Virus record (IMG/VR): IMGVR_UViG_3300036832_000855
Location: 58,420-122,419 of that record
Origin: a virus
Length of the DNA stretch: 64,000 bases
Strand: one strand, 5' to 3'
The notes beneath the pieces were generated by a model. That model did no database searches and was not told where the DNA came from. It worked only from the letters and a program-made list of their open reading frames with translations. The position numbers and the translations under genes were made by a program. Numbering within the stretch: the first letter of the stretch is position 1; each line of letters begins with the position of its first letter. This document shows positions 1-64,000 of this stretch, one piece after another.

Positions 1-2279
1 ACCACGTTAGATGTGAGTCCGGTGCCCACGGTGGCCACAGTGCCGTTCTTCTGAACCCAAATCTGGATGCTCTGGCCCGCCGCGGCCTGCTGCACAGAGC
101 CCTCGATGTGGTAGTAGCCAGCCGTCTGGATCTGGATGCGGCCATTAGCGGTGCTGACAAGTCCAGACGTGTCGTAGCTGGCCGCGTCGAGCGGGATCTT
201 CTGCCATGAACTCGCAGTGACCGACAGGGCGGCACTCCGGTACGCGCGCGCCGCTATCGCCCCGGTAGTCAGGCCGCTCTGGAGCTGCGCCTGCTGGCCG
301 ACCTGAACGACGGAGAGGTAGTTACTCCAGGTGCCGACTATGTTCATCGCGACGGCTGTACTCGCGTTCCAGGCGCCGAGTTGGAGATAGTCGCCCGCGT
401 TGCACTGGATCACGTCCGAACCGACCGACTCTTGATTCACGGTTCCGACACCGCTACCCGTCGCCACCTGTGCGCCGTTCTTGAACAGCAGCGCTAGGCA
501 CGACGCGGAGCCGATGATGGCGAAGTTGCACTGGTAATAGCCAGTCACAGGACAGGTGTAGCGGTTGGTCGAGAGTGAGAAGTTCCCAGCGGGGTCGAAG
601 CTAATGGTGTCAACGGGAACTGCCGCAGCGGTAGAGGCGGGAATCGTGTACGCAGCACCACGGTACGCCCGCGCTGCGCTCGTGACCGCCGGGCTGCTCG
701 GCAGCGCCGACACCATCGAGACGGCGAGGAAGTTGCGCCAGGGCGTAGTCGATAGCGCTTGACTTGTGCCGCCCGGAGTCCAGACGTAAAGCTCTAGGTA
801 ATCACCCACGTTCAGTTGCAGGGTGTCGCTCAGCACGGCACCGGTCCCGCCCGAGCCGCTGGCGATGATGTTGCCCTCACTGCCCTCGACGCCATTTCGG
901 TTCACGTAGATCTGCATGGACCCGGAAGTCATGCTTCCGGCCATCACCTCGGCGTCGATCTGGTAGTAGCCCGCGGTCTGGATCTGGATGCGGTTATTCG
1001 CGAGCTGCACAAGGCCGCTCGTGTCGTAGTTGATCGCGTCGAGCGGAATCTTCTGCGCACCACCGGTCAGCGTGAACGCACCGCTACGGTACGCCCGCGC
1101 GGCAACCGCCCCGGTGGTGAGGCCACTCGCGAGCTGTGTCGTCTGACCGACCATCGAGACCGAGAAGTAACAGCCGCTACTGCTCGGGTAGATCGGCTTC
1201 GCCGCTGCGTAGGTCCAGAACTCTAGATAGTCCCCGGCGTTGCAGAACACGATGTCGCTGACCGTTGCCCCGGCCTCGACAGGGTTGGCAGCGACCGTCG
1301 CACCCGACGCCGCCGAGGTGCCGTTCTTGTAGATCGCGGCGACGTAAGAGTCGGTCGTCGTGACATCGTTCACAGTGAACCCGGCGTTACACTGGTAGTA
1401 CCCGGTGGCAGGCACGGTGTAGCGGCTGTTCGCCAAGTTGAAACACGCACCGGGGTCGTAGGCGATCGTGTCTACTGGAAACTTCGTCCATCCGGTTCCC
1501 AGCGTGTATGCGGCGCTGCGCCATGCCCTCGCCTGCGTGACCGGCGAGACCGTCCCCGAGATCGAGGAGACGAGGGACGCGGAGAGGTAGTTGCTGGCGG
1601 CGTTGCCGGTGTACGTGTTGACGGCACCGGGCGAGTTCTGGAGCGCGTACAGCTCCAGGTAGTCGCCAGCGTTGCACTGGACGACGTCAGCTACAGCCGC
1701 GCCGTAGTCCTGACCTGACGAGGTCGCGGCGAATATGCCGCCTGTAGTGACACGAACGCCGTTCTTGTAGATCGCCGCTATGCACTCACCCGTCGCGCCC
1801 CCGGACGGCCCGCCGGACCATGCGCCCTCAACCTGGTAGTAGCCCGCGGTCTGAACCTGAATGCGACCGCTGGCGATGCTGACCATTCCGCTCGTATCAA
1901 AGACGGTCGTGTCGACCGCGATCTTCGTCCATGTCGCACCCGACGGAAGGCTCACCGCCGCGTTGCGGTACGCGCGCGCCGCCACGGCCAGCGCCGGGAT
2001 GCTCACGTCCGAGGAGTTCGCCCCCGAGTTGTCGACCGTCGTGACCCCAGCGCCCTTGAAGTTCAGGTTCGTCCGGGCAGGAAGGCTCGCGCCCTGGTTC
2101 TGAATCGTGTGCCCAGCACCGCCGCCGCCCCCGCTGCCCCCGGTCGCGGACACCCACGTAGACCCGTTCCACCAGTAGAGGATGTTCGCCCCGGTGTCGT
2201 AGTACATCTCGCCATTCGCGGGCGACGCCGGGGCTCCAGCCAGGCGCGGCGGATGCAGGCGGCCAATGGTGTCGGGCAT
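1..2279 (-). CDS. Tail fibre/receptor-binding protein with tandem C1q/TNF-like domains (3' end runs off the window)
   Basis: Manually translated open frame from ATG at 2279 (MPDTIGRLHPPRLAGAPASPANGEMYYDTG...) to the window edge. It has at least 5 repeats of ARAYR...(Y/F)DxxG...GYYQ...KNG...C/LNxGDYLEL, and the N-terminus matches the neighbouring fibre genes. Absent from the ORF track because it is truncated. Confidence 0.85.
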   Translation of the reverse strand, partial: MPDTIGRLHPPRLAGAPASPANGEMYYDTGANILYWWNGSTWVSATGGSGGGGGAGHTIQNQGASLPARTNLNFKGAGVTTVDNSGANSSDVSIPALAVAARAYRNAAVSLPSGATWTKIAVDTTVFDTSGMVSIASGRIQVQTAGYYQVEGAWSGGPSGGATGECIAAIYKNGVRVTTGGIFAATSSGQDYGAAVADVVQCNAGDYLELYALQNSPGAVNTYTGNAASNYLSASLVSSISGTVSPVTQARAWRSAAYTLGTGWTKFPVDTIAYDPGACFNLANSRYTVPATGYYQCNAGFTVNDVTTTDSYVAAIYKNGTSAASGATVAANPVEAGATVSDIVFCNAGDYLEFWTYAAAKPIYPSSSGCYFSVSMVGQTTQLASGLTTGAVAARAYRSGAFTLTGGAQKIPLDAINYDTSGLVQLANNRIQIQTAGYYQIDAEVMAGSMTSGSMQIYVNRNGVEGSEGNIIASGSGGTGAVLSDTLQLNVGDYLELYVWTPGGTSQALSTTPWRNFLAVSMVSALPSSPAVTSAARAYRGAAYTIPASTAAAVPVDTISFDPAGNFSLSTNRYTCPVTGYYQCNFAIIGSASCLALLFKNGAQVATGSGVGTVNQESVGSDVIQCNAGDYLQLGAWNASTAVAMNIVGTWSNYLSVVQVGQQAQLQSGLTTGAIAARAYRSAALSVTASSWQKIPLDAASYDTSGLVSTANGRIQIQTAGYYHIEGSVQQAAAGQSIQIWVQKNGTVATVGTGLTSNV

Positions 2280-2293
2280 CGGTGTCGCTCTCC

Positions 2294-5200
2294 CTAGTTC
2301 ACGATCTTCAAGCTGGCCCTGCCAACGGCAGTCGCGCCCGCTGCGACCACCCCACCCGCCGTATTCCAGTACCCGACCAGAAGCGACGTGATGTTCGTCG
2401 CTCCGTCCCACCAGTTCACGCCGCCGCGCCAGGTCATGCAATAGCTGGGCTGACCTGCCGGAACGAACGACCCCGAATGGTTGCTGCTGCGGCCCATCGC
2501 TTGCGGCGGGTTGATCGCCAGCGCCGAGATGCGCGTCTCCGAGTGCAGGCGCCCGCCGGTGTTCCAGTCGGAATGCCCGGCCGGAAACCCGTACGGCGGA
2601 CAGCTACTCTTGCCCAGCCCATCGTTCGTGAACGTGGTCCCGTCCGTCGTGAACGTTCGGTTCTCAGCCCACTGGTTGAACCCGCTGTACTGACCATTCG
2701 GCTGGATGAAGCAATACCAGTTGGCGGCTGCGCCGGTGACGATTATGTCGAGGACGACCTCGTACAGCACGTCCCGATTGCCATCCAGGCCGGTGAACGT
2801 GCACAGGACCGGAGTCCCCGTCACGTTGATCATCTGCACCGTCGGCGCTTGCGCGACCCCGGCCGACACCTTCCACGTCTGGTCGACCCATACGCCGCTG
2901 GTTCGTTTGAACACTTCGCTGTCGGACGTTCTCACGGCCATGTCGTTGTCGATCTCGCCGACAAACGAACCGACAGCGGGGGTGCCCGCCCCGTTGTACG
3001 AATACCAGTTCGACCCGCGTGTGCCGACCGCGTAGGTCGTCACCGCGTCGGTGTCGAACTCGACGTTCGAGAGGCTGAGATAAGCATTGCTTGCATTCGC
3101 GGCCTGCACTTGGCCATCGGTGCCGACGTTGATTCGGACGTGCGCGTTGGAGTTCGTGTCGCAGGCGATGATCAGCGGAGCGGGCGGGCGATAGCCAGGC
3201 GGCAGCGTGAAGATCGTCGCCGCAGCCGTCCCACCTGCGACGAGACCCCTGACCTGAACCCTGCCATCGGGATACTTGCGGAACGACAACTGCTCGAACG
3301 AAGTCCTCACCGAGTAGTTGACCCAGGCGTTCTGGAACGCAGGCTCGCCGGAGCCTCCCACCCAGTGCCACGTGTCCATCGTCGCCATGCCGGTCGACTG
3401 CTTCCAGTTCTGATCGGTCCACACCCCGTTGATGCGCCGGAAGACCTCGCCGTCCGATGCCCGCACGGCCATGTCGCCGTCCAGCTCGTTCAGGAACGTA
3501 CCCGCCGCGGGCGTCCCGGCGCCGGTGTACGTGAACCAGTTCGAGCCGCGCTGCCCTTGCGGGCCGGGCCCTGCCGTGATCAGCACTACCGACATGAACG
3601 TCATCTGCGCGTTGATCTGAACCGCTGTGCCCTGCTGGTTGAAGACCCACAGTTCCAGGTAGTCACCGGCGATGCACTGGATCGTGTCGGCGTACGTGAG
3701 GCTGTCGCCTTGCTGCACAGCGGTAATCGGCCCGCCGTAGCCGTACAGCGCGCCGTTCTTGTACATCCCGACCGCGTAGTTCGTATACGTCCCCGTGCCG
3801 CTCATGGTGGACATGACGCTTGCGCTCACCTGGTACACGCCAGGAGTCGCAATGTTGAATCGGCCTTGCGACGTGTTGACCAAGCTTGCCGTGTCGTAGG
3901 AGACCGCTGCCATCGGTACCTTCGTCCAGGCGTTGGCAGCGGGCGTAAGTGCAGCGGTGGGATACCCCCGCGCTGCCACGACCGGCGCGGTCGACCGATT
4001 CGTGTAGTTCTGGTCGACCCAGACCCCGTTGACCCGCTGGAACTCCTCGCCGTCCGACTTGCGGATGGCCCAGTCGCCGTCCAGCTCCCCAACGAACGTG
4101 CCCGCTGCCGGGGTGCCGACCCCGTTGTACATGAACCACGTTGCGCCTCGCAGGCCCGTCGCGCCCTGCAGCGCGCCGCCCGAGTTGACCTGCACGCCGG
4201 TTACTTTGACGATCAGGGCCACGGCGCACCAGGGCGGCATGTTCTCGTGAGTGCTGCCGCTTCCGTCGTTGTTGATCCCGAGCGCGGGCACCGAATGGGC
4301 GTGGTTCGAGTTGTTGTACGAGTTCGACTGCCAGTCCGTGTTACTCGTGGTGTTATGCGTGTGATTCGCGCTGATCCCGCTCGTGTTTGACCCACCGCCA
4401 ATCGTCGCGCAGCCCTGGCCCCCGGACTGGGTCACTGGCGAGTTGTTCGCCGACAACGACAGGCTGTGCGAGTGGTCGTTCGACACGTAGCCCGTGTTGA
4501 AGTTGACGTTGTGGTAGTGGTTCGTATCGGCGTAACCGCTGGTACCGCCACCAGTCGCACCGCCGTGGTTATGGACGGCCAGCTCGGCCGTGATCAGCGC
4601 GTGGCGCTCCTCGCCGCCGTAGCCAGAGAGCGCGCGGCTAGTCAAGGCCGATCCGCCAGAGATCTTGCCGGTGCCGGACGCTCCGCCGCCGACGCCAACT
4701 CCGGACCCAACGAGCATCCGTCCTCGCAGGTCCGGGATGTTGAACGACGCGCCGTCCGGCAGACCCCACGGCGAGCCGGTGCTGCCAAGCGCGGTGAACA
4801 GGTCGGGGTAGGCGGCACGGTTCAGTGCCCGCCCGTCGGCCAGCATCCAGTTGGTCGGGATCGCCGCGCCCGTCCAGGCCTTGACCGTGCCGACCGGATC
4901 GGTGTCGTAGATGTTGCCGGTCGTCTTGTAGTTCTGGTCAATCCAAGACCCAGCGACGCGCTGGAACACCTCGTTGTCGGCGGCACGCACGCACAGGTCG
5001 CCGTTCAACTCGCCCGTGAACGTCCCGGGCGGTGGCGTGCCAAGGCTGGTGTACGTGTACCACAGCGAGCCGCGCGTTCCGGTCGGGCCCTGAGCCCCGG
5101 CGCCGGACAGCACCACAACGGTGTACTGGCCCGATGCCGGGACGCTCGTGGTGCGCACCGTCACCGTGCTGTTGTCGGTGTGCTCAACGTCGGCCTCGAC

Positions 5201-5467
5201 GTCGTCGTACGGCGGGGCCGAGCGGTAGACGCGAACGATCACGTTCCGCGCGCCGAGGTTGTGGGTGACGACGAACGTCTGGCTTGCGCCGTCGCCGATC
5301 AACTGCGAGTACGCCGTGCCGCTACCGGCCTGCGCCGACACCCAGATGGTGCCGTTCCACCAGAACAGGATGTTGGAGCCCGTGTCGTAGTACATCTGCC
5401 CGAGCGCAGGCGAGGCGGGGGCGGCGGACGCGCGGGGAGGTCTGAGGGTTCCGGTGATGTCAGGCAT
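2294..5467 (-). CDS. Tail fibre protein (tail-collar domain, short collagen linkers, C1q-like domain)
   Basis: Collar motif PVGTVKAWTG...NWMLADGRALNRAAYPDLF...FNIPDLRGR, HxH repeats, a C1q-like segment (YKNG...CIAGDYLELW) and four RGxxW(Y/F)xYxxxGTP...GExxxD modules. Confidence 0.85.
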   Translation of the reverse strand: MPDITGTLRPPRASAAPASPALGQMYYDTGSNILFWWNGTIWVSAQAGSGTAYSQLIGDGASQTFVVTHNLGARNVIVRVYRSAPPYDDVEADVEHTDNSTVTVRTTSVPASGQYTVVVLSGAGAQGPTGTRGSLWYTYTSLGTPPPGTFTGELNGDLCVRAADNEVFQRVAGSWIDQNYKTTGNIYDTDPVGTVKAWTGAAIPTNWMLADGRALNRAAYPDLFTALGSTGSPWGLPDGASFNIPDLRGRMLVGSGVGVGGGASGTGKISGGSALTSRALSGYGGEERHALITAELAVHNHGGATGGGTSGYADTNHYHNVNFNTGYVSNDHSHSLSLSANNSPVTQSGGQGCATIGGGSNTSGISANHTHNTTSNTDWQSNSYNNSNHAHSVPALGINNDGSGSTHENMPPWCAVALIVKVTGVQVNSGGALQGATGLRGATWFMYNGVGTPAAGTFVGELDGDWAIRKSDGEEFQRVNGVWVDQNYTNRSTAPVVAARGYPTAALTPAANAWTKVPMAAVSYDTASLVNTSQGRFNIATPGVYQVSASVMSTMSGTGTYTNYAVGMYKNGALYGYGGPITAVQQGDSLTYADTIQCIAGDYLELWVFNQQGTAVQINAQMTFMSVVLITAGPGPQGQRGSNWFTYTGAGTPAAGTFLNELDGDMAVRASDGEVFRRINGVWTDQNWKQSTGMATMDTWHWVGGSGEPAFQNAWVNYSVRTSFEQLSFRKYPDGRVQVRGLVAGGTAAATIFTLPPGYRPPAPLIIACDTNSNAHVRINVGTDGQVQAANASNAYLSLSNVEFDTDAVTTYAVGTRGSNWYSYNGAGTPAVGSFVGEIDNDMAVRTSDSEVFKRTSGVWVDQTWKVSAGVAQAPTVQMINVTGTPVLCTFTGLDGNRDVLYEVVLDIIVTGAAANWYCFIQPNGQYSGFNQWAENRTFTTDGTTFTNDGLGKSSCPPYGFPAGHSDWNTGGRLHSETRISALAINPPQAMGRSSNHSGSFVPAGQPSYCMTWRGGVNWWDGATNITSLLVGYWNTAGGVVAAGATAVGRASLKIVN

Positions 5468-5470
5468 GGC

Positions 5471-6808
5471 TCACCCCACCAGGGTCACGAGTTTCGAGTT
5501 CGCAGCAACAGCCGTGCCGTACGTGATCGTCACGTCCCCGTTGGCGGCAACGCTGATGTCGGGGATCTCGACGTTGCCGCTGGTGTTGTCCTGCACCTGC
5601 ACGAGGATGCCCCGGCCCGAGCGCAGACCGTGCGTGGCCTGGGTGATCGTGATCGTGGCGCCCGCGCCGTGCGTGGCGTTGTTGTTGTAGTAGCCGCCCG
5701 CGAGCAGCCCGGTCTCGCGCGCCGCCTTGGCCGTCGTCTGACTGGTGCCGCCGTTAGCAAGCGGCAGTGTGCCTGTGACCACCGCGCTCGACAGGACCAC
5801 CGAGCCGTTGGCGTGCATCGCCGCCGTGACCCCGCCCGCCTTGATCTCCAGGCTGGAGCCTGCGCCCGCCGTGTCGATGCTGGCGTTGTCCACCAGCGCG
5901 CTGATCGTGTTCCCCGCCTTCGTCAGACCCGCCCCGGCGGTGATCTGGTAGGCGCCGGTGAACTGCACCCAGGTCACGGCCGTGGTGTTGAGCGTGCCGC
6001 CGGGGTCGGCGGTGCAGACCCAGCCGCTGTCGGACTGGCCGCCCTGCTCGACCCAGCAGTAGGCCGAGATCATCTCGGTCCAGGAGTCGTTATCGGCCGC
6101 GCGCACCCAAGCGCCCGTGGCGGCCACGTAGATCCCGTTCTGGCTCGTCGTCGTCTGGTTCTTGACGAGCACGCGGTCGTTCGCGAGCGTGGTGTACCCG
6201 TCGATGGCTTGCAGCCCAGACAGCGTGATGTTGGCGGTTGTGGCGCACACGACGGCCTGCTTGGCGGTCAGCCCCGCGGCGACGCTGTCGACGTAGTTCT
6301 TGGTGGCGGCGTCCTGCGCGACGCTCGGGTCGGCCAGCGTGGTGATCCGCTGCGAGCCGAACGACACCGGCGCGGTCGGAGCTACGAGCTGGTCGATGCG
6401 GCCGTTGCCTGGGAACGCCTGCTGCGCACCCAGCCCGAGCGTCCGCATCGAGTAGGTGCCGACGATCCCGTCCTTGTTCGCGCCCGCCACGTCAACATCG
6501 GTGATCGTGCCGTCGAGGATCTTGGCCGAGGTGACCGCACCGTTCGCGATCGTTGGCGTGGTGGCGCTGCCCGTCAGATCCCCGGCGAGCTGGATAACGC
6601 CCTTGCTCCCGGTCGTCGCGTCCGGTGGGGAATACCCGCCCAGCGCGCTGATCCACGCGGACCCGTTCCACCACCACAGCGTGTTGTTCGCCGTGTTGTA
6701 GTAGAGCTGACCAGTGACCGGCGATGCGGGCGCCGTACCAAGCTGGTGGGCACGGAGCTGCTTACCCTCGTACTGACTGAAGTCAAGTGGTGCGCCGAGA
6801 ACGGGCAT
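5471..6808 (-). CDS. Tail fibre/minor tail protein
   Basis: APASPVTGQLYYNT..WWWNGSAW N-terminus, DATTGSKGVIQLAG, QDAATKNYVD and RVLVKNQT..QNGIYV motifs typical of phage fibre proteins; synteny. Confidence 0.8.
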   Translation of the reverse strand: MPVLGAPLDFSQYEGKQLRAHQLGTAPASPVTGQLYYNTANNTLWWWNGSAWISALGGYSPPDATTGSKGVIQLAGDLTGSATTPTIANGAVTSAKILDGTITDVDVAGANKDGIVGTYSMRTLGLGAQQAFPGNGRIDQLVAPTAPVSFGSQRITTLADPSVAQDAATKNYVDSVAAGLTAKQAVVCATTANITLSGLQAIDGYTTLANDRVLVKNQTTTSQNGIYVAATGAWVRAADNDSWTEMISAYCWVEQGGQSDSGWVCTADPGGTLNTTAVTWVQFTGAYQITAGAGLTKAGNTISALVDNASIDTAGAGSSLEIKAGGVTAAMHANGSVVLSSAVVTGTLPLANGGTSQTTAKAARETGLLAGGYYNNNATHGAGATITITQATHGLRSGRGILVQVQDNTSGNVEIPDISVAANGDVTITYGTAVAANSKLVTLVG

Positions 6809-7359
6809 CAGTTCATATATGCCTTCCCAGAGGTCGCAGAGCCGAAGGTGACCGAGAGCGAGTTGACGTCGAAGTAACGCACGTCTGGGATCACGACGGA
6901 GTTACCGGAATCGACGACCATCACGGACGGATACTTGCCGAGGTTGTGTACGACGTTCCAGGTGACCGCCGCCGTCACCTGGGTGTAAACGTAGGTGGCG
7001 TCCTCGATCGACACCGTGTCGGTCCCTGGTGGTCCCTGCGGTCCGGGAGGGCCCGGCGCCCCGCCACCGATCGGTGGCACCTTCCGGTCCGAAACGACAT
7101 CAACCGCCACCCAAGCATCGCCCACGGCGTGCAGCAGCAGGAGATCGTCGTTGTACAGGCCGACCGACTGGCGGTAGGCGCTGAGCGTCTGCGACACCGT
7201 GAAGTCGTCGCCCTCGAACAAGTTGTGGTCGTAGTCATGAACATCGAGGGTCAGCGGGCTCGTGTCGATGACCGTCGCCCAGTGCGAGCCCTTGTGCTTC
7301 TCGACCAGCCGCTGCCCGTGCTTGGCCAGCGCGTCACGCAGCTCGATCTTCCCGCTCAT
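6808..7359 (-). CDS. Putative baseplate spike/adapter protein with collagen linker and HNLG module
   Basis: Likely start MSGKIEL at 7359 (ATGA overlap). N-terminal ATVIDTSPLTL resembles spike OB-fold starts; GPPGPQGPPG linker; C-terminal VVHNLGKYPSV module. Confidence 0.6.
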   Translation of the reverse strand: MSGKIELRDALAKHGQRLVEKHKGSHWATVIDTSPLTLDVHDYDHNLFEGDDFTVSQTLSAYRQSVGLYNDDLLLLHAVGDAWVAVDVVSDRKVPPIGGGAPGPPGPQGPPGTDTVSIEDATYVYTQVTAAVTWNVVHNLGKYPSVMVVDSGNSVVIPDVRYFDVNSLSVTFGSATSGKAYMN

Positions 7360-7703
7360 GTCACCGTCCCGACAGTCGCAGTAATCGGCTCGACCGCCAG
7401 CAGGCAAATCGCCAGGTAGGCGCGCCGGGTGATGCCGAGATCGGTGCCGAGCCCGTCCTGCGACCCGATCACGTACACCGCCACGCTGTCGTTGCCGTAG
7501 CCCACCTCAACCACGTCCCCGACCGAGTTCGCGAGGCCCATCGCCGGGTCGACGACACCGAAGCTGCCGCGCTCATCCGACACCTGCGACCCGTACCAGC
7601 TCACGGTGAAGAAGCCGAGCGGCACAACGATGCCCGTGAACTCGGCCTGGGCGTCGAGGAACGCCTGGCGTCCGGCGAGCACGAGCGGTTCAGGGCCGAG
7701 CAT
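7356..7703 (-). CDS. Baseplate-region protein with a degenerate RlpA-like double-psi beta-barrel
   Basis: Start MLGPEPL at 7703 overlapping the upstream stop; VSWYG...VGDVVEVGYGNDSVAVYVIG...DLGITRRAY resembles the DPBB pattern. Confidence 0.5.
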   Translation of the reverse strand: MLGPEPLVLAGRQAFLDAQAEFTGIVVPLGFFTVSWYGSQVSDERGSFGVVDPAMGLANSVGDVVEVGYGNDSVAVYVIGSQDGLGTDLGITRRAYLAICLLAVEPITATVGTVT

Positions 7704-9286
7704 CAGTGCTTCGCCTTCGCGTTCTTGGCCGGGGTCGACGGCTTGTGGTTGGCCTTCCAGTCGCGCAGCGCCTTGTCGATCTGGGCGCGCACCTCGTTCG
7801 GGTCGAGGACGTTGATGAACCCGGTGGTCAAGTCCATCGTGTAGCTCCCGGCGGCAACCGAGTGCGCGGCCGTGGTCACGAACGCGATGCCCTGGTTCGC
7901 GACCGGCATAAACGCGGGCGTGTTCGCGTCCGGCGCCGGGGTGCTCGACCCTGCCGTGCCCGCCGCGGCCTGCGCCGCGAGCGCCGGGTTCGCCTTGCTG
8001 AACATCGTCGGGTCGGCCTGCTCGGCCGCCCGCAGCGCGGCGATGTACGCCTTGCTCTGGCCCTTCGTCCCGGGCGTCGCGAGCGACGTCAACGACACGT
8101 TGGTGTAGCCCTCCTCGGGGATGTCGATGTGGATCGCGTCGCCGCGGCGGATCGTGGCGATTCCCGGATGGTTCAGCTCGGCGGTGCGGATCGGCGTCAG
8201 GCGCTGCGCGAGCGCGCGCTTGGCCAGGATCTGCAGCTCCAGGTGGGAGGACACGTTCCCGAAGTTGACCGTCTTGCGGATGAACCCGAACCGCTTGATC
8301 GCGGCGTTGTTCGTCGTCGTCACGGTGACCTTGCGCGTCTTGCCGCCGTGGCCCTTCATCGTGCCGCGCGCCTCGATTACGGTCGCGAAGCCGGGGTCCT
8401 GACTGCGGGTGAGCGTGGCGTCGAGAAGCTGCTCGCGGAACTTGTAGAGCACGCGGTTGCGGCGCATCGGGATCACCTCCAGCGCCCCGAGCGGGAACTT
8501 GGCGTCTGGCGCGCCCCAGCGAACGATGAACGTGCGCCCGGTGCGCTTGGTCTCCTCGCCGTAGGCGGCGGTGATCACGTGCACCGGCGAGGTCAGCGAC
8601 GTGTCCGAGGTCCCCATCGAGAAGTACGCGGTGCCCTGCGAGAGCGTGCGCACCGGGATCCGGTAGCGCTGGCACACGTCGTGGGCGATCTGGTCGCACC
8701 GCCAGCCCTGCTTGCGCGACGTTTTGCCCGCCGTGTACTTGAAGTCGGCGACCGTCTGCGCGAGCGTCCAGAGGTCGTCGGTGAGGTTCAGGTTCCAGGA
8801 GCCGTCCGACAGCGTCACCGTGTCGGCCGTGCCCGTGTCGTAGCCGGGCCCGACGCGCATCGCCCAGACGTTCGAGAACTGGTTGCCGTAGCCGACCTGG
8901 CAGATGATCACGACCCCGAGCGCGCCGAAGCCTGACTTCTCCTCCCCGCCGAACTTGACGACGCGGGCCGTGAGCGACTCGCCCGGGTAGAGCAACGGCG
9001 CCAGCTTCGAGTATTGGCGCAGCGGCGGCTTGTGCAGCGTGATCGAGCCAGTCATCGCCGCCTGCGTGTTGATGTTCGCGAGGTTGTCGGAGGACTGGTC
9101 CTGCCAGGTGAGGTTGTCGACCAGGCTGGAGATGTCGATGGTCTGGCCCTGACCGCGCGCGAGCAGGCGAACGCGCGTCTTCCAGATGTCCGGCGTGGAG
9201 ATGGTCTGCTCAAGCTGGCCGACGACGAGCTTCTCGAAGTGGATCTCCGCGTGGCGCTCCGCCGGGCTGATCGCTGGCGTGGTCAC
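7703..9286 (-). CDS. Baseplate hub protein (XkdQ/late-control-D-like)
   Basis: GTG start at 9286 (GTGA overlap), directly after the LysM gene; AIKRFGFIRKT...IRRGDAIHI...AAHSVAAGSYTMDLT pattern of hub proteins. Confidence 0.7.
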   Translation of the reverse strand: MTTPAISPAERHAEIHFEKLVVGQLEQTISTPDIWKTRVRLLARGQGQTIDISSLVDNLTWQDQSSDNLANINTQAAMTGSITLHKPPLRQYSKLAPLLYPGESLTARVVKFGGEEKSGFGALGVVIICQVGYGNQFSNVWAMRVGPGYDTGTADTVTLSDGSWNLNLTDDLWTLAQTVADFKYTAGKTSRKQGWRCDQIAHDVCQRYRIPVRTLSQGTAYFSMGTSDTSLTSPVHVITAAYGEETKRTGRTFIVRWGAPDAKFPLGALEVIPMRRNRVLYKFREQLLDATLTRSQDPGFATVIEARGTMKGHGGKTRKVTVTTTNNAAIKRFGFIRKTVNFGNVSSHLELQILAKRALAQRLTPIRTAELNHPGIATIRRGDAIHIDIPEEGYTNVSLTSLATPGTKGQSKAYIAALRAAEQADPTMFSKANPALAAQAAAGTAGSSTPAPDANTPAFMPVANQGIAFVTTAAHSVAAGSYTMDLTTGFINVLDPNEVRAQIDKALRDWKANHKPSTPAKNAKAKH

Positions 9287-10104
9287 TTCTTCCTCGGGAC
9301 GACCATCGTCACGTTTGGTTTGCCGCTCGACAGCCGGTGCGGATACCAGCGGCTGAAGATGTACGACGTCGAGCCGCCACCCTTCAGGTGGTTCGCCGTG
9401 GCGATCTGCCGCCACTTCGACGCGTCGCCGTAGTAGAAGTGCGCGAGGTCGGCCAGGGTCGAGGCCGCCTTCGCGTGCGGGATGTTGCGGTTGGTCGCGG
9501 TGTCGTAGGCGATGTAGTGGCCTCCGATGGAGCGGAAGCGCACGTGCGCCGGAAGCCTGAGCGTGCCGCGCGACGGCACCGTTTGGCCACGCGGGTCGCG
9601 CCACTCCTGGAAACTGACGCCCTGGAAGTAGATCGTGTCGCCCTCGCCGTGCTTGTACACCTCGTTGAAAGCGGTCAGCACTGCGAACGTCCGGCGGATC
9701 GTGGTCGAGTGCTTGAAGTGCGCGGCGAACTTGAACGGCGACCCGGCGTCGAACAGCGCCCAGAGCTGGTCGCGATACCACTCGGGTCGCTGGTACTGGC
9801 TGCCGGACGACTCGCGCGTCGGGTAGGGCACCCAGGCGGGCCGGTGGTTGCCGTACCCGTCGTCGCCGAGGTACATCGCCATCGTGTCGAACGCCCACGT
9901 GTCGAGCTGGCGCGAGCCACGCCGGACGAACTGATCGTCGTCGATCGTGTCGTACGTGCCGAAGTTGAACGCGTGCACGATCGAGAACTCCTCCAGCGGC
10001 GAGCACTGGAACACGAACGGGACCGGCAGCAGCGGTCGCCCGTTCTTGTCGACCGTCAGCCCGTTCCCGATCCCGGAGATCGTGAGCTTCACCCCGTCGC
10101 TCAA
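9283..10104 (-). CDS. Tail tube initiator/LysM protein (XkdP-like)
   Basis: C-terminal TLADLAHFYYGDASKWRQIATAN LysM-like motif; lies right after the tape measure gene. Confidence 0.75.
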   Translation of the reverse strand: MSDGVKLTISGIGNGLTVDKNGRPLLPVPFVFQCSPLEEFSIVHAFNFGTYDTIDDDQFVRRGSRQLDTWAFDTMAMYLGDDGYGNHRPAWVPYPTRESSGSQYQRPEWYRDQLWALFDAGSPFKFAAHFKHSTTIRRTFAVLTAFNEVYKHGEGDTIYFQGVSFQEWRDPRGQTVPSRGTLRLPAHVRFRSIGGHYIAYDTATNRNIPHAKAASTLADLAHFYYGDASKWRQIATANHLKGGGSTSYIFSRWYPHRLSSGKPNVTMVVPRKK

Positions 10105-13100
10105 AGCTGCGCCTCCAACGACTTGGCGAGCGCCGCCAGCTCCTCGTCAACGATCTTCTGGATGTCGCCCTTGCGGTGCACCTCGACCTTGTGGATCTCG
10201 ATGTGCACGGGGCTGCCGACCCGACCCTGGCCCGCGGGCGACACCGTGACCCGCTCGCCGCCGGGCCGGTCGCCGACGCCGATGATCTGTGGGCGCCGGG
10301 CGATGAAGTCGCCGCCCTCCGCGAACCACGGCACCCTGCCGCCCAGGGCGTGACCCTTCGCGAACTGCTTGCCGATCGCCGCCTGGTTGGCCTGGATACC
10401 CATCGCCTCCGCCTGCGTTGGCTGGTAGCCAGGCTTGCCGACGCCCGGGTTCACGCGGAGCAGGAGGTTCTTCTTTGACTTCGCCACGCTCGTGTTGTCG
10501 ACAACGCCGCCGAGCGCGAAGCCGTGCGGGTGACGGTACTGGTCGAACTTCTGCGACCAGCCCGAGTCGCGATGCGGGCCGCCGTCACCGCCGCCCGACT
10601 CGAAGTACTGCCCCATGATCTCCATCATCGTGTGCGCCTGCTGCCCCGAGCTGCCCCAGGTGCCGATGGTGATGTACTGGCCCGGCCCTGGGTCGGTGTG
10701 CTGGTTGATCGGCTGCGCGGCCGTGTAGTACGCCCACTTCGGCCAGATGCCCGCTGCGTCCATGATCGTGCTCACGTACGACGAGCAGTCGTACGAGCCG
10801 AGTCCCCATCCGGCGCCCTGGTGACCGTACGGCGGGTGACGCGTCGCCAGCTCGTTCGCGAACTGCAACGCCGCCTGGACCTTCGGGGGAGTAGGACCAC
10901 CGGTCGGCGTGAACGAGGGGCCCGGACCGCCGCCGCCACCGATCATCGCGGGCTGCGCCGCCTGGACCGCCTGATTGGCAGCGTTGACGATCTGGGTGAT
11001 CGCTGCTTGGCCGATCGCAGTGATCGCGCCCGCCGGACCCGCAACCGTCGGCGTCTTGATCGTCGGGGCGATCCCACCGCCACCCGCGCCGCCAGTGATC
11101 GCGCCACCGAGCTGGCCCGCGAACGCCGCGTTCGCGTACTTGATGCGGTTCGCCAGGGCCGGAATGCCCGCCCGCTCGAACGACTGCTCGAAGATCGTGG
11201 CGGCGGCGCCGGGGGTGGCGGCGCTGTTCATCGACCCGCGGATCCCCATGATCTGCGGAAGCATCTTTGCCCACTGCGCTTGCAGCGTGCCGCCAGTGCC
11301 TGACCCGAAGTTCGAGATCTGCTGCCACATGCCACCGCCGGGCGTGTTCGGGTTCAGCCCCGACTCCTGCATCGCGTTGCCGAGCAGTCCGGCGACAGCG
11401 ATCTTGTTGAACCCGGCGGCCGACGCGAGCGAGTTGACCTCGCCGACCACCCCACCGGTCTGGTAGCCGGGCACTGTCCAGTTGGTCGAGATGCGCCCGC
11501 CGGTCGCCCACCGGGCCGCGTGCGGCGTCGTCTCACCCGCAACCTCCCCGCCGAGCGACGTCCCGCGGGGCAGCATCGAGTTGACGCGCGCCTCGGTGTG
11601 CCGGTTGACGACCAGCTCACCGCCGTCGGCCAATCCCAGCAGACTGCCCCCAGAGCCGTAGAGAGGGATGTGGTCGCCACGCGGCTCCCCAGGTAGGCGC
11701 CCACCCCTCGCCTTGCCTTTCGTGGCCGCAGCGACGCCCGCGGGCGGCTGTACGCCCATCGTCTTGAACGCGCCCGCCATCGCCTTGAGGATCTGGGCGA
11801 TCCCGGTCTGGACGTCGGCGATCACCAGCGTCCAGATCTTCTGGAGGCTGTCCCTGGTGTTCGTGAAGTTCAGCACCATCGCGTCCATCGCCGACTTGCT
11901 CTGCGGCGGCAGGATCTGGTTCATCTGGCTGCCGAGCCAGCTCATGTCGTTCTGGATCGCCTGAACGGCCGTGTGGCTGGCCTTGGAGAACTGGCCCAGC
12001 TCGGTCTCGACGGTGTTCAGCGCGCCGACCATCCCGCTGCGCGGATTGGTCAGCTCGTTCTCGGTGTCCTGGAGCGCCTTGCTCATGCCCGCGAGCGCGT
12101 TCATGATCTGCTGCGACTGCTGCACGAGCTTGGTCATCGCAGCCTGCGTCGCCCGGAGCGTCTGCGTGAAGTTCGCGGCTCCTCGCGCGCCCGTCGGCGC
12201 CGCAGAGCCCAGGCCGGTGGGCACCGGCGTGCCCGTCTGCATCCCGTACTCGGGCAGCATGTGGTTCGGCGTCACCCGTGAGCCTCGGGGCAGGTGCAGG
12301 ATCTCGGGCCCGGCCTCCCCGACGAGCACGTCCGTGGTGTGCGGCACGACGCCGCCGCCCGCGAGCCCGATGCTCGGGAGCGGGACGGAGACCCCGAGGA
12401 TCTTGTGGCTCTTGAACCCGATGTGCGGGATGTGCTTCTTGACGAAGTCGAACGCCGTCGTGAACGGCTTGGTGATCGCGCCGAACAGCCCGCCGAGCCC
12501 CTTTGCGATCGCGCCGGGGATCTGGCTGAAGATGCGGCCGATCCGGCTCGGGAGCGTCGAGACCCAGTCCCACGCCGACTTGAATGCGCCCACCACCCAC
12601 TTGGCGGCATCGCTGACGATCCTCTTGATCGTCCCGAAGTGCTTGATGAACTGGGCGATGATGAACGGGAGCGGACCGGCCAGGGCGGCGAACAGGTCCC
12701 AGTGCTTCTTGATGAAGTTGAACGCGTTCACAGCCGCGCCCGTGATCCACTTCCACGCCGCCCTGAACGGACTGATAATCGCTTTCCCGACCCCGGCGAA
12801 CCACGTTCCCGCTGCGCTAAAGGCCGTCTTGATGGCCTTCCAAGAATCGCTCGCAAGCTTTCCAAGCTTCTTCGGGTTCAGGCCGAGCGCCTTCGCGCCA
12901 CCCCAGGCGGCACCGAGCCCTGCGCCTACCGCAGCGCCCTCCGGGCCGAGGATCGCGCCCATGCCCGCGCCGGACAGCGCCGAGCTGGCGATCCCGCCGA
13001 AGGTGGACCTCGTGAACCCCTTCGGGAGAACGCTCTGCAACAGCGGGAGGCCCAGCGCAGCGACCCCGCCGAAGCGCCCAAAGTGCCCGCCGACCTTTGC

Positions 13101-14981
13101 GAGCCTGCCGATCTCCCCCTCGACGCCGCCGCCGCCCTTGAAGAGCCCCGAGAGCCCGAGCTTCCCGCCGATCTTCCCGAAGAAGCCGCCGACCTTGCCC
13201 AGCAGACCGCCCCTCCCTCCTGCCGCCGCTGCCAAGCCCGCCTCCTCCAACGGGAGCGCCAACTGCTCGCCCTCCGCCGCGACCCGGCCGATCCCAACCC
13301 TCCTGAGACCCCTTGCGATCCCCCCTCGAATTCCGCCCTTCTCCTCCCACGCCGACAGGCGACGGCTCAGTCGCCCGCCACCACCGCCGCTATCCAGCGT
13401 GTCCGTGCCGTTGCTCCCGACGGTCCGAACGAACAGCGGGTCCATCGGGCTGTCGCCCTTCTCCTTGAACTTGCCGAACGCCTTGCCGATCGCCTTGACC
13501 GGACCGGCCGCCCCGGAGATCATCTTCCCGCCGATGAAGGCCAGCGAGAGCGCCGTGATCGCCGCGGGCGGGAAGTGCTTCAAGACGAACTGGGTGGCGG
13601 CCCCGAGCGGCTTGAAGACCTGGTAGATCTGCATCAGCGACGTCGCGACGCTCTTGAGAACAGGCCAGAGCTGCGCCGCCTGGTCCATTGTCCGCTTGAA
13701 CCAGTCCTGGATCCCCTTCGTACCGCCCGGCTTCGCCAGCATGTTGGCGACCTTGGTGACGTAGTCCGCCCACTTCGTGACCGCGCCGGTGCCGGTCTTC
13801 ATCCCGGCGCCGATCACGTCGCCGATAATCCGCGCGATCCCGCCCAGGAGCTTCGCCCACTCCTTGAACGCGTTGGTCATGTTGGTGATCGTGTTCCGTC
13901 CGCGCGTCGACCCCGTCCACGCCTCGAACGCCTTGGCGATCTTCTCGAACCCGCCACCCGCCTTGTCCAGGGTCGGCGCGATGACCTTGAGGATGTTGCC
14001 GAGGCCCTTGAGGAGATCCACGACGCCGCCGATGGCGCCGCCGATGTCTGCGCGGAAGATGCTGCCGAACCCGCCGATCAGGGGCTTGAGCGCGCTGACC
14101 AACGGCCCCATGTGCGTCCGGATCGCCTTCTCGACCGCGGCCATGTTCTTGTCGACTTCCTTCGCAAGCCACGCGGTGTTCTTGACCAGGAGCGCGACCC
14201 CCTCGTTCGCGAGCTTGAGGAAGCTCGCCTTGCCCGGCGCCGTCGCCTTGTCCCACTCCTTCTTGAACTTCGCGATGTTGGCCGCGAGCCCGGCCACGCC
14301 CGGGTTGGCCTTCGCGAGCTGATCAACCTGGCGCTGGGCCGTCTTGATCTGCCCCGGCTTCCCCGAGGCGATGGCCTTGTTCAGATTGGTGACGGCCTTC
14401 TGGTAGTTGGTGAGCTGCGTGATCGCTGGCTTGGCAAGAACCGCCACCGAGCCGAGCCCGACCCCGAACGCACCCACCAGACCGCCGCCAAGCAGCGCAC
14501 CACCGCCCACCGCCCCGATCAGGGACGAGCTGACTGCGCCTATCGCCCCGGCTAACTGGATGATGATCGGGATCGCCGAGACGATCAGCGTCCCCATCAT
14601 CGGGAGCGCTGTCGCGAAACCCTTCACCGCACCGCCCAGACCACCGAAGGCCTGGGCTGCACCCTGAACCGCCGGGTGCAGGTTCACGAACGATCGGGTT
14701 GCGTTCTCGATGTGCGCCTTGATGTTCTTGAGCCTGAGCGCCGACCGGTCCAGCTCCCGCCCGAAGACCTCAAGCGTCAGCTTTCCCTTCTGGGTCTCCC
14801 CACGCCAGCTCTTGGCGGACCTCTCGGCCTTGCCGAACCCGTCGCTGAGCATCGAGAGCTGCTTGTTGTTGCCCATCGACCCCAGCGCCTTGTCCGCCAT
14901 GACCGCGTTGCGCTGAATGGTGCGCAGCGGTCCGCTGGCCCGGTCGATCAGGTTGAAGACGGCTTCGAGGGTTACGGCCAT
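10101..14981 (-). CDS. Tape measure protein with tail-lysozyme and NlpC/P60 domains
   Basis: 1626 aa, Ala/Gly-rich helical; AGLLGNAMQESGLNP...FEQSFERAG (phage lysozyme 2-like) and YDCSSYVS...AHT (NlpC/P60 Cys-His); follows the tail chaperone. Confidence 0.92.
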   Translation of the reverse strand: MAVTLEAVFNLIDRASGPLRTIQRNAVMADKALGSMGNNKQLSMLSDGFGKAERSAKSWRGETQKGKLTLEVFGRELDRSALRLKNIKAHIENATRSFVNLHPAVQGAAQAFGGLGGAVKGFATALPMMGTLIVSAIPIIIQLAGAIGAVSSSLIGAVGGGALLGGGLVGAFGVGLGSVAVLAKPAITQLTNYQKAVTNLNKAIASGKPGQIKTAQRQVDQLAKANPGVAGLAANIAKFKKEWDKATAPGKASFLKLANEGVALLVKNTAWLAKEVDKNMAAVEKAIRTHMGPLVSALKPLIGGFGSIFRADIGGAIGGVVDLLKGLGNILKVIAPTLDKAGGGFEKIAKAFEAWTGSTRGRNTITNMTNAFKEWAKLLGGIARIIGDVIGAGMKTGTGAVTKWADYVTKVANMLAKPGGTKGIQDWFKRTMDQAAQLWPVLKSVATSLMQIYQVFKPLGAATQFVLKHFPPAAITALSLAFIGGKMISGAAGPVKAIGKAFGKFKEKGDSPMDPLFVRTVGSNGTDTLDSGGGGGRLSRRLSAWEEKGGIRGGIARGLRRVGIGRVAAEGEQLALPLEEAGLAAAAGGRGGLLGKVGGFFGKIGGKLGLSGLFKGGGGVEGEIGRLAKVGGHFGRFGGVAALGLPLLQSVLPKGFTRSTFGGIASSALSGAGMGAILGPEGAAVGAGLGAAWGGAKALGLNPKKLGKLASDSWKAIKTAFSAAGTWFAGVGKAIISPFRAAWKWITGAAVNAFNFIKKHWDLFAALAGPLPFIIAQFIKHFGTIKRIVSDAAKWVVGAFKSAWDWVSTLPSRIGRIFSQIPGAIAKGLGGLFGAITKPFTTAFDFVKKHIPHIGFKSHKILGVSVPLPSIGLAGGGVVPHTTDVLVGEAGPEILHLPRGSRVTPNHMLPEYGMQTGTPVPTGLGSAAPTGARGAANFTQTLRATQAAMTKLVQQSQQIMNALAGMSKALQDTENELTNPRSGMVGALNTVETELGQFSKASHTAVQAIQNDMSWLGSQMNQILPPQSKSAMDAMVLNFTNTRDSLQKIWTLVIADVQTGIAQILKAMAGAFKTMGVQPPAGVAAATKGKARGGRLPGEPRGDHIPLYGSGGSLLGLADGGELVVNRHTEARVNSMLPRGTSLGGEVAGETTPHAARWATGGRISTNWTVPGYQTGGVVGEVNSLASAAGFNKIAVAGLLGNAMQESGLNPNTPGGGMWQQISNFGSGTGGTLQAQWAKMLPQIMGIRGSMNSAATPGAAATIFEQSFERAGIPALANRIKYANAAFAGQLGGAITGGAGGGGIAPTIKTPTVAGPAGAITAIGQAAITQIVNAANQAVQAAQPAMIGGGGGPGPSFTPTGGPTPPKVQAALQFANELATRHPPYGHQGAGWGLGSYDCSSYVSTIMDAAGIWPKWAYYTAAQPINQHTDPGPGQYITIGTWGSSGQQAHTMMEIMGQYFESGGGDGGPHRDSGWSQKFDQYRHPHGFALGGVVDNTSVAKSKKNLLLRVNPGVGKPGYQPTQAEAMGIQANQAAIGKQFAKGHALGGRVPWFAEGGDFIARRPQIIGVGDRPGGERVTVSPAGQGRVGSPVHIEIHKVEVHRKGDIQKIVDEELAALAKSLEAQL

Positions 14982-15245
14982 CTAGCCCCCCATCGCCCGC
15001 GCCACCCGGCGCGACGTCGAGCCGCCAGCGAGCTTCGTGTCCTGGTCGAGCGACGCCATGGCGCACCCGTACATGAAGTGGCGCAGACGGCTCGGGTACA
15101 TGGGCGGGCGCGCGTCCTCGTTCGGGCGCCCGAGCGGCCGGTAGTCCTCGTCGAGCCCGTTGTAGGTCCGGTAAGGGTCCTCACCGCCGTACCTCCAGGC
15201 CAGAGACAGAAGCCGCGCTTCGCCCCCGGCCTTGATCAGTTTTTT
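14982..15245 (-). CDS. Tail assembly chaperone -1 frameshift extension (gpT-like part of G-T)
   Basis: Slippery A AAA AAC at 15245-15239. The -1 frame is open (LIKAGGEARLLSLAWRYGGEDPY...RAMGG) to a TAG abutting the tape-measure ATG. Confidence 0.8.
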   Translation of the reverse strand, partial: KKLIKAGGEARLLSLAWRYGGEDPYRTYNGLDEDYRPLGRPNEDARPPMYPSRLRHFMYGCAMASLDQDTKLAGGSTSRRVARAMGG

Positions 15246-15847
15246 GCGCTCAGGGCGTCCCGTACGTCGTCGTCGTCGAAGCCGGACAGCGCCATGATCT
15301 GCGTCGCGAGCTGGGCGATCAGGCCCGGCTTCTTCGAGAAGCGCTTGAGCAGGATCGCCTCGGCCTGCTTACCCTGCTGCTCCGCCAGCGCCTCGATGTC
15401 GGGCTCGACCGAGCCCGCGACGATCACCTTCAGGTTCCCGAGCTGGTCGACCGCGAGGTCATCCTGGCGGCCGCGGCGACGCATCGCCGACGTCTGGCGC
15501 TGAATCCGGCGCAGCACGTCGCCGTCGATCGGCCGCACGACCCACGAGATCCAGTGCTGCGCGTCACCGATGCCGACGTTGATCTCGACGGTGTGCGTCT
15601 GCTCGCCGTCCTCGTCGGGCTCCTCGGAGAGGAACCACTCCAGCGCCGACGTCGCCTCGGTGTCCGTGACGGGCCGATCGGCCGCCAGCGAGTCGAGAAC
15701 CTCCGGGACCGGCCGATCCTCCTGGGGCCGGTCGTCGCGGCCCCTCAGGGCCGTGGGTGGCGGCAGCGCCTGGGCCTGCTCGCGCTGGTGCCGCGACTGC
15801 GGCGGCTGCTGTACGCGGACATCCTCCGCGACGGGTGCATCTGCCAT
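15236..15847 (-). CDS. Tail assembly chaperone (XkdN-like)
   Basis: Between tube and tape measure; C-terminal PGLIAQLATQIMALSGFDD; AAGGAG ribosome-binding site. Confidence 0.8.
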   Translation of the reverse strand: MADAPVAEDVRVQQPPQSRHQREQAQALPPPTALRGRDDRPQEDRPVPEVLDSLAADRPVTDTEATSALEWFLSEEPDEDGEQTHTVEINVGIGDAQHWISWVVRPIDGDVLRRIQRQTSAMRRRGRQDDLAVDQLGNLKVIVAGSVEPDIEALAEQQGKQAEAILLKRFSKKPGLIAQLATQIMALSGFDDDDVRDALSAKN

Positions 15848-15892
15848 GTGACTGCTCCTTCGGGGCCGGTGGCCTCGCGACGGTTTGACGGA

Positions 15893-16096
15893 TCAGCCAT
15901 GGCGCGTCACCTCGCGGAGTGCTCGTGCAGAGGACTGTCGTTGCGGTGTGGGATCGAAGTCGCGCTCGCCTTCGGGCAGGCGGCATGCGACCTCGACGTG
16001 GGACATCCTTGCCAGGAGATCTCGCTGTCCGTGCGAGTTCTTCAGGACGATGTAGGCCTTCAGCTCCAGCCAGGCCCGCTCGTAGTCGACGATCAC
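15893..16096 (-). CDS. Hypothetical protein
   Basis: 67-aa ORF filling the gap between tube and chaperone. Confidence 0.5.
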   Translation of the reverse strand: MIVDYERAWLELKAYIVLKNSHGQRDLLARMSHVEVACRLPEGERDFDPTPQRQSSARALREVTRHG

Positions 16097-16100
16097 GGGA

Positions 16101-16643
16101 TCAGCTCAGCGAGTCGAGCACCGTGATTGCGGGCTGGCCGGTCACCGGGTTGGTCTGCCCCTGGATGATCTCGTAGGACTCCAGCGGCTTCTCGGTCTCC
16201 CACCCGAAGGTGAACGACCGGTCGAGCACGTCGGTGGTGATGTTGAACCCGAGCGGGAGGTCCCAGATGAGGCAGCCGTTGAACTGCCACACCTCGAAGC
16301 CGAGCGCGTCCGGGTCGTCCAGCCACACCTGCATCGAGAACGCTCGCATCGAGCCCGCGACTGTCCCGCGCGCGGCGCGGCGGTCGGCCAGGCTCTGCGA
16401 CAGGTAGCTGTAGATGTACTTCTCCCAGTGGGAGTCGACCTTCTGGACCGTGAACGTGCCCTCGCGCGTCTCCCGGCCGGGCTTGATGCCCATGCGGGTG
16501 GCGCCCACGAGTGGGATCTCGACCTTGGCGACCGTGATCGTCGCCGTGACGTCGGTGATCTCCGCTCGGATGTGACCGTCCATGATCACGTAGCCGTACA
16601 TTCCGCCGACGCGGTATAGGCCCTCGCTTGATCCGATTGACAT
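16101..16643 (-). CDS. Tail tube protein (XkdM-like)
   Basis: Follows the sheath gene; beta-rich ...REGTFTVQKVDS...LDDPDALG...SFTFGWE; AGGAGG ribosome-binding site. Confidence 0.85.
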   Translation of the reverse strand: MSIGSSEGLYRVGGMYGYVIMDGHIRAEITDVTATITVAKVEIPLVGATRMGIKPGRETREGTFTVQKVDSHWEKYIYSYLSQSLADRRAARGTVAGSMRAFSMQVWLDDPDALGFEVWQFNGCLIWDLPLGFNITTDVLDRSFTFGWETEKPLESYEIIQGQTNPVTGQPAITVLDSLS

Positions 16644-16655
16644 CGCTCACACCTC

Positions 16656-18152
16656 CTAACTGATGTAGACGAGGTTGTAGACCTGCTCGACCGATCGGCC
16701 GAACGCGATGCCGTACACCAGCGCGATGAACTCGTCCTGATCGGTCGGCGGCGGGGTCGGATCGACCCCGACGCTGAAGCCGGACTGGATCACGCCTTGG
16801 TCGGCGCGCGCCTGGATGACCTGGTGCGCGTAGCCGACAACGTACGCGCGCGTCGCGTCATTCACCTGCAGCGAGCCGATGGCGTTCGAGGCCGACCAGT
16901 TAGTGATGTCCAGCTCGATGCCGTGCATGGTCCTGACGAACTTCGGGTTGCGGTAGATCAGGTACGGCTTGTTGACGTCGCCGCCGATGTAGGTGGTGAG
17001 GCCCTTCTCGACGCGTACCGGAGAGTCCGTGTTGGAGTCCTGCCCGAAGCAGACGACGCCGCCGTTGAAGCAGGCTGTGATGTCGGAGTCGGTCGGCATG
17101 ACGCCCGCTACCGTGTCCACCAGCCGCGCAAACGTCAGGCTCATCGACTCGCCGCGCGCGGCCAGGATGCCCGCGATCCGCGGCGCGAGCTGCGACGTGG
17201 ACAGCGTCCCGAACTCGCTGTCGACCAAGGTGCCAACGCCGACATTGACGATGTTCTCGCCCGCAGGCCCCTGCGCCCCGGCCGACAGCGTTGCCGACCG
17301 CGCGACAGCCGTCGCCGCAGTGTCGCTGATGGCTCCGCCGACCACCATCATGAACCGGCGACCGACCAGGTTGGAGGACTGGCACCACGCCTGCAGCGAA
17401 GCGAGCGTCGTGGGGTCGATCATGTCGAACGCGGCGAACAGCGAGAAGCGCGCGGTCGTGACAGCGTTGATCATGTTCTGCCAGTCCGCCTGCACCAGCG
17501 TCGAGCCATCGTTGCCGGTGGTCAGCGGCGTGATCACGTCCGGCGCCACCGTGGTCGGTAGGGCTACGCCGTCGAGCGTGAGCGTGGCCGTCACCCACTG
17601 CGAGCCAGCGTTGATCTGACTGACGAGGCTCAGAATGCTGACCTTGGCGTACGTGTAGGTCTCAGCGAGCTGCCCGCTGACGTAGACCAGGAAGTCGTTC
17701 TTCGTCGCGTCGCTCGCGTTGACGTGGCTCTTGTAGCCGATGTTGTTGCCGAACGAGCCCGGATACTTCGCGGTCAGGGTCAGCGCCGCGGCGGGCGTTA
17801 GGTTCTGGATCGCGATCGTCGCGGCCTTGCCGCTGGCGCCGACGATCCGGTAGACGAGCACCTCTCCAGCCCCGCCTCGACCCTGGAGACCCTCGCCCTT
17901 GAAAGCCTGCTTGACCGCCCGATAACCCGGCGCCGGTAGCCCCCCAATCACAGTGGTCGCACCGAACTGCGCCTGGAAGTCACCCAGCGACATGGTCGGA
18001 GTCACGACCCCGGCCGGACCCCAGTCGTGCGTGATCCCGAGCAGGACAACCGACCCGATGTTCGGGGGAACGACCTGAGTCGGCTGCGCGGCCCAGTCGA
18101 AGTAGGCGCCGGGCCGGATCGGCCGCGCACTCTTTGAGAAGACACCCGGCAT
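16656..18152 (-). CDS. Contractile tail sheath protein
   Basis: RPGAYF N-terminus, LTAKYPGSFGN, RVEKGLTT and KFVRTMHGI sheath motifs. Confidence 0.92.
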   Translation of the reverse strand: MPGVFSKSARPIRPGAYFDWAAQPTQVVPPNIGSVVLLGITHDWGPAGVVTPTMSLGDFQAQFGATTVIGGLPAPGYRAVKQAFKGEGLQGRGGAGEVLVYRIVGASGKAATIAIQNLTPAAALTLTAKYPGSFGNNIGYKSHVNASDATKNDFLVYVSGQLAETYTYAKVSILSLVSQINAGSQWVTATLTLDGVALPTTVAPDVITPLTTGNDGSTLVQADWQNMINAVTTARFSLFAAFDMIDPTTLASLQAWCQSSNLVGRRFMMVVGGAISDTAATAVARSATLSAGAQGPAGENIVNVGVGTLVDSEFGTLSTSQLAPRIAGILAARGESMSLTFARLVDTVAGVMPTDSDITACFNGGVVCFGQDSNTDSPVRVEKGLTTYIGGDVNKPYLIYRNPKFVRTMHGIELDITNWSASNAIGSLQVNDATRAYVVGYAHQVIQARADQGVIQSGFSVGVDPTPPPTDQDEFIALVYGIAFGRSVEQVYNLVYIS

Positions 18153-18155
18153 GTG

Positions 18156-18467
18156 CTATCCCTCCTCGTCGCCTTCGGTCTGGACCGGCTGTTCGAGCCA
18201 CGCGTCGACCTTCGCCTTGGCCTCGGGCGCAGTCATCATCCCGTCCAGGTCGCCGCTCAGCGCACCCATAGCGGTGTGCGACGGAACGCCGAGGAAGTCC
18301 GACGACTCCTCGACCAGTTGGGTGACCGGCACCGCAACGACCTCGGGCTCCTCGGAAGCATTCGCGGTGACCTCTGGACCGACCTCGACCGTCTCGGTCG
18401 TCGTGGCTTCGGGCTCGGCCTCAGCAGCCTTGGCTGCCCTGCTCCCGCGGTGCGATGTTTCCGACAT
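18156..18467 (-). CDS. Small acidic virion-region protein
   Basis: GAGGAG ribosome-binding site, upstream of the sheath gene. Confidence 0.6.
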   Translation of the reverse strand: MSETSHRGSRAAKAAEAEPEATTTETVEVGPEVTANASEEPEVVAVPVTQLVEESSDFLGVPSHTAMGALSGDLDGMMTAPEAKAKVDAWLEQPVQTEGDEEG

Positions 18468-18521
18468 TCGTGCTCCTCTCTGTGAACCCCACAGGCGGGC
18501 TGCGCCGATAGTAAGGCTGGA

Positions 18522-19094
18522 TCAGGACCCGGCCACAGATGAGGTTGAGACGCCGACGCCCGTGAGCACCGGCGCAGCCGGAACCGTGTCGGCCAGCCTG
18601 CGCCAGGTCAGGCGCACGTCACAGACCACGGTCCACAGCGTGTTCTCGTCCGGGTCCGGGAACGGCTGCGTCGAAAGGTCGTTGACGCGCATGAACGCGC
18701 GCGGATACCAGGTGCCCGCGTCCCAGTGCTTGACGTGGTAGTAGTTGTACAGCGGCACGCGCAGCGGGCGTCCATCCTCCACGCCGACGCGGAACGCCTT
18801 GTACAGCGTGTTCTCGACCGACTGGGCGAGCAGCATCGCGTGGTCCGGATCTCGCCCCTGCTCGGGGTAGGCAGCGATCACGAACGGCTGCACCATGTCA
18901 GCCACCCAGCGCCCGCCGGTCAGCGGGTACGTCGTTCCAGCAACCTGCCAGACGCGGGCGAACGGCCGGGCGAACGCACCCTCCTCGCGCGACAGGCGCA
19001 CCTCCCAGTCGTCGCCGAGCGCAACCGCGACGTAGCGCTTGACGCTGCGCAGCGCGTCGATGTGGCTGCGCCCCACGTCCGGATCGGCGCTCAC
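18522..19094 (-). CDS. Tail terminator/tail completion protein
   Basis: Size and position between the HK97 gp10-like gene and the sheath. Confidence 0.6.
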   Translation of the reverse strand: MSADPDVGRSHIDALRSVKRYVAVALGDDWEVRLSREEGAFARPFARVWQVAGTTYPLTGGRWVADMVQPFVIAAYPEQGRDPDHAMLLAQSVENTLYKAFRVGVEDGRPLRVPLYNYYHVKHWDAGTWYPRAFMRVNDLSTQPFPDPDENTLWTVVCDVRLTWRRLADTVPAAPVLTGVGVSTSSVAGS

Positions 19095-19624
19095 TTCGCC
19101 TCGCCCTGGGCCTTCAGCATCTGCTCTTCCATCACTCGCGTGAAGTCCCGGAGATCTGCGTCCAGGGCCGGGTCACCGGCCTCCAACACGGCAGCCGCCT
19201 TCTCGATCATGTGCGCGCCCTCGCTGCCCGGATGCCACACCCGGCGCGCGAACACGCGCATGCCCGTCAGCGGGTCGATCCACGACAGCGCCTGGTTGGG
19301 GGGGTGGGGCTCGATCAGGTACTTGCGATGCTGCGGGCCGAACAGCCCCGTCCCGTAGTTCACGTACGGCGCGTAGTCGACGTCCGTCTTGACCCTCCCC
19401 ACGTAGTGCCCTTCGCGCCCCGCAAGCTCGGCCGCCAGCTTGCCGGTCGTGTACCAGCTCGTGCGCAGGTTCCCGGTCCTGATCGGCGTGTACTCGGCGA
19501 TCAGGTCGTGCAGGCGATCGGTACCGGTGCTCGCCATGCGCCTGGCCGACTCCCGCGCCGGTTCGGGCGCGAAGGCGTTGGAGAGGCTCGGCCCGTAGTA
19601 CTTGGCTTCGAGCGCGGCCGCTAT
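19091..19624 (-). CDS. HK97 gp10-like neck/tail completion protein
   Basis: TPIRTGNLRTSW, VDYAPYVNYGTG and VWHPG motifs; start uncertain (in-frame ATA at 19624 or a downstream ATG). Confidence 0.8.
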   Translation of the reverse strand: MAAALEAKYYGPSLSNAFAPEPARESARRMASTGTDRLHDLIAEYTPIRTGNLRTSWYTTGKLAAELAGREGHYVGRVKTDVDYAPYVNYGTGLFGPQHRKYLIEPHPPNQALSWIDPLTGMRVFARRVWHPGSEGAHMIEKAAAVLEAGDPALDADLRDFTRVMEEQMLKAQGEAK

Positions 19625-20019
19625 AGCTCGGCCCTCTCGAACGGATGCTCTTCCACGCGGGTGATGTTCGCCATCCAGCCGATCAGCTTGCGCTTCTTGC
19701 GGATCGGCTCGCCATCGGAGGTGATCTCGTACAGCGCATCGCCGAGCTGCTTGGAGTTGACCCACAGCCGGTCCGCTGCGCTGATCGTCACCACGCCGCC
19801 GTCGAAGTCCTTGACGCCGCACAGGATCGTGCCGGGGTGCGGTACGCGCCGACGCCCCGCCTGCGGATCGTCGGACTCGGGCGCTGGCGAGAGCTGCAGA
19901 CGGACCTTGAACCACGGGCCGTTCAACGTCCGGAAGATGGTCGTGCCCTCGACCTTCTCGCCGGTCGGCGTCTCGGTCACGCGCCGGGCTCGGTCGACCA
20001 GCGCGGCGTTGAGCGACAC
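19621..20019 (-). CDS. Head closure (stopper) protein
   Basis: GTG start at 20019; ADRLWV...LYEITSDGEP; canonical position. Confidence 0.65.
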   Translation of the reverse strand: MSLNAALVDRARRVTETPTGEKVEGTTIFRTLNGPWFKVRLQLSPAPESDDPQAGRRRVPHPGTILCGVKDFDGGVVTISAADRLWVNSKQLGDALYEITSDGEPIRKKRKLIGWMANITRVEEHPFERAEL

Positions 20020-20020
20020 C

Positions 20021-20860
20021 CTACGCGCCCCAGACGGTCGGGTCGAGCACCGGCCCTTGGAACGCACCGACGCCGTGGGAGTACGGGTACAGCCCGTCAT
20101 AGTTGCCCCAATCGGCCTCGGTGACCTCGAAGGTAGGGATGCTCGCGTTCTGCAGGACGAACCGCCAGTACTGCTGCATCTCGGGCGTGCAGAGCAGCCA
20201 GATGTCGGTGTTGAGCCGCGGGTCCGGGTTGATGTCTGGCAGGCCGATCGGCATGACGTTGCGCCGCGTCGCGCGTCCCGGCTCCTTCCGGGTCTCGGAG
20301 TAGTTGCCCGCCGTGAACGACTGGATCAGGTCGTCGGCCGACGTCTCGACGTAGTCAGGCTGGCTCTTGAACACCTCCTGCTCGACCTCAAGCTGGTAGG
20401 CGTCCTGCGCAATCGGCACGAGCGGCGGCGGCATCGTCGCGTCCATGGCCCGGCCGGTGACCGCGGTCAGGTACGCCGTCGCCCGGACGATCTGGATCTG
20501 TAGCTCGGCGTCGGTGTACGGCGCGTCGAGCGACGAGAAGTCGATCCGGCTCCAGCTCTGGAGGTCAGCGACGCTCGGCGGCAACGCAGTCGGTGGGGGC
20601 GCTGCCAGGATCGGCCCCCACCCGGTGGTCATCGCCGAAGCCGACGAACTGTCCACGCTACTGGAGACCGTCACCGTGCATGTGATCGTCGTCCCAAGGT
20701 CCGACGCGACCAGCGTGAGGATGCCGCTGCTTCCGGTGTCGGTCCCGTTGCTCCACACGTAGTGGAACGTGTCGCCACCGCCCTGCGACACCAGGCACTG
20801 CACCGACCCGCCGACGAACATATCGCCGTCGAGGACCGCAGAGGTGATCGTTACGGGCAC
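20021..20860 (-). CDS. Head-tail adaptor with N-terminal Ig-like domain
   Basis: FHYVWS...LVASDLGTTITCTVTV Ig-like strands, then helical adaptor-like region with QSFTAGNYSET. Confidence 0.65.
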   Translation of the reverse strand: MPVTITSAVLDGDMFVGGSVQCLVSQGGGDTFHYVWSNGTDTGSSGILTLVASDLGTTITCTVTVSSSVDSSSASAMTTGWGPILAAPPPTALPPSVADLQSWSRIDFSSLDAPYTDAELQIQIVRATAYLTAVTGRAMDATMPPPLVPIAQDAYQLEVEQEVFKSQPDYVETSADDLIQSFTAGNYSETRKEPGRATRRNVMPIGLPDINPDPRLNTDIWLLCTPEMQQYWRFVLQNASIPTFEVTEADWGNYDGLYPYSHGVGAFQGPVLDPTVWGA

Positions 20861-20881
20861 GGCCCAGGCCGCCCCTCTTGT

Positions 20882-21322
20882 CTACCGGGCCGCTGCTGTG
20901 CGGCGACCGCTCGCGGACTCGGCCTTCTCGGCGTCCTTCTCCTCGGCCTTGGCAGCCTTCTCCTCGGCCTTCTCCTCCTGCTTGGGCGCGAGCCGCTCGG
21001 CCTGCTTCTCGTGGCCCTTGCGCTGCACCGCCTCCTTGACGACGTTGCCGTCCTCGTCCTCGTAGACGACCACCACGAACGGGCCGCGCACCGCAAAGCC
21101 GAGCACCACGATCTCGCCCTCAGCCTCGACCAGCCCCGCGGCCTCGTCCTCGTCCATCTCGTCGGTCGCCGCCTGGTCGACCGGGCGGTTGTTCGCTGCG
21201 CGCAGCTCGGCGGACCAGCGCGCCGCGTTGTCCGCGATCATCTCCTCGGCGTTGGGTGCTTCGCCGGTCCGAGCTGCCAGCTCGGTGCCCGCCGCTTCGG
21301 CATCGTTACCTCTCGGGCTCAT
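20882..21322 (-). CDS. Hypothetical acidic protein after the major capsid gene
   Basis: AAGGAG ribosome-binding site; Glu/Lys/Ala-rich tail. Confidence 0.6.
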   Translation of the reverse strand: MSPRGNDAEAAGTELAARTGEAPNAEEMIADNAARWSAELRAANNRPVDQAATDEMDEDEAAGLVEAEGEIVVLGFAVRGPFVVVVYEDEDGNVVKEAVQRKGHEKQAERLAPKQEEKAEEKAAKAEEKDAEKAESASGRRTAAAR

Positions 21323-21361
21323 GCTGTCTCCTTCGTTCGATGTGACCTGAGGCTACCCGCG

Positions 21362-22426
21362 TTACGGCACGATGGCGCGGTACGCCCCGCGCGGGTCGAC
21401 CGGGGCCACGCCGAAGTCCGAGCGGACCTTGAAGTCCACCGAGTCCAGCTCGAACTGGTACGGATCGGTTCCGGCGCCGAGCGCCATGCGAACCATCGGG
21501 TCCTTCAGCATCACCTGCGGCTCGCTCTGCCCGTTGAGGAAACCCACAGCGAACGCTGGGACGTCACCCGGGTCCGCGAACAGGTACCAGTCGTTGGCGT
21601 CCGAGAACCACGGGTCGCGGATGATGCCGTCGGCGGGAAGGATCCCGGCCAGCGGGTTGATCGTGCCCTTGTCGAACACGTTCGACCCGACACCGGCCGC
21701 GCCCGTGTACTGGATGTTCACGCCAGTCTGGGCGGAGTTGAGGATCCGCTGCGCGATGAGCTGCATCCGTGCGTTCTTGACCACCATGATCTGCGGCGTA
21801 ACGACGATCTGCCGCCCGTCGTCGTCGAGCTGTCCTTCCATGTACGCGATGGCGTCCGCGAGCGCGTCCTCCGCCAGCGGCGTGACCACCTGGTTGGTGC
21901 GGCCGCCCGCGCCGGTGCTGTAGAACGGGTTGCCGTCCACCCAGTTGCCGGGGTTCTGGATCATGGCGATCACGGCCTGGAGGATGAACACCCCCGCCGC
22001 GTAGCCCATGTCGGCCGGGTTGCGGTTCAGCAGCTCGTTGGAGTCGTCGTTGATGATCGCCTGCCGGGTGATCGAGTACACGCCGCCGTACGTGTCGACC
22101 GCCAACCGGACTGCCGGGCGCTCCGACCGGGTCAGGGCCGTGTAGTTGCCGTGGTCGCCCACGTACCCGATCCCGAGCAGGCCGTTCAGGCCGCGCAGGC
22201 GTCGGTCGCGGAAGTCCGGTGCGGACTCCTGGCGGGTATAGCGCTGATACTGCGCCTGAGCGCGGCTGTAGCCGGTCCACATCGACTGGCGGACTGGGCC
22301 GTACAGGAAGGACGGGAAGTCGGCCTTAGAGTCGGCCTCCTCCAGGACACGCTCGTCCCGCCATTCGCGATACGCCTCAAGCAGCCGGATCGGCCGCCCG
22401 AACACGCCGTATGGATTGCCGTTCAT
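21362..22426 (-). CDS. Major capsid protein (Mu gpT-like, HK97 fold)
   Basis: ADFPSFL, TYGGVYSITRQAIINDD, WYLFADP, VGFLNGQSEP, FKVRSDFG..VDPRGAY. Confidence 0.92.
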   Translation of the reverse strand: MNGNPYGVFGRPIRLLEAYREWRDERVLEEADSKADFPSFLYGPVRQSMWTGYSRAQAQYQRYTRQESAPDFRDRRLRGLNGLLGIGYVGDHGNYTALTRSERPAVRLAVDTYGGVYSITRQAIINDDSNELLNRNPADMGYAAGVFILQAVIAMIQNPGNWVDGNPFYSTGAGGRTNQVVTPLAEDALADAIAYMEGQLDDDGRQIVVTPQIMVVKNARMQLIAQRILNSAQTGVNIQYTGAAGVGSNVFDKGTINPLAGILPADGIIRDPWFSDANDWYLFADPGDVPAFAVGFLNGQSEPQVMLKDPMVRMALGAGTDPYQFELDSVDFKVRSDFGVAPVDPRGAYRAIVP

Positions 22427-22528
22427 CGTTGCTCCTTGGGTATGTGACTGTGATCCCCGCCAAGGCGCAACGCGCCCATGATGATGCCCGAGGGCCGACT
22501 CAGCCGGGTGGGGGAACCGGGCTGAGAA

Positions 22529-22942
22529 CTAGACGAAGCTGTCCTTCGTATCCAGGTCGATACGGACCTTTCCCGGCGGCGTACCGCGCGGCCCGCCCGC
22601 CCCGCCTGCGGGACCACCGTTCTCGACGATCCGGCCGAACTTCGGGCTGCCGGTGGCCGTCACAAGGTTGTTGGTCGCGTTGATGTAGATCGGCGTGCCC
22701 ATCGCAGCGGCAGCGATACCGGCGTCGGCGTTGGACACCTGGACCACGCCCTTCGTGATGATGAAGTACGGCTCGCCTGCGTCGATGACCGCCTGATTGG
22801 CGAGTCCCTGATCCCACGCCCGCTGCTTCTGCTTGACCGCGACGCCGACGAAGCCGGACGCGACGTGGTTGACCGCCTGTCCGTGATTGAGGGTGGCCGC
22901 GGCGGTGACGTAGACACCGGAGCCTGGGCGGTTATACGGCAT
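22529..22942 (-). CDS. Capsid decoration/cement protein (DUF2190-like)
   Basis: FVGVAV...KGVVQV...GTPIYI pattern; lies between scaffold and major capsid genes. Confidence 0.75.
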   Translation of the reverse strand: MPYNRPGSGVYVTAAATLNHGQAVNHVASGFVGVAVKQKQRAWDQGLANQAVIDAGEPYFIITKGVVQVSNADAGIAAAAMGTPIYINATNNLVTATGSPKFGRIVENGGPAGGAGGPRGTPPGKVRIDLDTKDSFV

Positions 22943-22970
22943 GACTCACTCCTTTCTGGCCCCGATGGCC

Positions 22971-24464
22971 TCAGTCGTCCCACGCTGTCGAGGGATCGAC
23001 ACCCGATTCCTGAAGGAGAGCGCCGTAGAGCGTTCCCTCGCCCTTCTTCGGCTCCTCGCCGTCCTCACCGCGCTTGCCGGGAGCACCCGGCCCCTGGCCG
23101 CGAACGGTCGCCGGGTTCGCCGCCGCGAGCAGCTCGCGCTGATCCTGGACGGTGGTGTCCACCGCCTCCTGGAGCTTGGCGGCTGCCTTCTTGGTGACGT
23201 TGCCGTCGTCGTCGACATCGTCGACCACGTCCAGCTTCGGCGTCGGACCGTCATCGCCGATCTCGAACTGCGCCTTGGCGCGATCCGAGAACGCTCCCGG
23301 AAGCTTGGCCTCGCTGATTCGCCGGTGAGCCGCGTCGCGCATGTCCCGCAGCTCAAGCTGTCGATCAGCGTCAGCGCGCGCCTCCGCGCGGATCAGCTCC
23401 CGCTCGCCCGCTACCGCCGACTCGACCAGCGTCTTGACGCGCTGCTCGACCATCGGCTCGACGATTTCATCGAGTGCACTCCGGAAGTCCTCACTTTGGA
23501 GAGCCTCCTGGAGCGCCTCTGGGGTGATGCCCATGTCTGTCTCCTCTGTGTTGGCTTCCTGCGTCTGCTTGGCGAGCGCCTGCTTCGCCATCGCCTCGGC
23601 CTGGCCCCGGCTGAGCTTCGGGTTGCGCTTCAGCAGCCGCGCGACCATCTCCTCCAGCTCGTCGTCGCCCTGGTCCGACGCGTCCTCCGCGTCGCCGTCG
23701 CCCTGCTCGGTGAGTAGGTGCGGGCGGACCTCTTCGACGTAGGCGATGAACTCCTCGTCGGTCATCGACTCCAGCAATCCCATCCCGTCCTCCTCGTAGG
23801 CAGCCTCCATCAACGCGACGACGCGGCCGCCAGCGCCCGCCTCAGTCACCCAGTCAACGCTTCCGCGATCTTCGATGCCCTCGACCAGCCACGCCCGGCG
23901 GCCGTCACGCATGATCGGCTGCACGCCGGTGGCGTTCGCGGAGATCGAAGCCTCGACCAGCTCCGGGTCGTTCTCAGCCAGCTCGCGGATGAACGGTGTC
24001 GGCAGCGACCACCCGACCACGGCCCCCTGGCCGAATCCCTTTCCCGCATCGGGTGGCACGCTGCCGTCCCAGTAACTCTCGACGATCCGCCCGCCCAGGT
24101 CACGGATCGAGCGCGGCAGGCCTTTGGCTGCGCGCCGCGCCTCTGGAGAGAGGTGGTCGATGTACTGCCGCCAGCCCGCGAACTTGTGGGCGTTCTCCTC
24201 CAGCATCTTGGCCTCGTAGAGGTGACGGCCCTTGCCCTTGCCGAGGCATGGCCGCAGGATGTGGAGCGGCAGCAGCTTGGAGCGTTCCTGCTCCTCGCGC
24301 GCGGTGGCCTCTTCGAGACCCACGCCGCGGTCGACGAGCCGCTGGACACGCTCTTCCTGCAGCTCGACGGGGAACGGAACGGCCGTGCGCGGGAGCGCGT
24401 ACATCGCCTCCCGCAGCTCAAGTGTTTCTGTTGGGGGGGCTGTGGTGACCGCGGTGGCACTCAT
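22971..24464 (-). CDS. Prohead protease fused to scaffold
   Basis: YIDH...RSIRDLGG...SISA...SVDWVTEAGAGG protease-like N-terminal half; acidic coiled-coil C-terminal half with many LxE(A/S) sites. Confidence 0.85.
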   Translation of the reverse strand: MSATAVTTAPPTETLELREAMYALPRTAVPFPVELQEERVQRLVDRGVGLEEATAREEQERSKLLPLHILRPCLGKGKGRHLYEAKMLEENAHKFAGWRQYIDHLSPEARRAAKGLPRSIRDLGGRIVESYWDGSVPPDAGKGFGQGAVVGWSLPTPFIRELAENDPELVEASISANATGVQPIMRDGRRAWLVEGIEDRGSVDWVTEAGAGGRVVALMEAAYEEDGMGLLESMTDEEFIAYVEEVRPHLLTEQGDGDAEDASDQGDDELEEMVARLLKRNPKLSRGQAEAMAKQALAKQTQEANTEETDMGITPEALQEALQSEDFRSALDEIVEPMVEQRVKTLVESAVAGERELIRAEARADADRQLELRDMRDAAHRRISEAKLPGAFSDRAKAQFEIGDDGPTPKLDVVDDVDDDGNVTKKAAAKLQEAVDTTVQDQRELLAAANPATVRGQGPGAPGKRGEDGEEPKKGEGTLYGALLQESGVDPSTAWDD

Positions 24465-24494
24465 GCAGCCCGATACTACGGCGGGCTGCGCGCC

Positions 24495-24749
24495 CTACCC
24501 CAGATGGATTCTGCGGACCTCGCGCCAGTCAATGCGGCGCCAATGCACCACCTGGTCGACGTCGTCGTAGTCGGCCTCGATGACGCTCAGGCCCCAGGGC
24601 GCATACGGCTCCGGGCTGTTGGCCGGATCGAACTCACGCGCGCGCCGCTCGATCACGCCCTGCGCCTCGGCGAGAGTCAGCGTGGGCTCGCCGTTGACGG
24701 GCACCGGTTCGCCGCTGTCGTTGTGGATGACCTGGAAGTAGCGGGTCAT
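24495..24749 (-). CDS. Hypothetical protein
   Basis: Part of an overlapping small-gene cassette. Confidence 0.55.
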   Translation of the reverse strand: MTRYFQVIHNDSGEPVPVNGEPTLTLAEAQGVIERRAREFDPANSPEPYAPWGLSVIEADYDDVDQVVHWRRIDWREVRRIHLG

Positions 24750-25003
24750 CTCTCTGCTCGCAGCGCTCGGACCAGCTCCCGCGTGGGCACATCGAGCGGG
24801 TCCATGCGGTCGTAGCCCGCGGTCGGGTGGCGCCGGTGCAGGAGCGCGAGCATGTCCCGGCGGCGCGTCAGCAGGGCGGCGCGCGCGCCGTGCGGCTTCT
24901 TGATCGTGATGTAGCGGCCCTGCCTGCGCGCTCGGATGTCAACGCAGCGCTCGCCAATGTCGGCGTCACAGGCTGGGCAGCGGTGTGTCTCGGCTAGCTG
25001 CAT
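24746..25003 (-). CDS. Small Zn-finger protein
   Basis: CPAC...C...H; start MQLAET overlapping the upstream stop. Confidence 0.55.
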   Translation of the reverse strand: MQLAETHRCPACDADIGERCVDIRARRQGRYITIKKPHGARAALLTRRRDMLALLHRRHPTAGYDRMDPLDVPTRELVRALRAER

Positions 25004-25239
25004 CAGTAGCCCTCCTCGTGTCGCTCGATCCAGGCCATCTCGGCGTCGTAGGCGCCGCGGGCCGGGTCGTCGTAGGTCACGTACTCGTGCCCGGCGGCGC
25101 ACCGCCAGGACCCGTGCTCGTTGACGGTCAGCTCAGCGCCGCACTCGACCTCCTTCCAGAGGTCTTCGGGGAAGTCCGGCTCGGGGTTGCCGCTGGCGAC
25201 TCGGATCAGCCAGTGGCAGCGGTCGGGTTCGGCGCTCAT
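25003..25239 (-). CDS. Hypothetical Zn-ribbon protein
   Basis: Start MSAEPDRC; ECGAEL...WRCAAGH. Confidence 0.55.
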   Translation of the reverse strand: MSAEPDRCHWLIRVASGNPEPDFPEDLWKEVECGAELTVNEHGSWRCAAGHEYVTYDDPARGAYDAEMAWIERHEEGY

Positions 25240-25379
25240 GCGGCCGCTCCTTTCACGGCCACGTCGATAATGGCCGCGCCGTCCGCGTACTTCTTCAGCT
25301 TCGCGACAGCGGCCTCGACGGTCTTGCCCTTGCCGGACCGGATCGCTCCGGTGGCGAAGGTCACCTTCACCTTGATCAT
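25236..25379 (-). CDS. 47-aa hypothetical protein
   Basis: MIKVKVTFATG... behind a CGACCGAGGAGG ribosome-binding site and the repeated promoter; below the ORF-track cutoff. Confidence 0.55.
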   Translation of the reverse strand: MIKVKVTFATGAIRSGKGKTVEAAVAKLKKYADGAAIIDVAVKGAAA

Positions 25380-25424
25380 CTGGCCTCCTCGGTCGGGGGA
25401 GCGGGCTCACCGGCCCGCACCTAC

Positions 25425-25453
25425 ATCGTAGCACACGACGTGCGCTACGGCAA
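25425..25453 (-). promoter_or_regulatory. SigA-like promoter with palindromic operator in the spacer
   Basis: TTGCCG-TAGCGCACGTCGTGTGC(17)-TACGAT. Confidence 0.8.
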
Positions 25454-25458
25454 GTGCC

Positions 25459-26910
25459 CTACGACCACTTCGTCCGCAGGTAGCTTTCGAGCTTCTGGCG
25501 CTCGACGTCGGTCAGGACGTGGTCGTAGAGTGCGAACTCCGCGACCTGCCCGTTCCAGCAGTAGTTGCCGTCGAAGTACGTGCCGAGGAGAGCGTCGGTG
25601 CCGAGCGAGGGGATTGGCCAGTGGTTGTCGCCGTTCGGCCCGAGGTTGTAGGACGTGATCTCGCTGCCGTTCATCCACAGGCGGGTGTTGCTGGGATCGG
25701 CGGTGACGGACACGAGATTCCACGCGCCGGTCAGCGGTCCGACCGGCATCGTCATCATCCGGTAGTGCCCGCCGGTGACGCCGACATAGATGCCCGTCGA
25801 GTCGTCTTCGAGGATCCAGTTCCACGCGGCGTTGGTCGGCGCGCACATCAGGATGGGGTAGCCCGAGAACGCCAGCGGATAAACCATGTAGACGGCGCTG
25901 AACGCACTGCGTCCGCTCAGCTCGGCCCCTAGACCGGCGATGGTCATGCCCGAGCCATTGGACCCGGAGAACGCCGCCCAAGAAAGCCCGTTCGGCGAGA
26001 GTCGCCTTGCGGGCTGGTCGGTAGGCGAGATCGCTATGCAGTCGTGACCCTTACCACTCAGGTCGGGCCACGTGCTGATCAGACTGTCGACGGCTCCGGG
26101 TAGCTGCGACGCGTCGAGCCAGAACAGCAGGCCGGGCACCGTCTTCGGCGCTGGCGGGAGCCACTTGTTCGTCAGGTAGCCCTCGATCTGCTGGCGCTCA
26201 GGATCGGTGAGCACGCGGTTGTAGACGACGATCTCGCAGAACTCGCAGTCACACGTCTCCTGCCCGGCGGTTGGGTTGTAGCCCGAGATCGTGAGCGCGT
26301 CCGCCGGACCAGTGCCGAAACCGAATGCGCCGAGCGGGTTGCCGTGCTCCCAAAGGTGGTCGCCGGTCGTTGCGTCCCAGTCGCCCGTGTACTGCTTCCA
26401 GAGATAGCCGTTCGCGTCCCAGCTCTTGCCAGTGTTGCCGGGGCCGTTGTCGTAGAACCAGTCGTAATAGTTGGTGTGGTAGCCGAGGACCCAGTTCGAG
26501 TCGCCGGGATAGATGCTGCCGACGACGCGGCCGGGTGAGTTGCTCGTCTGGAGCATTCGGGCGACGTAGCTGAGGGTGCCGCTCGTCGTGACCCCCGTCC
26601 CGGTCATGCGGAATCCGGCCTCGCTGGTCGAGAACCGAACGCACGGCAGCCCGCCTGGCGTGTCCGCCGCCTTCATCTTCGGCATCGGCACGCCGGTCTG
26701 CATGCTGCCCTGCGCACCTCCCGGCGCGAGGTTCGGCAGCGTGCTCACGTTCGCGCCGTCCGCCAGGCCGAGCTGGGAGGCGTCCAGCCAGACCGCCAGG
26801 CCCGGCAACCGCCTCGGCACCGGCGGCCACACCTGCGTGGCGCCAACGTACGCGGCAGACGCCTGCGCTGAGCCGAGACGAACCGCGCTCGCGGTGTTCA
26901 GCAGCGTCAT
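25459..26910 (-). CDS. Virion-type protein with two LamG/concanavalin-like domains
   Basis: Two repeats PGLxxWLDASQL...Exx(V/L)YxxVLTDxERQxxExYLxxKW. Confidence 0.75.
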   Translation of the reverse strand: MTLLNTASAVRLGSAQASAAYVGATQVWPPVPRRLPGLAVWLDASQLGLADGANVSTLPNLAPGGAQGSMQTGVPMPKMKAADTPGGLPCVRFSTSEAGFRMTGTGVTTSGTLSYVARMLQTSNSPGRVVGSIYPGDSNWVLGYHTNYYDWFYDNGPGNTGKSWDANGYLWKQYTGDWDATTGDHLWEHGNPLGAFGFGTGPADALTISGYNPTAGQETCDCEFCEIVVYNRVLTDPERQQIEGYLTNKWLPPAPKTVPGLLFWLDASQLPGAVDSLISTWPDLSGKGHDCIAISPTDQPARRLSPNGLSWAAFSGSNGSGMTIAGLGAELSGRSAFSAVYMVYPLAFSGYPILMCAPTNAAWNWILEDDSTGIYVGVTGGHYRMMTMPVGPLTGAWNLVSVTADPSNTRLWMNGSEITSYNLGPNGDNHWPIPSLGTDALLGTYFDGNYCWNGQVAEFALYDHVLTDVERQKLESYLRTKWS

Positions 26911-27413
26911 CCGACGATCACGTACAGCGTGCTCGGATTAGGCGGCGATAGCGCGTTGTACGCGGCCTGCGTGATCTGCGTCCACGGACCGGGTGGTCCC
27001 TGCACGCCCTGGGCGCCCTGCGGCCCCTGCACGCCCTGCATGCCGTGAATCGCCATCACCGACCAGTAGGTCTCGGTCGTGTCGGTCGTCGGGTCGACGC
27101 CGGTGCTGGGCTGCAAGGCGATGTACGAGGTCCCATCGGAGCCGGTCGTCACGTCGTCGAGCACGTAGCTGGTGCCAGCGTGCCACGAGCCGCGGTAGAT
27201 GAACGACTGACCTGCCGACCCCATCGGTCCCTGCACGCCCTGCGGCCCTTGCGGACCCTGCGCGCCGGTTGCGCCCTGCGCGCCGGTCTGCCCTATCGGC
27301 CCGGTCGGACCAGCGGGACCGGCGGACGTGACGACCTCGACAGACGCACCCGCGGGCGGGGTGACCTCGACGGCCGCTGCCGACCCGATGACCTGGACGC
27401 TGCCGGTGCTCAC
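26907..27413 (-). CDS. Collagen-repeat protein with a CBM5/12-like module
   Basis: GxY repeats flanking YRGSWHAGTSYVLDDV..GTSYIA..YW; C-terminal ITQAAYNAL..TLYVI. Confidence 0.75.
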   Translation of the reverse strand: MSTGSVQVIGSAAAVEVTPPAGASVEVVTSAGPAGPTGPIGQTGAQGATGAQGPQGPQGVQGPMGSAGQSFIYRGSWHAGTSYVLDDVTTGSDGTSYIALQPSTGVDPTTDTTETYWSVMAIHGMQGVQGPQGAQGVQGPPGPWTQITQAAYNALSPPNPSTLYVIVG

Positions 27414-28120
27414 GGGGTCACGTCCGGATCGACCAGGAGCTGGCCCTTGATCCAGGTCGTGACCGCGCTGGTGGTGTCGGTCACCTGCACGTCGTAGTCG
27501 TAGGCGCCGACCGCGAGCGCGCCCGTCGGCGCGGAGATCTGCAGCCGCCCGTCCACGGCGTTGAGGATCGTGACCGTCAGCGCCGTCGTGACGTCCTGTG
27601 CGTCGACGACGGACGAGGCAACCGTCGCGCCGGTCAGGTCAACCGGCGCGCCCGCCTGGAGTAGCCGGAACGCCTGAGCCCACGTGTCGCCGTGGTAGAT
27701 CCGGAAGTCGAACTCGACCGGTAGTCCGATCCCCTCGATCGCGCCCGGCGCGCCCGCCGAGAGGTTCCCGAGGATCTGCAGCTCCAGGTAGCTGTCGTTC
27801 GGGATTCGCGCGTACACGTTCCCGGTGGCGTCGTAGAGCGCGAACTCGACGTTGTAGATCCCGGTCGAGTCGGTGTCACCCGACGCCCAGTCGTACTCGC
27901 ACACGCCGACGTCGGTGCCGGTGTCCGCGTCGCCCACCTGGATCGTGGCCGCCAGCTTGTCGACGGTCGGCTGGTCCTGTCCGCGCAGGCACATGACGAA
28001 GTTCACGTGGTCGGCCAGGCTCAGGTCGACCGGGCTCTTGTCGGCGTTGCGCAGCGTCGCGCGGTAAGGCGGTGAGGTGGCGCCGCGCTTGATCTTCCAC
28101 GGGCCGGTGAGAAGCGCCAT
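27410..28120 (-). CDS. BppU-like (baseplate upper/adapter) protein with two Ig-like domains
   Basis: IKRGAT...VDLS...GVCEYDWASGDT..GIYNVEF and IYHGDTW...VDLTGA...YDYDVQV. Confidence 0.7.
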   Translation of the reverse strand: MALLTGPWKIKRGATSPPYRATLRNADKSPVDLSLADHVNFVMCLRGQDQPTVDKLAATIQVGDADTGTDVGVCEYDWASGDTDSTGIYNVEFALYDATGNVYARIPNDSYLELQILGNLSAGAPGAIEGIGLPVEFDFRIYHGDTWAQAFRLLQAGAPVDLTGATVASSVVDAQDVTTALTVTILNAVDGRLQISAPTGALAVGAYDYDVQVTDTTSAVTTWIKGQLLVDPDVTP

Positions 28121-28158
28121 GACCGGGATCGTAAGAGCCGCGGCGGCCCTCGCCCCAG

Positions 28159-28335
28159 TTAGCTTTCGGCCAGCGCCTCGGGGCTGGTCACATCGACCAG
28201 GGTGGCCGGGTCGACGATGTCGGCATACGCACGCGGGTTGGCCACGTCCGCGTAGGCGGACGGATCCTCGACGTCGGCGTACGCGCGGGGCGCCTCGACG
28301 TCGGCGTAGACCGGCGGCTCCAGCGGGTCGGACAC
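28159..28335 (-). CDS. Small protein made of five 9-aa repeats
   Basis: GTG start at 28335; PVYADVEAP/RAYADVEDP/SAYADVANP/RAYADIVDP/ATLVDVTSP. Confidence 0.55.
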   Translation of the reverse strand: MSDPLEPPVYADVEAPRAYADVEDPSAYADVANPRAYADIVDPATLVDVTSPEALAES

Positions 28336-28450
28336 TTCGGTGAGGCTACCCCTCAAGCTGGCGGGACGATGTGGGATCGGATTCCTGCTCGCCGGGCGAC
28401 GGGGCGTACCCTGCGGTGAGATGGCACGCCGTCTGGCAAGGGCGACATGA

Positions 28451-28666
28451 GTGTGGGTACTGGGTGCTGTGGATTCGCCGACGCTGCTCGGAATCGCCGC
28501 GGTGGTCACCGCGTTGGGTGGCCTTGCGTCGACGGTTCTTGCGCTGCGCAGGAACCGCACCGAGGAGCACGAACATGCGCTCAAGGAACTCGCGGCATGC
28601 CGGGCCGAGTCGGAGCGACTCGCCAAGGAGCTGCACGAGCTGAAGATGCGTCATGGTGAGACGTAG
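28451..28666 (+). CDS. Small membrane protein with coiled coil (holin/spanin-region-like)
   Basis: One N-terminal TM helix followed by a heptad-rich tail. Confidence 0.55.
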
Positions 28667-29048
28667 CACGATCCTCGCCGGGGTCGGCGCTGTCGCGTTC
28701 GGCGCGTCGGGTGCGCTCACCGCGATCGCCATCGGGCAGGGGTCCGCACCGCCGCCGACCAAGACGGTGACGGTCAATGTGGGGACCGGCGAGACGGGGC
28801 CGACGGGGCCGACGGGGCCCATTGGGCCGCCGGGGCCAGCCGGTGCGAAGGGCGACACGGGAGCCACCGGGCCGACCGGCACGACGGGACCGGCAGGACC
28901 AGCGGGCCCGAAGGGCGACACGGGACCGGCAGGACCGCCGGGACCAGCGGGCGGGTTCGAGTGCTTGACGGGCTACAACCCGGGCATCTTGGTCATCAAT
29001 TCGCCTGGGGGTCAGACGAAGATCTACACGTGTATTGAGGGGCCGTGA
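28653..29048 (+). CDS. Secreted/membrane-anchored collagen-like protein
   Basis: Signal-like N-terminus, long GxY tract, C-terminal Cys pair. Confidence 0.75.
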
Positions 29049-29068
29049 TCGAAGCGGCTGTGAGCGGG

Positions 29069-29362
29069 CTAGGGCTGCGGGACGTTCCCGTGGCGGGGCC
29101 ACTCGGGGCTTGCGGCGTGCGGGTCGCGCTCGTAGCCGTGGGCCTCGTAGTCGCAGATCTGGCACACCTCGTAGACGAAGAACTCGCCATCCTCGATGCC
29201 GACGGTCTGGCGGATGCGCCAGCCCTTCTTGGCGTCGCCGCCACATGAGAGCCGCCGCGGCTTGCGGACAGTGACCGGGTCGCCGTCGCGGAAGATGGTC
29301 ACGTCGGGAGCAGCCTCGCGCTGCTCCTGCCAGTAGTCCCACTGCCATGCTGAGATCGTCAT
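29069..29362 (-). CDS. Hypothetical protein
   Basis: Start MTISAWQ with ATGA overlap; CQIC. Confidence 0.55.
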   Translation of the reverse strand: MTISAWQWDYWQEQREAAPDVTIFRDGDPVTVRKPRRLSCGGDAKKGWRIRQTVGIEDGEFFVYEVCQICDYEAHGYERDPHAASPEWPRHGNVPQP

Positions 29363-29586
29363 AGCTCGCGCATCCATTCCGGCAGGTTGCTCGTGGCCCG
29401 CGCCGTGACCAGCTTGGCGTACAGCCGAGCAATACCGCTGACCAGCACGTTGATCGCCTCGCTCGACGACATCTCCGTGTCGAGCTTGAGCTGGCCGCGC
29501 CGGTTCTTCGTCATCGTGATGCCCTCGACCTCGGCCTCTTTCAGGGCGTCGTTGAGGTAGTCGGGTCCGATCCTGAACTCGCTCAT
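29359..29586 (-). CDS. Hypothetical protein
   Basis: Start MSEFRIG with ATGA overlap. Confidence 0.55.
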   Translation of the reverse strand: MSEFRIGPDYLNDALKEAEVEGITMTKNRRGQLKLDTEMSSSEAINVLVSGIARLYAKLVTARATSNLPEWMREL

Positions 29587-29813
29587 CGGAGCAGCTCCAG
29601 CGTCCCGCCCCGGTCGGTGAACCAGGCATCGGGCGTGCCCTTCGTGAACCCTCGCAGGTTGAACATGAACAGCAGCTCGGGTCGGGGCACGTTGCGCATC
29701 AGTCCGTAGTGGGCGCCTCGCGGTCCGCGCAGCTCGTACGGCGTGTGCTCGTCGCCGGTGGCGATCACCTCGTAGGTGATCCGGCCGATCGTCACGGTCT
29801 CGGTCGCGCTCAT
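29583..29813 (-). CDS. Hypothetical protein
   Basis: YELRGPRGAHYGLMRN; overlapping cassette. Confidence 0.6.
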   Translation of the reverse strand: MSATETVTIGRITYEVIATGDEHTPYELRGPRGAHYGLMRNVPRPELLFMFNLRGFTKGTPDAWFTDRGGTLELLR

Positions 29814-30049
29814 GACGCCTCCAACTCCGCTCGCGCGTCGGCCAGGCTGAGGAGCCGGTCGGGTCGGATCGGACGCAGTCCGGGCATGCCGGAAAGCTCG
29901 TACTCACGGATACGGACCACGTAGCCGTCCTCCTCGCCCCACTCCTCGGCCTTGGCGACGGCTTCGGCCAGTGTGTCGCGTTCGGTGAAGGTCGACTGCC
30001 GGGACCACTTCTGGGTCTTGCGGATCTCGTAGTACCTCGGTTTGGTCAT
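29810..30049 (-). CDS. Hypothetical protein
   Basis: CGACCGAGGAG ribosome-binding site; overlapping cassette. Confidence 0.6.
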   Translation of the reverse strand: MTKPRYYEIRKTQKWSRQSTFTERDTLAEAVAKAEEWGEEDGYVVRIREYELSGMPGLRPIRPDRLLSLADARAELEAS

Positions 30050-31863
30050 CGTGTCTCCTCGGTCGTGGTAGCCAGCTCCTTCGCGTCGAGCGACTCGACG
30101 AGCGCCTCGATCAGCTCGGGGCTGCTCTCGGCGGTCTGGACGAAGCTCTCGAACTGGAGGTGCCGCCAGGTGCTGTCGGGGTTGCTCCGGACGCGGTCGT
30201 AGATCGCGCGCAGGTCGGCGTGCTCGGCCTCGAAGGCCGCCTTCTCAGCGGCCCTCGCGGCGTCGGCCTCCTCGCGCGCCTTGATCGTGCAGGCGCAGAT
30301 CTCGTTCTTCCGGCTGCCAGCCCGCTCGGGGTCCGGGCGGAGCTGCTCGCCGCAGTCCTCGCACACGGTGATGTCCTGGACGGACGGCCCGTGCACCCGG
30401 GTGATCTCGGTCACCTTCGCGTCGTTCTGGTAGCTGTCCCGATCGTGCGACTTGACCGTGGCGGTCAGCTCGTAGGTGTGACCCTGGTCGAGCCAGGTCC
30501 CGCCGGATGCCCACCAGATCAGCAGGTTCCCGTCGGCGTCGTGGCCCTTGGTGAGCTGCTTGGTGCCGTAGTGGCCCTCGATCGTCTTGGTGAAGGTCAC
30601 CGTGAAGACCAGGCCCTTCAGCCGCTGCTTCAGCTCGCCGATCCACTCCGAGTCAACCGCGACCCGCTCCTTGCGCTCGAACTCCAGCCGGTCGCCCATC
30701 TCGCGCTTGCGCGCCTCGATCGTGTAAGCCACGAACCCGGAGCCCTTCGCGGGCACCCAGTCGGAGCGCGTGTAGGTCGCGAGGTTGTGCTGGAATTCGT
30801 CCAGCTCGTCGCGCTCGGCAAGATCCTCGCGGACCCACTCCAGCGCAGTGGCGGCTGCCTCGCGGTCCTCGTCGGTGACGGGGATCCGGTTCTTCTCCTT
30901 GCGCTCGAAGTAGTTGCTCTCGGCAACGTCCGCGGTCGCGTCGTAGTTCCGGTCGAAGTTCCCGTACCCGTCCTTGCGCCAGCGGCTGACCCAGCCCTTC
31001 TCGCGCGTGACGGCCGCGACGTTGGCCAGGAAGTCGAGCGTCCGCATCGCGATCCGCCCGCCGCCGCCGCCGACCTCGCTGTAGTCGCCGTCGCCGAGGT
31101 CGCTGTACAGCGCCTCAAGCCACTCGGCCCAGGCCGCGATGCGCTCGGGGTTGTGCGCGCCGGTGTAGTCGGCGACGCAGGTTGTGCCCACCTGGCGCAG
31201 CTCGCCGGTGGCGACCTCGAACAGCACATAGGTCTGGTTCCGGCGGCGCTTCCAGCCGCAGTGGACGCAGTCGGGGCGGGCCTGCCGGTAGTCGGTCAGG
31301 TCGGCGCTCTCGACCGCCAGCGCGGCCTCCTCGCCGATCCGGTCCTTGAGCCGCGTGCCGACCGGCGCCCGGCGGATGCCGACGCCCATGTCGGCGCCCT
31401 CGTCGGCGTCGTGGTCCAAGGTCGCGACGAACACCCATCCGGCGATCATCGGCGTCTCGCCGTTGACCGTCACGAAGGTGTAGTCGACGATCCGCTCGAC
31501 GCCGTCCTCCTTGAAGACATGCTGGTCGTGCTCGTTGGAGACGGTCAGCGCGATGGGCTCGGTGCCCAACTTGGCCGCCTTCTTGTTCAGCTTCTCGATC
31601 CGGGTGGCCAACTCGTCGAGCTTGGTGTCGACGACGCGGAAGACGGCGCCGCCGACTGCCTCGCGGAGGGCGGTCACCTCGACAGCGAGCCGCTCGGCCT
31701 CGGCGCGGGCGTCCTTCACGTCAGGGTCCTTGAGCGTGTCGGCCCAGGTCACGCCCAGGCCAGTGTGTGAGTCGTACGCCCGGTTGCGCGCGTCGTACTC
31801 GCGCTCGCGGGCAAGCTCCAGCTCGCGCTGGCGCTCGTAAACGGTCTGCAGGGTGGTGGTCAT
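30046..31863 (-). CDS. Phage protein with Zn-binding motif and probable C-terminal OB fold
   Basis: CVHC..RRRNQTY...QVGTTC; OB-like FTVTFTKTIEGHYG...LIWWAS...LTATVKSH; own promoter and ribosome-binding site. Confidence 0.8.
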   Translation of the reverse strand: MTTTLQTVYERQRELELAREREYDARNRAYDSHTGLGVTWADTLKDPDVKDARAEAERLAVEVTALREAVGGAVFRVVDTKLDELATRIEKLNKKAAKLGTEPIALTVSNEHDQHVFKEDGVERIVDYTFVTVNGETPMIAGWVFVATLDHDADEGADMGVGIRRAPVGTRLKDRIGEEAALAVESADLTDYRQARPDCVHCGWKRRRNQTYVLFEVATGELRQVGTTCVADYTGAHNPERIAAWAEWLEALYSDLGDGDYSEVGGGGGRIAMRTLDFLANVAAVTREKGWVSRWRKDGYGNFDRNYDATADVAESNYFERKEKNRIPVTDEDREAAATALEWVREDLAERDELDEFQHNLATYTRSDWVPAKGSGFVAYTIEARKREMGDRLEFERKERVAVDSEWIGELKQRLKGLVFTVTFTKTIEGHYGTKQLTKGHDADGNLLIWWASGGTWLDQGHTYELTATVKSHDRDSYQNDAKVTEITRVHGPSVQDITVCEDCGEQLRPDPERAGSRKNEICACTIKAREEADAARAAEKAAFEAEHADLRAIYDRVRSNPDSTWRHLQFESFVQTAESSPELIEALVESLDAKELATTTEETR

Positions 31864-31907
31864 GAATCTCCTCGGTCGGTCTCGCGGCCTCTCCCGGCCG
31901 CAAGTAC

Positions 31908-31936
31908 ATCATAGCACACGTCGTGCGTTAGCGCAA
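31908..31936 (-). promoter_or_regulatory. SigA-like promoter with operator
   Basis: TTGCGC-TAACGCACGACGTGTGC(17)-TATGAT. Confidence 0.8.
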
Positions 31937-32079
31937 GTCGCGCAGGGTGGCGCGTACGGCCTGCCGCGAGCGTTTGTCCCGGCGAGCGCGGCCCTTGCCG
32001 CGCTTACCGTGGGAGCCCGCGCCGGACCGCATGTGGGCCGCGACGGCGACCCAGCTCCGGACGCGTGGCTGGCGGGCCC

Positions 32080-32283
32080 TCATCGGGCCACCAGCTTGCC
32101 ATCGACGATGGCGTAGTTGACAGCGTCGTCGGACTCGACGACGCGCGTGTCGCGCACGAGAGTCCAGCGGAGCGCCAGGTCGTCGACCCACGCCGTGGCC
32201 TCCTCGGGGGTGGCGAAGCGGAGCGCGTTGCCGCTCCACTTGCCGCTGCTGTCGGCGATCACCTCGGGTGCGTAGCTCACCAC
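32080..32283 (-). CDS. Small phage protein
   Basis: GKWSGNALRFATPEEA...WTLVRDTRVVES; GGAGGG ribosome-binding site. Confidence 0.65.
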   Translation of the reverse strand: MVSYAPEVIADSSGKWSGNALRFATPEEATAWVDDLALRWTLVRDTRVVESDDAVNYAIVDGKLVAR

Positions 32284-32873
32284 TCCGCCCTCCGGTGCGG
32301 GTAGCGGGCCGAGCGATTGACATCCTCGGCCAGGTCGCTCAGCGACTGCTCGGTCGGCAGCGCCTCCAGCGCCGCCTTGGCCACAGCGGCCTCGCGCGCC
32401 CAGCGCTCGCGCTGCTCGTCCACCAGCCGGTAGAACGAGTCGCGGTTCTGCGGCCCGGGGATGTTCGGCATCCGCAGGTAGTGCCGGGCGACGTCGTAGT
32501 CGCTGCGGGTGTCGTCGGCACGCAGGTGCGTCCCCTTGCCGTCGTAGCTGGAGTACCAGTACCAGCCGTTGGCGTGCGCGTGCATCGGGACGCCGTCCGG
32601 ATCGGACAGGTGCAGGTCCACGAAGCTCTTCAGCCCTGGGAAGGCCCGGAGGATCGCGTCGTGGTCAGCCCCGCCGCCGTCGGCGTCGCGGCCCTGTCGC
32701 TGGCGCGCGGCGCCCCGGGCGTTACTCCGGGCGTACCACACGTCGCAGGTGGCCGAGAAGCCGGGCGAGATCCCGTCCGCGTCGAAGCGCGAGCCTGGTG
32801 CGGCCTCGCGTAGCTCCAGGCTGACGACGATGCGATCGCCGTTCGCCATGTCGCGGGTCAGTGTGCGTTTCAT
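32277..32873 (-). CDS. Hypothetical phage protein
   Basis: LHLSDPDGVPMHAHANGWYW; promoter plus CGACCGAGGAGG ribosome-binding site. Confidence 0.7.
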   Translation of the reverse strand: MKRTLTRDMANGDRIVVSLELREAAPGSRFDADGISPGFSATCDVWYARSNARGAARQRQGRDADGGGADHDAILRAFPGLKSFVDLHLSDPDGVPMHAHANGWYWYSSYDGKGTHLRADDTRSDYDVARHYLRMPNIPGPQNRDSFYRLVDEQRERWAREAAVAKAALEALPTEQSLSDLAEDVNRSARYPHRRAEW

Positions 32874-32913
32874 GGTCCTCCTCGGTCGGTGGCGGCTTTA
32901 TCGCCGCACCGGC

Positions 32914-32942
32914 ATCATAACACACGACGTGCGCTAATTCAA
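32914..32942 (-). promoter_or_regulatory. SigA-like promoter with operator
   Basis: TTGAAT-TAGCGCACGTCGTGTGT(17)-TATGAT. Confidence 0.8.
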
Positions 32943-33460
32943 GAGGACTTCGCTGCTGACTTCGCGTGGCTGGCGGCCTTCTTGGCCTCCCACTGGGCCA
33001 GCGCCTTGGCCGCCGCCGCCCTGACCTCGGGACGAACCTTGCCGCCACCGGCAGCCCAGCGCTTCATGATCGCGATCGCCGACGCGATCGCCGCCGACTC
33101 GGACTTGCCGGACTTCATGATGCCCTTCGCGACGTTCTGGATGTAGGGCGGCAGCCCACCCACCCGGGCGATCCAGTTGCTCGTCTTGCTCGCCGAGAAT
33201 GGTGACGGCGTGACGCTGTACCCGGCCGTCTTGGCGGACTCCTGGAGCGGCGGGGCCGACTCCTCGGGAGTGCCCCTGAGGACCCCGGGGAGCCACCCTG
33301 CGGCCCGTTCGTCAAAAGCCTGGTACCAGGCCTCCTGGGCCTCGACGTTCGCCTTCAGGGCCCGCAGATGGGCCAGTGCTCGGGCGTGCGTCGGGTGCCG
33401 CTTGACCAGCGCGCCGGTGTCGGCCCGGACGACGTCGTTGCCCTGGACGGTGTACGGCAT
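32939..33460 (-). CDS. Putative head-associated protein
   Basis: MPY...VKRHPT..RALAHLRAL N-terminal motif, PLQES site, basic helical NWIARVGGLPPYI domain. Confidence 0.7.
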   Translation of the reverse strand: MPYTVQGNDVVRADTGALVKRHPTHARALAHLRALKANVEAQEAWYQAFDERAAGWLPGVLRGTPEESAPPLQESAKTAGYSVTPSPFSASKTSNWIARVGGLPPYIQNVAKGIMKSGKSESAAIASAIAIMKRWAAGGGKVRPEVRAAAAKALAQWEAKKAASHAKSAAKSS

Positions 33461-33461
33461 G

Positions 33462-33830
33462 TCACGCCGCGGCGGCGGTGCCCCAGGTGTCGGGCAGCAG
33501 AGAGGTCAGCTTCAGCCGCTTGGCCATCGCGATGATGTGCGCCTTGATCGCCGCCTTGTCCGGCGGGTTGCCGCGGCCGAACGCTTTGATCGCAGCCTTG
33601 AGGTCGCCGACGTGCTTGATCGGGTAGCGCCCGCCGGGCATCGCATGCCCCTTCTTCTCCAGCGTGGCGCGCTCCTTGGTCGAGACGTCGCGCTCCTCAA
33701 GCTGGCGGCGGAGCACTCGCTCGCGCGCGCGAGCACGCACGAAGTCGGTCGAGTTGGCCGCTTCCTGGCGGTCCAGGACGGCCTCCTGGAGCCGGTACCA
33801 GGGATCCGGTGCGGGTTCAAGCAGAGTCAC
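33462..33830 (-). CDS. DUF6582-like putative head-associated protein
   Basis: GTG start at 33830; GHAMPGGRYPI..DLKAAIKAFGR...HIIAMAKRL..LLPDTW. Confidence 0.7.
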   Translation of the reverse strand: MTLLEPAPDPWYRLQEAVLDRQEAANSTDFVRARARERVLRRQLEERDVSTKERATLEKKGHAMPGGRYPIKHVGDLKAAIKAFGRGNPPDKAAIKAHIIAMAKRLKLTSLLPDTWGTAAAA

Positions 33831-35404
33831 TTCTTTCTCCTTCCAAAAGCCTCGTAGTCCGCCGCGACCTCGGCACTCGATCGGGGTGTCGCCCCGGCGC
33901 GGATGCGGGACACGCGGGGATCCTTCATTCCGGCCGGTAGGTGCCTTTCGGGCGCGAACTCGAAGTCCTGATGCTGACGGGGCAACCCGCCGCCTTCCTT
34001 GGGTTTGCCGAGACTGCCGATCACGTCCACCCACTTACCGGCACGGCCACGGGGGTGAAGCGCCTCCTTGAACAGTCCGGCCTCGGCCAGCCGGGCGCGC
34101 AGCACCTTCTCGCGCGCTCGGGCACGCGCGAATTCGTCGCCGGTCTTCGCAGCCTTGCGCGCCAGCACAGCCTCGGCCAGCAAGGACACCGTCCGGGTGT
34201 AGTCGCGGCCGTCCGGGATCGTCGGGTTGGACCGGACGAGCGCGTCGGCCGTCGGCCCGGTCGGCTGCTCACGGCCGTCTGGGATCGTCAGGTCGGGCGG
34301 GTTGGCCATCGCACCGGAGGGCGCAAAGATCGGCTTGTCGTAGGTGGGCGTGCTCTCGCGGCCGTCCATGATCGGGTTTGACGGCGTGCCGCCGTAGCCG
34401 AAGATGAGCGTCGTCTCCTCCAGCCGCTTGATTCTCGTCACGGCGGTCTCCTTCTCGATGGGCTGCTCGGCGTGGTACTTCAAGGTCGCTGGCGCCTTCT
34501 TGGGCGGCGCGAGCTTCATCCGGCTCCCGCCAGTCCGGCTGCCGTGGCGCGGGGTCGGCGCCCTGGTTCGCAACACCGCGGGCTGCCCTGGGATCTTCTT
34601 CGTGGCCGCGCTCGCAGCGGTCTTCGCCTTGGCCTTGGCCTTCGTCGTGGTCTTGGCGGCGCTCGCCGCCAGCCCGATCAGCAGGCCCTTCGTCTCAGGC
34701 CCGACAACGCCGTCGACGGCGAGCCCGTTCGCCTGCTGCAGCTTGCGCACGGCCGCTTCCGTCTGCGGGCCGAAGCGGCCGTCCTTCGTGACCCTATACC
34801 CGGCGGCGGTGAGCGTCGCCTGCAGGTTCGAGACCGCGGGGCTGGCCGTGCCGGTCAGGCCCGCGCCCTGCTGCAGGTTGGCGGTGCCGAGATGACCCGG
34901 GCCCTGGACGGTGGCGTTCAGGGCCTTCGAGAGCCCCGCTGCGGCCGTAGTCGTCCCGCCCTTGCCCTTGGTCGTCTTGCCCGTCGCCTTAGCCTTCGAG
35001 ACCTTCTTGGTCTTCGTGGAGATCGGCGTGCCCTTCGCGGTGAGCCCCAGCGCCTTCTGCGTCTGCGCAAGCGTCTGGTCCGGCGGGTTCTGCATGATCG
35101 CCATCGTCGCCGCGTCGATGTTGCCGCTTCCCGCGAGCCCGTAGCGGTTCTGGAACGCCGCGACGGCCAGCTTCGTCTGCGGCCCGTACTTGCCGTCAGC
35201 CGTAACCTTGAAGCCGAGCTGCTGCAAGCGCTGCTGGAGCTGCAGGGTCGTCTGGTCAGGCCCGGCCGCCCCGTGTCCGGCGCCGTAGCTGACTATCCAC
35301 TTCCCACCCCTCCCCCGGGGGTGGAGCTGCGACTGCCAAGCACCGGTGCCGGTGGGCGGCGGAGCTGCTGGCGGGGGAGCGGCTGGAGGCGCGGAGACCG
35401 ACAC
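33827..35404 (-). CDS. Protein with two peptidoglycan-binding domains and two LHPRGRxGKW motifs
   Basis: LQ..L...G(F/Y)..DG.(Y/F)GPQT..AV...Q...GL..G twice; Lys/Ala/Thr-rich linkers; no catalytic domain recognised. Confidence 0.8.
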   Translation of the reverse strand: MSVSAPPAAPPPAAPPPTGTGAWQSQLHPRGRGGKWIVSYGAGHGAAGPDQTTLQLQQRLQQLGFKVTADGKYGPQTKLAVAAFQNRYGLAGSGNIDAATMAIMQNPPDQTLAQTQKALGLTAKGTPISTKTKKVSKAKATGKTTKGKGGTTTAAAGLSKALNATVQGPGHLGTANLQQGAGLTGTASPAVSNLQATLTAAGYRVTKDGRFGPQTEAAVRKLQQANGLAVDGVVGPETKGLLIGLAASAAKTTTKAKAKAKTAASAATKKIPGQPAVLRTRAPTPRHGSRTGGSRMKLAPPKKAPATLKYHAEQPIEKETAVTRIKRLEETTLIFGYGGTPSNPIMDGRESTPTYDKPIFAPSGAMANPPDLTIPDGREQPTGPTADALVRSNPTIPDGRDYTRTVSLLAEAVLARKAAKTGDEFARARAREKVLRARLAEAGLFKEALHPRGRAGKWVDVIGSLGKPKEGGGLPRQHQDFEFAPERHLPAGMKDPRVSRIRAGATPRSSAEVAADYEAFGRRKK

Positions 35405-35437
35405 AGCAGAAGCGTACGGCCGTGTCGGCCTCCTACC

Positions 35438-35623
35438 TCAAGCGGGATCTCGCGTGTGCGCGAGCGTGGCGGCCGCGCATGGCGAGCACATCCACACGCT
35501 GACCTTCGTCCGCTCGTGCGGCTCGCCGAGCCAGAAGTCGACCTGCGTGTCGGCCGCGCCGGTACACAGGCCCTCGATCGCCGGATGGTTGATCCCGCAG
35601 AGGCAGTGGCAGCCGCTAGGCAA
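35438..35623 (-). CDS. Small Cys-rich protein
   Basis: CHCLC...C...CSPC; overlaps the ParB-like gene stop. Confidence 0.5.
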   Translation of the reverse strand: MPSGCHCLCGINHPAIEGLCTGAADTQVDFWLGEPHERTKVSVWMCSPCAAATLAHTRDPA

Positions 35624-36521
35624 CCACCGCCTCCTCCTCCTCGATCACGGCCTCGCTCTGCCCACGGTCGATCTCTTCCGGCGTCAGGATCCGCGGGAAC
35701 GCCTCCGGTGAGGAGCCGCCCGCACGCCAGCGCAGGTTGCCGGTGTTGATCGACCGGTCGGCGCGCCAGTAGTTGAACGCCTTGATGATGACCGCCGCCT
35801 GCACCTGCGGGCCAAGGTCCATCGGGCGGCGGACGCCGAGCTTGCGCAGCGCCAGGATCGCGCTGCCTCGCGGCAGCTCCTCGCCGGTCGCGAGGTAGCC
35901 GAAGAACGCGTCGGCCTCATCGGGGTCGACCTCGCTGAAGACGTAGTGCAAAGCCGTCATCAGACCCGGGGCGAACCACTGGCCGTGACCGCGGACACGC
36001 CACATTACGGGGAGGGAGTTGCGCAGATTCGGCTCGGCCTCGTACGTGGCCACCAGCTCGGCCGTGGTCGCGCTTGTCGCCGGGTGATGCCCGCCGGTGC
36101 GGCCCATGATGCCGATCGCCCGGTACTGGTGAACCTGCTTGACCGCGGCCGACAGCGGACTGACGTTCTGCTCGCCGTAGTGCAGCTTGAGGATGTCGCT
36201 GAACCCGCGCTTGAGCCCGTGGTCCATCGAGTCCTGGAAGTGCTTCGGGACGTTGCGCATGACCGGCAGGTCGACGGCCTTGTCGGCCTTGACGATCGCC
36301 AGCAGCCGGTGCTGGCCGTTGAGCAGCCTGCCCTCGGGCGTAATCGCCAGCGGCTCGCCGACGGGATGCCAATTGCCAGTCTCCATGTCGCGCGCGTACT
36401 GGTCGACGCGCCGGTCACGGATATGCCGGTTCGACTTGTTGGTCTGCAGGAGATCGTTGGCGATCTCCGGAGTGATGCGTTCGATGGCTAGCGTGGGCAA
36501 GCCGTTGCGCCTGCTGGGCAC
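35616..36521 (-). CDS. ParB/Srx-like N-terminal domain protein
   Basis: ITPEIA..LL..N..NR...YARDM..G.W...LLNGQHRLLAIV. Confidence 0.8.
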   Translation of the reverse strand: MPSRRNGLPTLAIERITPEIANDLLQTNKSNRHIRDRRVDQYARDMETGNWHPVGEPLAITPEGRLLNGQHRLLAIVKADKAVDLPVMRNVPKHFQDSMDHGLKRGFSDILKLHYGEQNVSPLSAAVKQVHQYRAIGIMGRTGGHHPATSATTAELVATYEAEPNLRNSLPVMWRVRGHGQWFAPGLMTALHYVFSEVDPDEADAFFGYLATGEELPRGSAILALRKLGVRRPMDLGPQVQAAVIIKAFNYWRADRSINTGNLRWRAGGSSPEAFPRILTPEEIDRGQSEAVIEEEEAVVA

Positions 36522-36561
36522 TGGTCCTCCTCGGGTCGGGTACGACCAAGGAGTGTAACGC

Positions 36562-36777
36562 CTAACGTGAGCTATGCGGCGCTCGTGGCAGTTCGTCCAC
36601 GTAGCCCGCCTTCGTGCGCCACACGGCGCCGCAGCCGCCAGCGTCGAGGTCGCACATCACTTCGCTGTAGTCGCTCGGCGTGTGCTGGTAGCCGCTGAAC
36701 GCCGAGTGGTTGCAGTAGTACTGCGTCACAAGCCACGCGTCGCGGCGCCCACACTTGCAGACCGTACCGCCGCTCAT
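36562..36777 (-). CDS. Small Zn-binding phage protein
   Basis: CNHSAFSGY..TPSDYS...CGAVWRTKA. Confidence 0.65.
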   Translation of the reverse strand: MSGGTVCKCGRRDAWLVTQYYCNHSAFSGYQHTPSDYSEVMCDLDAGGCGAVWRTKAGYVDELPRAPHSSR

Positions 36778-37022
36778 GCGTTCAGGCGCCGGTAGACGGC
36801 GTAGATCTCAGGCCACTCGGAGCGCATGCCGCGCCGGACGCTGGCGTCGCCGCCGTTGTCGAACGGGTCATTCTCGATCCACACGCGACACCAATCCTCG
36901 ACGTCGTAGATCCCCTCGTCGATGTCGAGTCCGGCGCGGACGTCGGCGTTCATTCGCGCGATCGCCCACTCGCGGACCTCGGCGATGTTCTTGGCCCAGT
37001 ACTGGGCCCCGACTCTGATCAC
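36774..37022 (-). CDS. Hypothetical protein
   Basis: GTG start with GTGA overlap. Confidence 0.55.
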   Translation of the reverse strand: MIRVGAQYWAKNIAEVREWAIARMNADVRAGLDIDEGIYDVEDWCRVWIENDPFDNGGDASVRRGMRSEWPEIYAVYRRLNA

Positions 37023-38020
37023 CTCGGCTTGCGCCGGTAGAGGTATGGCTTGCCCTTCTTGAGCGGCACCGCAATCTGGATGAGCCCGCGATCGTGGCAC
37101 GCATGAGCGACATTGGATGTCGTGTGCCCCTCCCCCCAGCGGCCCCATTCCTCGGGGAACGTCAACGCCTCCTTGCGCCAGCGCTCGGGCTCGCGCTTGA
37201 GCGTCGATTCGGCTAGCTGGCGTGGCGGAGCTAGGGCGTAGCCCGCGGGCACGTCCGGCTCGCTCGCGAGATCGTCGTGCATCCGGCCGATCTCCGTCGA
37301 GCGCCGAATCGCCCTCAGCGCCGCGCTCTGCAGCCGCGCGTCGACGTCGGCGGCGTAGACCGTCAGCGTCGCGTAGCCGCGCTCGCCGGGCACAAACAGC
37401 TCGGGCACCGCCTCGCGGGCGCTCGCGGGCGACATCTCGCTCGCGTCGGTGCGGTCGGCGACGATCGCTCGCGCGGACGCGTGCGGCCCGGAGCCGCCGT
37501 AGCCGAACTCGAACTCGCCGTGCCGGTCGTCGGGGAGCAGCTCGCGCCGCTCGCCGCCGCGGACGGCGTAGATCCGGACGTCGTCGCCGGTCCCGTCCAT
37601 CTCGGCGGACCGCTTCGCATCCCAGCCGTACTTCGTGTGCCAGCGCTCGGCCGGGATCGGCCCGCGGACCACCTCGTAGCGCGTCGGGTCGGCGTCCAGC
37701 TTGAGCCAGCCACTGACGTAGACGTAGCCGCCGCTCTGCTGCGTGTTGCCAACGATCACGCCGCGGTTGTCCTCGTAGACCGTGAACTCGCCCTCGCGGT
37801 AGATCAGGTCGTAGCGCTGCTCGCGCAGGTTGGTGAGCGCCGCCTTGATCGCGCCGCCGTTGAGCCAGGCGATCAGCTCGCGCTTGGCCTCGTCGGTCTC
37901 GGCGACGAGATCCTGGCGATCGTGCACCAGGTCGTTCGGGGCGATCAGTCGCGCGCCCCACGCCGTGGTGACGTCCTCCGGGACGCCTCGTGAGTAGCCG
38001 AATGCCAGTTGCATCTTCAC
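37019..38020 (-). CDS. Multi-domain protein with a DUF6166-like segment
   Basis: FEFGYGGSGPHASARAIVAD; CGACCGAGGAG ribosome-binding site and operator-promoter at 38046-38068. Confidence 0.65.
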   Translation of the reverse strand: MKMQLAFGYSRGVPEDVTTAWGARLIAPNDLVHDRQDLVAETDEAKRELIAWLNGGAIKAALTNLREQRYDLIYREGEFTVYEDNRGVIVGNTQQSGGYVYVSGWLKLDADPTRYEVVRGPIPAERWHTKYGWDAKRSAEMDGTGDDVRIYAVRGGERRELLPDDRHGEFEFGYGGSGPHASARAIVADRTDASEMSPASAREAVPELFVPGERGYATLTVYAADVDARLQSAALRAIRRSTEIGRMHDDLASEPDVPAGYALAPPRQLAESTLKREPERWRKEALTFPEEWGRWGEGHTTSNVAHACHDRGLIQIAVPLKKGKPYLYRRKPR

Positions 38021-39370
38021 TTCTCCTCGGTCGGTGTCTGCATTGAGTCTAGCACATGATGCGCGCTAGTGGGGATGCCGTAGTAGTCGGTCACGGCCGC
38101 GACGGCGTCGGCCCTGTCTTCGAACGCGCTCCATTCGAAGTCGCCCTCGAACTTGTGGTGCGCCCAGAGCACCCAGCCAGCCTTCTGCCGGTGCAGCTCG
38201 ACGTGGTACAGGCCGCTCTCCCAGACGGCGCTCGGCGGCGTCTTGCGCGGCCTGCGCATCATCCGACGGACACCATCACAACGATGCCCGCCGTGCGGGC
38301 GGCGTCAATCACGTCGACAGCCTCGGCCGTCTCGCGCACCTCAAGCTCGGGCAGCCGTGCGGCGATCTTCTCCGCCAGCGCGCGGTCGGTGCCGCAGTCG
38401 CGGACGATCCGCCCGGTGGTCTGGTCAACTACAACGATCCTCATCAGGTCTCCTCGGTCGGGTACTTGCCTTCGTGCAGGCGCTTCCAGAGGATCGCCTG
38501 CGCCTTGTCGTGAGCCTCGGCCAGGCTTACGGCCTCGACCACGACGAAGGTGTTCGCGGGCCAGCCCGCGTCCATCAGGTTGCGCTGACGCTGCACAGCG
38601 ATACCGCGGTTTTTGCCCCGGTAGAGCTGGCGCGTGCCGCCCGCGTAGTCCTGCATCAGGAAGAGGGTCCTCACTCAACCACCCGCAGGGAGATCGGACC
38701 GTGACGTCCGACCTGGCCGTTCGGCCAGCGGACAACGATCACGCCGCCCTGAGCGTTCGAGTGCGGGACGTGCCGCAGCACCTCGCCGACGGGCAGCCCA
38801 TCGTGGTCGGCGCTCGTGACGCGCGCGCCGACGGGGAACTTCTTACGGGCCGCGCGCGCGGCCTTGTTCCGGCGCAGGACGGCGCGCTGCTGCTTGGTGT
38901 CGGTCATCGCTCGGGCCTCTCCCGGCGCACGCGCAGGCGGCCAAGCGCACGAGCGAGCCGACGCTCGTCGCCGCGCCGGTAGGCACGCTCGACGGCCTGG
39001 CGCTCGCGGTCGATCTGGCCCTCGTGCTGCAGGACGTCGATCTCAGCCAGGCTGTACGGCGTGTCGGCGCGCAGGTCGTAGAAGGCGCTGGTCATCGGTC
39101 CGCGCTCCGGTCGATGATCTCCAGGGGCGCGGGCAGCGAGTCTTCGGCCACCTTGGTGGCGTCGATCCAGCGCTCAGCACCGGACTCGGTCCGCACCAGC
39201 AGGCGCGGCTCCGGACCGTACTGGCCCGTGTTGGAGTCGTACTCCAGGATGGTCACGCGCTCGCCCTCAGCCAGCGCGGGCCGGGTCTTCCAGCGCCGCA
39301 CCGGGTCGCGCAGCGTGACCACGGCACCGGGGTGATCCCAGATGCTGCGGCTCAGCAGGTGTTCCCACAT
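38017..39370 (-). other. Cassette of six small overlapping hypothetical CDSs (38017-38262, 38259-38444, 38444-38674, 38671-38907, 38904-39095, 39092-39370)
   Basis: Chained start/stop overlaps downstream of one promoter. Confidence 0.65.
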
Positions 39371-39416
39371 TGCGTCTCCTCGGTCGGGGGACGGAGGCCC
39401 TCTCGCCTCCACCTAC

Positions 39417-39445
39417 AGGATAACACATGATGCGCGCTAAGGCAA
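39417..39445 (-). promoter_or_regulatory. SigA-like promoter with operator
   Basis: TTGCCT-TAGCGCGCATCATGTGT(17)-TATCCT. Confidence 0.75.
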
Positions 39446-39640
39446 GTCGAGCGCGGCGATCAGCTCGCCGACAGCGCGGCGCCGGGCAGCCCGGTCGCAC
39501 TCGACCCAGGCGTACAGCCAGAGCACGTTCTTGACGTCCGGCGGCGCCAGCGCGCACTCGATCTCGGCCTCGATCCGCTCGAACGGGATCCCCGCGGCCA
39601 TCATGGCGTCAATCTCGGCAGCTCCCATTGTGACTCCCAT
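39437..39640 (-). CDS. Hypothetical protein
   Basis: 67-aa helical ORF. Confidence 0.55.
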   Translation of the reverse strand: MGVTMGAAEIDAMMAAGIPFERIEAEIECALAPPDVKNVLWLYAWVECDRAARRRAVGELIAALDLP

Positions 39641-39854
39641 CCTCGGCGTCGTCCCGGCTGCCGGGATACTGCCAGGCCAGTCGGGGCCTGGCTAGCGCCC
39701 GTCGTGAGCAATCCCGCACGTAGCGAGAACTTCGGCCACGTGCGGACGTTGCTATTACAGTGAAGAAGTCTTGCGCAAGCGCGGCCGGGCGCGCCCAGCG
39801 CCCCCCAGCCCAAGCCCCCATGGGCGGCGCGTCCGGCCGACGAACTTCGAAAGG

Positions 39855-39927
39855 CAGCGCCAGGGAGGGTCGAACTCCCGCTTCCGCCTTGAGAGGGCGG
39901 CGTCCTGGCCACCTAGACGATGGCGCC
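39855..39927 (-). tRNA. tRNA-Glu (anticodon CTC)
   Basis: GGCGCCA/TGGCGCT acceptor, GTCTAGGTGGCCAGGAC D arm, CCGCC-CTCTCAA-GGCGG anticodon arm, GGGAG-TTCGACC-CTCCC T arm. Confidence 0.92.
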
Positions 39928-39964
39928 GTGGGTACTGCGGTGCCCCGGCGGCTATCCTATCCCG

Positions 39965-40312
39965 ATGCCGTACAGGGACCGTGAACAGCAGCGGCGCTAT
40001 CAACGCGAGCGCCTAGCTGCGATCCGAGCCACATGGATGGCCGGACACGTCTGTGAAGAATGCGGATCCACGGAGCGACTCGAAGTTCATCACCGCGACC
40101 CAGACCAGAAGATTGACCACCGCGTGTGGAGTTGGAGCACGGAGCGTCGGGAGGCTGAACTCGCCAAGTGCGCGGTGCTCTGTCGCCCCTGTCATAGCAA
40201 GGCGCATCGTCGGGGCGAGCACGGCAAGGGGTCGTCTCACTACCTCCGTGGCTGCCGGTGCGAGCCCTGCGTCGCCTACAACCGCGCACGGCGCGCGAGG
40301 CAACGCAGGTAA
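39965..40312 (+). CDS. HNH endonuclease
   Basis: CEEC...LEVHHRDP...KCAVLCRPCH and a C-terminal GCRCEPC motif; leaderless TATCCT -10. Confidence 0.85.
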   Translation: MPYRDREQQRRYQRERLAAIRATWMAGHVCEECGSTERLEVHHRDPDQKIDHRVWSWSTERREAELAKCAVLCRPCHSKAHRRGEHGKGSSHYLRGCRCEPCVAYNRARRARQRR

Positions 40313-40317
40313 TCGCT

Positions 40318-40427
40318 TGGTTACCCCGTCGAGGAGTCGAACCCGATCCTCCGGGATCTCGGCGCTGGCTCGGCGGATCGAGCGCTCGGCCTTGATCTCC
40401 GCTCCGGAGAAGAACCGCTCCGGGGCC
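40318..40427 (-). ncRNA. tRNA-like RNA with T arm, acceptor stem and encoded CCA but a non-canonical core
   Basis: GGCCCCG...TCGGG-TTCGACT-CC(T)CGA-CGGGGTA-A-CCA; own promoter at 40452-40480. Confidence 0.5.
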
Positions 40428-40451
40428 GCGGCCCCTTAGGACCGCACCTAC

Positions 40452-40480
40452 AAGATAGCACACATCGTGCGCCAGCGCAA
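40452..40480 (-). promoter_or_regulatory. SigA-like promoter with operator
   Basis: TTGCGC-TGGCGCACGATGTGTGC(17)-TATCTT. Confidence 0.75.
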
Positions 40481-40483
40481 GGG

Positions 40484-40513
40484 GAAAGGGCCGGATTCTC
40501 GTCCGACCCTCTC
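40484..40513 (-). terminator. Hairpin terminator/processing stem after the tRNA-like gene
   Basis: GAGAGGGTCGGA/TCCGGCCCTTTC 12-bp stem including G-U pairs on the minus strand. Confidence 0.5.
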
Positions 40514-40514
40514 C

Positions 40515-40598
40515 GGGCTGGTAGTGGGACTCGAACCCACGACCTTCGGCGCGCGCTAGAGGACTCGCCCCGACGAGCTGCCGCTGCTCCATACCGCC
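40515..40598 (-). tRNA. Aberrant initiator-tRNA-like RNA with an enlarged anticodon arm
   Basis: TGGAGCAGCGGCAGCTCGTCGGG...CCGAAGGTCGTGGGTTCGAGTCCCAC matches the tRNA-fMet body; the anticodon loop is replaced by GCGAGTCCTCTAGCGCGC; bulged A in the acceptor stem. Confidence 0.65.
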
Positions 40599-40755
40599 TC
40601 CAGGAACGCTACCGCACGACACAAGACGTGCGGCTACCCTACCGGCGTGGAGATCCTCTGGACCGTGATCGCCGTGGTCGTAGTCGTGGTCGCGCTCGTC
40701 GCTACCGACTCCGACGACTGGCTCCCCTTAGGCTTCCTCCCGAAAGGAGGTGAGC

Positions 40756-40998
40756 ATGGTCACCGCGAAGTTCAAGGTCTCACGCGTCAGCCCGATGGGC
40801 GCGGAGACGGTCGAGGAAGCGTGGGCAACCGAGGTCGAACTGACCCCGGACTACGCTGGCGGCGCAAACAAGCAGTGGTCGGAGGCGACTCCGTCCGGCA
40901 TGTGCCGTCTGACGATCACCAACAAGGCAGCGCTGGAGCTGCTGCCGCTTGGTGAGCAGATCACAATCTACTTCGCGCGCGACGGCGAACGGCCCTAG
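40756..40998 (+). CDS. Small phage protein
   Basis: AKFKV...NKQWSEATPSG...ITN..A; AAGGAGG ribosome-binding site. Confidence 0.75.
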   Translation: MVTAKFKVSRVSPMGAETVEEAWATEVELTPDYAGGANKQWSEATPSGMCRLTITNKAALELLPLGEQITIYFARDGERP

Positions 40999-41149
40999 CC
41001 GCGAAGACGGCGCGAGCGTAAGGGTGTCCGGAGCCGCGCCGACCTTCAGAGCCGGGCGCCGAGCAGCACCAGCAGCACCGCATAGCCCCCAAACAGGCAC
41101 GCGAAGCAGAGGAAACTGGAGTGGCGCATTGCCCCCCAGGGAGGCTACC

Positions 41150-42620
41150 TCAGCGCGGGCGCTGCTCAAACTCGCGACACACCTGTCGCCACCAGCGAGA
41201 GAAGCGCTTCACGTACGGACGCTGCTGCTGGTCAATCATCGCGTGGACCTCGTACGCCAGGCGAACCTGGTCGTCCATCCAAGCGTGAGCCGCGGCCATG
41301 TCCGGGCCGGGCTCTTTGACGTAGACCTCGCGGATCGCGTCGATCTCGCCGTCCACGGCGAGTCCGAGGCATGTCACGGCGTCGCGAATCGCCGTCGCCT
41401 GCTCGTAGGAGAGCATCAGCAGGATGGTGGGTTGGGTGGGTTGTTCTTCCATGCCCTAACTAGTCGTTCGGGCGTCGCGAGATCTGACACTCCTTCCCGA
41501 AAAGTTTGCGGCCCCTGAGGACCCTAAGTCCTCAGGAGCGTGGGTTTGCGGAGGCTCTGGCCTTGGCACGACCCCTCCTGTTGGGTGGCCGCCCTCCTCC
41601 TGTACCTACCTCTACCGAGGTCGGCTGGCGGTTCGTGACGCGATCCACACCGGCGCGATCACGAGCAGGCAAACCCAGTACGCCCATGGGCCGATCACGA
41701 AGGCGGCGGTCACGGCCACCGCGGCCAGGACCATCCTCGTCGTGCGACTGAGAGTCCAGCCGCCCAGCTCCCTGCCGTGCCGCATCACCGGCTCGACCGG
41801 AATGGAACTCGCGCGTTCCGCCTGCTCGGGCGTGGCCACGGGCTCGGGCGCCCGCAGGCGCTGGCGCTCAGCCTGCTCCTCTAGCAGCCGGTCGCGCTCC
41901 TGCTCAGCCTGCTCGCTCAGCAGCCGGTCGCGTTCCTCCTGGCGGGCACGCGTGATCGCGCGCTTGTACCGGCTGCGCGCGATCGCCCAGGCGGTGAGCC
42001 AGACGATCACGCGACATCCTCGAACGCTGGCCTCGGCAGGTTGCCGTCGAGCGTGTAACCCTCGCGCTGCAGATGCACCTGGACGCCCCACAGCACCTCC
42101 AGGATCTTCAGCTCCGAGTCGCTCACGTTGCCGAGCGCGTTGTGGTCGCCGTCGGACGCCCACAGGTCGAACGCGCGCTTCCACGCGCGCCGGAACGTCC
42201 GGCTGTCCATGTGCGCCAGCGCGCTCCGGAGATCCTTGCCCCGGTCCTGGCACTCGTGGCACCCGTCGTGCAGTATCTGACGCTCGTCGTAGCCCGGCAA
42301 AGCGTCGTGAAACGTATGTGTCATTCGTCCTCCTCGGTCGGGTACAGCCCGAAGTCGCCGTCGTTCCAGGCCCAGGCAAAACCCTCGCGGGCCTGGTTGT
42401 CGTTCAGCCACTCGATCGCGGCGTCGGACTCCTCGATGACGCGCTCGCCCGGATAGTCCGGCTCGTGGCTGTCGGTGTCGTAGCGCGCGAGGATGGCGTC
42501 CGTCTCGGGACTCACCTCGTAGCCCAGCTTGCGCGCGAGTGTGATCACACCAGGGATCGCGTAGTGCCCGTGGTGCGAGTCGATGTAGCAGCCTGGCTCG
42601 AAGGCTGTGCCGTCTGTCAT
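41150..42620 (-). other. Small hypothetical CDSs (41150-41452, 41612-42010 membrane, 42007-42324, 42321-42620)
   Basis: Chained ORFs downstream of the operator-promoter at 42649. Confidence 0.6.
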
Positions 42621-42648
42621 TGCCCTTCTCCTGTCGGTCGGTACCTAC

Positions 42649-42683
42649 AGGATAGCACACATGCGCACGATGTGTGCTACGGT
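42649..42683. promoter_or_regulatory. Double operator palindrome with back-to-back -10 elements
   Basis: TAGCACACAT-GCGCACG-ATGTGTGCTA inverted repeat; TATCCT on the minus strand, TACGGT on the plus strand. Confidence 0.65.
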
Positions 42684-42770
42684 GGCGTGAGTGCTCCCGG
42701 TTGGGAGGTGGTAGGACACATCAGGCCGGGAGCACCCTGTGTATTACCTGGGTAATACAGGGCGGCCGGG

Positions 42771-43109
42771 TTACACGCCGTCGGCGATGCGCGTCGACAG
42801 CTCGAACATGATCAGCGCGCTCATGTCCACCGTGACGTTCTCGCCCTCGTACGCCAGCCGGAACGCCACCTCGGCCCACATGATCGTGCGTTTCCACTCG
42901 TGGCGCTCCTCGCGGTCGTGAGGCCAGCGCACCCGGCTGACCGCCCACGGCCACAGCTTCTCCCAGTCGGAGATCCCGGCGCGTTTCTTGCGTACGAGCA
43001 GCACGCGGATCTGCTCCGCCGGGTTGATCGGACGCCCCACGAACTCGTCCGGGTGCCCCGGCGGCAGATCAGGTGCCAGACCCCTCGGTCTCTCCGCTAC
43101 TACCGCCAC
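42771..43109 (-). CDS. Hypothetical protein (candidate immunity partner)
   Basis: Overlaps the 3' end of the upstream gene; Trp-rich helical. Confidence 0.55.
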   Translation of the reverse strand: MAVVAERPRGLAPDLPPGHPDEFVGRPINPAEQIRVLLVRKKRAGISDWEKLWPWAVSRVRWPHDREERHEWKRTIMWAEVAFRLAYEGENVTVDMSALIMFELSTRIADGV

Positions 43110-43785
43110 CCTCAGCCTCTTGTCCCAGGTCCCGCGGCAAGCCGAACTCCTCCGCGATCCAATCGTCAATCGGGGGCGCACCCTGCCGCCAGCCCGGCGG
43201 CGGCGTCCACACCTTCTGCCCCGTGTCCTTGTACTTCAGATCCACCGGCATCGTCGCCTCAAACGGCACGTCGATCCGCAGGCCCGCGTTGCGGATCTGC
43301 TGCTCGGTCATCGGCTGCGCGGCCGCGTCCGCGTCGGGCCCGTCCACCTCGGACGGTGGCGGCTGCGGGACGTCCGCGTCGGAGTCGGCCTCGGCCATGT
43401 AGTCGGGCGACTCGACCGGCGAGAAGTCCTCGTCCGGCCCGGGGTACAGCGGTGCGGTGCCCTTCGACGGCTCGGTCAACCGGTGGCGACCGCCGATCAG
43501 GCCCGCGACCTGCTCCGCGCTCGACGGCCACAGCCGGTCGCGGTCGATCGAGTGCTGCATCATCCAGCCGCCGTCGTCCTGCGAGAACACGTCGCCTTCC
43601 GCCGGGCCGTTCGTGCGGTACGGCGTCACGGCGTCGCGGAGCCAGTAGTCGTAGTCGCCGCCGTCGAGGGTGAAGTTGCCGGTCGACGCGTCCGGCGGCT
43701 GAAGGTTCGGCCGGATCGTCGACGGGTCGACGGACGAGTCCTGGGTGCTGCCTGGGTCGGCGGGCGCCAGCGGGTCGCGTGCCAT
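43069..43785 (-). CDS. Acidic Pro/Asp-rich protein coupled to the Zeta/RelA gene
   Basis: TGATG overlap at 43785; strongly acidic. Confidence 0.7.
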   Translation of the reverse strand: MARDPLAPADPGSTQDSSVDPSTIRPNLQPPDASTGNFTLDGGDYDYWLRDAVTPYRTNGPAEGDVFSQDDGGWMMQHSIDRDRLWPSSAEQVAGLIGGRHRLTEPSKGTAPLYPGPDEDFSPVESPDYMAEADSDADVPQPPPSEVDGPDADAAAQPMTEQQIRNAGLRIDVPFEATMPVDLKYKDTGQKVWTPPPGWRQGAPPIDDWIAEEFGLPRDLGQEAEGGGSSGETEGSGT

Positions 43786-46574
43786 CAGGCCGCCGCTCCC
43801 AACCGGCGCGGCGCGGTCGTCGGCATGCCGCTCGCCAGCCCCGCCGTCTTGCGCCCCAGCTCCTTGATCTTCGCGACCGTCGACGAGCGCTCCGCCTCGT
43901 TGCCGAGCACGGCGTCAGGCTGCCCGTGTATGCCGCCGTGCAGCGACGCGCCCCACGCGCGGTCGTACAGCGGCCTGGCGGTGCTCTGGATGTCACCCGC
44001 GAGCTTCGACTCGTCGTTCGTCGGCTTGCGCTTCTCGGCCGCCGCCCGGCCGGTGACCTGGCGCTCCAGGTCGAACAGGTCGTGGCCCGGCCCGACTTCC
44101 TTCGTCCACCACATCGGGTTGGTGTTGAGCTGCAGCTCGGCCAGCATGCCGCCGGACTCCTTGGGCCCGCGGAGGATCAGTGACATGTCGCCGTAGCCGT
44201 TGGACTCGAACCGCTTCGAGCCGGTCGCGTCCGCCAGCCGCGGCTTGACGTGCTCGACCGTCCAGCCGCCCTGCGCCATCTGCTCCTTGATCTTCGCCAT
44301 CGCGGTCGGCAGGTCGTGCGCCGACGGGACGGTCACGGTCGCGCGGACCATGTCGTGCAGCTCGCGCGCGTCGCCCGCGTGACCCAGCCCGGCGACCTTC
44401 GCGAGCGCGCGCTTCTGGTCCTTCACCGGCGCGATGATCACGTGCGACTTGTCCATGTTCGCGGCGATGTCCTTGCCGGTGTCCTCGAACGACTTGCCGG
44501 ACGAGATGTCGTGAACGTCGGCGCCGAGCGCCGCGGCGACCCCGGCGCCCAGGTCGAGCAGCGCCTTGAAGGCAGGCAGGCCCTTCTGGTTCGCGAGCTT
44601 CGTCAGCTCGCCCACGTCGCCGGTCGGCTGGCCGCTATGCACCTCGGGCGCGGACGGCGTCACTGCCGCCAGGTCCCGGCCGACGTTCCTCTCGACGCCC
44701 TTGTCGATCGAGGTGATCTGCCCGCCGGTCTTCCACGCGCCGCGCTCGGGCGCCTGCACGTCCGGCACGTCCGGGATCGTCTCCGTCGCCTTGTTCAGAA
44801 CCTGCTGGTAGCCGTCGCGGTCCGGGTAGTGCGTGTGGCCGTCCGGCAGCGCTTCCGCGAGCAGCTTCGGCGGGTTGAAGTGGCCGAACTCGTCCTTGCC
44901 CTGGTTCGTGTCGTACACCTGGACATGCACGCCCATGTCCTTCGCGCGCGCCATGACGCCCGGGATCGCCGCCGACACGTCGCGATGCACCGAGCGCATG
45001 ATCACGTCCGGGATGTAGCGCTTGTCGGCGTCCTTCGTCGCGGTCGCCAGCCGGTGATGCGCTCGCTTGAGCGCCTCCTCGGTCGGCACGCTGACGTAGC
45101 TGATCCGCGGGTTGACGTACCCCGCGTCGGTGAAGGTCTTGACCCGGGCGGCGACCTCGTCCGGGCTCGTGTTCGTGATGCCGTCCACGATCACGTTCAT
45201 GCCCTTCTTCTGCGCCATCGCCATCGCCTGCTGGGCGATGTCCCACGCCTCGGTGTACACGCGTAGGTTCGCCTCCGGATCCTCCCCCAGCGACTGCTGG
45301 AACTCGGGCAGCCACGCCTTGATCAGGTCCGGGTCGATCACGACCGCGTCCTTCGGCAACTGGTCCTGAGCCGCCATCTGGCCGAGCAGGCTGCCCTTGC
45401 CCGCCGCGTAGCCGCCGCCGGTGAACAGGACCGTCGGCTTGCCGGACGGCTTCTCCAGCCGCGGCGTGGTCGAACTCAGCCCGATGTCCTTGCCGCGCTC
45501 GTCCGTGCCGTGCTGGCGGAACATCATGTCGATGATCGCCGCGTGCAGCGCCTTGCGCGACGGGTGATACTCGCCGTTGGCGTTGCGGTACATCTGCGCC
45601 GTCGTCGGCTGCGTCGCGGCCTCCTCGACGTAGGACAGCAACGTCTTCTGGCTCACCCGCCCGGCGTCGTTGAAGTGCGTCTCGGCTGTGGTCAGATCCT
45701 GCGGCCCGCTCGGCTTCGCGGCCGCCGGGGTCTCCTTCTCCTTACCAGCCTTGCCGACCTTCCGCTTGATGCGCTTCTCCAGGCCTTTGGTGCGCCGCTG
45801 GTACAGCTCGGCCTGCCCGGCCCTGCGGAGCGAGGGCGGATGAACCTGCGACGCCTCGTAGTGCTCGGCCGCCTTCGCGTGCTCGCCCGCGTCGGTGTAG
45901 TGCTGAGCCGCCGTCAGGTGATCGCCCTTCGCGACGGCCGCCTCGGCCTTCTCGCGCGACTTGTCGGCCTTCTCGCCCTCCTTCGGGCGCTGCCCGGCCC
46001 TGTCCGCTCTGCGCTCCGCGCTGGCGAGCCGGGCGAGCCGGTCGTGCCCGGCCTGCTGCATCTTCGCGCGCGGCGTCACCTCTTGGCGGAACTGCGCGAC
46101 GCCCATCCGCTCGGGTAGCCCCTCGCCCTCGACGCGCATCCGCTCGCCCGGCGCCTTCGGCGTCGCGAACACCTGGGTCTGCTTGGGTCGGCGGAGCAGT
46201 CCGCGCCGGGTGGTGACCGTGGCGATCGGCTTGTCGACGCCGCCGCCCCTGCGCTCAACCCGCTCGACGCGCGGCCCCTTGATCCGGGCGACGCGCCTGT
46301 TCGTCGCCTCGCCCGGCTTGATCTGCTTGTCGAGCTTCTCCACCCACTTGCCACCCCGCCCACGGGGGTGAAGGATCTCGGCCCACGACGACTCCTGCAG
46401 CCCCTGGACGCCCAGCTCCAGCACGCCCGCCTCTTCCCACAGATCGAGGTCGTCGCTGGAGACCCAGCCGATCCGGTCGAGCTGGTCCTCCGTGGCCAGT
46501 CCACGGCGCAGAAACTCCCTGCGGAAGCTCGCGTTCTCGCGCGCAGTGGCCACGGCGTTCATGTTCGGCGCCAT
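43785..46574 (-). CDS. Polyvalent effector: LHPRGRGGKW tag, Zeta-toxin-like P-loop kinase and RelA/SpoT-like nucleotidyltransferase
   Basis: Zeta: FTGGGYAAGKGS, IDPDLIK, VIVDG, EALKRA..R, RYIP. RelA/SpoT-like: APVK..KRALAK, LHDMVRATV, NGYGD, AELQLNT, GHDLF. Confidence 0.85.
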   Translation of the reverse strand: MAPNMNAVATARENASFRREFLRRGLATEDQLDRIGWVSSDDLDLWEEAGVLELGVQGLQESSWAEILHPRGRGGKWVEKLDKQIKPGEATNRRVARIKGPRVERVERRGGGVDKPIATVTTRRGLLRRPKQTQVFATPKAPGERMRVEGEGLPERMGVAQFRQEVTPRAKMQQAGHDRLARLASAERRADRAGQRPKEGEKADKSREKAEAAVAKGDHLTAAQHYTDAGEHAKAAEHYEASQVHPPSLRRAGQAELYQRRTKGLEKRIKRKVGKAGKEKETPAAAKPSGPQDLTTAETHFNDAGRVSQKTLLSYVEEAATQPTTAQMYRNANGEYHPSRKALHAAIIDMMFRQHGTDERGKDIGLSSTTPRLEKPSGKPTVLFTGGGYAAGKGSLLGQMAAQDQLPKDAVVIDPDLIKAWLPEFQQSLGEDPEANLRVYTEAWDIAQQAMAMAQKKGMNVIVDGITNTSPDEVAARVKTFTDAGYVNPRISYVSVPTEEALKRAHHRLATATKDADKRYIPDVIMRSVHRDVSAAIPGVMARAKDMGVHVQVYDTNQGKDEFGHFNPPKLLAEALPDGHTHYPDRDGYQQVLNKATETIPDVPDVQAPERGAWKTGGQITSIDKGVERNVGRDLAAVTPSAPEVHSGQPTGDVGELTKLANQKGLPAFKALLDLGAGVAAALGADVHDISSGKSFEDTGKDIAANMDKSHVIIAPVKDQKRALAKVAGLGHAGDARELHDMVRATVTVPSAHDLPTAMAKIKEQMAQGGWTVEHVKPRLADATGSKRFESNGYGDMSLILRGPKESGGMLAELQLNTNPMWWTKEVGPGHDLFDLERQVTGRAAAEKRKPTNDESKLAGDIQSTARPLYDRAWGASLHGGIHGQPDAVLGNEAERSSTVAKIKELGRKTAGLASGMPTTAPRRLGAAA

Positions 46575-46599
46575 GGTAACCGCCGAATCGGCCGGTCCT

Positions 46600-47117
46600 T
46601 CAGCGCAATGTGCGCACGAGTGCGTACCAGCGGCGCGCCTGGTCCACCTTCCACATGATTGCGGGCCTCGTGTCGTGCATGCAGCTCAGGCAGATCCCCT
46701 CCAGCCAGAACTCCTTCGAGAACCGCCCGCAGGCCCGGCAGCGCGGCTGCGCGCGCACCCGCTCGATCTTCGCCAGGCGCCGGTCCTCGGCCTCGTCCTG
46801 CTCGGAGATGAACAGGCGCAGGGTCGCGGTCATCCGGCCTGCACCACCAGGAACCGGCGGAGCTGCTCCTCGACCCTGCCCGCCTCAATCCGCGCGTCGT
46901 CGGCCATGCCCTGGGCGAACTCCTGCAGCTCGGTAGAGAGCTGGAGCAGCATGCCGACCTCCTCGCGCAGCTTGGTGATCTCGGCCTGCAGCTCGGTCAG
47001 CTTGCGGGACGCTGCGGCGTACTGGCCCTCGGCGCGGAGCGCCCTATCCTCCAGGATCGCCAGCTCGTTGAGGGCCTCCTGCGACAGGCTGACGATGGTG
47101 TCGTCTGACAGCGGCAT
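46600..47117 (-). other. Two small CDSs (46600-46833 Zn-finger; 46830-47117 coiled coil)
   Basis: CRAC...CLSC; heptad pattern; leaderless TAGGTT -10. Confidence 0.55.
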
Positions 47118-47156
47118 CGGCGCAACCTAGCGTCAGCGCCGGACGTGAGCTACAGA

Positions 47157-47186
47157 GGGAGCCTCGCGCGCGAACGCGAGGCTCCC
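47157..47186. terminator. Hairpin, probable terminator
   Basis: GGGAGCCTCGCG-6nt-CGCGAGGCTCCC perfect 12-bp stem in an intergenic gap. Confidence 0.6.
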
Positions 47187-47246
47187 CCGAGGTCGGCGTC
47201 CTTGCCGGTTCGGCGATCCCTGCCTGGGTGGTGTCCGTACCGAGGC

Positions 47247-48650
47247 TTATTCGTCCAGGCCCAGCTCGGCGATCTGCTCGTCCGAGACCGGCGCGGCGTT
47301 CTCGACGTCGGTCTGGATGATCTCGCCGTGCGGGAAGCCAGGCGCGATCACGCGGTCCAGCCGCCCGAGCGTATGAGCGGCCTCTTCGGCCTGCTCGGTG
47401 TCCCGGACGTCTAGGTAGATCGACACGTCAACCTTGATGATCATGCGGCTCCTCGACGTCGGTCTGGCCGGACACGTGGTCGCCGCACCCGCAGTGGACG
47501 CCCGGGAAGAATTCCGGCTCGCCGTACGGGTCGATCACGTAGCTGCCGACCGGCGCGTGCAGCGTGACGCAGCACTTGCACTCGTTGAGGTGCCAGTGGG
47601 TGTTCTCGATGCCGTGCTCCTCGCGCAGAGCCGCGATGGTCAGCACCTGCGTGAAGCCGAGCGTGGTCCCGTTCGGCAGGGTGACTTGCATCTCACTCAT
47701 AGCTCGTCCAGTTGGTTGGCGGCCTTGCGCAGCAGGTTCGACGCTTTCGCGTGGTCGCCGGTCGCGATCAGCACGAACGCCTGCGCCATCAGGCTGAGTG
47801 TCCGGGTGACGATCAGCACCCTGTCGATGCGGATCTGTTCGGCGGTCTCGGGCATGTCACGTCCTCCAGGTCGAGGAGCCGTCTGGCCGGATGTACCAGG
47901 TGCGCTCCTCGCCGTCCATGAAGGCGATCGTGTCGGGCGTCAAGTTGGCGGCCTCCCACCCTCGCCGCGCGGCGAGCCGCACGTGGTAGGTGTCGCGAAT
48001 CTCCTCGGGCCGCAGGATCGAGAGTAGGTGGTCAAGCTCCTTGCGTTGCTTCTCGTTGATCTTGACCCCCGGGGCCGTCGCAATCATCAGGTCTCCTTCC
48101 GGCAGACCAGCGGGTGGTCCGGATCTCGCGTGAACTCGCCGTCCCGCAGGACGATGCGAATCCCTTTGTCGGTCTCCTCGGTGCGGTCGACGGTCCCCCG
48201 GTACAGGTAGTACGGGAAGATCTCGCCGTCGCGGATTATGAGGGTGCCGGGCGTGAGGTTGCGCGCCAGCACCACGTGAGTGGTCTCCTCGGTCATGCGT
48301 AACAGCTTAGCACACGTCATGCGCCCTTGCCCTTCGCCTCGCGGGCGGCCATCTTGCGCGCCACCACGAGGTTGCCCTCGCACTCCTTGATCGCCGCGCG
48401 GGTGAGCTTGATCGCCTGCTCGATCTTGTGGCGCTCCATCGTCGGCCCGTCCTTAGGGCAGGCGTCTCGCGCACGGCCGAGCTGCTCCAGGCTCTCGCGC
48501 ATGAACGGCAGCGCCACGGACCGCCAGGCGGCCGCCTGCTCGTAGCGGCTACTCACCCATCCGGTCCATGGCCGTGCCGACCAGGATCGCGAGCACGAGC
48601 ACCACGAGCACCCAGCCGACCACCACCGCGATTACGGTCGCCGCGCTCAT
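47247..48650 (-). other. Cassette of small hypothetical CDSs (47247-47444, 47428-47700, 47697-47855, 47857-48087, 48087-48296, 48317-48556, 48553-48650)
   Basis: Tightly packed or overlapping ORFs. Confidence 0.6.
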
Positions 48651-48660
48651 GACGCCGAGC

Positions 48661-48990
48661 CTACTCAAAGTCGGCGCGCAGCTTGGCGATGAACTCGTCG
48701 AAATCGGCGTGCAGCTCGATGCTCGGATCGGGCTCCAGCTCGTCGGGGTCCATCGTCTTGTTCAGCAACCGCAGCCGGACGCCGATCGAGTCCCAGCCGT
48801 AGCGCCACAGCCAGCCGACGCACAGCACCTCCCTGTCGGTCTTCGAGCCGTGGCAGGCCATCATTGGCGCCCCGAGCTGGTCGGACAGTGTCCGGTCAAG
48901 CTTCTCGGCCAGCTCCAGGTTGAAGCCGGGAATCACGTCCGCGTGCTGGTCGACGCGCCACGGGCAGCTCGGGCAAGGGTTGCGCTTCAC
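48661..48990 (-). CDS. DUF6283-like Cys-rich protein
   Basis: PCPSCPWR...MACH...LCVGWL. Confidence 0.7.
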   Translation of the reverse strand: MKRNPCPSCPWRVDQHADVIPGFNLELAEKLDRTLSDQLGAPMMACHGSKTDREVLCVGWLWRYGWDSIGVRLRLLNKTMDPDELEPDPSIELHADFDEFIAKLRADFE

Positions 48991-49577
48991 TCCTGCGGCT
49001 CCCGCTTCGGATAGGCCATCCCGTACCGGCCGACCCGCATGCCCGGTTGCTCGAACGGCGCCCGATGTCCGACTCGGTCCAGCGTCGGCGCACGACCGGC
49101 GACCGTGGCTCGACCTCGACCAATCGTCGCGAGTGCAAGCTGCGTCATCTCCTCCTCACTCATCGCGTCGAGCATCTCGCGACCGAGCCGCAGCAAGCGT
49201 TCCTCGGCGCCCGGCTTACCGCCGATACGGTCCGCTTCGAGGATCAGCTTCAGCCCCTCACGATCGTCGAGCAGGCCGCCCTCGGGACGGCATCCGTACG
49301 GGCACGGCATCCGCTCGATCAGTCCCCACAGGCGGCAGATCATCGGTCGGATGTCGTAGATCGAGCAGCGATGATCGTCGGTCAGCATCGAGCACAGCCC
49401 ATCGGCGCCCTTATTGCAGGTGAGCGGCTTACGGGCTCGCTCGATGATCCGCGCGCGCTCGCGGATACTCGTCTCGATCGGACCGCAGCTATCGAAGCAG
49501 TAGCCCTGACAGTCGAGCTTCGGAAGCGTGGCGTACAGCGCGTCCAGCTCCCGGTCCTGGCGCCGATGGTTAGGCAT
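48987..49577 (-). CDS. YkgJ/CxxCxxCC-family Fe-S or Zn cluster protein
   Basis: CQGYCFDSCG...CSML..HRCSIYDIRPMICRLWG. Confidence 0.8.
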   Translation of the reverse strand: MPNHRRQDRELDALYATLPKLDCQGYCFDSCGPIETSIRERARIIERARKPLTCNKGADGLCSMLTDDHRCSIYDIRPMICRLWGLIERMPCPYGCRPEGGLLDDREGLKLILEADRIGGKPGAEERLLRLGREMLDAMSEEEMTQLALATIGRGRATVAGRAPTLDRVGHRAPFEQPGMRVGRYGMAYPKREPQE

Positions 49578-50070
49578 TCGGGCCACCGTCGCGCCGCAGG
49601 ATCTCGGCCTGCGTCTCGCCCTCTGGCGAACAGGCCCACACGATGATCTCGACCCCGGCGTCACCCAGGCGGCGCTCGCTCGTGCGGTACACCAGCGGCG
49701 GGTCATACCGGACGTGCTTCGTCCCGCCCTCCGCCATCTCGTTCAGCCGGGGCAGCACAGAGTCGCGCCGCTTGGCCATCCGCTCCGCTAGCTCGGTGCC
49801 GGTTAGCCGCTGCCCGCTCAGCGCCAACAGCGTTTTGCCGCGCATCCGATCGAAGCGCAGCTTCGGGTTGACCGCCGCGTCCTTGGCCGTGTCGGGATCG
49901 GTCCGGCGCGCCATCGCATCGCCCGAGAAGTCGACCGCCTCGGCCTTGAAGATCGCGATGTCCTCGCCATAGCCGATGCCCTCAGCGACGCATGCCTGCG
50001 CCATCTGCTGCAGGTAGGCGAGCTTCTCCTCGCGGGTCGCGTTCTCGGCCGGGCGCCGGACGATCTGCAT
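49570..50070 (-). CDS. Putative winged-helix DNA-binding protein
   Basis: ARRTDPDTA..A; LTGTELAERM...PRLNEM. Confidence 0.6.
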   Translation of the reverse strand: MQIVRRPAENATREEKLAYLQQMAQACVAEGIGYGEDIAIFKAEAVDFSGDAMARRTDPDTAKDAAVNPKLRFDRMRGKTLLALSGQRLTGTELAERMAKRRDSVLPRLNEMAEGGTKHVRYDPPLVYRTSERRLGDAGVEIIVWACSPEGETQAEILRRDGGPNA

Positions 50071-51298
50071 TAGCGCAGGTCGTCGTAGCGTCCGCGCGGG
50101 AGCTGCCGTTTGGCGGCCTCGTGGACCACCTCCAGCATCTCCAGCACCTTCGCCGGGTCGCCCCGGAACTTGAAGTAGTAGCCAATGTCGGGCGTGCCGC
50201 CGATCGAGATCCGCATGATCTTGAACTGTGCGCCGTCGGGCATCGTCGTGAGATCGTCCGGCTCGCGGCTGAAGTTCAGGTTGAAGTACTCGGCGCCCTC
50301 GTATGGCCCTTGCGGGACGGTCGGCATCAGTCGGTCTCCCTCGCGGCCAGTAGCCGATTGTGCGTCTCCTCGCGGATCTTCACGACGGTCGCCGTGAAGC
50401 CCTCGCGCGTGGACTCGAACTCCTCGTACAGCGCGTCTCGCACGTCGAGCGCGGACAGGTGCCGGTCGCACTCGATCACCACAGCGAACCAGCCCTTGCA
50501 GGCGTCGTCAGCCATTTCTGCTCTCCTCGTGCCAGCGGTCAGCCGCCCACCGGCCTAGTCGAAAGAACGGGGCGGACAGGAAGTCACCTACCCAATCGGA
50601 CCAAAGCGCGAGGTGATCAAGCCACCACAGCCGCATGTTGGATCGCCCGAGTTTCACTTCGACGCTTTCCGCTTCGCCCGGCGCTTCGCCCGGCGCTTGC
50701 TCGCGGGCACCTTCGACCCGGGCTTGCGACCCTCGGTGACGCCCGTCTCCACGATGTCGGTGAACCGGATCGTGCCGCGCGCGTTGCCCTTATAGGCCTG
50801 ATTCTCCTCGCGCCAGTCCATCGGCTCATCCCGTCGGCCGGTAGCGTCGGCGCCTGCGCTGAAAGCCGCGGCGGGCGTTCGGGTTGACCGTCCGTGCTCC
50901 GATGTCGATCGCCTCGGCGATACTCGGGTCGGCCAGCGTGTAGCGGAGCACGCGCCAGCCAGCCGCCTTGGCCATCCGCACCGACTGCTCGTCCGTCAGG
51001 ATGACGCGGCTTGTGACGTAGCCCTCGTCCGCGATCAGCTCGCCGATCCACAGCGCTTCGCGCGGGGCCTCCATCAGACCGCCTCCGCGATCGCGATGAG
51101 CTGATTGTGGACAGTCGTGTCCAGCGTCTCCAGCATGCTGACGACGTTGTCGCCGGACTCGGCGACGGCGAGCAGACCACAGGCGATCGCGGTCGCGGCG
51201 TTGCGCAGGTCGGCGTCCTTGATCATCGCCGCGTGGTGGAGCGCCGCCATGCGCGGGTTGAAGCTCGGGCTCTCCTGATTGGTCGGGTCGTACTCCAT
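50070..51298 (-). other. Small hypothetical CDSs (50070-50327, 50327-50515, 50654-50821 basic, 50826-51074, 51074-51298)
   Basis: Chained ORFs downstream of the divergent promoter at about 51334-51357. Confidence 0.55.
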
Positions 51299-51333
51299 GT
51301 GCCCCCCTCGGTCGGTCGGGATTCGTTTGGGAC

Positions 51334-51357
51334 ATGGTAGCGCACATCGTGTACAGT
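51334..51357. promoter_or_regulatory. Divergent promoter with an operator variant
   Basis: ATGGTAGCGCACATCGTGTACAGT: TACCAT on the minus strand and TACAGT on the plus strand. Confidence 0.55.
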
Positions 51358-51361
51358 CACG

Positions 51362-51475
51362 CGGCCCACTACCGGAAGGAGAAGCACCACACGACCAACT
51401 GACGCGCGCGGCTGAATCACCAGGTAGGCCGGTGCGAGCGCGCGAGCTGGACAGTGCCAACAACCGTCAGGAGTC
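51362..51475 (+). promoter_or_regulatory. Structured 5' leader, partly c-di-AMP (ydaO) riboswitch-like
   Basis: GCTGAATC..AGGTAGG and CGAGCTGGACAG..CAAC segments; CTGACG/CGTCAG stem overlapping the AGGAG ribosome-binding site. Confidence 0.3.
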
Positions 51476-51478
51476 ACC

Positions 51479-52024
51479 TTGAAGCGATTGACCCTCACGG
51501 CCAGCCTCGCGCTGGCCGTTGCCGTTCCAGCGAGTGCCCAGGCGCAGTTATCGCACTCGCAGACCACCGCCTACGGAAAGGCGTACGCCCACGTCAGAGC
51601 CACATTCGGCGCTCGGGCAGCCGGGTGCAAGCTCATCGGGCCCGGCGCCTCGTGCAACGGGTCCGCGACCGACGCTCGGATCCTCGCGTCGACCGACGTG
51701 CTGCACCGAATGTTCGCGCCGAGGCCGGTGTACAGACCGGCCCCGACGCACTACTCCAGCACCCAGTACAGCTACCACGCAGCGAGCCCGAGCTACCACA
51801 GTTCTGGTTACGGCGGGGGTGGTTACAGCGATGTGCCGGGCGTGCCGCCCGGGTTCGCGTCCTGCGTAGCGCAGCGCGAGTCGACGAACGGCGCGGGCAG
51901 CTCGAACATCTACGGCATCCAGGGGCCGGGCGGGCAGGGCAGCCTCGCCGAGCAGAAGCAGGCGTTCAGCCAGATGTACGCCAGCCGCGGCTCGCAGCCG
52001 TGGTCGCCGTACGACGGATGCTGA
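51479..52024 (+). CDS. Secreted Rpf/transglycosylase-like protein
   Basis: Signal peptide; CVAQRES...NIYGIQ...SLAEQ...MYASRGSQPW...C lysozyme-like domain with catalytic Glu. Confidence 0.75.
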   Translation: MKRLTLTASLALAVAVPASAQAQLSHSQTTAYGKAYAHVRATFGARAAGCKLIGPGASCNGSATDARILASTDVLHRMFAPRPVYRPAPTHYSSTQYSYHAASPSYHSSGYGGGGYSDVPGVPPGFASCVAQRESTNGAGSSNIYGIQGPGGQGSLAEQKQAFSQMYASRGSQPWSPYDGC

Positions 52025-52025
52025 C

Positions 52026-52532
52026 GTGGCAGCTCTACTGGCGGCGGCCGTCGTGGCCGTCGCCCCCAGCCACGCGTGCCCGAAGACGTTCACCGGGCCG
52101 ATGATCCAGAGGGCCGTCAGCATGGCCTACCGCGGCACGAGGGACGTCCCAGCGGCCGACCGGGCCCACCTGAGGCGCTACCTGCGCTGCGCCCGCCCGA
52201 ACGTCTCCAGGGCGCGCATACGGGCCTACAGGACCCGTGTGATCGCGGCCTGGCGGCTGCGGCGCGACCCGCCGATGAACGGGCCGGTGACGGCGTCCTG
52301 GTACGGGCTGGGCGGGTCCGGCGCGTGCGGCGTCGACGTCCAGTCGGGCCTGCGGTTCGCGAGCCTGTTCCTGCCGTGCGGGGAGGTGATCCGGATGTGT
52401 CACGGCTCCGCTTGCGTTCAGGCAGAGATGGCCGACCGCGGGCCATACGTCGGCGGTCGGGCCTTCGATCTCAACGCCAACCTGCGCGACGCGCTTGGCT
52501 GCGGCGATCTGTGCGAGGTGACCTGGCGGTAG
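52026..52532 (+). CDS. RlpA-like (DPBB) lytic transglycosylase
   Basis: ASWYG...LPCG...DRGPYVGGRAFDL; signal-like N-terminus. Confidence 0.85.
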   Translation: MAALLAAAVVAVAPSHACPKTFTGPMIQRAVSMAYRGTRDVPAADRAHLRRYLRCARPNVSRARIRAYRTRVIAAWRLRRDPPMNGPVTASWYGLGGSGACGVDVQSGLRFASLFLPCGEVIRMCHGSACVQAEMADRGPYVGGRAFDLNANLRDALGCGDLCEVTWR

Positions 52533-52563
52533 CCATCGGACGGATTACATCCGATGGATCTTG

Positions 52564-52589
52564 GAGCGCCCGGTTTCGGCCGGGCGCTT
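52564..52589. terminator. Hairpin between convergent genes
   Basis: AGCGCCCGG-TTTCGG-CCGGGCGCT. Confidence 0.6.
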
Positions 52590-52593
52590 CTGC

Positions 52594-53078
52594 TCAGGCC
52601 GCGTCCTCCCAGCGGGCCCGCCCGACGGCGAGCGCCTCGGCGACAATCGCAGCGTGCTCGCGATGCTTGAGCATGTCGCCCCGGTGAATGTGCTCGACGT
52701 CGAGCACGGAGTACGTGTACATGTGCTGGTCGTCGAGGTCCGCATAGCCGACGTACTCGGCCGCTTCGTCGAGCGTGTCGAAGCTCGCGTGTGGCCGCGC
52801 GAACGGGTCGGCTCGCCCGGGGCCGGTGTAGCGGCGGTAGACGATGTGTCGTGCGTAGCGTTCCATCAGGTCCCTCCGTATCGGGCGTTCTCAGTCAGAG
52901 CCTTGGCCCCGGCCTCGGTCAGGAAATAGATCCCGGTCTGAGGATTGCGACCGAGGAGGCCCAGCTCCACGAGGTGGTCGCACTTTGCAATCACCTTGTC
53001 GCCCATCGGTCGGTACATGCCGAGGCCCGCCATATGCAGGGAGTCGATCTGGGACTGGGTGAGGGTGGTGGTGGTCAT
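52594..53078 (-). other. Two small hypothetical CDSs (52594-52866, 52866-53078)
   Basis: Downstream of the promoter at 53125-53153; AGGAGG ribosome-binding site. Confidence 0.6.
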
Positions 53079-53124
53079 CTGTCCTCCTGGACATTCGGTC
53101 GTGGGCCTCCTGCCCCGCAGCACC

Positions 53125-53153
53125 ATCATAGCACACATCGTGCGCTTACGCAA
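53125..53153 (-). promoter_or_regulatory. SigA-like promoter with operator
   Basis: TTGCGT-AAGCGCACGATGTGTGC(17)-TATGAT. Confidence 0.8.
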
Positions 53154-53232
53154 TGCCTCTGCGGTCGAGCGCCGATCCGGCCTTAGCGTCTGGGGCGGTC
53201 CGCCGCCAGCCCCGACTGGCGGCGGGCCACCC

Positions 53233-53391
53233 TCAGTACCAGTTTGCTCGTCCGCCAACCGGTCGTCCAGTGTGCCCGAGCGCCAGCAGGATCAGGCCCA
53301 CGACCAGCACGATGATGCCGATCGTGACCAGGATCGCGAGCTGCGGGACCAACAGGCCAACCAGCAGGAGGATCAGTCCGAGAATGATCAT
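53233..53391 (-). CDS. DUF6131-like small membrane protein
   Basis: MIILGLILLLVGLLVPQLAILVTIGIIVLVVGLILLALGHTGRPVGGRANWY; below the ORF-track cutoff. Confidence 0.75.
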   Translation of the reverse strand: MIILGLILLLVGLLVPQLAILVTIGIIVLVVGLILLALGHTGRPVGGRANWY

Positions 53392-53400
53392 GAACCGGTC

Positions 53401-53574
53401 CTACCCGGAAGGCGTGCGCCTGACCGCGTACGGCCGGATCATGTCCACGATCACCAGGACCATCGCCGCGATGATCAGGATCAGCGCGGCGGTCTTGGAG
53501 ACGTGCCCGAGCGTACGCAGCAGTGCCCACACGCCGAGCAGCAGGACTGCGAGGGGAGTGAGAAGAATCGTCAC
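53401..53574 (-). CDS. Small two-TM membrane protein
   Basis: VTILLTPLAVLLLGVWALL...ALILIIAAMVLVIVDM; below the ORF-track cutoff. Confidence 0.6.
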   Translation of the reverse strand: MTILLTPLAVLLLGVWALLRTLGHVSKTAALILIIAAMVLVIVDMIRPYAVRRTPSG

Positions 53575-53697
53575 GATCTTCTACTACCCCCAAGACGGGG
53601 GGCCGTCCCGAAGGACAACCCCCCTTATCACCGTTTGCGCTCGATGCGCTTGGTGTACTCGGCGGGGTCGGACCCGCTGAAGCTCTGAGACGGGAGC

Positions 53698-54402
53698 CTA
53701 CAGCGGCACCTCTGAGAATGGTGGGTTGGGCCCAACGAGAATCAGACGCGTGACCGTGGTCGCCTGGACCGCCCATGCCCTCGTGGTCGACCGGCGGCCT
53801 CGATCCTTGTTGAAGAGCTGCACGAAGTACAGCCCGCACGGCAGCCCGGCGACGTTCACCTTGACCGAGGCGTTCTTGCCCTTGCGCTCGATCACGGCGT
53901 TCTTCGTCTCGCGGCCACCGAGCGTGCCGACCACGACCAGCGTCCCGCTCTTGACGCCCTTCCACCGTTTGGTGTTGAGCGGCATGCTCACGGTCGCCGC
54001 CGTCGACATGCAGGTAGGACCAGACGTCCCAGCGGCCCCTGCGGCGCCAGGAGCGCCCGTCTGGCCGGTCGCGCCGGTCGCGCCGGTAGGTCCGGCAGGC
54101 CCCGCCGGTCCGGTCGCTCCAGCGGGCCCCTGCGGCCCCTGAGGGCCCGTCGGCCCGGGAGGTCCGGTCATGCCACCGCCGCTGCTGCTTGACGGCGGAC
54201 ACTTCCCGTTCACCGGCAACTTGTCGCGGCCATCCGGCAGGTGCTTGGTGAAGTGGGCACTGCCCAGCGGCACGTCCAGCAACACGAACTGGCCGTTGCC
54301 CGTGCCGTGGCAGATCTCGGCCTTCGGCTGATCGGCGCTCGCCGCCGCTGGCACAAGCAGGACTGTCGCCGTGACCGCGAACGCGGTCAAGGTTCTGTAC
54401 AT
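53698..54402 (-). CDS. Secreted collagen-like protein
   Basis: Signal peptide [10 protein letters not shown]..., ICHGTGNG domain, GxY tract. Confidence 0.75.
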
Positions 54403-54477
54403 CCGTAACGCCCCTTTCGATTGGTCTCCTCGGTCTTGCCTCGCCGCCCGCGGCGGCAGCTCGTTATACCACATCGT

Positions 54478-55101
54478 GTGCTCAGGTCCAACACGATTGA
54501 GGCCGAGGCCACAACCGCCGCGAGACTTAGATCCCTGGAGCGCCTCTCCCCCGAACGTCGGGCGCTGGTTGAACGGCACATGCCGTTGGCGGAGAGGATC
54601 GCGCGATGGCGCTGCTGGTCCACCGAGTCGCTGGACGATGTGCAAGCCGACGCCTACTACGGGCTGGTGCGAGCCGGATACCGATACCGCCCGGAGCGCG
54701 GGCCGTTCTCAGCAATCGCTCGCGCCAGCATCGAAGGGCAGATCAGCCGGGAGCGCCAGGTCCGGCTCGGAGCGCGCAGGCAGTCGTGGGAGCGGCACGA
54801 ATGGGTCGCCCCAGTGTCGTTGGACGTGCTCGACGCGGCACGGCTCGGCGGCCCGCGCTCAGATGTCGATCGGGCGATGTTGCTAGGACTCCGTGAGGAG
54901 TACGAGCGCCTCGACGGGCGCGAGCGGACAGTGCTGTGGCTCCGGTTCTGGGAGGGCAAGACGCAGGACAAGGTCGCCGTCCGGATCGGCGTCAGTCAGA
55001 TGCACGTATCGCGGATCGAGCGGGCGGCGGTCGCCACTCTCGGACGAGCGCTGTGGCCCGAAGGATGGTCAGCGGCCGTTTCACGTCCTACACCCCGGTG
55101 A
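54478..55101 (+). CDS. RNA polymerase sigma-70 family factor (SigB/SigF-like)
   Basis: Region 2 [13 protein letters not shown]...[21 protein letters not shown]; region 4 [10 protein letters not shown]...[15 protein letters not shown]; start uncertain. Confidence 0.85.
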
Positions 55102-55107
55102 AACAGC

Positions 55108-55584
55108 TCAGAACGGGATGTCGTCGTCCGAGACCGGGACCGGCTCGGCGCTCGCGCCCACCGCGGCGGGAACCGGCGGCAGGCCGCTCGTGTCGGCCGG
55201 GATGTCCGAGTCGTAGCGCGACAGGTCGTCGCCACCGCCGCCACCCTTGCCTTCTCGGGGGGTCGCGATCGAATCGGCGATGACCTCGATCGCCTCGCGC
55301 TTGCCGTTGTCGCTCTCCCACTCGTGCCAGCTCAGGCGCCCGGCCACGACCATCGAGTCGCCCTTCTTCTGGTTGTTCGCCACCCAGGCGCCCATGCCGC
55401 CGAAGATCGTCACGTTGATGTAGTTCGGCTTGTCCTCCCACTCGCCGGTCGACTGGTTCTTGCGCCGCTCGTTGAACGCGATGCGGCACTTGGCCAGCTC
55501 CAGGCCACCGGGTGTCGTGCGCAGCTCGGGGTCACGCGTGTGATTGCCGGACAGGGTCACGGTGTTGATGTTGAAGCCAGGCAT
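55108..55584 (-). CDS. ssb: Single-stranded DNA-binding protein
   Basis: INTVTLSGN.TRDPELRTTP...KGD..VVAGRL; acidic C-terminal DDDIPF. Confidence 0.95.
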   Translation of the reverse strand: MPGFNINTVTLSGNHTRDPELRTTPGGLELAKCRIAFNERRKNQSTGEWEDKPNYINVTIFGGMGAWVANNQKKGDSMVVAGRLSWHEWESDNGKREAIEVIADSIATPREGKGGGGGDDLSRYDSDIPADTSGLPPVPAAVGASAEPVPVSDDDIPF

Positions 55585-55759
55585 TCGTCCTCCTCGGTCG
55601 TTGGGTCGGGCTCTACCTTGACATAGATCCCGTGATTGGTCCGCTTGCCGCACACGTGGCAGCGTTCCTCAGGCCAGCCAGAAACTCGCGGCGGGTCGAT
55701 GTCCATGCCGCCGTCGGGCCATCTGGTCCGCCAGCACGGCAGGCAGAGCGGGGCGAGGA

Positions 55760-56329
55760 TCAGCTCTCCTCGGTCGGGGCGAGATCGAACTCTGCTTGCT
55801 CGATCGCCACGCCGCTCGCGAGCTTGTCGACGCAGCGGGCGCAGCCGTAACGCTCGGTGCGCCGGGGCGCGCGAATCGCGTTCGTGCCGCCCTGGCCGCC
55901 GCGCGAGATCCGCTCATAGCCGGTCACGATCCGGTAGTCGCGCGCCGCGTCGATCGGCTCGCCACAGTGAACGCACGGCGGGCCGGTCAGCCGCGGCTCC
56001 TGCACCACCGGCGCGACCGCGGCGCGGGTCACCCGGACACCGGTCAGGCCCTCGCGCTTGAACGTGTCGCGAGCCTCGATCGCGGTCGGCGCCCGAATGG
56101 ACGCGACGACCTTGCCGTCGGCGTCCAGAAGGGTCCAGGCCGGGTCGGCGAGTTGGTCCGCGTAGCTCACGATGTGATTATCGCAGATCGGGCAGGAGCG
56201 GGATGGCCGGACGCGCTCATAGCACTTGGCGCAGATCTTGACCGGCGGCTCCGTGTGAGGCTGGTTCGCCAGGAAGCCGGACCACTCGCCGCAGCGTCCG
56301 CACTTGCCCGACCACCACGCCTCCGCCAC
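55760..56329 (-). CDS. Multi-Zn-finger protein
   Basis: CGRC, CAKC, CPIC, CVHC and CARC motifs. Confidence 0.6.
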   Translation of the reverse strand: MAEAWWSGKCGRCGEWSGFLANQPHTEPPVKICAKCYERVRPSRSCPICDNHIVSYADQLADPAWTLLDADGKVVASIRAPTAIEARDTFKREGLTGVRVTRAAVAPVVQEPRLTGPPCVHCGEPIDAARDYRIVTGYERISRGGQGGTNAIRAPRRTERYGCARCVDKLASGVAIEQAEFDLAPTEES

Positions 56330-56330
56330 A

Positions 56331-57053
56331 TCACTTCGCCAGCACGGATGACGCCGACGCGTAGACGGCCTGGCTCGTGTTGTTGCCCAGGACCACGCCC
56401 GTGTTGCTGGTCTGCGTGACGCCCCAGCTCTGCGGCTGCGGCCCAGGCGCCAGCGTGCGGTAGCTGCCGGATCCGCCGAACACCCGGTCGGTGAACAGGT
56501 CGGCTTCGGCCTCGGTCGCCGAACCGATGCCGCGATTGCGTTTCCGCTCGTCCGGCATCACGATGCCGGTGTCCCTCAGAAAGGGCGCACCACCACCGTC
56601 AGCCGGTCGAGCTTCCCGTTCGAGACCAGCTCGTCGGGGATCGCGCGCGCAGCAAGCAACTGCGCCTGCTCGGGGTCGCGCGCGAGCGTGGCCGTCAGCG
56701 GCACGACGATCTGGGCCTCGTCGATCACCTCGTCGTCCTTGTCACGCTTCTCCTGCAGGATCACGGCGTACTCGTAGAGCTGCATGTCAGCCCTCCTCGG
56801 GTTGGGGTTGATGGACTTCGGTTGCTTCCTCGCGCCGGGCGATCAGCATCTCCGCGGCGCCCTTGCCGACCAGCGAACGAAGCGCCTCGTCGCTCGCGCC
56901 GCACAGCCGAATCAGCAGCTCGACGTTCCAGCCGGTCTCGGTCCACTGCACGTCGACCGCCGGTGACAGCAGGCCGCTCATGTCGAGCCCGGCGAGCGCC
57001 TTGGTGTCCGTCGCCCAGTCGTACACGTCACGTGGGTCGATCGCCTCGTGCAT
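56331..57053 (-). other. Small hypothetical CDSs (56331-56561, 56576-56785, 56787-57053)
   Basis: Packed ORFs with ribosome-binding sites. Confidence 0.55.
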
Positions 57054-57558
57054 TGCGCCTCCATTCTGCAACGAGGTGCGGATCCTGCACTTCCCAGAGG
57101 TGGAGGACGTGGGGATGCACGTTGACCCAGAAGCTCCGCGGTGGCATCGGGATGCAGAAGACCACTCCCGGCCGCAAGTCGTGCGCGGCCGCGACTAACT
57201 CCTCCCACGTCGGGATGCGATCCGGCCCGGACAACGAGATGTGCCAGCGCGGGTCGCCCTTGACGACCGGCTCGCGGCCGATCAGCGCCCGCAGACCGCC
57301 CTTCTCGAACGCGTCCGGCGGCGGGACGTCGGCCGGGTACTGCTTGCGCCACGCCTCGTTGAAGCTCTCGGGCATCGACGCCGGATGCCAGCCGTTCCGG
57401 CTCACCGGGCGAATCGCCCCCCATTCGTAAGCTCGTCCAAGCGTCGCATGACGCGCTCCGCAGTCTCGGCGTCCTCGATCGTGGCGTATTCGTCGACCCA
57501 CTGGGCGAGTGCGTTCTGAACGACGCGTGCCTCGTCGCTCGTCAGAGTCAACGTCCAA
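57028..57558 (-). CDS. DUF7694-like phage protein (start uncertain)
   Basis: WHISLS...RIPTWEEL...PP...VNVHPHVLHLW. Confidence 0.65.
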   Translation of the reverse strand: MDVDSDERRGTRRSERTRPVGRRIRHDRGRRDCGARHATLGRAYEWGAIRPVSRNGWHPASMPESFNEAWRKQYPADVPPPDAFEKGGLRALIGREPVVKGDPRWHISLSGPDRIPTWEELVAAAHDLRPGVVFCIPMPPRSFWVNVHPHVLHLWEVQDPHLVAEWRRNARGDRPT

Positions 57559-57574
57559 TCTTCGGATTGGCTCA

Positions 57575-59317
57575 TCAGGGAGCCTCCTCTCCCGCGACCG
57601 CTCGCACGTCGTCAGCCCACGCCTTCAAGTCGCTCGCGTGCCGCCGCAACTCGTCAGGCGCGAACTCGCGGCCATCCGCCAGCAGGCCGAGAAGCGCGAC
57701 GATGACCCGCGCCTCCGTGTTGCCCCGAATCAAAAGCCGTTCTTGCACCCGGACCTCCTCCTCGGCGCTACGAATTCGACCGCCGCTGTGGCCCAAGTCA
57801 GGCATATGCCGCCTCCCGACATTGGATGCGCAGCGCAACCGCGTCCTCCCGGCGCATGTAGCCCAGGCCACGCGGGCAGTAGCGCTCGAAGTGCGCCGCG
57901 CAGAGCGCGTAGCCCCGTCGGTCCTCGGGGCCACCCCCAGGCGCAAAGACGCACTTGTGCCACGGGTTGAACACCGAGATCGCCTCCGCTGCGGGCTCGT
58001 GGCAGAGCTTGTGGCAGCACTCCTGCGGCGCAAGAGGTCGACCGCCGCTTTGATTCGGATCCTTGCGCGCAGCAGATGACGACGCCCGGTTCGGCTCCGC
58101 CGCCGTTCTAGGCTGGCCCCGACCCTCCTCGGCTCCGCTGTCTGCCGCGCCGTCATGGCCGCGCGCAAGCTCGCTCGAAACCCCGCCTTGGCTCGGATCA
58201 GGCATCGTCGAACTCCTTGCGTTCCTCGGCCTCGTGGTAAGCCACGTCGGACAATGCTTCCTCGGCGGCCTGCTGGATCGCATCGTTCTCGGGGATGCTG
58301 CGACCCTCTGCCTCGTCGGTGTCGTGATGCCATCTGCTCTGCCACGCCCACACCCATCGCCCGTCTGGCGTCATGCGACTGACGCGGTGCAGCAGTTTGC
58401 CGTCAACCGTTCGTGACGTTTCGGATCGGCTCAGATCAGGCATCGGGAGCCTCCGTCGCTCGAAAGGGGTCAACGATCGGCCAAGGTCCGCAGCGATAGC
58501 AGCCGCAGATCGTCGCGATCGTGGGCGGATCGGCTAGCGAGTACAGCTCATCCTCGTCGCACCGTGGGCAGTAAGGCCAGCCGTCAGGCCGCCAGCGTCG
58601 ATAACCAAGCCTTCCTGACGTTTCGGATTGGCTCACGGTCACGTGTCGCCCTCGCAGCCCCGGCGGAACGCCTGCGTCTCCGGGTCGTAGCGATACCAGC
58701 ACACCACGTCGGCGAGCGGCATGTCGCCGCGCCACTCGTCGGTCACGCCGGTCGGCCGGTGGCAGTGCTGGCACTCGCCGCCGTCGGCGAGCTGGTCGCA
58801 CAGCCGCATGACGGCCTCGACCGGATTCATCGCCGCCGCCGCCTCGAACGCCTGGCGGCCGGGCTTGTTCTTCGCAACCGGACGGCCGCTCGGCCCGAGG
58901 TGATACTCGGCGACGGCCATCCACACCACCGGCTGCTCGTCGTCGGAGTAGCGGATCTGGAAGCTCGTGGCGCCGGTGCGCCCGATGAACTTGGCGCCCG
59001 CGGCCAGGCGCGGATCGTCAGTCGGCGGTGTCTTCATCGGGCTCGGGCTCGTCGTCGAAGCCGCAGTCGTCGCAGACCGTGTCGTCCGCCGCGATGTGGC
59101 CACCGCACTCCGGGCATTTGCGGCACAGCGGCAGACCCATCTGCGCGAACTCGGGGTCCTCGCAGATGTAGCAGCCCTCCCGGTGGATCACCGGCGTCGA
59201 GGTGAAGCTGTCGGTCAGCAGCACGTGGGCCAGGTCGTCCGGCCTGGTCCAGGGACCGAGGCCACGCTCGCGGCGCTGCTCGTCGGTCAGTAGCCAGCGG
59301 GGATCCGGTTCGCTCAT
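57575..59317 (-). other. Cassette of small, mostly Cys/Zn-motif hypothetical CDSs
   Basis: For example 57798-58205, 58198-58443, 58639-59036 (CQHC) and 59018-59317 (CYIC, CPEC, CDDC). Confidence 0.55.
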
Positions 59318-59458
59318 GCCTCGACCCTAGCACACGTCGGGAGCCAGTCGCCGGACGTGGATCTCGCTCTTTGCGGACTTTTCGAGCGCACGACTTGACA
59401 CTTCTCGGCTTATCACTCCTTCGTACTAGGTGGAAGGGCAAACGACCGAGGAGACCCC

Positions 59459-59740
59459 ATGATCACCATCACCGAGACCGTCATCAAGCCGCGCAAGGGG
59501 CTGCTCGAACCCACCTACGTGCGCTACCTCATCCGGCCGCTGCAGGTGCGGCGCTTCGAGCCGGTCCTCCTAGGTGAGCGCCACGGCATCACGCCGGTGC
59601 GCCACAGACTTCGCCCGCAGGTCGCTGCCCTGTACGGGACCAACGCCAGCCCCCGTGACCGGATGCGGCACGACTACCGCTGGCGTGGACGGAAGAACCC
59701 GACGGGCCGCTACACCGCGATCGACCCGCGCCAGCGATAG
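59459..59740 (+). CDS. Basic hypothetical protein
   Basis: CGACCGAGGAG ribosome-binding site; upstream TTGACA-N11-TATCAC. Confidence 0.65.
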   Translation: MITITETVIKPRKGLLEPTYVRYLIRPLQVRRFEPVLLGERHGITPVRHRLRPQVAALYGTNASPRDRMRHDYRWRGRKNPTGRYTAIDPRQR

Positions 59741-59988
59741 GGCAGTTGGCAGGGGCGCGTATCTGCCTCACCAACGCGCACAACCCCTCACCTGGGGAAC
59801 TTTCTCACCAACCGGTCAGCACTCTGACCGGTTCGCTCTCAAGCTCGACAGGCTGCCTGCCGATAATGCGCTCGAACGTCACGGGGCAGACGGTGGGCGG
59901 GTCGGCAGTAGGGGACAACCGACCCGCCCGGGCCAGCGTCGTGCTGACGGGAAGTAACGGTCCTCTTAGGGCCGGACGTCTGCGCAGC

Positions 59989-61208
59989 TCACAGCAACTC
60001 CTCGTATGGTGGGGAGCTGCGATGCCGCTCGACCCCGCCCGCGACCGCCTTCAACGCCACCGGCAGCGTCTTGCCCTGGCCGATGTTGAGCGCCTGACGC
60101 TTCGCGTACTTGCGCTCCTGTCGGCGCAGCGTCACGAACCACGCGCCGCCCGGAGCACCCGGCCGGTGGTCGACGTCGATCGTCCAGCTCGGGTAGGCGT
60201 CAGGCATGGAAGACGCCGTCTCGCAGGTAGTTCGCCGCCACGATCGTGAACGAGTAGCGCTTCTCGCCGATCCACTCGACGGCGCCCTCCAGCGCCTCTC
60301 GCAGCTCCGCGTCCGGCCGGTCACCCTGCAGCGCGTAGCCCGGCTCGCTGTTGCGCTGGTGGCGCAGCCAGTTGCGGAGATTGTCGACGGCCAACTCCTG
60401 CGTGATCACGACCCGCTCGCAAGCGCCCGGCGCACCTGCTCGTCCGCCTGCATCGCCCCTCCGAACCGCGCCCAGAACGCGCCCGCGAGCCGCGCCAGCT
60501 CCTGCATCTTCTCGCCGCCGAACGCCGACGTGAACACGACATCGGCCGCGTACTCCGGTGGGTTCGGGACGACCAGCGCGTGCGTGGCCGCGCTCGGCGG
60601 AAGGCGCGCGCGCTGGCCGAACGCGACCTCGATCCCGGCGCGGCCGCCGCGGCGCCACAGGTTGCCGCCCGCGGCGCCGTTGACCCGCTCGATCGCGTGG
60701 TCGGCGCAGAACTTCTCCCACTCGTCCAGGCTCACGACCGTGTCGGTGAAGTGGATGATCGCGTGCTGCATCACGCCGACCTGTCCGGCGGGATTTCCAG
60801 CGGGGCGCGCAGCTCCGTCTTGTGCGCGAGCACGTCGACGCCGACCGCCGACAGCAGCCTGCAGACGAGCACCTCGGCCCGGTCCTGGACGGCGATCTCG
60901 TGCTCGGGTCCGGCCGCGGGCGGGTCCAGGTTGATCGTCATGTTGAGCGGCGCATACGCCTCGACGAGCACTCGCTGCGCCTGCGTGCTCTGATCGGCTC
61001 TCACCCGGACTACCGCCCAGCGGGCCACCGTCCTACAGCGTCACTCGGCGTCCTCGGGCGCGTCCGGCGTGACTGCCGACTCGGGCGGCGGCTCCGGGCC
61101 TGGGTCGTCCGACTCGGGTGGCGGCGTCGGACCGGGATCGTCGGGCTCGGGCGGCGGCACGGGATCCGGCGTCATTGGCTCGTCACGATCGGGGGGCGTC
61201 TCGGTCAT
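59989..61208 (-). other. Small hypothetical CDSs (59989-60207, 60200-60409, 60406-60774, 60771-61028, 61041-61208 Pro/Asp-rich)
   Basis: Chained overlapping ORFs. Confidence 0.55.
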
Positions 61209-61231
61209 CGGTCTCCTCTTCGGTTGGGTGG

Positions 61232-61882
61232 TCATCCGCGCGCTTGCGCGTGGTAGGCGTGCGGAGCTTGCCACGCCCGCCGGGTTGTGAGCGGGCCGGG
61301 GCTGTTCACGCTGTTGCCCCACTTGCCGGGGAAGCTGGCCCAGTCACCGAACTCCATCCAGCGGATCGGCACCTCGCCCATCCGGCCGTCCGCGACGTCG
61401 GTCACGTCCCGGTGCGTCGTCGGGTAGTTCGCGTGCGAGTCGCGCGCCACGAACACCGCCGGTTTGCCCTCGGGCATCAGCTCCGTGCTCCAGAACTCCT
61501 TCTTCTCGCCGCCGCCGTGCTGCGAGAACGTCATCAGGATCGGAACGTTCCCCTCGGCGTCGCGGCAGCCGAGCTGGACCATCTCCCAGTCGCCTTCGTG
61601 CTCGCCTACCCCGGCGTACTTCTTCGGGTTGTACAGGTACCACAGCCAGAACTGGTGCCACCACAGCGAGCCGCCGGTGGCGACGCGGTGGTAGCCGACC
61701 GGGTTGTCGTTGACCGGGCGCATGTCCTTCGGGAAGTCGATCCGGCTGTCCGCGTTGCCGGTCAGCTCGTCGAGGCTCGTGATCCTCGTCTCGCCGATCT
61801 TCGCGCCGCGGAGGATGATCGTCTCGACCGGGCTCGGCAGCCACTTCTCACCGCTGTCGAAGACCAGCGCCGGTGTGATCAC
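61232..61882 (-). CDS. Vps62/DUF946 (NPP1-related) domain protein
   Basis: P.LVFDSGEKWLP, QFWLWYLYN, GEHEGDWE, SQHGGG, VFVARDSHANY, FPGKWG. Confidence 0.75.
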   Translation of the reverse strand: MITPALVFDSGEKWLPSPVETIILRGAKIGETRITSLDELTGNADSRIDFPKDMRPVNDNPVGYHRVATGGSLWWHQFWLWYLYNPKKYAGVGEHEGDWEMVQLGCRDAEGNVPILMTFSQHGGGEKKEFWSTELMPEGKPAVFVARDSHANYPTTHRDVTDVADGRMGEVPIRWMEFGDWASFPGKWGNSVNSPGPLTTRRAWQAPHAYHAQARG

Positions 61883-62196
61883 ACCCGCCGCCAGCCCTTG
61901 TACGGGACGCGCTCGACCAGGCCGCGATCCGCGAGCGCGTACAGGCTCGCGGTCAGCCCGTCCTTCGACATCTCCAGCTCGCGCGCGAGCGCGGTCGCGG
62001 AGATCAGCTCGTCGCCCATCGCAGCGAGCACCTGCTCGTGGCGCTGGCTCGTCGGCAGATCCTTCGCGACCCGCTTGCGAGTCGAGCGGGTGATGCCGAC
62101 GTGCTTCGGGCTCGGGTCCGGCTGCACTGGGATGCGGGCGCGTTGCATGGCGTGGGTGTGGTGGCCCTGGGCGTTCTGCCCGACCTTGATCGTCAT
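61879..62196 (-). CDS. Winged HTH protein
   Basis: ISATALARELEM...LYALADRGLVE..KGW. Confidence 0.7.
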   Translation of the reverse strand: MTIKVGQNAQGHHTHAMQRARIPVQPDPSPKHVGITRSTRKRVAKDLPTSQRHEQVLAAMGDELISATALARELEMSKDGLTASLYALADRGLVERVPYKGWRRV

Positions 62197-62367
62197 GCTG
62201 GCCCCCGGTTCACCACGTCGCGCTCCTCGGCTTCCCGGGCGTTACCGCGCTTCTGCTGTCCAGCATGGCGCCCGGACGTTACCCGCTCCAGCGGCTGGGA
62301 TGTGATCCGGTTCTCGCTCTTTGCGGCGAATACGTCGTGAGCTACCTGGTCGGCGCGCGAGCCAATC

Positions 62368-62778
62368 TCATAACTCGCGCGCCGACGCCAACGCGACCGG
62401 CTGCCCGCACTTCTGGCAGCGAGGCTCACCGCCGCCTGCCGCGGCCGCGATCAGAAGCTCCGGTTCGAGGACGTGATGCTGCCCGCCAGCCGGACACTGC
62501 AAACCGTCCAGTGCAACCAGGCCCAGCTTCGCGAGCGACACGCCCGGGGGCATGCCGGAAGGCTACCCGCTGCTCGCCTCCGCGACCTCGTGCTCCCAGG
62601 GAATGGTGTCGTGGTCCTCGGCGCGCGTAACCTTGCAGCTCGCCCTGACCGCCACGATCTCGGTCCCGTCCGCCCCGGTGTACACGTCCACGTCGTCGAT
62701 GCTGAAGCTCGCCAGCTCGCAGCCCTGCTGCTTGGCGATCAGTTCCGCGGCGCCCATTGCAATCTCGGTCCAGCTCAT
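62368..62778 (-). other. Two small hypothetical CDSs (62368-62553, 62563-62778)
   Basis: Short ORFs, one with a CQKC motif. Confidence 0.5.
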
Positions 62779-62910
62779 GATCGAAGCCTCGCTTAGTACA
62801 GCTTATGTGCTGAGCGATCCCCGACGCGCCCTCGCCCGGTGATTCCTAACACTGCGTACATACCCGGTTGTCGCGAGTATGTCACCCGCTGAGGACGATT
62901 CCGTGAACGC

Positions 62911-63111
62911 TCAGGTCTCGGTCGGGTCGATCAGCAGGCGCTGGCCCCGGCCCATCCCGAGCCCTACGCCGTAGGTCTCGAAGCACGGCGAGCACATGTA
63001 CGCCCAAGGCCCCATGCGGGTCTTGCCGTCCACGTACGCCGGACGCTCCTTGCACAGGTCGCAGGGCGGACGCTTGGTGAGCACGTCGGTGGCGGTGTTG
63101 TCGTACTTCAT
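62911..63111 (-). CDS. Small Zn-binding phage protein
   Basis: CDLC..AYVDGKT.MGPWAYMCSPC...GLGMGRGQRL. Confidence 0.7.
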   Translation of the reverse strand: MKYDNTATDVLTKRPPCDLCKERPAYVDGKTRMGPWAYMCSPCFETYGVGLGMGRGQRLLIDPTET

Positions 63112-63761
63112 CAGCTCACCACCCGCGCTTCGCCGTCGAGGCCGATGAACAGGATCGTGCCCAAGCCGGGATTCCGGCCCGTGCGGTCCAGCTTCGCCAG
63201 CCGCTTCGCCTCGACCCAGGCGTTGTCGCGCTCGCGGACGCCGTTTATGCGGCCGGGCTCCAGCTCGTGGATCAGGACACCGGCCTTGTGCTCGCGCACC
63301 TGCGCACCGATCCGCTCGAACTCGTCGTCGGTCAGGTAGTCGTCGCCGAGCGTGCGGTCGCCGTGCAGCAGGCCGCCGGTCAGCGGCGGACCGCCCATCC
63401 CGGTGGTCGAGCGAACGACGAACTGGCGCGCCGGTGTCGTGCGGCGCGCCTTCGCGTCTTCGAGCGTCAGCCCGTCGATCCGGACGATGCCGCCGGTGCC
63501 GATGAAGTTCGCGCGCTCGTTGCCGTCCCACTTGACGCCGACGCGGACCAGGCCCTGGCCCATGACACGGCGGACCTTGTCGCGGCCGTACCAGACGATC
63601 GTGCCCTCACGGCCGGTCTTTAGACGCCGGACGCGCGTGCCGATCGCGTAGTGCCGCTTCAGGGCGGCGTTGTGGGCGATCTCGGCGCGGCGCGCGTCCG
63701 GGGTGTTCATCTTCTCGCGCAGGCCGTCTCGCGCGGCTGCTCGGCGCTTCGAGGCGGTCAT
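63111..63761 (-). CDS. Hypothetical protein with an SH3/Tudor-like N-terminal part
   Basis: IGTRVR...GTIV...VGVKWD. Confidence 0.6.
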   Translation of the reverse strand: MTASKRRAAARDGLREKMNTPDARRAEIAHNAALKRHYAIGTRVRRLKTGREGTIVWYGRDKVRRVMGQGLVRVGVKWDGNERANFIGTGGIVRIDGLTLEDAKARRTTPARQFVVRSTTGMGGPPLTGGLLHGDRTLGDDYLTDDEFERIGAQVREHKAGVLIHELEPGRINGVRERDNAWVEAKRLAKLDRTGRNPGLGTILFIGLDGEARVVS

Positions 63762-63949
63762 GCGACCATCTCGATCAGGCTGTCGAGCGCGTTCAGGCGG
63801 CGGGCGATCTCGGCGTCGCTCGGCTCGTGAATGTCCTCACCGGCGGCGGCGCGCAGGTCGCGGGACAGGCCCAGCGCGTAGTTCGAGATCCCGGCCTCCA
63901 GCACGTCGGCTGCGCGGCGCAGAAGCTCAGCGCTCACTTGCACAGTCAT
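63758..63949 (-). CDS. Hypothetical protein
   Basis: Start MTVQVSA with CGACCGAGAGGAG ribosome-binding site. Confidence 0.55.
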   Translation of the reverse strand: MTVQVSAELLRRAADVLEAGISNYALGLSRDLRAAAGEDIHEPSDAEIARRLNALDSLIEMVA

Positions 63950-64000
63950 CGGAACTCCTCTCGGTCGGGAACTGGAAGGCTCTCGCCCTCCACCCATAGG

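What the first reader, a model, noticed from the sequence alone, without database searches (positions are those of the whole stretch)
40318..40427. CCA-ending tRNA mimic with a long stem replacing the D and anticodon arms
Seen: acceptor GGCCCCG/CGGGGTA with a 1:72 mismatch, then A-CCA, and a TTCGACT T loop with one bulged U. The core folds as a long hairpin (TTCTCCGG/CCGGAGGA enclosing GCGCT/AGCGC). It has its own operator-controlled promoter about 25 nt upstream and no ORF behind it. Inference: a deliberately expressed non-decoding tRNA mimic, for example a decoy for CCA-targeting toxins or tRNA nucleases, possibly relevant to the RelA/SpoT-like effector 3.5 kb away.
Basis: partly seen in the sequence, partly recalled or inferred. 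Interest (0 to 1): 0.7.

Follow-up and report, generated by a model that had tools for sequence, protein, structure and literature searches.

The report
Conserved phage tRNA-like RNA without anticodon
A small group of related soil phages carries a conserved RNA gene that copies the top half of a tRNA but has a long rod where the anticodon should be, so it probably imitates a tRNA rather than decoding, and what it imitates one for is still unknown.

Summary
The element described is present on the minus strand (40427->40318). ARAGORN and Rfam do not call it, and its fold is no more stable than shuffled sequence (z 0.06).

It is conserved in 4 related uncultured myovirus records. It always follows the same repeated promoter-like cassette, and in 3 of 4 it lies upstream of tRNA-Glu(CUC). 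97.5% of pair cells are standard, and 7 of 30 pairs show compensatory changes. No ORF is conserved.

The encoded CCA is in the window only. A T-loop consensus is in 2 of 4.

The topology matches the CDS-less "TLD-only" tmRNA of mycobacteriophage DS6A. Membership fails: RF00023 gives nothing here but 43.2 bits on DS6A, and there is no G3:U70.

Best reading: a tRNA-processed, non-decoding tRNA/tmRNA-like mimic that acts in trans. Its target was not tested.

Context: a second remodelled tRNA-like gene and a phage CCA-adding/HD fusion protein. Pfam RelA_SpoT found nothing.

This is a new variant of a known kind, of moderate interest.

The parts
40445..40480 (-). Promoter-like cassette: TTGCGC, 17 nt, TGC-TATCTT, with an internal imperfect inverted repeat GCACGATGTGTGC.
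   Evidence: 7 copies in the genome at up to 9 mismatches in 36, all on the minus strand. The other 6 are followed by a small hairpin, a GGAG-type ribosome-binding site and a start codon. The same cassette precedes the element in all 3 relatives. The generic sigma-70 scan does not call it.
40429..40444 (-). 5' leader hairpin CGGUCC-UAAG-GGGCCG, part of the cassette module.
   Evidence: An equivalent hairpin follows the other cassette copies and the relatives' copies. Its removal by RNase P is inferred.
40318..40427 (-).
   Evidence: Covariance models hit 4 records at 87-132 bits. The next best hits are at or below 21 bits.
40421..40426 (-). Acceptor-like stem, 5' strand (GCCCCG). It pairs with 40323-40328.
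   Evidence: 6 pairs, 100% paired in 4 sequences. One pair changes G-C to A-U, and one changes G.U to G-C (helix 1).
40412..40420 (-). Single-stranded linker (GAGCGGUUC) with an invariant GG at 40414-40415. It stands in for the D arm.
   Evidence: The GG is invariant in 4 of 4. Contact with U55/C56 of the T-like loop is inferred from tRNA and tmRNA knowledge and was not tested.
40347..40411 (-). Long arm: 8-bp basal helix, 6-nt bulge AGYGGA (40398-40403), GAUC/GAUC helix, variable middle, and an apical hairpin with loop AUCC(G/A)C (40373-40378).
   Evidence: The basal helix is 100% paired, with U-A changing to C-G and several one-sided changes. The apical hairpin has 2 pairs with double changes. 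The bulge is invariant except for Y, and the loop is invariant except for one G/A position.
40329..40346 (-). T-like hairpin UCGGG-UUCGACU-CC(U)CGA, directly abutting both the long arm and the acceptor 3' strand.
   Evidence: 3 of its 6 pairs show double changes (helix 6). The loops are UUCGACU (window), UUUGAUU, CUCAGUU and CUCGGCU. The second loop base, U, is invariant.
40318..40328 (-). Acceptor 3' strand CGGGGU plus the tail AACCA.
   Evidence: The CCA is not conserved.
39853..39927 (-). tRNA-Glu(CUC), the downstream partner in the same predicted transcription unit.
   Evidence: ARAGORN and Rfam, 55.2 bits. The same tRNA follows the element in G001 and G009 but not in G002.
39920..40312 (+). 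HNH endonuclease gene inserted between the element and tRNA-Glu. It is specific to the window.
   Evidence: Pfam HNH E 5.2e-5 and phrog_4234 E 4.5e-31 from residue 16. It is absent from this spacer in G001 and G009.

Best explanation
The element is a functional, trans-acting, non-decoding tRNA mimic made by the phage.

How it is made (inferred). It is transcribed from one of the phage's repeated cassette promoters, as the first product of a small RNA operon that usually also gives tRNA-Glu. Its acceptor-like stem stacks on the T-like hairpin, 12 bp in all. The invariant GG of the linker probably forms the tRNA elbow with the T-like loop. Host RNase P, 3' trimming and a CCA-adding enzyme would therefore treat it as a tRNA. 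The phage encodes a CCA-adding enzyme of its own. The product would be a stable RNA of about 105 nt.

How it works (inferred). It has no D stem and no anticodon loop. A rigid bulged arm takes their place, so it cannot decode. The layout is that of the tRNA-like domain of tmRNA. I propose that it competes for, or recruits, a protein that reads the acceptor/elbow face of tRNA or tmRNA. The invariant bulge AGYGGA and apical loop AUCC(G/A)C would supply specificity. Candidate targets are SmpB (a block of trans-translation, as reported for the DS6A TLD-only RNA) or a host toxin that modifies tRNA 3' ends.

Shown here: the sequence, its conservation, the covarying fold and the genomic context. Inferred: transcription, processing and the target.
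For: Conservation:
- The element is single-copy in 4 records: the window's genome, G001, G002 and G009. Model R1 scores 87-132 bits; model R2, built from all four, 112-125 bits.
- Their capsid proteins are 81-89% identical.

Fold:
- RNAalifold returns the same three-way fold from 3 and from 4 sequences.
- On the fold, 97.5% of 118 pair cells are standard.
- 7 of 30 pairs have changes on both sides, and 0 of 500 shuffles reach that number.
- With partners slid by 1 to 3 columns, 31-57% of cells pair and 0-2 pairs show double changes.
- The best hit outside the family among 28 related records overlaps a real tRNA-Met (14.2 bits).

Not coding:
- No ORF is shared by the 4 copies. The window's open frame is split across two frames in G002.
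- Alignment gaps are 1-2 nt.

Context:
- The same cassette lies upstream in 4 of 4 copies.
- tRNA-Glu lies downstream in 3 of 4.
- The whole cassette + element + tRNA-Glu block is missing from the complete relative G008, so it behaves as an accessory module.
- The tRNA-Glu genes also lack a full encoded CCA. Absence of CCA in relatives therefore does not argue against tRNA-type 3' ends.
- The phage has a 1150-aa ORF with PolyA_pol head, PolyA_pol_RNAbd, HD and tRNA_NucTran2_2 domains.

Precedent:
- Mycobacteriophage DS6A has a "TLD only" ssrA. A similar molecule strongly inhibits tmRNA, perhaps by titrating SmpB (PMC4131195, passages read; PMC11915505, passage read).
- The DS6A RNA has the same order of parts: acceptor, linker, capped helix, T arm.
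Against: - There is no expression evidence.
- The family has only 4 members, two of them close to each other, and the structure was derived from the same sequences used to count pairs.
- The thermodynamic z-score is 0.06.
- tRNA hallmarks are not conserved. Encoded CCA is in 1 of 4 copies, a T-loop consensus in 2 of 4, and the window's T stem has a bulge.
- tmRNA hallmarks are absent. RF00023 finds nothing at E<=10 in 5 of 5 phage records. It finds only a 7.9-bit T-arm match on a 136-nt slice of G002. The DS6A control scores 43.2 bits. There is no G3:U70.
- No partner protein emerged. SmpB, TROVE and RtcB families are absent from the phages.
- The complete relative G008 does without the element.
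- Strong sequence conservation of the long arm would also fit a role unrelated to tRNA mimicry.
Confidence: 0.45

Rival explanations
1. It is a CDS-less tmRNA derivative (TLD-only, DS6A type) that titrates host SmpB and shuts down trans-translation during infection.
For: The order of parts is the same as in the DS6A RNA. There is no D stem, a long capped helix stands at the anticodon position, and a T arm abuts the acceptor stem. The G002 T arm matches the tmRNA model's T-arm consensus at 17 of 18 positions. The inhibitory effect of TLD-only molecules is reported in PMC4131195 and PMC11915505 (passages read).
Against: RF00023 gives no hit at E<=10 in the window's genome or in G001, G002, G009 and G011, although it scores the 83-nt DS6A RNA at 43.2 bits. 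My model R1 does not hit DS6A. The G.U pair is at 2:71 in two copies and is G-C in the other two, so the alanine identity pair G3:U70 is missing. Two of 4 T loops are not T-loop-like.
Confidence: 0.15
2. It is a sponge for host toxins that act on tRNA acceptor ends, such as toxSAS pyrophosphokinases or MenT nucleotidyltransferases.
For: The acceptor/T minihelix is the conserved tRNA-like part. The phage carries a CCA-adding enzyme fused to HD domains, which suggests that 3'-end maintenance matters to it. Such toxins exist and read the acceptor stem (abstracts seen in the listing: 10.1101/2021.04.30.441581, 10.1101/2024.07.05.602228, PMC10435456, PMC9712102).
Against: The CCA is encoded in 1 of 4 copies. 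The most invariant bases are in the long arm, which such a decoy would not need. The CCA enzyme is also present in G008, which lacks the element. No RelA_SpoT Pfam hit was found. Nothing was tested directly.
Confidence: 0.12
3. The tRNA-like part is only a processing and stability scaffold. The working part is the long arm, a small regulatory or protein-binding RNA displayed on a tRNA frame, comparable to T4 RNAC and RNAD, which come from a tRNA cluster.
For: The invariant bases are concentrated in the arm: GGAGYGGAGAUC, AUCC(G/A)C and AGAUCCCGG. The T loop and the 3' tail vary. The element is co-transcribed with a tRNA. T4 makes two small RNAs of unknown role from its tRNA region (PMC3014915, passage read).
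Against: No target was found. The invariant linker GG and second T-loop base U are not needed for a mere scaffold.
Confidence: 0.18
4. It is a decaying tRNA or tmRNA pseudogene, or a recombination scar, with no function.
For: The window copy has a bulged T stem and a 1:72 mismatch. The locus is a hotspot of insertions and deletions: an HNH insertion, a 53-nt insertion in G001, loss in G008 and a different RNA in G011. A neighbouring tRNA-like gene is also non-canonical.
Against: Pairs are kept through double changes in every helix that varies. Unpaired motifs are invariant. The spacers next to the element do not align between the same genomes. None of the 4 copies is closer to a normal tRNA than the others.
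Confidence: 0.07
5. It is a cis-acting leader or processing signal for the downstream tRNA-Glu or genes, or a phage attachment site carrying a tRNA 3' end.
For: It lies directly behind a promoter and upstream of tRNA-Glu in 3 of 4 copies.
Against: G002 has the element without tRNA-Glu. The spacers to the tRNA differ: about 110 nt in G009, 190 nt in G001 and an HNH gene in the window. No terminator-like site follows it. Both acceptor strands are present, unlike an att core. No tyrosine integrase was found at E<=1.
Confidence: 0.03

Closest known systems
CDS-less "TLD-only" tmRNA of mycobacteriophage DS6A (JN698994 28478-28560)
   Same: Both are encoded by actinobacteriophage-type phages. Both have an acceptor stem, a single-stranded D-loop substitute, a capped helix in place of the anticodon arm and a T arm. 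Neither has a tag reading frame. Both are about 85-110 nt (PMC4131195, passages read).
   Different: DS6A scores 43.2 bits with Rfam tmRNA and has G3:U70 and a consensus T loop. The element here scores nothing with RF00023 and lacks G3:U70. Its arm is twice as long, with a conserved 6-nt bulge, and no spacer lies between the arm and the T stem. It sits in a tRNA island. R1 finds nothing in DS6A.
Canonical tRNA (Rfam RF00005)
   Same: It has a 12-bp acceptor plus T-type coaxial stack and a GG in the D-loop position. The second T-loop base, U, is invariant. The window's 3' tail is ACCA. It is co-transcribed with a real tRNA. The nearest non-family hit of its model is a tRNA-Met.
   Different: It has no D stem, no 7-nt anticodon loop and no variable region. 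ARAGORN and Rfam do not call it.
T4 RNAC and RNAD, small RNAs from the T4 tRNA region
   Same: These are small non-tRNA RNAs made from a phage tRNA cluster, and their role is unknown (PMC3014915, passage read). That they have tRNA-like ends is my recollection only.
   Different: No sequence comparison was made here. The host phylum is different.
Bacterial Y RNA-like YrlA (tRNA-mimicking module bound to Rsr/Ro60)
   Same: It is a non-coding RNA that combines a tRNA-like module with a long protein-binding helix (PMC4201824: search listing only; the architecture is recalled).
   Different: In YrlA the RNA ends form the long helix; here they form the acceptor-like stem. There is no Rfam hit and no TROVE/Rsr gene in the genome.

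Membership tests
tRNA (RF00005) | Cloverleaf with a D arm and an anticodon arm with a 7-nt loop, detectable by tRNA finders | tested here: not met
   ARAGORN at default and at relaxed settings with introns makes no call here. Rfam tRNA gives no hit at E<=10, even on a 136-nt slice.
tRNA (RF00005) | Acceptor stem stacked on a T stem (12 bp) with a 7-nt T loop | tested here: met
   The split is 6+6 bp in G001, G002 and G009. In the window it is 6 bp (plus the G/A at 1:72) and 5 bp with a bulge. All loops are 7 nt. Helices 1 and 6 are 100% and 95.7% paired.
tRNA (RF00005) | T-loop consensus U54-U55-C56-R57-A58 | tested here: inconclusive
   The window (UUCGACU) and G002 (UUUGAUU) fit or nearly fit. 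G009 (CUCAGUU) and G001 (CUCGGCU) do not. Positions 54 and 58 change together, from U/A to C/G.
tRNA (RF00005) | 3' CCA end | tested here: inconclusive
   It is encoded in 1 of 4 copies. ACC is encoded in 3 of 4. Post-transcriptional addition is possible but not testable here.
tmRNA, including TLD-only forms (RF00023) | Match to the tmRNA covariance model | tested here: not met
   0 of 5 phage records have a hit at E<=10. A slice of G002 gives only a 7.9-bit T-arm match. The positive control, DS6A TLD-only, scores 43.2 bits.
tmRNA, including TLD-only forms (RF00023) | G3:U70 alanine identity pair | tested here: not met
   The outermost pair of the stem is G.U in 2 copies and G-C in 2 copies. 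It is at 2:71 (or 1:72), not 3:70.
tmRNA, including TLD-only forms (RF00023) | No D stem, and a long helix (P2) in place of the anticodon arm | tested here: met
   The consensus fold has an 8-9-nt linker and then an 8-bp helix that continues into a 65-nt arm.
tmRNA, including TLD-only forms (RF00023) | Binds SmpB | not testable with these tools
   No RNA-protein tool is available. No phage SmpB gene was found: 0 of 6 records.
YrlA / Y RNA-like | Rfam match and a neighbouring rsr (TROVE) gene | tested here: not met
   No Rfam hit. PF05731 has no match in the genome at E<=1.
Phage attP carrying a tRNA 3' fragment | Only the 3' part of a tRNA is present, with an integrase gene in the genome | tested here: not met
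   Both acceptor strands are present. No PF00589 match at E<=1. Serine integrases were not searched.

The most novel reading that the evidence does not exclude
These phages keep an island of purpose-built tRNA look-alikes. The island holds this TLD-shaped RNA, an initiator-tRNA-like RNA with a rebuilt anticodon arm, and in one relative a third CCA-ending RNA. Together with the phage's own CCA-adding/HD fusion enzyme, they would form an RNA-based counter-defence. The mimics would soak up host factors that attack or use tRNA acceptor ends (SmpB, toxSAS, MenT-type toxins), while the enzyme keeps phage tRNA ends intact.
Probability: 0.2. Interest if true: 0.8.

Novelty: new variant of a known kind. 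Interest (0 to 1): 0.55.

Why it matters
Phage tRNA genes are usually read as codon-supply or defence-evasion devices. Non-decoding tRNA mimics are hardly documented: the DS6A TLD-only RNA is the one case I found in print.

A second, sequence-unrelated family with the same layout, kept by compensatory change, would suggest that anticodon-less tRNA or tmRNA mimicry is a recurring phage strategy.

It also gives a compact test object for three questions:
- What do RNase P, CCA-adding enzymes, SmpB and acceptor-end toxins need from a substrate?
- Can trans-translation or tRNA-end toxins in actinobacteria be blocked by an RNA?
- Do natural tRNA scaffolds exist?

The practical value is limited for now, because the host is unknown and the family is small.

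Tried and rejected
**Detectors**
- ARAGORN with introns and a lowered threshold gave 107 calls in the genome, none at this place. It was useless as evidence either way.
- Rfam gave only chance hits at gathering threshold, at E<=10 on 3 kb and on 136-nt slices. The exception was the T arm of G002.

**Thermodynamics**
- The z-score is 0.06.

**Coding reading**
- Rejected.

**Wider search for members**
- An exact 21-mer found 0 in viral contigs.
- Degenerate two-block patterns found only G001, G002 and G009 in viral contigs.
- In metagenome contigs they matched 17 stretches. By reading the flanks, only 1 is real, and it is a second copy of G002.
- In genome contigs they matched 3 stretches. Model R2 scored two as partial matches (20.9 and 14.8 bits) and found nothing in the third at E<=1, so all were judged chance.
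- blastn and megablast against 50,697 phage records found only an HNH match to phage Myrna.
- A neighbour-protein scan found only G008 and G009.

**Expression**
- No RNA holder is listed for this stretch.

**Partner hunt by presence and absence**
- Of 227 window-genome ORFs, 10 have a match in G001, G002 and G009 but not in G008.
- Most of these are shadow frames of a tail-fibre gene or collagen-repeat matches.
- One solid case is a 192-aa ORF (genome 27171-27749). It has no Pfam or PHROG family and no informative Atlas neighbour.
- With one negative genome, this carries no weight.

**Family searches with no match in the window's genome**
- RelA_SpoT, TROVE, HicA and Phage_integrase.
- SmpB and RtcB, in 0 of 6 records each.

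**Other**
- The sigma-70 consensus scan found 0 sites.
- I looked by eye for base-pairing of the conserved bulge or loop with ribosome-binding regions or with the 16S 3' end. I found nothing conserved, and no call supports such pairing.
- Supplementary tables of PMC10690425, a catalogue of candidate structured RNAs from IMG/VR, could hold this motif. Supplements are closed, so this was not checked.

Full report
**Where it is**

The window is the right half of a 122,419-bp IMG/VR virus record with direct terminal repeats (G000:58420-122419). The record has 68% G+C. It encodes a tail sheath and a Phage_capsid_4 capsid protein. Its nearest cultured relatives by protein are actinobacteriophages, at 37% identity or less. 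Most genes are on the minus strand, and so is the finding (40427->40318).

**The observation**

- GGCCCCG pairs with CGGGGUA. 1:72 is a G/A mismatch and 2:71 is G.U. AACCA follows.
- The T-like arm is UCGGG-UUCGACU-CC(U)CGA.
- UUCUCCGG pairs with CCGGAGGA around a long arm.

Nothing else in the window alone marks it as special:
- ARAGORN finds only tRNA-Glu(CUC) at 39853-39927 and an odd 84-nt "tRNA-Thr(agt)" at 40515-40598.
- Rfam finds only the tRNA-Glu, even when given just 136 nt.
- The MFE is no better than shuffles (z 0.06).
- The T-loop word is not enriched.

**Promoter and what lies downstream**

The 36 nt at 40480-40445 are one of 7 copies of a cassette, all on the minus strand. The cassette reads TTGCG..CGCACGAYGTGTGCTAT..T and is followed by a small hairpin. 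The other 6 copies are followed by a GGAG-type ribosome-binding site and a start codon. Here the hairpin is followed by the element instead.

A generic sigma-70 scan calls nothing, so promoter function is inferred from this repetition.

Downstream on the same strand there is no start codon in the open frame until 40303. That stretch is antisense to a real HNH endonuclease gene at 39920-40312 on the plus strand (Pfam E 5.2e-5; phrog_4234 E 4.5e-31). tRNA-Glu follows.

**Relatives**

- A neighbour protein led to G001, a 107-kb record. blastn of the 1.2-kb region against it matched only tRNA-Glu (82%), the element (76%) and cassette copies.
- A two-block pattern found G002, 110 kb.
- A covariance model (R1) was run on 28 records that share the capsid protein at 79-93% identity, plus one at 25%. 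It found G009 at 86.8 bits. The other three records with hits at E<=1 scored 12-14 bits, and one of those hits overlaps a genuine tRNA-Met.
- In total, 4 of the 31 related records scanned carry the element, once each.
- Most of the 27 negatives are fragments under 50 kb. Two negatives cover the locus: G008 and G011.
- G008 (125 kb, complete) goes from the upstream tRNA-like gene and its terminator straight to the genes that follow tRNA-Glu in the window. It therefore lacks the cassette, the element and the tRNA together.
- G011 has a different 237-nt RNA-like stretch there. It ends in a T arm followed by CCACCCC, G and CCA.
- Pattern scans of metagenome contigs and of bacterial and archaeal genome contigs added nothing real.

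**Structure**

RNAalifold gives the same fold on 3 and on 4 sequences:
- a 6-bp acceptor-like stem;
- an 8-9-nt linker;
- an 8-bp basal helix;
- a 6-nt bulge, AGYGGA;
- a GAUC/GAUC helix and a variable middle;
- an apical hairpin with loop AUCC(G/A)C;
- a 5-6-bp hairpin with a 7-nt loop, placed with no spacer between the arm and the acceptor 3' strand.

Counting pairs on the MAFFT alignment gives these figures:
- 97.5% of 118 cells are standard pairs.
- 7 of 30 pairs changed on both sides (shuffles: mean 2.4; 0 of 500 reach 7).
- With partners slid by 1 to 3 columns, 31-57% of cells pair and 0-2 pairs have double changes.
- Every helix that varies shows at least one compensated pair. Three of these are in the T-like hairpin and two are in the apical hairpin.

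Two caveats apply. There are only four sequences, and the structure was derived from them.

Acceptor plus T-like stem add up to 12 bp: 6+6 in three copies, and in the window 6 bp plus the G/A at 1:72 and 5 bp with a bulge. That is the length of the tRNA minihelix. The linker GG and the second base of the T-like loop (U) are invariant. This matches the tRNA elbow contact, which I infer and did not test.

**What is not conserved**

- The 3' tails are AACCA, AGAG, ACCC and ACCG.
- The loops are UUCGACU, UUUGAUU, CUCAGUU and CUCGGCU.

The title word "CCA-ending" therefore holds for the window only. This does not rule out a tRNA-type end, because the phages' own tRNA-Glu genes are followed by CCU or CUC, not CCA. 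The phage also encodes a CCA-adding-type enzyme. It is a 1150-aa ORF with PolyA_pol, PolyA_pol_RNAbd, HD and tRNA_NucTran2_2 domains, plus a weak HD_4 match and DUF7178.

**Not a gene for a protein**

The three-frame translations of the four copies share no ORF. The window's open frame falls into two frames in G002. Gaps in the alignment are 1-2 nt.

**Comparison with known RNAs**

The layout is that of the tRNA-like domain of tmRNA. The literature search turned up a direct precedent. Hudson, Lau and Williams list "Mycobacterium phage DS6A (TLD only)". They note that a similar molecule strongly inhibits tmRNA, perhaps by titrating SmpB (PMC4131195, passages read). A 2025 database paper repeats this (PMC11915505, passage read).

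I located that RNA. RF00023 hits DS6A 28478-28560 at 43.2 bits, across the whole model in 83 nt. Its fold has the same order of parts.

Membership nevertheless fails for the element here:
- RF00023 finds nothing at E<=10 in the window's genome or in G001, G002, G009 and G011.
- It finds only a 7.9-bit T-arm match on a slice of G002.
- My model does not hit DS6A.
- The G.U pair is not at 3:70 and is not conserved.

YrlA is excluded by topology, by Rfam and by the absence of a TROVE gene. An att-site reading is unlikely, because both acceptor strands are present and no tyrosine integrase was found. T4 RNAC and RNAD are a loose analogue: small RNAs of unknown role from a tRNA region (PMC3014915, passage read).

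**Function**

No call tests function.

I commit to a trans-acting, tRNA-processed, non-decoding mimic that engages a protein reading the acceptor/elbow face. The invariant bulge and loop of the arm would act as specificity elements.

Which target it is remains open. The layout and the DS6A precedent suggest SmpB. The CCA-adding/HD enzyme, and the known toxSAS and MenT toxins of tRNA 3' ends, suggest acceptor-end toxins (abstracts in the listing).

A pure scaffold for a small RNA is a serious rival, because the arm holds most of the invariant bases. Decay is unlikely, given the compensated pairs.

PF04607 finds nothing, and the 929-aa ORF shows only Zeta_toxin.

**Verdict**

This is a real, conserved, structured tRNA-like RNA gene of a small phage lineage. 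It is a new variant of the rare kind represented by the DS6A TLD-only RNA. Its mechanism is untested, and its interest is moderate.

Noticed in passing
window 40515-40598 (-), with a terminator-like hairpin at 40489-40509: This is a second non-canonical tRNA-like gene, which ARAGORN calls 'tRNA-Thr(agt)' (84 nt). It is conserved in G009, G008 and G011. It has normal D and T arms and a bulged base in the acceptor 3' strand. An 8-bp covarying stem capped by a 6-12-nt variable loop replaces the anticodon arm (3 pairs with double changes). Rfam tRNA does not call it.
   Followed up: partly
genome G000:10708-14160 (-), outside the window (locus L127 209-3661): A 1150-aa ORF combines a full CCA-adding-enzyme set (PolyA_pol head, PolyA_pol_RNAbd, HD, tRNA_NucTran2_2) with a weak HD_4 match and DUF7178. 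The PolyA_pol domain is also found in G002, G008 and G009.
   Followed up: partly
L082 1622-1858 (G011): At the place of the element, behind the same cassette, G011 has a different stretch of about 237 nt. It ends in a T arm (loop UUCGAAU), a C-rich acceptor-like strand and GCCA. Its 3' half folds as a four-arm cloverleaf. ARAGORN and Rfam do not call it.
   Followed up: partly
L015 4975-5330 (G002) and L082 1860-2200 (G011): A non-coding block of about 300 nt is conserved between two relatives, downstream of the tRNA-like RNAs. It contains several hairpins, for example GGGACCGCU(U)AGUCCC. It has no Rfam match.
   Followed up: no
L015 4445-4828 (+) and L010 1854-2246 (-): HicA_toxin-domain proteins (127 and 130 aa, E about 4e-17) with a shared 65-aa N-terminal extension flank the RNA island in G002 and G001. 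The window's genome has no HicA match.
   Followed up: partly
window 39920-40312 (+): An HNH homing-type endonuclease gene is inserted between the tRNA-like RNA and tRNA-Glu, on the opposite strand. It is absent from this spacer in G001 and G009. Its only DNA-level relative in the phage collection is in mycobacteriophage Myrna (71% over 134 nt).
   Followed up: partly
genome G000:27171-27749 (-), locus L122 672-1250: A 192-aa ORF of no known family has matches at 65-69% identity in the three relatives that carry the RNA. It has no match in G008, which lacks the RNA. With one negative genome, this is a lead only.
   Followed up: partly
window 39380-39860 (-) and relatives (alignment A4): A conserved non-coding stretch after tRNA-Glu, containing GUUCGGCCG..GCGCGCUGCCCUGGGGG..GCACGCCCGGCCGAGCUUUUGCAAGAUCC, is shared by the window, G009 and G008. 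It looks like a terminator followed by a second type of promoter or leader for the next operon.
   Followed up: no

Follow-up and report, generated by a model that had tools for sequence, protein, structure and literature searches.

A probable phage-type polyvalent protein joining a zeta/AvrRxo1-type kinase to a Tas1-type synthetase

Phages can deliver enzymes into a new host together with their DNA, and a long gene in the window analysed here, a 64,000-nucleotide stretch of an uncultured phage genome, raises the question of which enzymes its product joins and how these might reach and act on a cell. The initial annotation had read the locus as a single 929-aa ORF encoding an injected protein with two toxin-family enzymes. 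The frame (P0001; 43785..46574, minus strand) is real: it opens with ATG and has a third-position GC of 0.93, as expected of a genuine gene in a genome of 68% GC, and 24 homologs were found. The start is slightly uncertain because homologs begin at the position of Met5, so that translation may in fact begin at Met5 (46562); no clear Shine-Dalgarno sequence precedes either ATG. The gene occupies positions 102204-104993 of a 122-kb phage genome, bounded by direct terminal repeats and rated as complete, that encodes a gpA-type TerL and a portal and carries tRNA genes. Some 24 contigs of uncultured phages share the domain architecture, and the synthetase domain is missing from three distant orthologs.

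The kinase and synthetase domains

The kinase domain spans aa 296-606 (44757..45689, minus strand). Pfam Zeta_toxin (PF06414) matches aa 375-557 (window 44904-45452) over profile positions 11-188 of 199, with an E-value of 1.1e-21 and 77.6 bits against a curated cut-off of 22.3 bits, and this core lies inside the range 44800-45560 to which a complete zeta-type P-loop kinase had been assigned. The fold agrees with that assignment. Foldseek retrieved AvrRxo1-ORF1 (E 4.4e-8) and zeta (E 2.1e-7), and VIA comparison gave Z 19.9 for AvrRxo1 (4z8u; 248 residues aligned, rmsd 4.0), Z 17.0 for zeta (1gvn; 221, rmsd 3.4) and Z 15.9 for PezT (2p5t; 213, rmsd 3.7), with polynucleotide and adenylate kinases well below at only Z 9-11. 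HMMER alignment to 1gvn_B places the Walker A loop, GGGYAAGKGS, at aa 386-395 (45390..45419, minus strand) and pairs K393 with zeta K46, D416 (45327-45329) with D67 and D464 with E116; all three residues are invariant across 25 sequences. The loop is atypical in having Gly rather than Ser/Thr after the lysine, and in one homolog (P0018) it is split by an intein-like insert, which indicates a constrained site. As the structure resembles the NAD 3'-kinase AvrRxo1 somewhat more than it does the UDP-GlcNAc kinases, the wall-precursor target proposed earlier is not secure.

The synthetase domain spans aa 652-885 (43920..44621, minus strand; AF2 model, pLDDT 90.6). The 929-aa protein itself gave no match to Pfam RelA_SpoT (PF04607) at E<=1, and the link to this family is transitive, through 17 of 28 short and nine of 39 long homologs that do match (best E 1.1e-7). 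The alarmone-synthetase-like domain claimed at the outset is nevertheless borne out by its RelA/SpoT synthetase fold (Z 12-13.8): the first 27 rows of the VIA comparison consist of RelA/SpoT-family chains alone, at Z 7.8-13.8, including SAS1 (Z 13.8, 176 aligned, rmsd 3.2), Tas1 (6ox6; Z 13.7, 166 aligned) and RelP (Z 13.4). Tas1 combines the lowest rmsd (2.2) with the highest identity (26%) among these rows. When the family profile was run against PDB sequences, Tas1 matched at E 1e-20, followed by SaSAS at 9e-6 and by GTP pyrophosphokinases at 1e-4 or weaker. With Tas1 by far the closest by profile, the domain is of the Tas1/Apk type, and its predicted activity is therefore more likely (p)ppApp synthesis than (p)ppGpp synthesis or tRNA-CCA modification. 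Thus, of the suggestion that the protein rewires wall-precursor and nucleotide or translation metabolism, both enzyme families stand, whereas the wall target is insecure and tRNA-CCA chemistry the less likely option.

The motifs reported earlier, D741-M-V-R744, G793-Y794-G-D796 and E813-L-Q815, are all present within 44060-44440 and are invariant in 20 family members. K718, K726, D741, R744, D796, E813 and H831 are also invariant in 28 distant homologs, and Y794 and Q815 are kept in at least 90% of these 28 and in all 20 close family members. Together these residues cover the conserved syn motifs (D-x-x-R, G-Y, E-x-Q, H...Y-E and the basic residues for ATP binding), the names of which follow PMC12226406 in part.

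Homologs of the synthetase domain are numerous (402 representatives at E<=1e-3), and the domain is mostly C-terminal, in proteins of 151-4048 aa. Among 39 long homologs, hand-picked from the 150 listed of the 402, seven are portal or MuF fusions (four Portal_Mu, one Phage_portal_3, one Phage_portal_2 and one Phage_Mu_F); three carry ART-PolyVal, three Zeta_toxin, one InPase and one ddrB-ParB. SNF2 also co-occurs with synthetase-domain homologs. Two cultured phages provide examples: Bordetella phage PHB04 has the domain at the end of the gene directly after the portal gene, with an HD hydrolase gene next in line, and the 'head morphogenesis' protein gp030 of cyanophage PSS2 contains the zeta-like domain.

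The N-terminal module, the tag and the portal neighbourhood

The supposed cargo-like N-terminus proved to be a conserved helical module, aa 5-61 (46392..46562, minus strand), with AF2-modelled helices at aa 5-23, 29-34, 40-48 and 52-61 (pLDDT about 75-86) and a conserved G-L-x-E at its end. An HMM of aa 8-80 found this module in 18 more synthetase-domain proteins beyond the close family. The basic linker said to follow it is only partly upheld: aa 61-98 are indeed modelled as disordered (pLDDT <50), but they are followed by a small beta sheet over aa 103-136 and by long helices over aa 159-273, at pLDDT 76-93 (45756..46277, minus strand). An Atlas search with this structured region (aa 103-273) gave no usable match, and the fold-search rows for the N-terminal and kinase part cover aa 327-599 only.

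Within the segment modelled as disordered lies a 20-residue tag, LQESSWAEILHPRGRGGKWV (aa 59-78; 46341..46400, minus strand), that ends in LHPRGRGGKW. The complete phage genome contains eight copies of this tag in five proteins, and all eight fall in minus-strand coding frames. Three of the five tagged proteins directly follow the portal gene, and all three are polyproteins. Another, of 525 aa and with two PG_binding_1 repeats (Pfam, PHROG), lies in the window at 33827..35404 (minus strand) and carries two tag copies, at 35297-35323 and 34031-34057. Four of five related contigs have 4-7 copies, and a reversed control pattern had none. L-x-E-[AS] occurs no more than 13 residues upstream of the tag in four of the eight copies, where the background window probability is 0.013. 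A full-text literature search with the letters of the tag found nothing relevant, and the combination of N-terminal module and tag looks undescribed. The delivery route had been thought possibly new, which holds only in part: polyvalent proteins without MuF have already been described (PMC5512222).

The portal gene lies at genome 18459-20501 (phrog_10963, E 1.6e-27), and the 929-aa gene is not beside it or other head genes. Pfam found no portal domain in the 929-aa protein. The absence of MuF noted earlier holds at genome scale: Phage_Mu_F (PF04233) was found neither in the protein nor, at E<=0.1, in the complete genome, in a search whose control gave a match in five of 14 control genomes. Pfam S78 protease had no match in the phage genome, nor had the gp21-like S77 protease, for which the search control also matched nowhere; a 497-aa protein upstream of the capsid gene matched nothing in Pfam or the PDB. 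No head-maturation protease that could cleave at the tag was thus identified.

One of the tagged polyproteins next to the portal, about 90 kb from the 929-aa gene, contains an Aph1-like (p)ppApp hydrolase domain (best PDB match 7smg_A, E 7.1e-9) fused with a CCA-adding enzyme domain. The Aph1-like hydrolase is present in three of five synthetase-bearing genomes and in one of three without the synthetase, several of these contigs being incomplete, and the two enzymes are not strictly coupled.

A coupled partner gene, a proposed mechanism and its alternatives

Directly downstream of the 929-aa gene is a translationally coupled gene for a 238-aa protein (43069..43785, minus strand), whose ATG overlaps the upstream TGA (TGATG). 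Complex prediction suggests that this protein binds the kinase domain, with an ipSAE of 0.65 (runs 0.65, 0.63 and 0.73) compared to 0.00 for the best control. Of 80 solved complexes, 58 came up to this mark, as did two of 110 mismatched pairs. Between runs, 10% or more of the contacts recur, and the partner was modelled with a pLDDT of 34 or higher; its alignment has only three rows, and its own fold is uncertain within the complex model. The partner is thus predicted to cover a face of the kinase. It matched nothing in Pfam, PHROG, the PDB or PADLOC and showed no sequence likeness to known antitoxins. The partner gene is adjacent in three related genomes (G001-G003), nearby in two (G005 and G006) and fused in another (G007), and 11 partner homologs lie on contigs equal in size to those with polyvalent homologs. 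The next small ORF, of up to 136 aa (42771..43181, minus strand), is conserved at 69-86% identity in the three closest relatives (L001-L003), had no match in L004-L007 and found no counterpart in the PDB or PADLOC. No immunity gene resembling Tis1/IapK was recognised next to the synthetase, and neither downstream ORF matches a solved chain. Neither the coupled partner gene nor the Aph1-like hydrolase appeared in the initial annotation.

With a kinase and a nucleotidyltransferase-fold synthetase in one polypeptide, in a phage with portal-terminase packaging, the protein is of the polyvalent type, a known class of multi-enzyme phage proteins regarded as head-carried. We consider it somewhat probable that it is a phage-type polyvalent protein without MuF that is packaged into the head by means of its tag. 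It would combine four elements, namely a helical module at the N-terminus, a tag without fixed structure (L-x-E-S/A ... LHPRGRGGKW), a kinase of the zeta/AvrRxo1 family and an adenosine 3'-pyrophosphokinase of the Tas1/Apk family. The tag, which is also present on four other multi-domain proteins of the phage, would address the protein to the procapsid and perhaps mark a trimming site, and the protein would then leave the head together with the DNA. Injection at infection gains circumstantial support because the tag is shared with the three portal-following polyproteins and because the same synthetase domain is fused to portal or MuF in other phages. Once in the new host, the Apk domain would transfer pyrophosphate from ATP to ATP or ADP and so make (p)ppApp, with a fast fall in the adenine-nucleotide pool. 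The kinase would phosphorylate a nucleotide cofactor or precursor at the 3'-hydroxyl of a sugar; this substrate would be NAD if the kinase works like AvrRxo1 and UDP-GlcNAc if it works like zeta. Two brakes would be encoded: the coupled 238-aa protein is predicted to sit on the kinase, as epsilon or AvrRxo1-ORF2 do, and the Aph1-like hydrolase domain of the tagged portal-adjacent polyprotein could reverse the Apk product.

The same enzymes might instead stay unpackaged and work in the infected cell that makes them, as a factor for host takeover or for nucleotide reprogramming; the tag would then be a mere shared linker or interaction motif. We regard this as unlikely, though deserving of weight. 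In its favour, the gene belongs to a closely packed series of small genes that lies some 20 kb upstream of the capsid gene and far from the portal, its product has no MuF or portal domain, and no protease was identified. Yet such a factor would leave the tag on the three polyproteins directly after the portal gene to be accounted for, as well as the portal/MuF fusions in seven of the 39 long homologs scanned, and a Tas1-type enzyme produced in bulk in the very cell that makes new phage would be expected to use up the ATP on which replication and packaging depend, judging by the Tas1/Apk2 toxicity treated in the part of PMC10083569 available. A different role would follow if the kinase and the 238-aa protein formed a toxin-antitoxin-like pair and the whole protein served phage exclusion or lysogen addiction rather than infection. 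The translational coupling and the predicted binding (0.65 against 0.00) fit such a pair, as does the gene order, which is that of AvrRxo1-ORF1:ORF2; one related contig is also classed as a provirus by IMG/VR. However, the genome studied here, with its direct terminal repeats, is rated as complete, PADLOC gave no match to any defence model, and a 929-aa multi-domain build with N-terminal module and tag is unlike the toxins of two-gene toxin-antitoxin systems, so that we find this role improbable.

[quoted passage not shown] CapRel, at Z 12.2 (181 residues, rmsd 3.0), is less than two units below the best rows, and the tRNA genes of the phage, with the CCA-adding domain of the tagged polyprotein, could repair or replace modified tRNA ends. 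We give little credence to this assignment, as the Tas1 profile match is 15 orders of magnitude better than that of any other solved synthetase, CapRel and FaRel2 are absent from the profile matches at E<=1, FaRel2 reaches only Z 7.0 by fold, and Tas1 leads in both rmsd and identity. The Aph1-like (p)ppApp hydrolase domain in the genome also argues against it, as does the syn2 motif R-x-T, which fits the Apk signature RYT given in the part of PMC12226406 available.

The role of phage-borne (p)ppApp synthetases in infection is treated as an open question in the discussion of PMC10083569. For this question the phage is an unusual test case, with an apparently complete non-prophage genome, a Tas1-type synthetase joined to a second nucleotide-directed toxin-family kinase, and the matching hydrolase on a separate tagged protein by the portal. 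If the tag of the favoured polyvalent protein is a packaging or cutting signal, it would provide a sequence handle for head-carried effectors in MuF-less uncultured high-GC phages. The 238-aa partner would represent a new type of inhibitor acting on zeta/AvrRxo1-type kinases. A broader reading, bolder and in our view doubtful, is that the tag (consensus L-x-E-S/A-x-aromatic-x-E-x-L-H-P-R-G-R-G-G-K-W) replaces MuF as an address in this phage clade, loading into the head and perhaps cutting free at least five enzyme cargo proteins. These would include an AvrRxo1-like kinase with its own inhibitor and a complete but split (p)ppApp cycle, made up of the Tas1-type synthetase of the 929-aa protein and the Aph1-type hydrolase fused to a CCA-adding enzyme by the portal. 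Were this true, the adenine-nucleotide pool of the host would crash at the start of infection, in a timed and reversible way.

Comparison with known systems

In phage T4, head cargo carries capsid-targeting sequences that are cut off by gp21 at (L/I)-x-E sites. The N-terminal module described here similarly ends in a conserved L-x-E before the presumed mature part, and L-x-E-[AS] precedes four of the eight tags; unlike T4, no gp21-like (S77) protease was detected, in a search with an uninformative control, and we know of no T4 counterpart to the HPRGRGGKW peptide. With AvrRxo1-ORF1:ORF2, epsilon/zeta and PezAT (4z8u, 1gvn, 2p5t) the protein shares the kinase fold (Z 19.9, 17.0 and 15.9), the equivalents of zeta K46, D67 and E116, and a small coupled gene whose product is predicted to lie on the kinase face. 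It differs from them in its identity of 13-17%, its GKGS Walker A and the embedding of the kinase in a 929-aa protein, and its 238-aa partner could not be related by sequence to any solved chain.

Tas1 (Apk1; 6ox6), a type VI (p)ppApp synthetase effector, is the best profile match (E 1e-20) to the synthetase domain and a close structural one (Z 13.7, rmsd 2.2). Its delivery relies on a PAAR domain and on type VI secretion, and its immunity gene Tis1 is adjacent, whereas the domain studied here belongs to a phage polyprotein. Nearer in setting are the Apk2 MuF polymorphic toxins with IapK/Tis1-like and Aph1 immunity, as described in the parts of PMC10083569 and PMC12226406 available, which likewise have a C-terminal Tas1-type synthetase in a phage protein, an Aph1-like hydrolase in the same phage and a syn2 R-x-T. 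The 929-aa protein departs from these in having no MuF, in not lying beside the portal and in its extra kinase domain; its phage appears to be a complete genome with direct terminal repeats and not a prophage, its hydrolase is a domain of a polyprotein about 90 kb off, no adjacent Tis1/IapK-like gene was recognised, and its syn3 G-Y-G-D and syn4 E-L-Q-L-N-T contrast with the GxN and YH signatures given there for Apk2.

The phage polyvalent and MuF proteins surveyed by Iyer, Burroughs, Anand, de Souza and Aravind in 2017 (PMC5512222) are listed, in the part available, with both RelA/SpoT and zeta-toxin-like kinase domains, although that part describes neither the two together nor a short tag such as heads the domains here. 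The 929-aa gene also lies outside the head-gene neighbourhood and its product is without the MPTase peptidase. Like the proteins of that survey, it places several unrelated enzyme domains in one polypeptide of a portal-terminase phage, and the joining of a zeta/AvrRxo1-type kinase to a Tas1-type synthetase is a new arrangement of known polyvalent phage proteins.

Kinase and synthetase domains of the 929-aa protein

The Pfam family Zeta_toxin covers residues 375-557 of the 929-aa protein (E 1.1e-21), and PHROGs assigns this stretch to phrog_16619 (E 7.3e-14), a family annotated 'minor head protein'. We modelled residues 1-640 with AlphaFold2 from an alignment of 25 rows (mean pLDDT 81.0, pTM 0.74), and Foldseek matched this model to AvrRxo1-ORF1 (E 4.4e-8), zeta (2.1e-7) and PezT (2.8e-6). 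VIA-align placed AvrRxo1 (4z8u_A) at Z 19.9 (248 residues aligned, rmsd 4.0), zeta (1gvn_B) at Z 17.0 (221 aligned, 3.4) and PezT at Z 15.9 (213, 3.7). A gonococcal zeta followed at Z 11.7, and generic polynucleotide and adenylate kinases came lower, at Z 9-11. In the HMMER alignment to zeta, K393, D416 and D464 correspond to K46, D67 and E116, and all three are invariant across the family in the 25-row alignment. Given these fold matches and the aligned, invariant catalytic residues, the domain is a credible, putatively active member of the zeta/AvrRxo1 kinase family, whose substrate is not readable from sequence. A family profile of 20 rows reached zeta weakly (E 0.097). The Walker A motif reads GGGYAAGKGS, with Gly in the usual Ser/Thr position; the GKG loop of adenylate kinases is similar. 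In one homolog, P0018 (1311 aa), this motif is split exactly between GGGYA and SGKGG (corresponding window site 45390-45419) by an insert of ~400 residues with Hom_end and LAGLIDADG (LAGLIDADG_3) Pfam matches. Inteins favour sites of the kind of the Walker A loop, and the P0018 insert, whose first residue is Pro and not Cys or Ser, may be an atypical intein.

Pfam RelA_SpoT did not match the 929-aa protein at E<=1. Its residues 640-929 (P0026) were used as query for an exhaustive HMMER search over 1.84 billion representative sequences. This collected 402 proteins at E<=1e-3, of which 136 had E<=1e-10 and 5 had E<=1e-30, and RelA_SpoT was matched by 17 of 28 short aligned sequences (the query and 27 hits; best E 1.1e-7) and by 9 of 39 long hits. 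The AlphaFold2 model of the domain (mean pLDDT 90.6, pTM 0.87) was matched by Foldseek to RelP, Tas1 and SAS1 at the top (E ~4e-5, probability 1.00). By VIA-align, SAS1 scored Z 13.8 (176 aligned, rmsd 3.2), Tas1 Z 13.7 (166 aligned, 2.2, 26% identity) and CapRel Z 12.2, and the top 27 rows were all from the RelA/SpoT family (27/27). When the 28-row alignment was used as a profile against solved sequences, Tas1 was found at E 1e-20. Second was a Streptomyces synthetase that is exported (9e-6), and GTP pyrophosphokinases scored 1e-4 or weaker. The three synthetase motifs that the initial annotation had read from the sequence are all found in the 929-aa protein and are conserved in its homologs. 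The syn2 motif R-x-T resembles RYT, the Apk2 syn2 signature given in PMC12226406; syn3 (G-Y-G-D) and syn4 (E-L-Q-L-N-T) are the synthetase family's own. We conclude that the C-terminal domain belongs to the Tas1/Apk branch, which makes (p)ppApp synthesis its most likely activity.

Whole-query searches matched 24 other proteins, mostly of 870-955 aa and on contigs of up to 125 kb, none with a functional name beyond 'Zeta toxin'. Tblastn against deposited phages, a collection that may lack near-identical records, gave only 5 matching records, none covering 80% of the protein or both domains, and NCBIfam gave no match to the protein. A single-sequence PDB search returned lectin repeats only, which we judged spurious. 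Among the 7 related IMG/VR loci, the orthologs at the more distant L004, L006 and L007 (534, 672 and 727 aa) keep the N-terminal module, the peptide tag (residues 59-78 in the 929-aa protein) and the kinase and lack the synthetase, which was not found elsewhere on these partly incomplete contigs. An HMM of the N-terminal module (residues 8-80) recognised the module in another 18 of the proteins collected as synthetase hits; Pfam scans of 9 of them identified the middle as Zeta_toxin in 4 and as an acetyltransferase in 1, with 4 unrecognised. From these variable middles under a shared N-terminal module, and from the synthetase-less orthologs, the architecture is modular, with one head piece, variable middles and an optional synthetase. 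A word-based search with residues 1-110 matched the protein's own family only. For residues 1-290, an Atlas search gave no usable feature hit and uninformative structure rows (TM 0.23-0.35), and no fold was identified for this part by Atlas or by the fold search, whose rows spanned residues 327-599 only.

Genome setting and the predicted 238-aa partner

The 929-aa ORF lies on the minus strand at window 43785..46574 (ORF listing and translation), with a third-position GC of 0.93 in a genome of 68% GC. The virus record is a single sequence of 122,419 bp, rated complete, with direct terminal repeats (DTR), and the window is its right half. Its genes are those of a contractile-tailed phage (tail sheath, tape measure, HK97-type capsid protein, baseplate J protein, gpA-type large terminase and portal), and the minus strand carries most genes passing the codon-position GC screen. 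The tape-measure gene had no blastn match among deposited phages, and promoter and terminator scans gave counts at or under shuffle expectation. More than 45 kb separates the terminase (genome 32302-34080) and portal (18459-20501; phrog_10963, E 1.6e-27) genes from those for scaffold and capsid (window 21362-24464, genome 79781-82883); a head module split in this way is unusual for a DTR genome. On the minus strand of the window, ARAGORN predicted tRNA-Glu(CTC) at 39853-39927 and an 84-nt tRNA-Thr(AGT) at 40515-40598.

The stop codon of the 929-aa gene is overlapped by the ATG of a gene for a 238-aa partner (window 43069-43785, minus), which had no Pfam, PHROG, PDB or PADLOC match; PADLOC likewise reported nothing for the 929-aa protein. 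A weak PADLOC match of a 95-aa upstream ORF to PbeC (E 0.0016) was disregarded. Complex prediction of residues 290-929 with the partner scored 0.65 (runs 0.65, 0.63 and 0.73) and the best control 0.00, a mark that 58 of 80 solved complexes but 2 of 110 mismatched pairs attain; the runs have at least 10% of contacts in common, and partner pLDDT is at least 34, its own fold being uncertain. All confident predicted contacts are on the kinase (residues 304-372, 423-457, 520-525 and 593-615), none on the synthetase. The model supports binding of the partner to the kinase as a prediction, and gene linkage fits it: in the related genomes a partner homolog adjoins in G001, G002 and G003 and lies within ~0.6 kb in G005 and 5 kb in G006, the kinase ORF of G007 contains the C-terminal segment of a partner homolog, and none was found in G004. 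Three of the genomes checked for this linkage are without the synthetase. At L007 9824-12007, the distant, synthetase-less ortholog has a C-terminal tail with a segment homologous to partner residues 112-220, a gene fusion that joins kinase and partner. Database searches gave 30 partner homologs, none annotated (0/30), and 11 of the 30 are on contigs equal in size to those of polyvalent homologs, one of only 6,182 bp.

The peptide tag and the proteins that carry it

The peptide LHPRGRGGKW is common to the 929-aa protein and a 525-aa peptidoglycan-binding protein (window 33827-35404, minus), and a six-frame scan of the genome found 8 copies in 5 proteins, all in minus-strand coding frames. The 929-aa protein holds one copy, and the 525-aa protein holds two alongside two PG_binding_1 repeats and long low-complexity linkers. 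The PHROGs call of the latter as an endolysin was rejected, since only peptidoglycan-binding repeats were recognised and neither Pfam nor PHROGs recognised a catalytic domain. The other copies are in three large proteins that directly follow the portal gene on the same strand (minus; locus L008 of the source genome), encoded at G000:C1:14458-18429 (1323 aa, two copies), 10708-14172 (1154 aa, two) and 8069-10750 (893 aa, one). The 1323- and 893-aa proteins are nearly without recognisable domains, one having a weak GNAT and phrog_2563 match and the other nothing.

The tag has the extended form aromatic-x-E-x-L-H-P-R in 7 of the 8 copies. L-x-E-[AS] lies within 13 residues upstream in 4 of 8 (probability 0.013 for one such span, binomial tail ~2e-6), a statistic to be read with the caveat that this element and the tag are parts of one conserved motif and not independent events. 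In the AlphaFold2 model of the 929-aa protein the tag is inside residues 61-98, which are the one extended region of low confidence in the N-terminal half; it is directly preceded by a conserved G-L-Q-E that closes the helical module. Five related contigs have 5, 6, 7, 0 and 4 occurrences of the tag DNA pattern; each occurrence is on the coding strand, and the reversed control had no match there. The exact form was found in 24 IMG/VR stretches, and HPR-x-x-x-G-x-F/W-like peptides in 25 of 174 collected proteins, including the 929-aa protein and its fragment. A full-text literature search with the tag letters returned unrelated papers only, and the MuF toxin paper does not mention 'HPR', 'linker' or 'cleavage'; supplementary domain tables might list the tag or zeta and RelA combinations.

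The 1154-aa portal-adjacent polyprotein, encoded outside the window, comprises a CCA-adding enzyme (PolyA_pol, tRNA_NucTran2_2, HD), a second HD domain and DUF7178; one tag precedes the CCA-adding enzyme and the other the hydrolase domain and DUF7178. The best PDB match of the second HD region is the (p)ppApp hydrolase 7smg_A (E 7.1e-9), with Rel hydrolase domains at 9.6e-7. Taken with the Tas1-type synthetase, this Aph1-like HD domain would give the phage the making and the breaking step of a (p)ppApp cycle. Across eight related genomes, with incomplete contigs, the Aph1-like hydrolase is present in 3 of the 5 that have the synthetase and in 1 of the 3 that lack it, so the two do not track each other cleanly.

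Proposed packaging and comparison with known systems

From its position, its disorder and the company it keeps, we infer a role of the tag in loading or cutting. The 929-aa protein would be packaged through its tag, a reading that we favour with moderate confidence. A search for a head protease gave no match to Pfam S78, nor to S77, whose control was uninformative, and a 497-aa scaffold-like protein had no Pfam or PDB match. The main rival to packaging is that the 929-aa protein acts as an unpackaged intracellular enzyme.

The 929-aa protein qualifies by definition as a polyvalent protein of the phage type, and both of its enzyme types are listed for this class in PMC5512222. Across 39 hits chosen for length among the 150 matches listed, fusions of the synthetase family include portals of three types, MuF, ART-PolyVal, ddrB-ParB, InPase, SNF2 helicase, NUDIX and topoisomerase IB; the partner domains across the wider family are those of phage polyvalent proteins. 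In Bordetella phage vB_BbrM_PHB04 (MF663786.1, L017, 5098-7363), a 'hypothetical protein' directly after the portal has a C-terminal Tas1/Apk-like domain with 31% identity to residues 708-927 of the 929-aa protein. It is followed 3' by a 69-aa ORF and a 192-aa HD protein annotated as (p)ppGpp synthetase/hydrolase, and the three genes form an Apk2-like set, seemingly unannotated as such, in a phage that is cultured and of lytic type. Cyanophage PSS2 has a zeta-like domain within gp030, a 1499-aa 'head morphogenesis' protein encoded downstream of the portal.

New here are the arrangement of a zeta/AvrRxo1 kinase with a Tas1-type synthetase, the tag, the predicted partner of the kinase, and the placing of synthetase and hydrolase in separate proteins. 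Compared to the Apk2 MuF toxins, the 929-aa protein lacks two defining features, as it has no MuF domain and does not adjoin the portal. Its predicted pairing with the 238-aa partner resembles epsilon/zeta and AvrRxo1-ORF1:ORF2 in logic.
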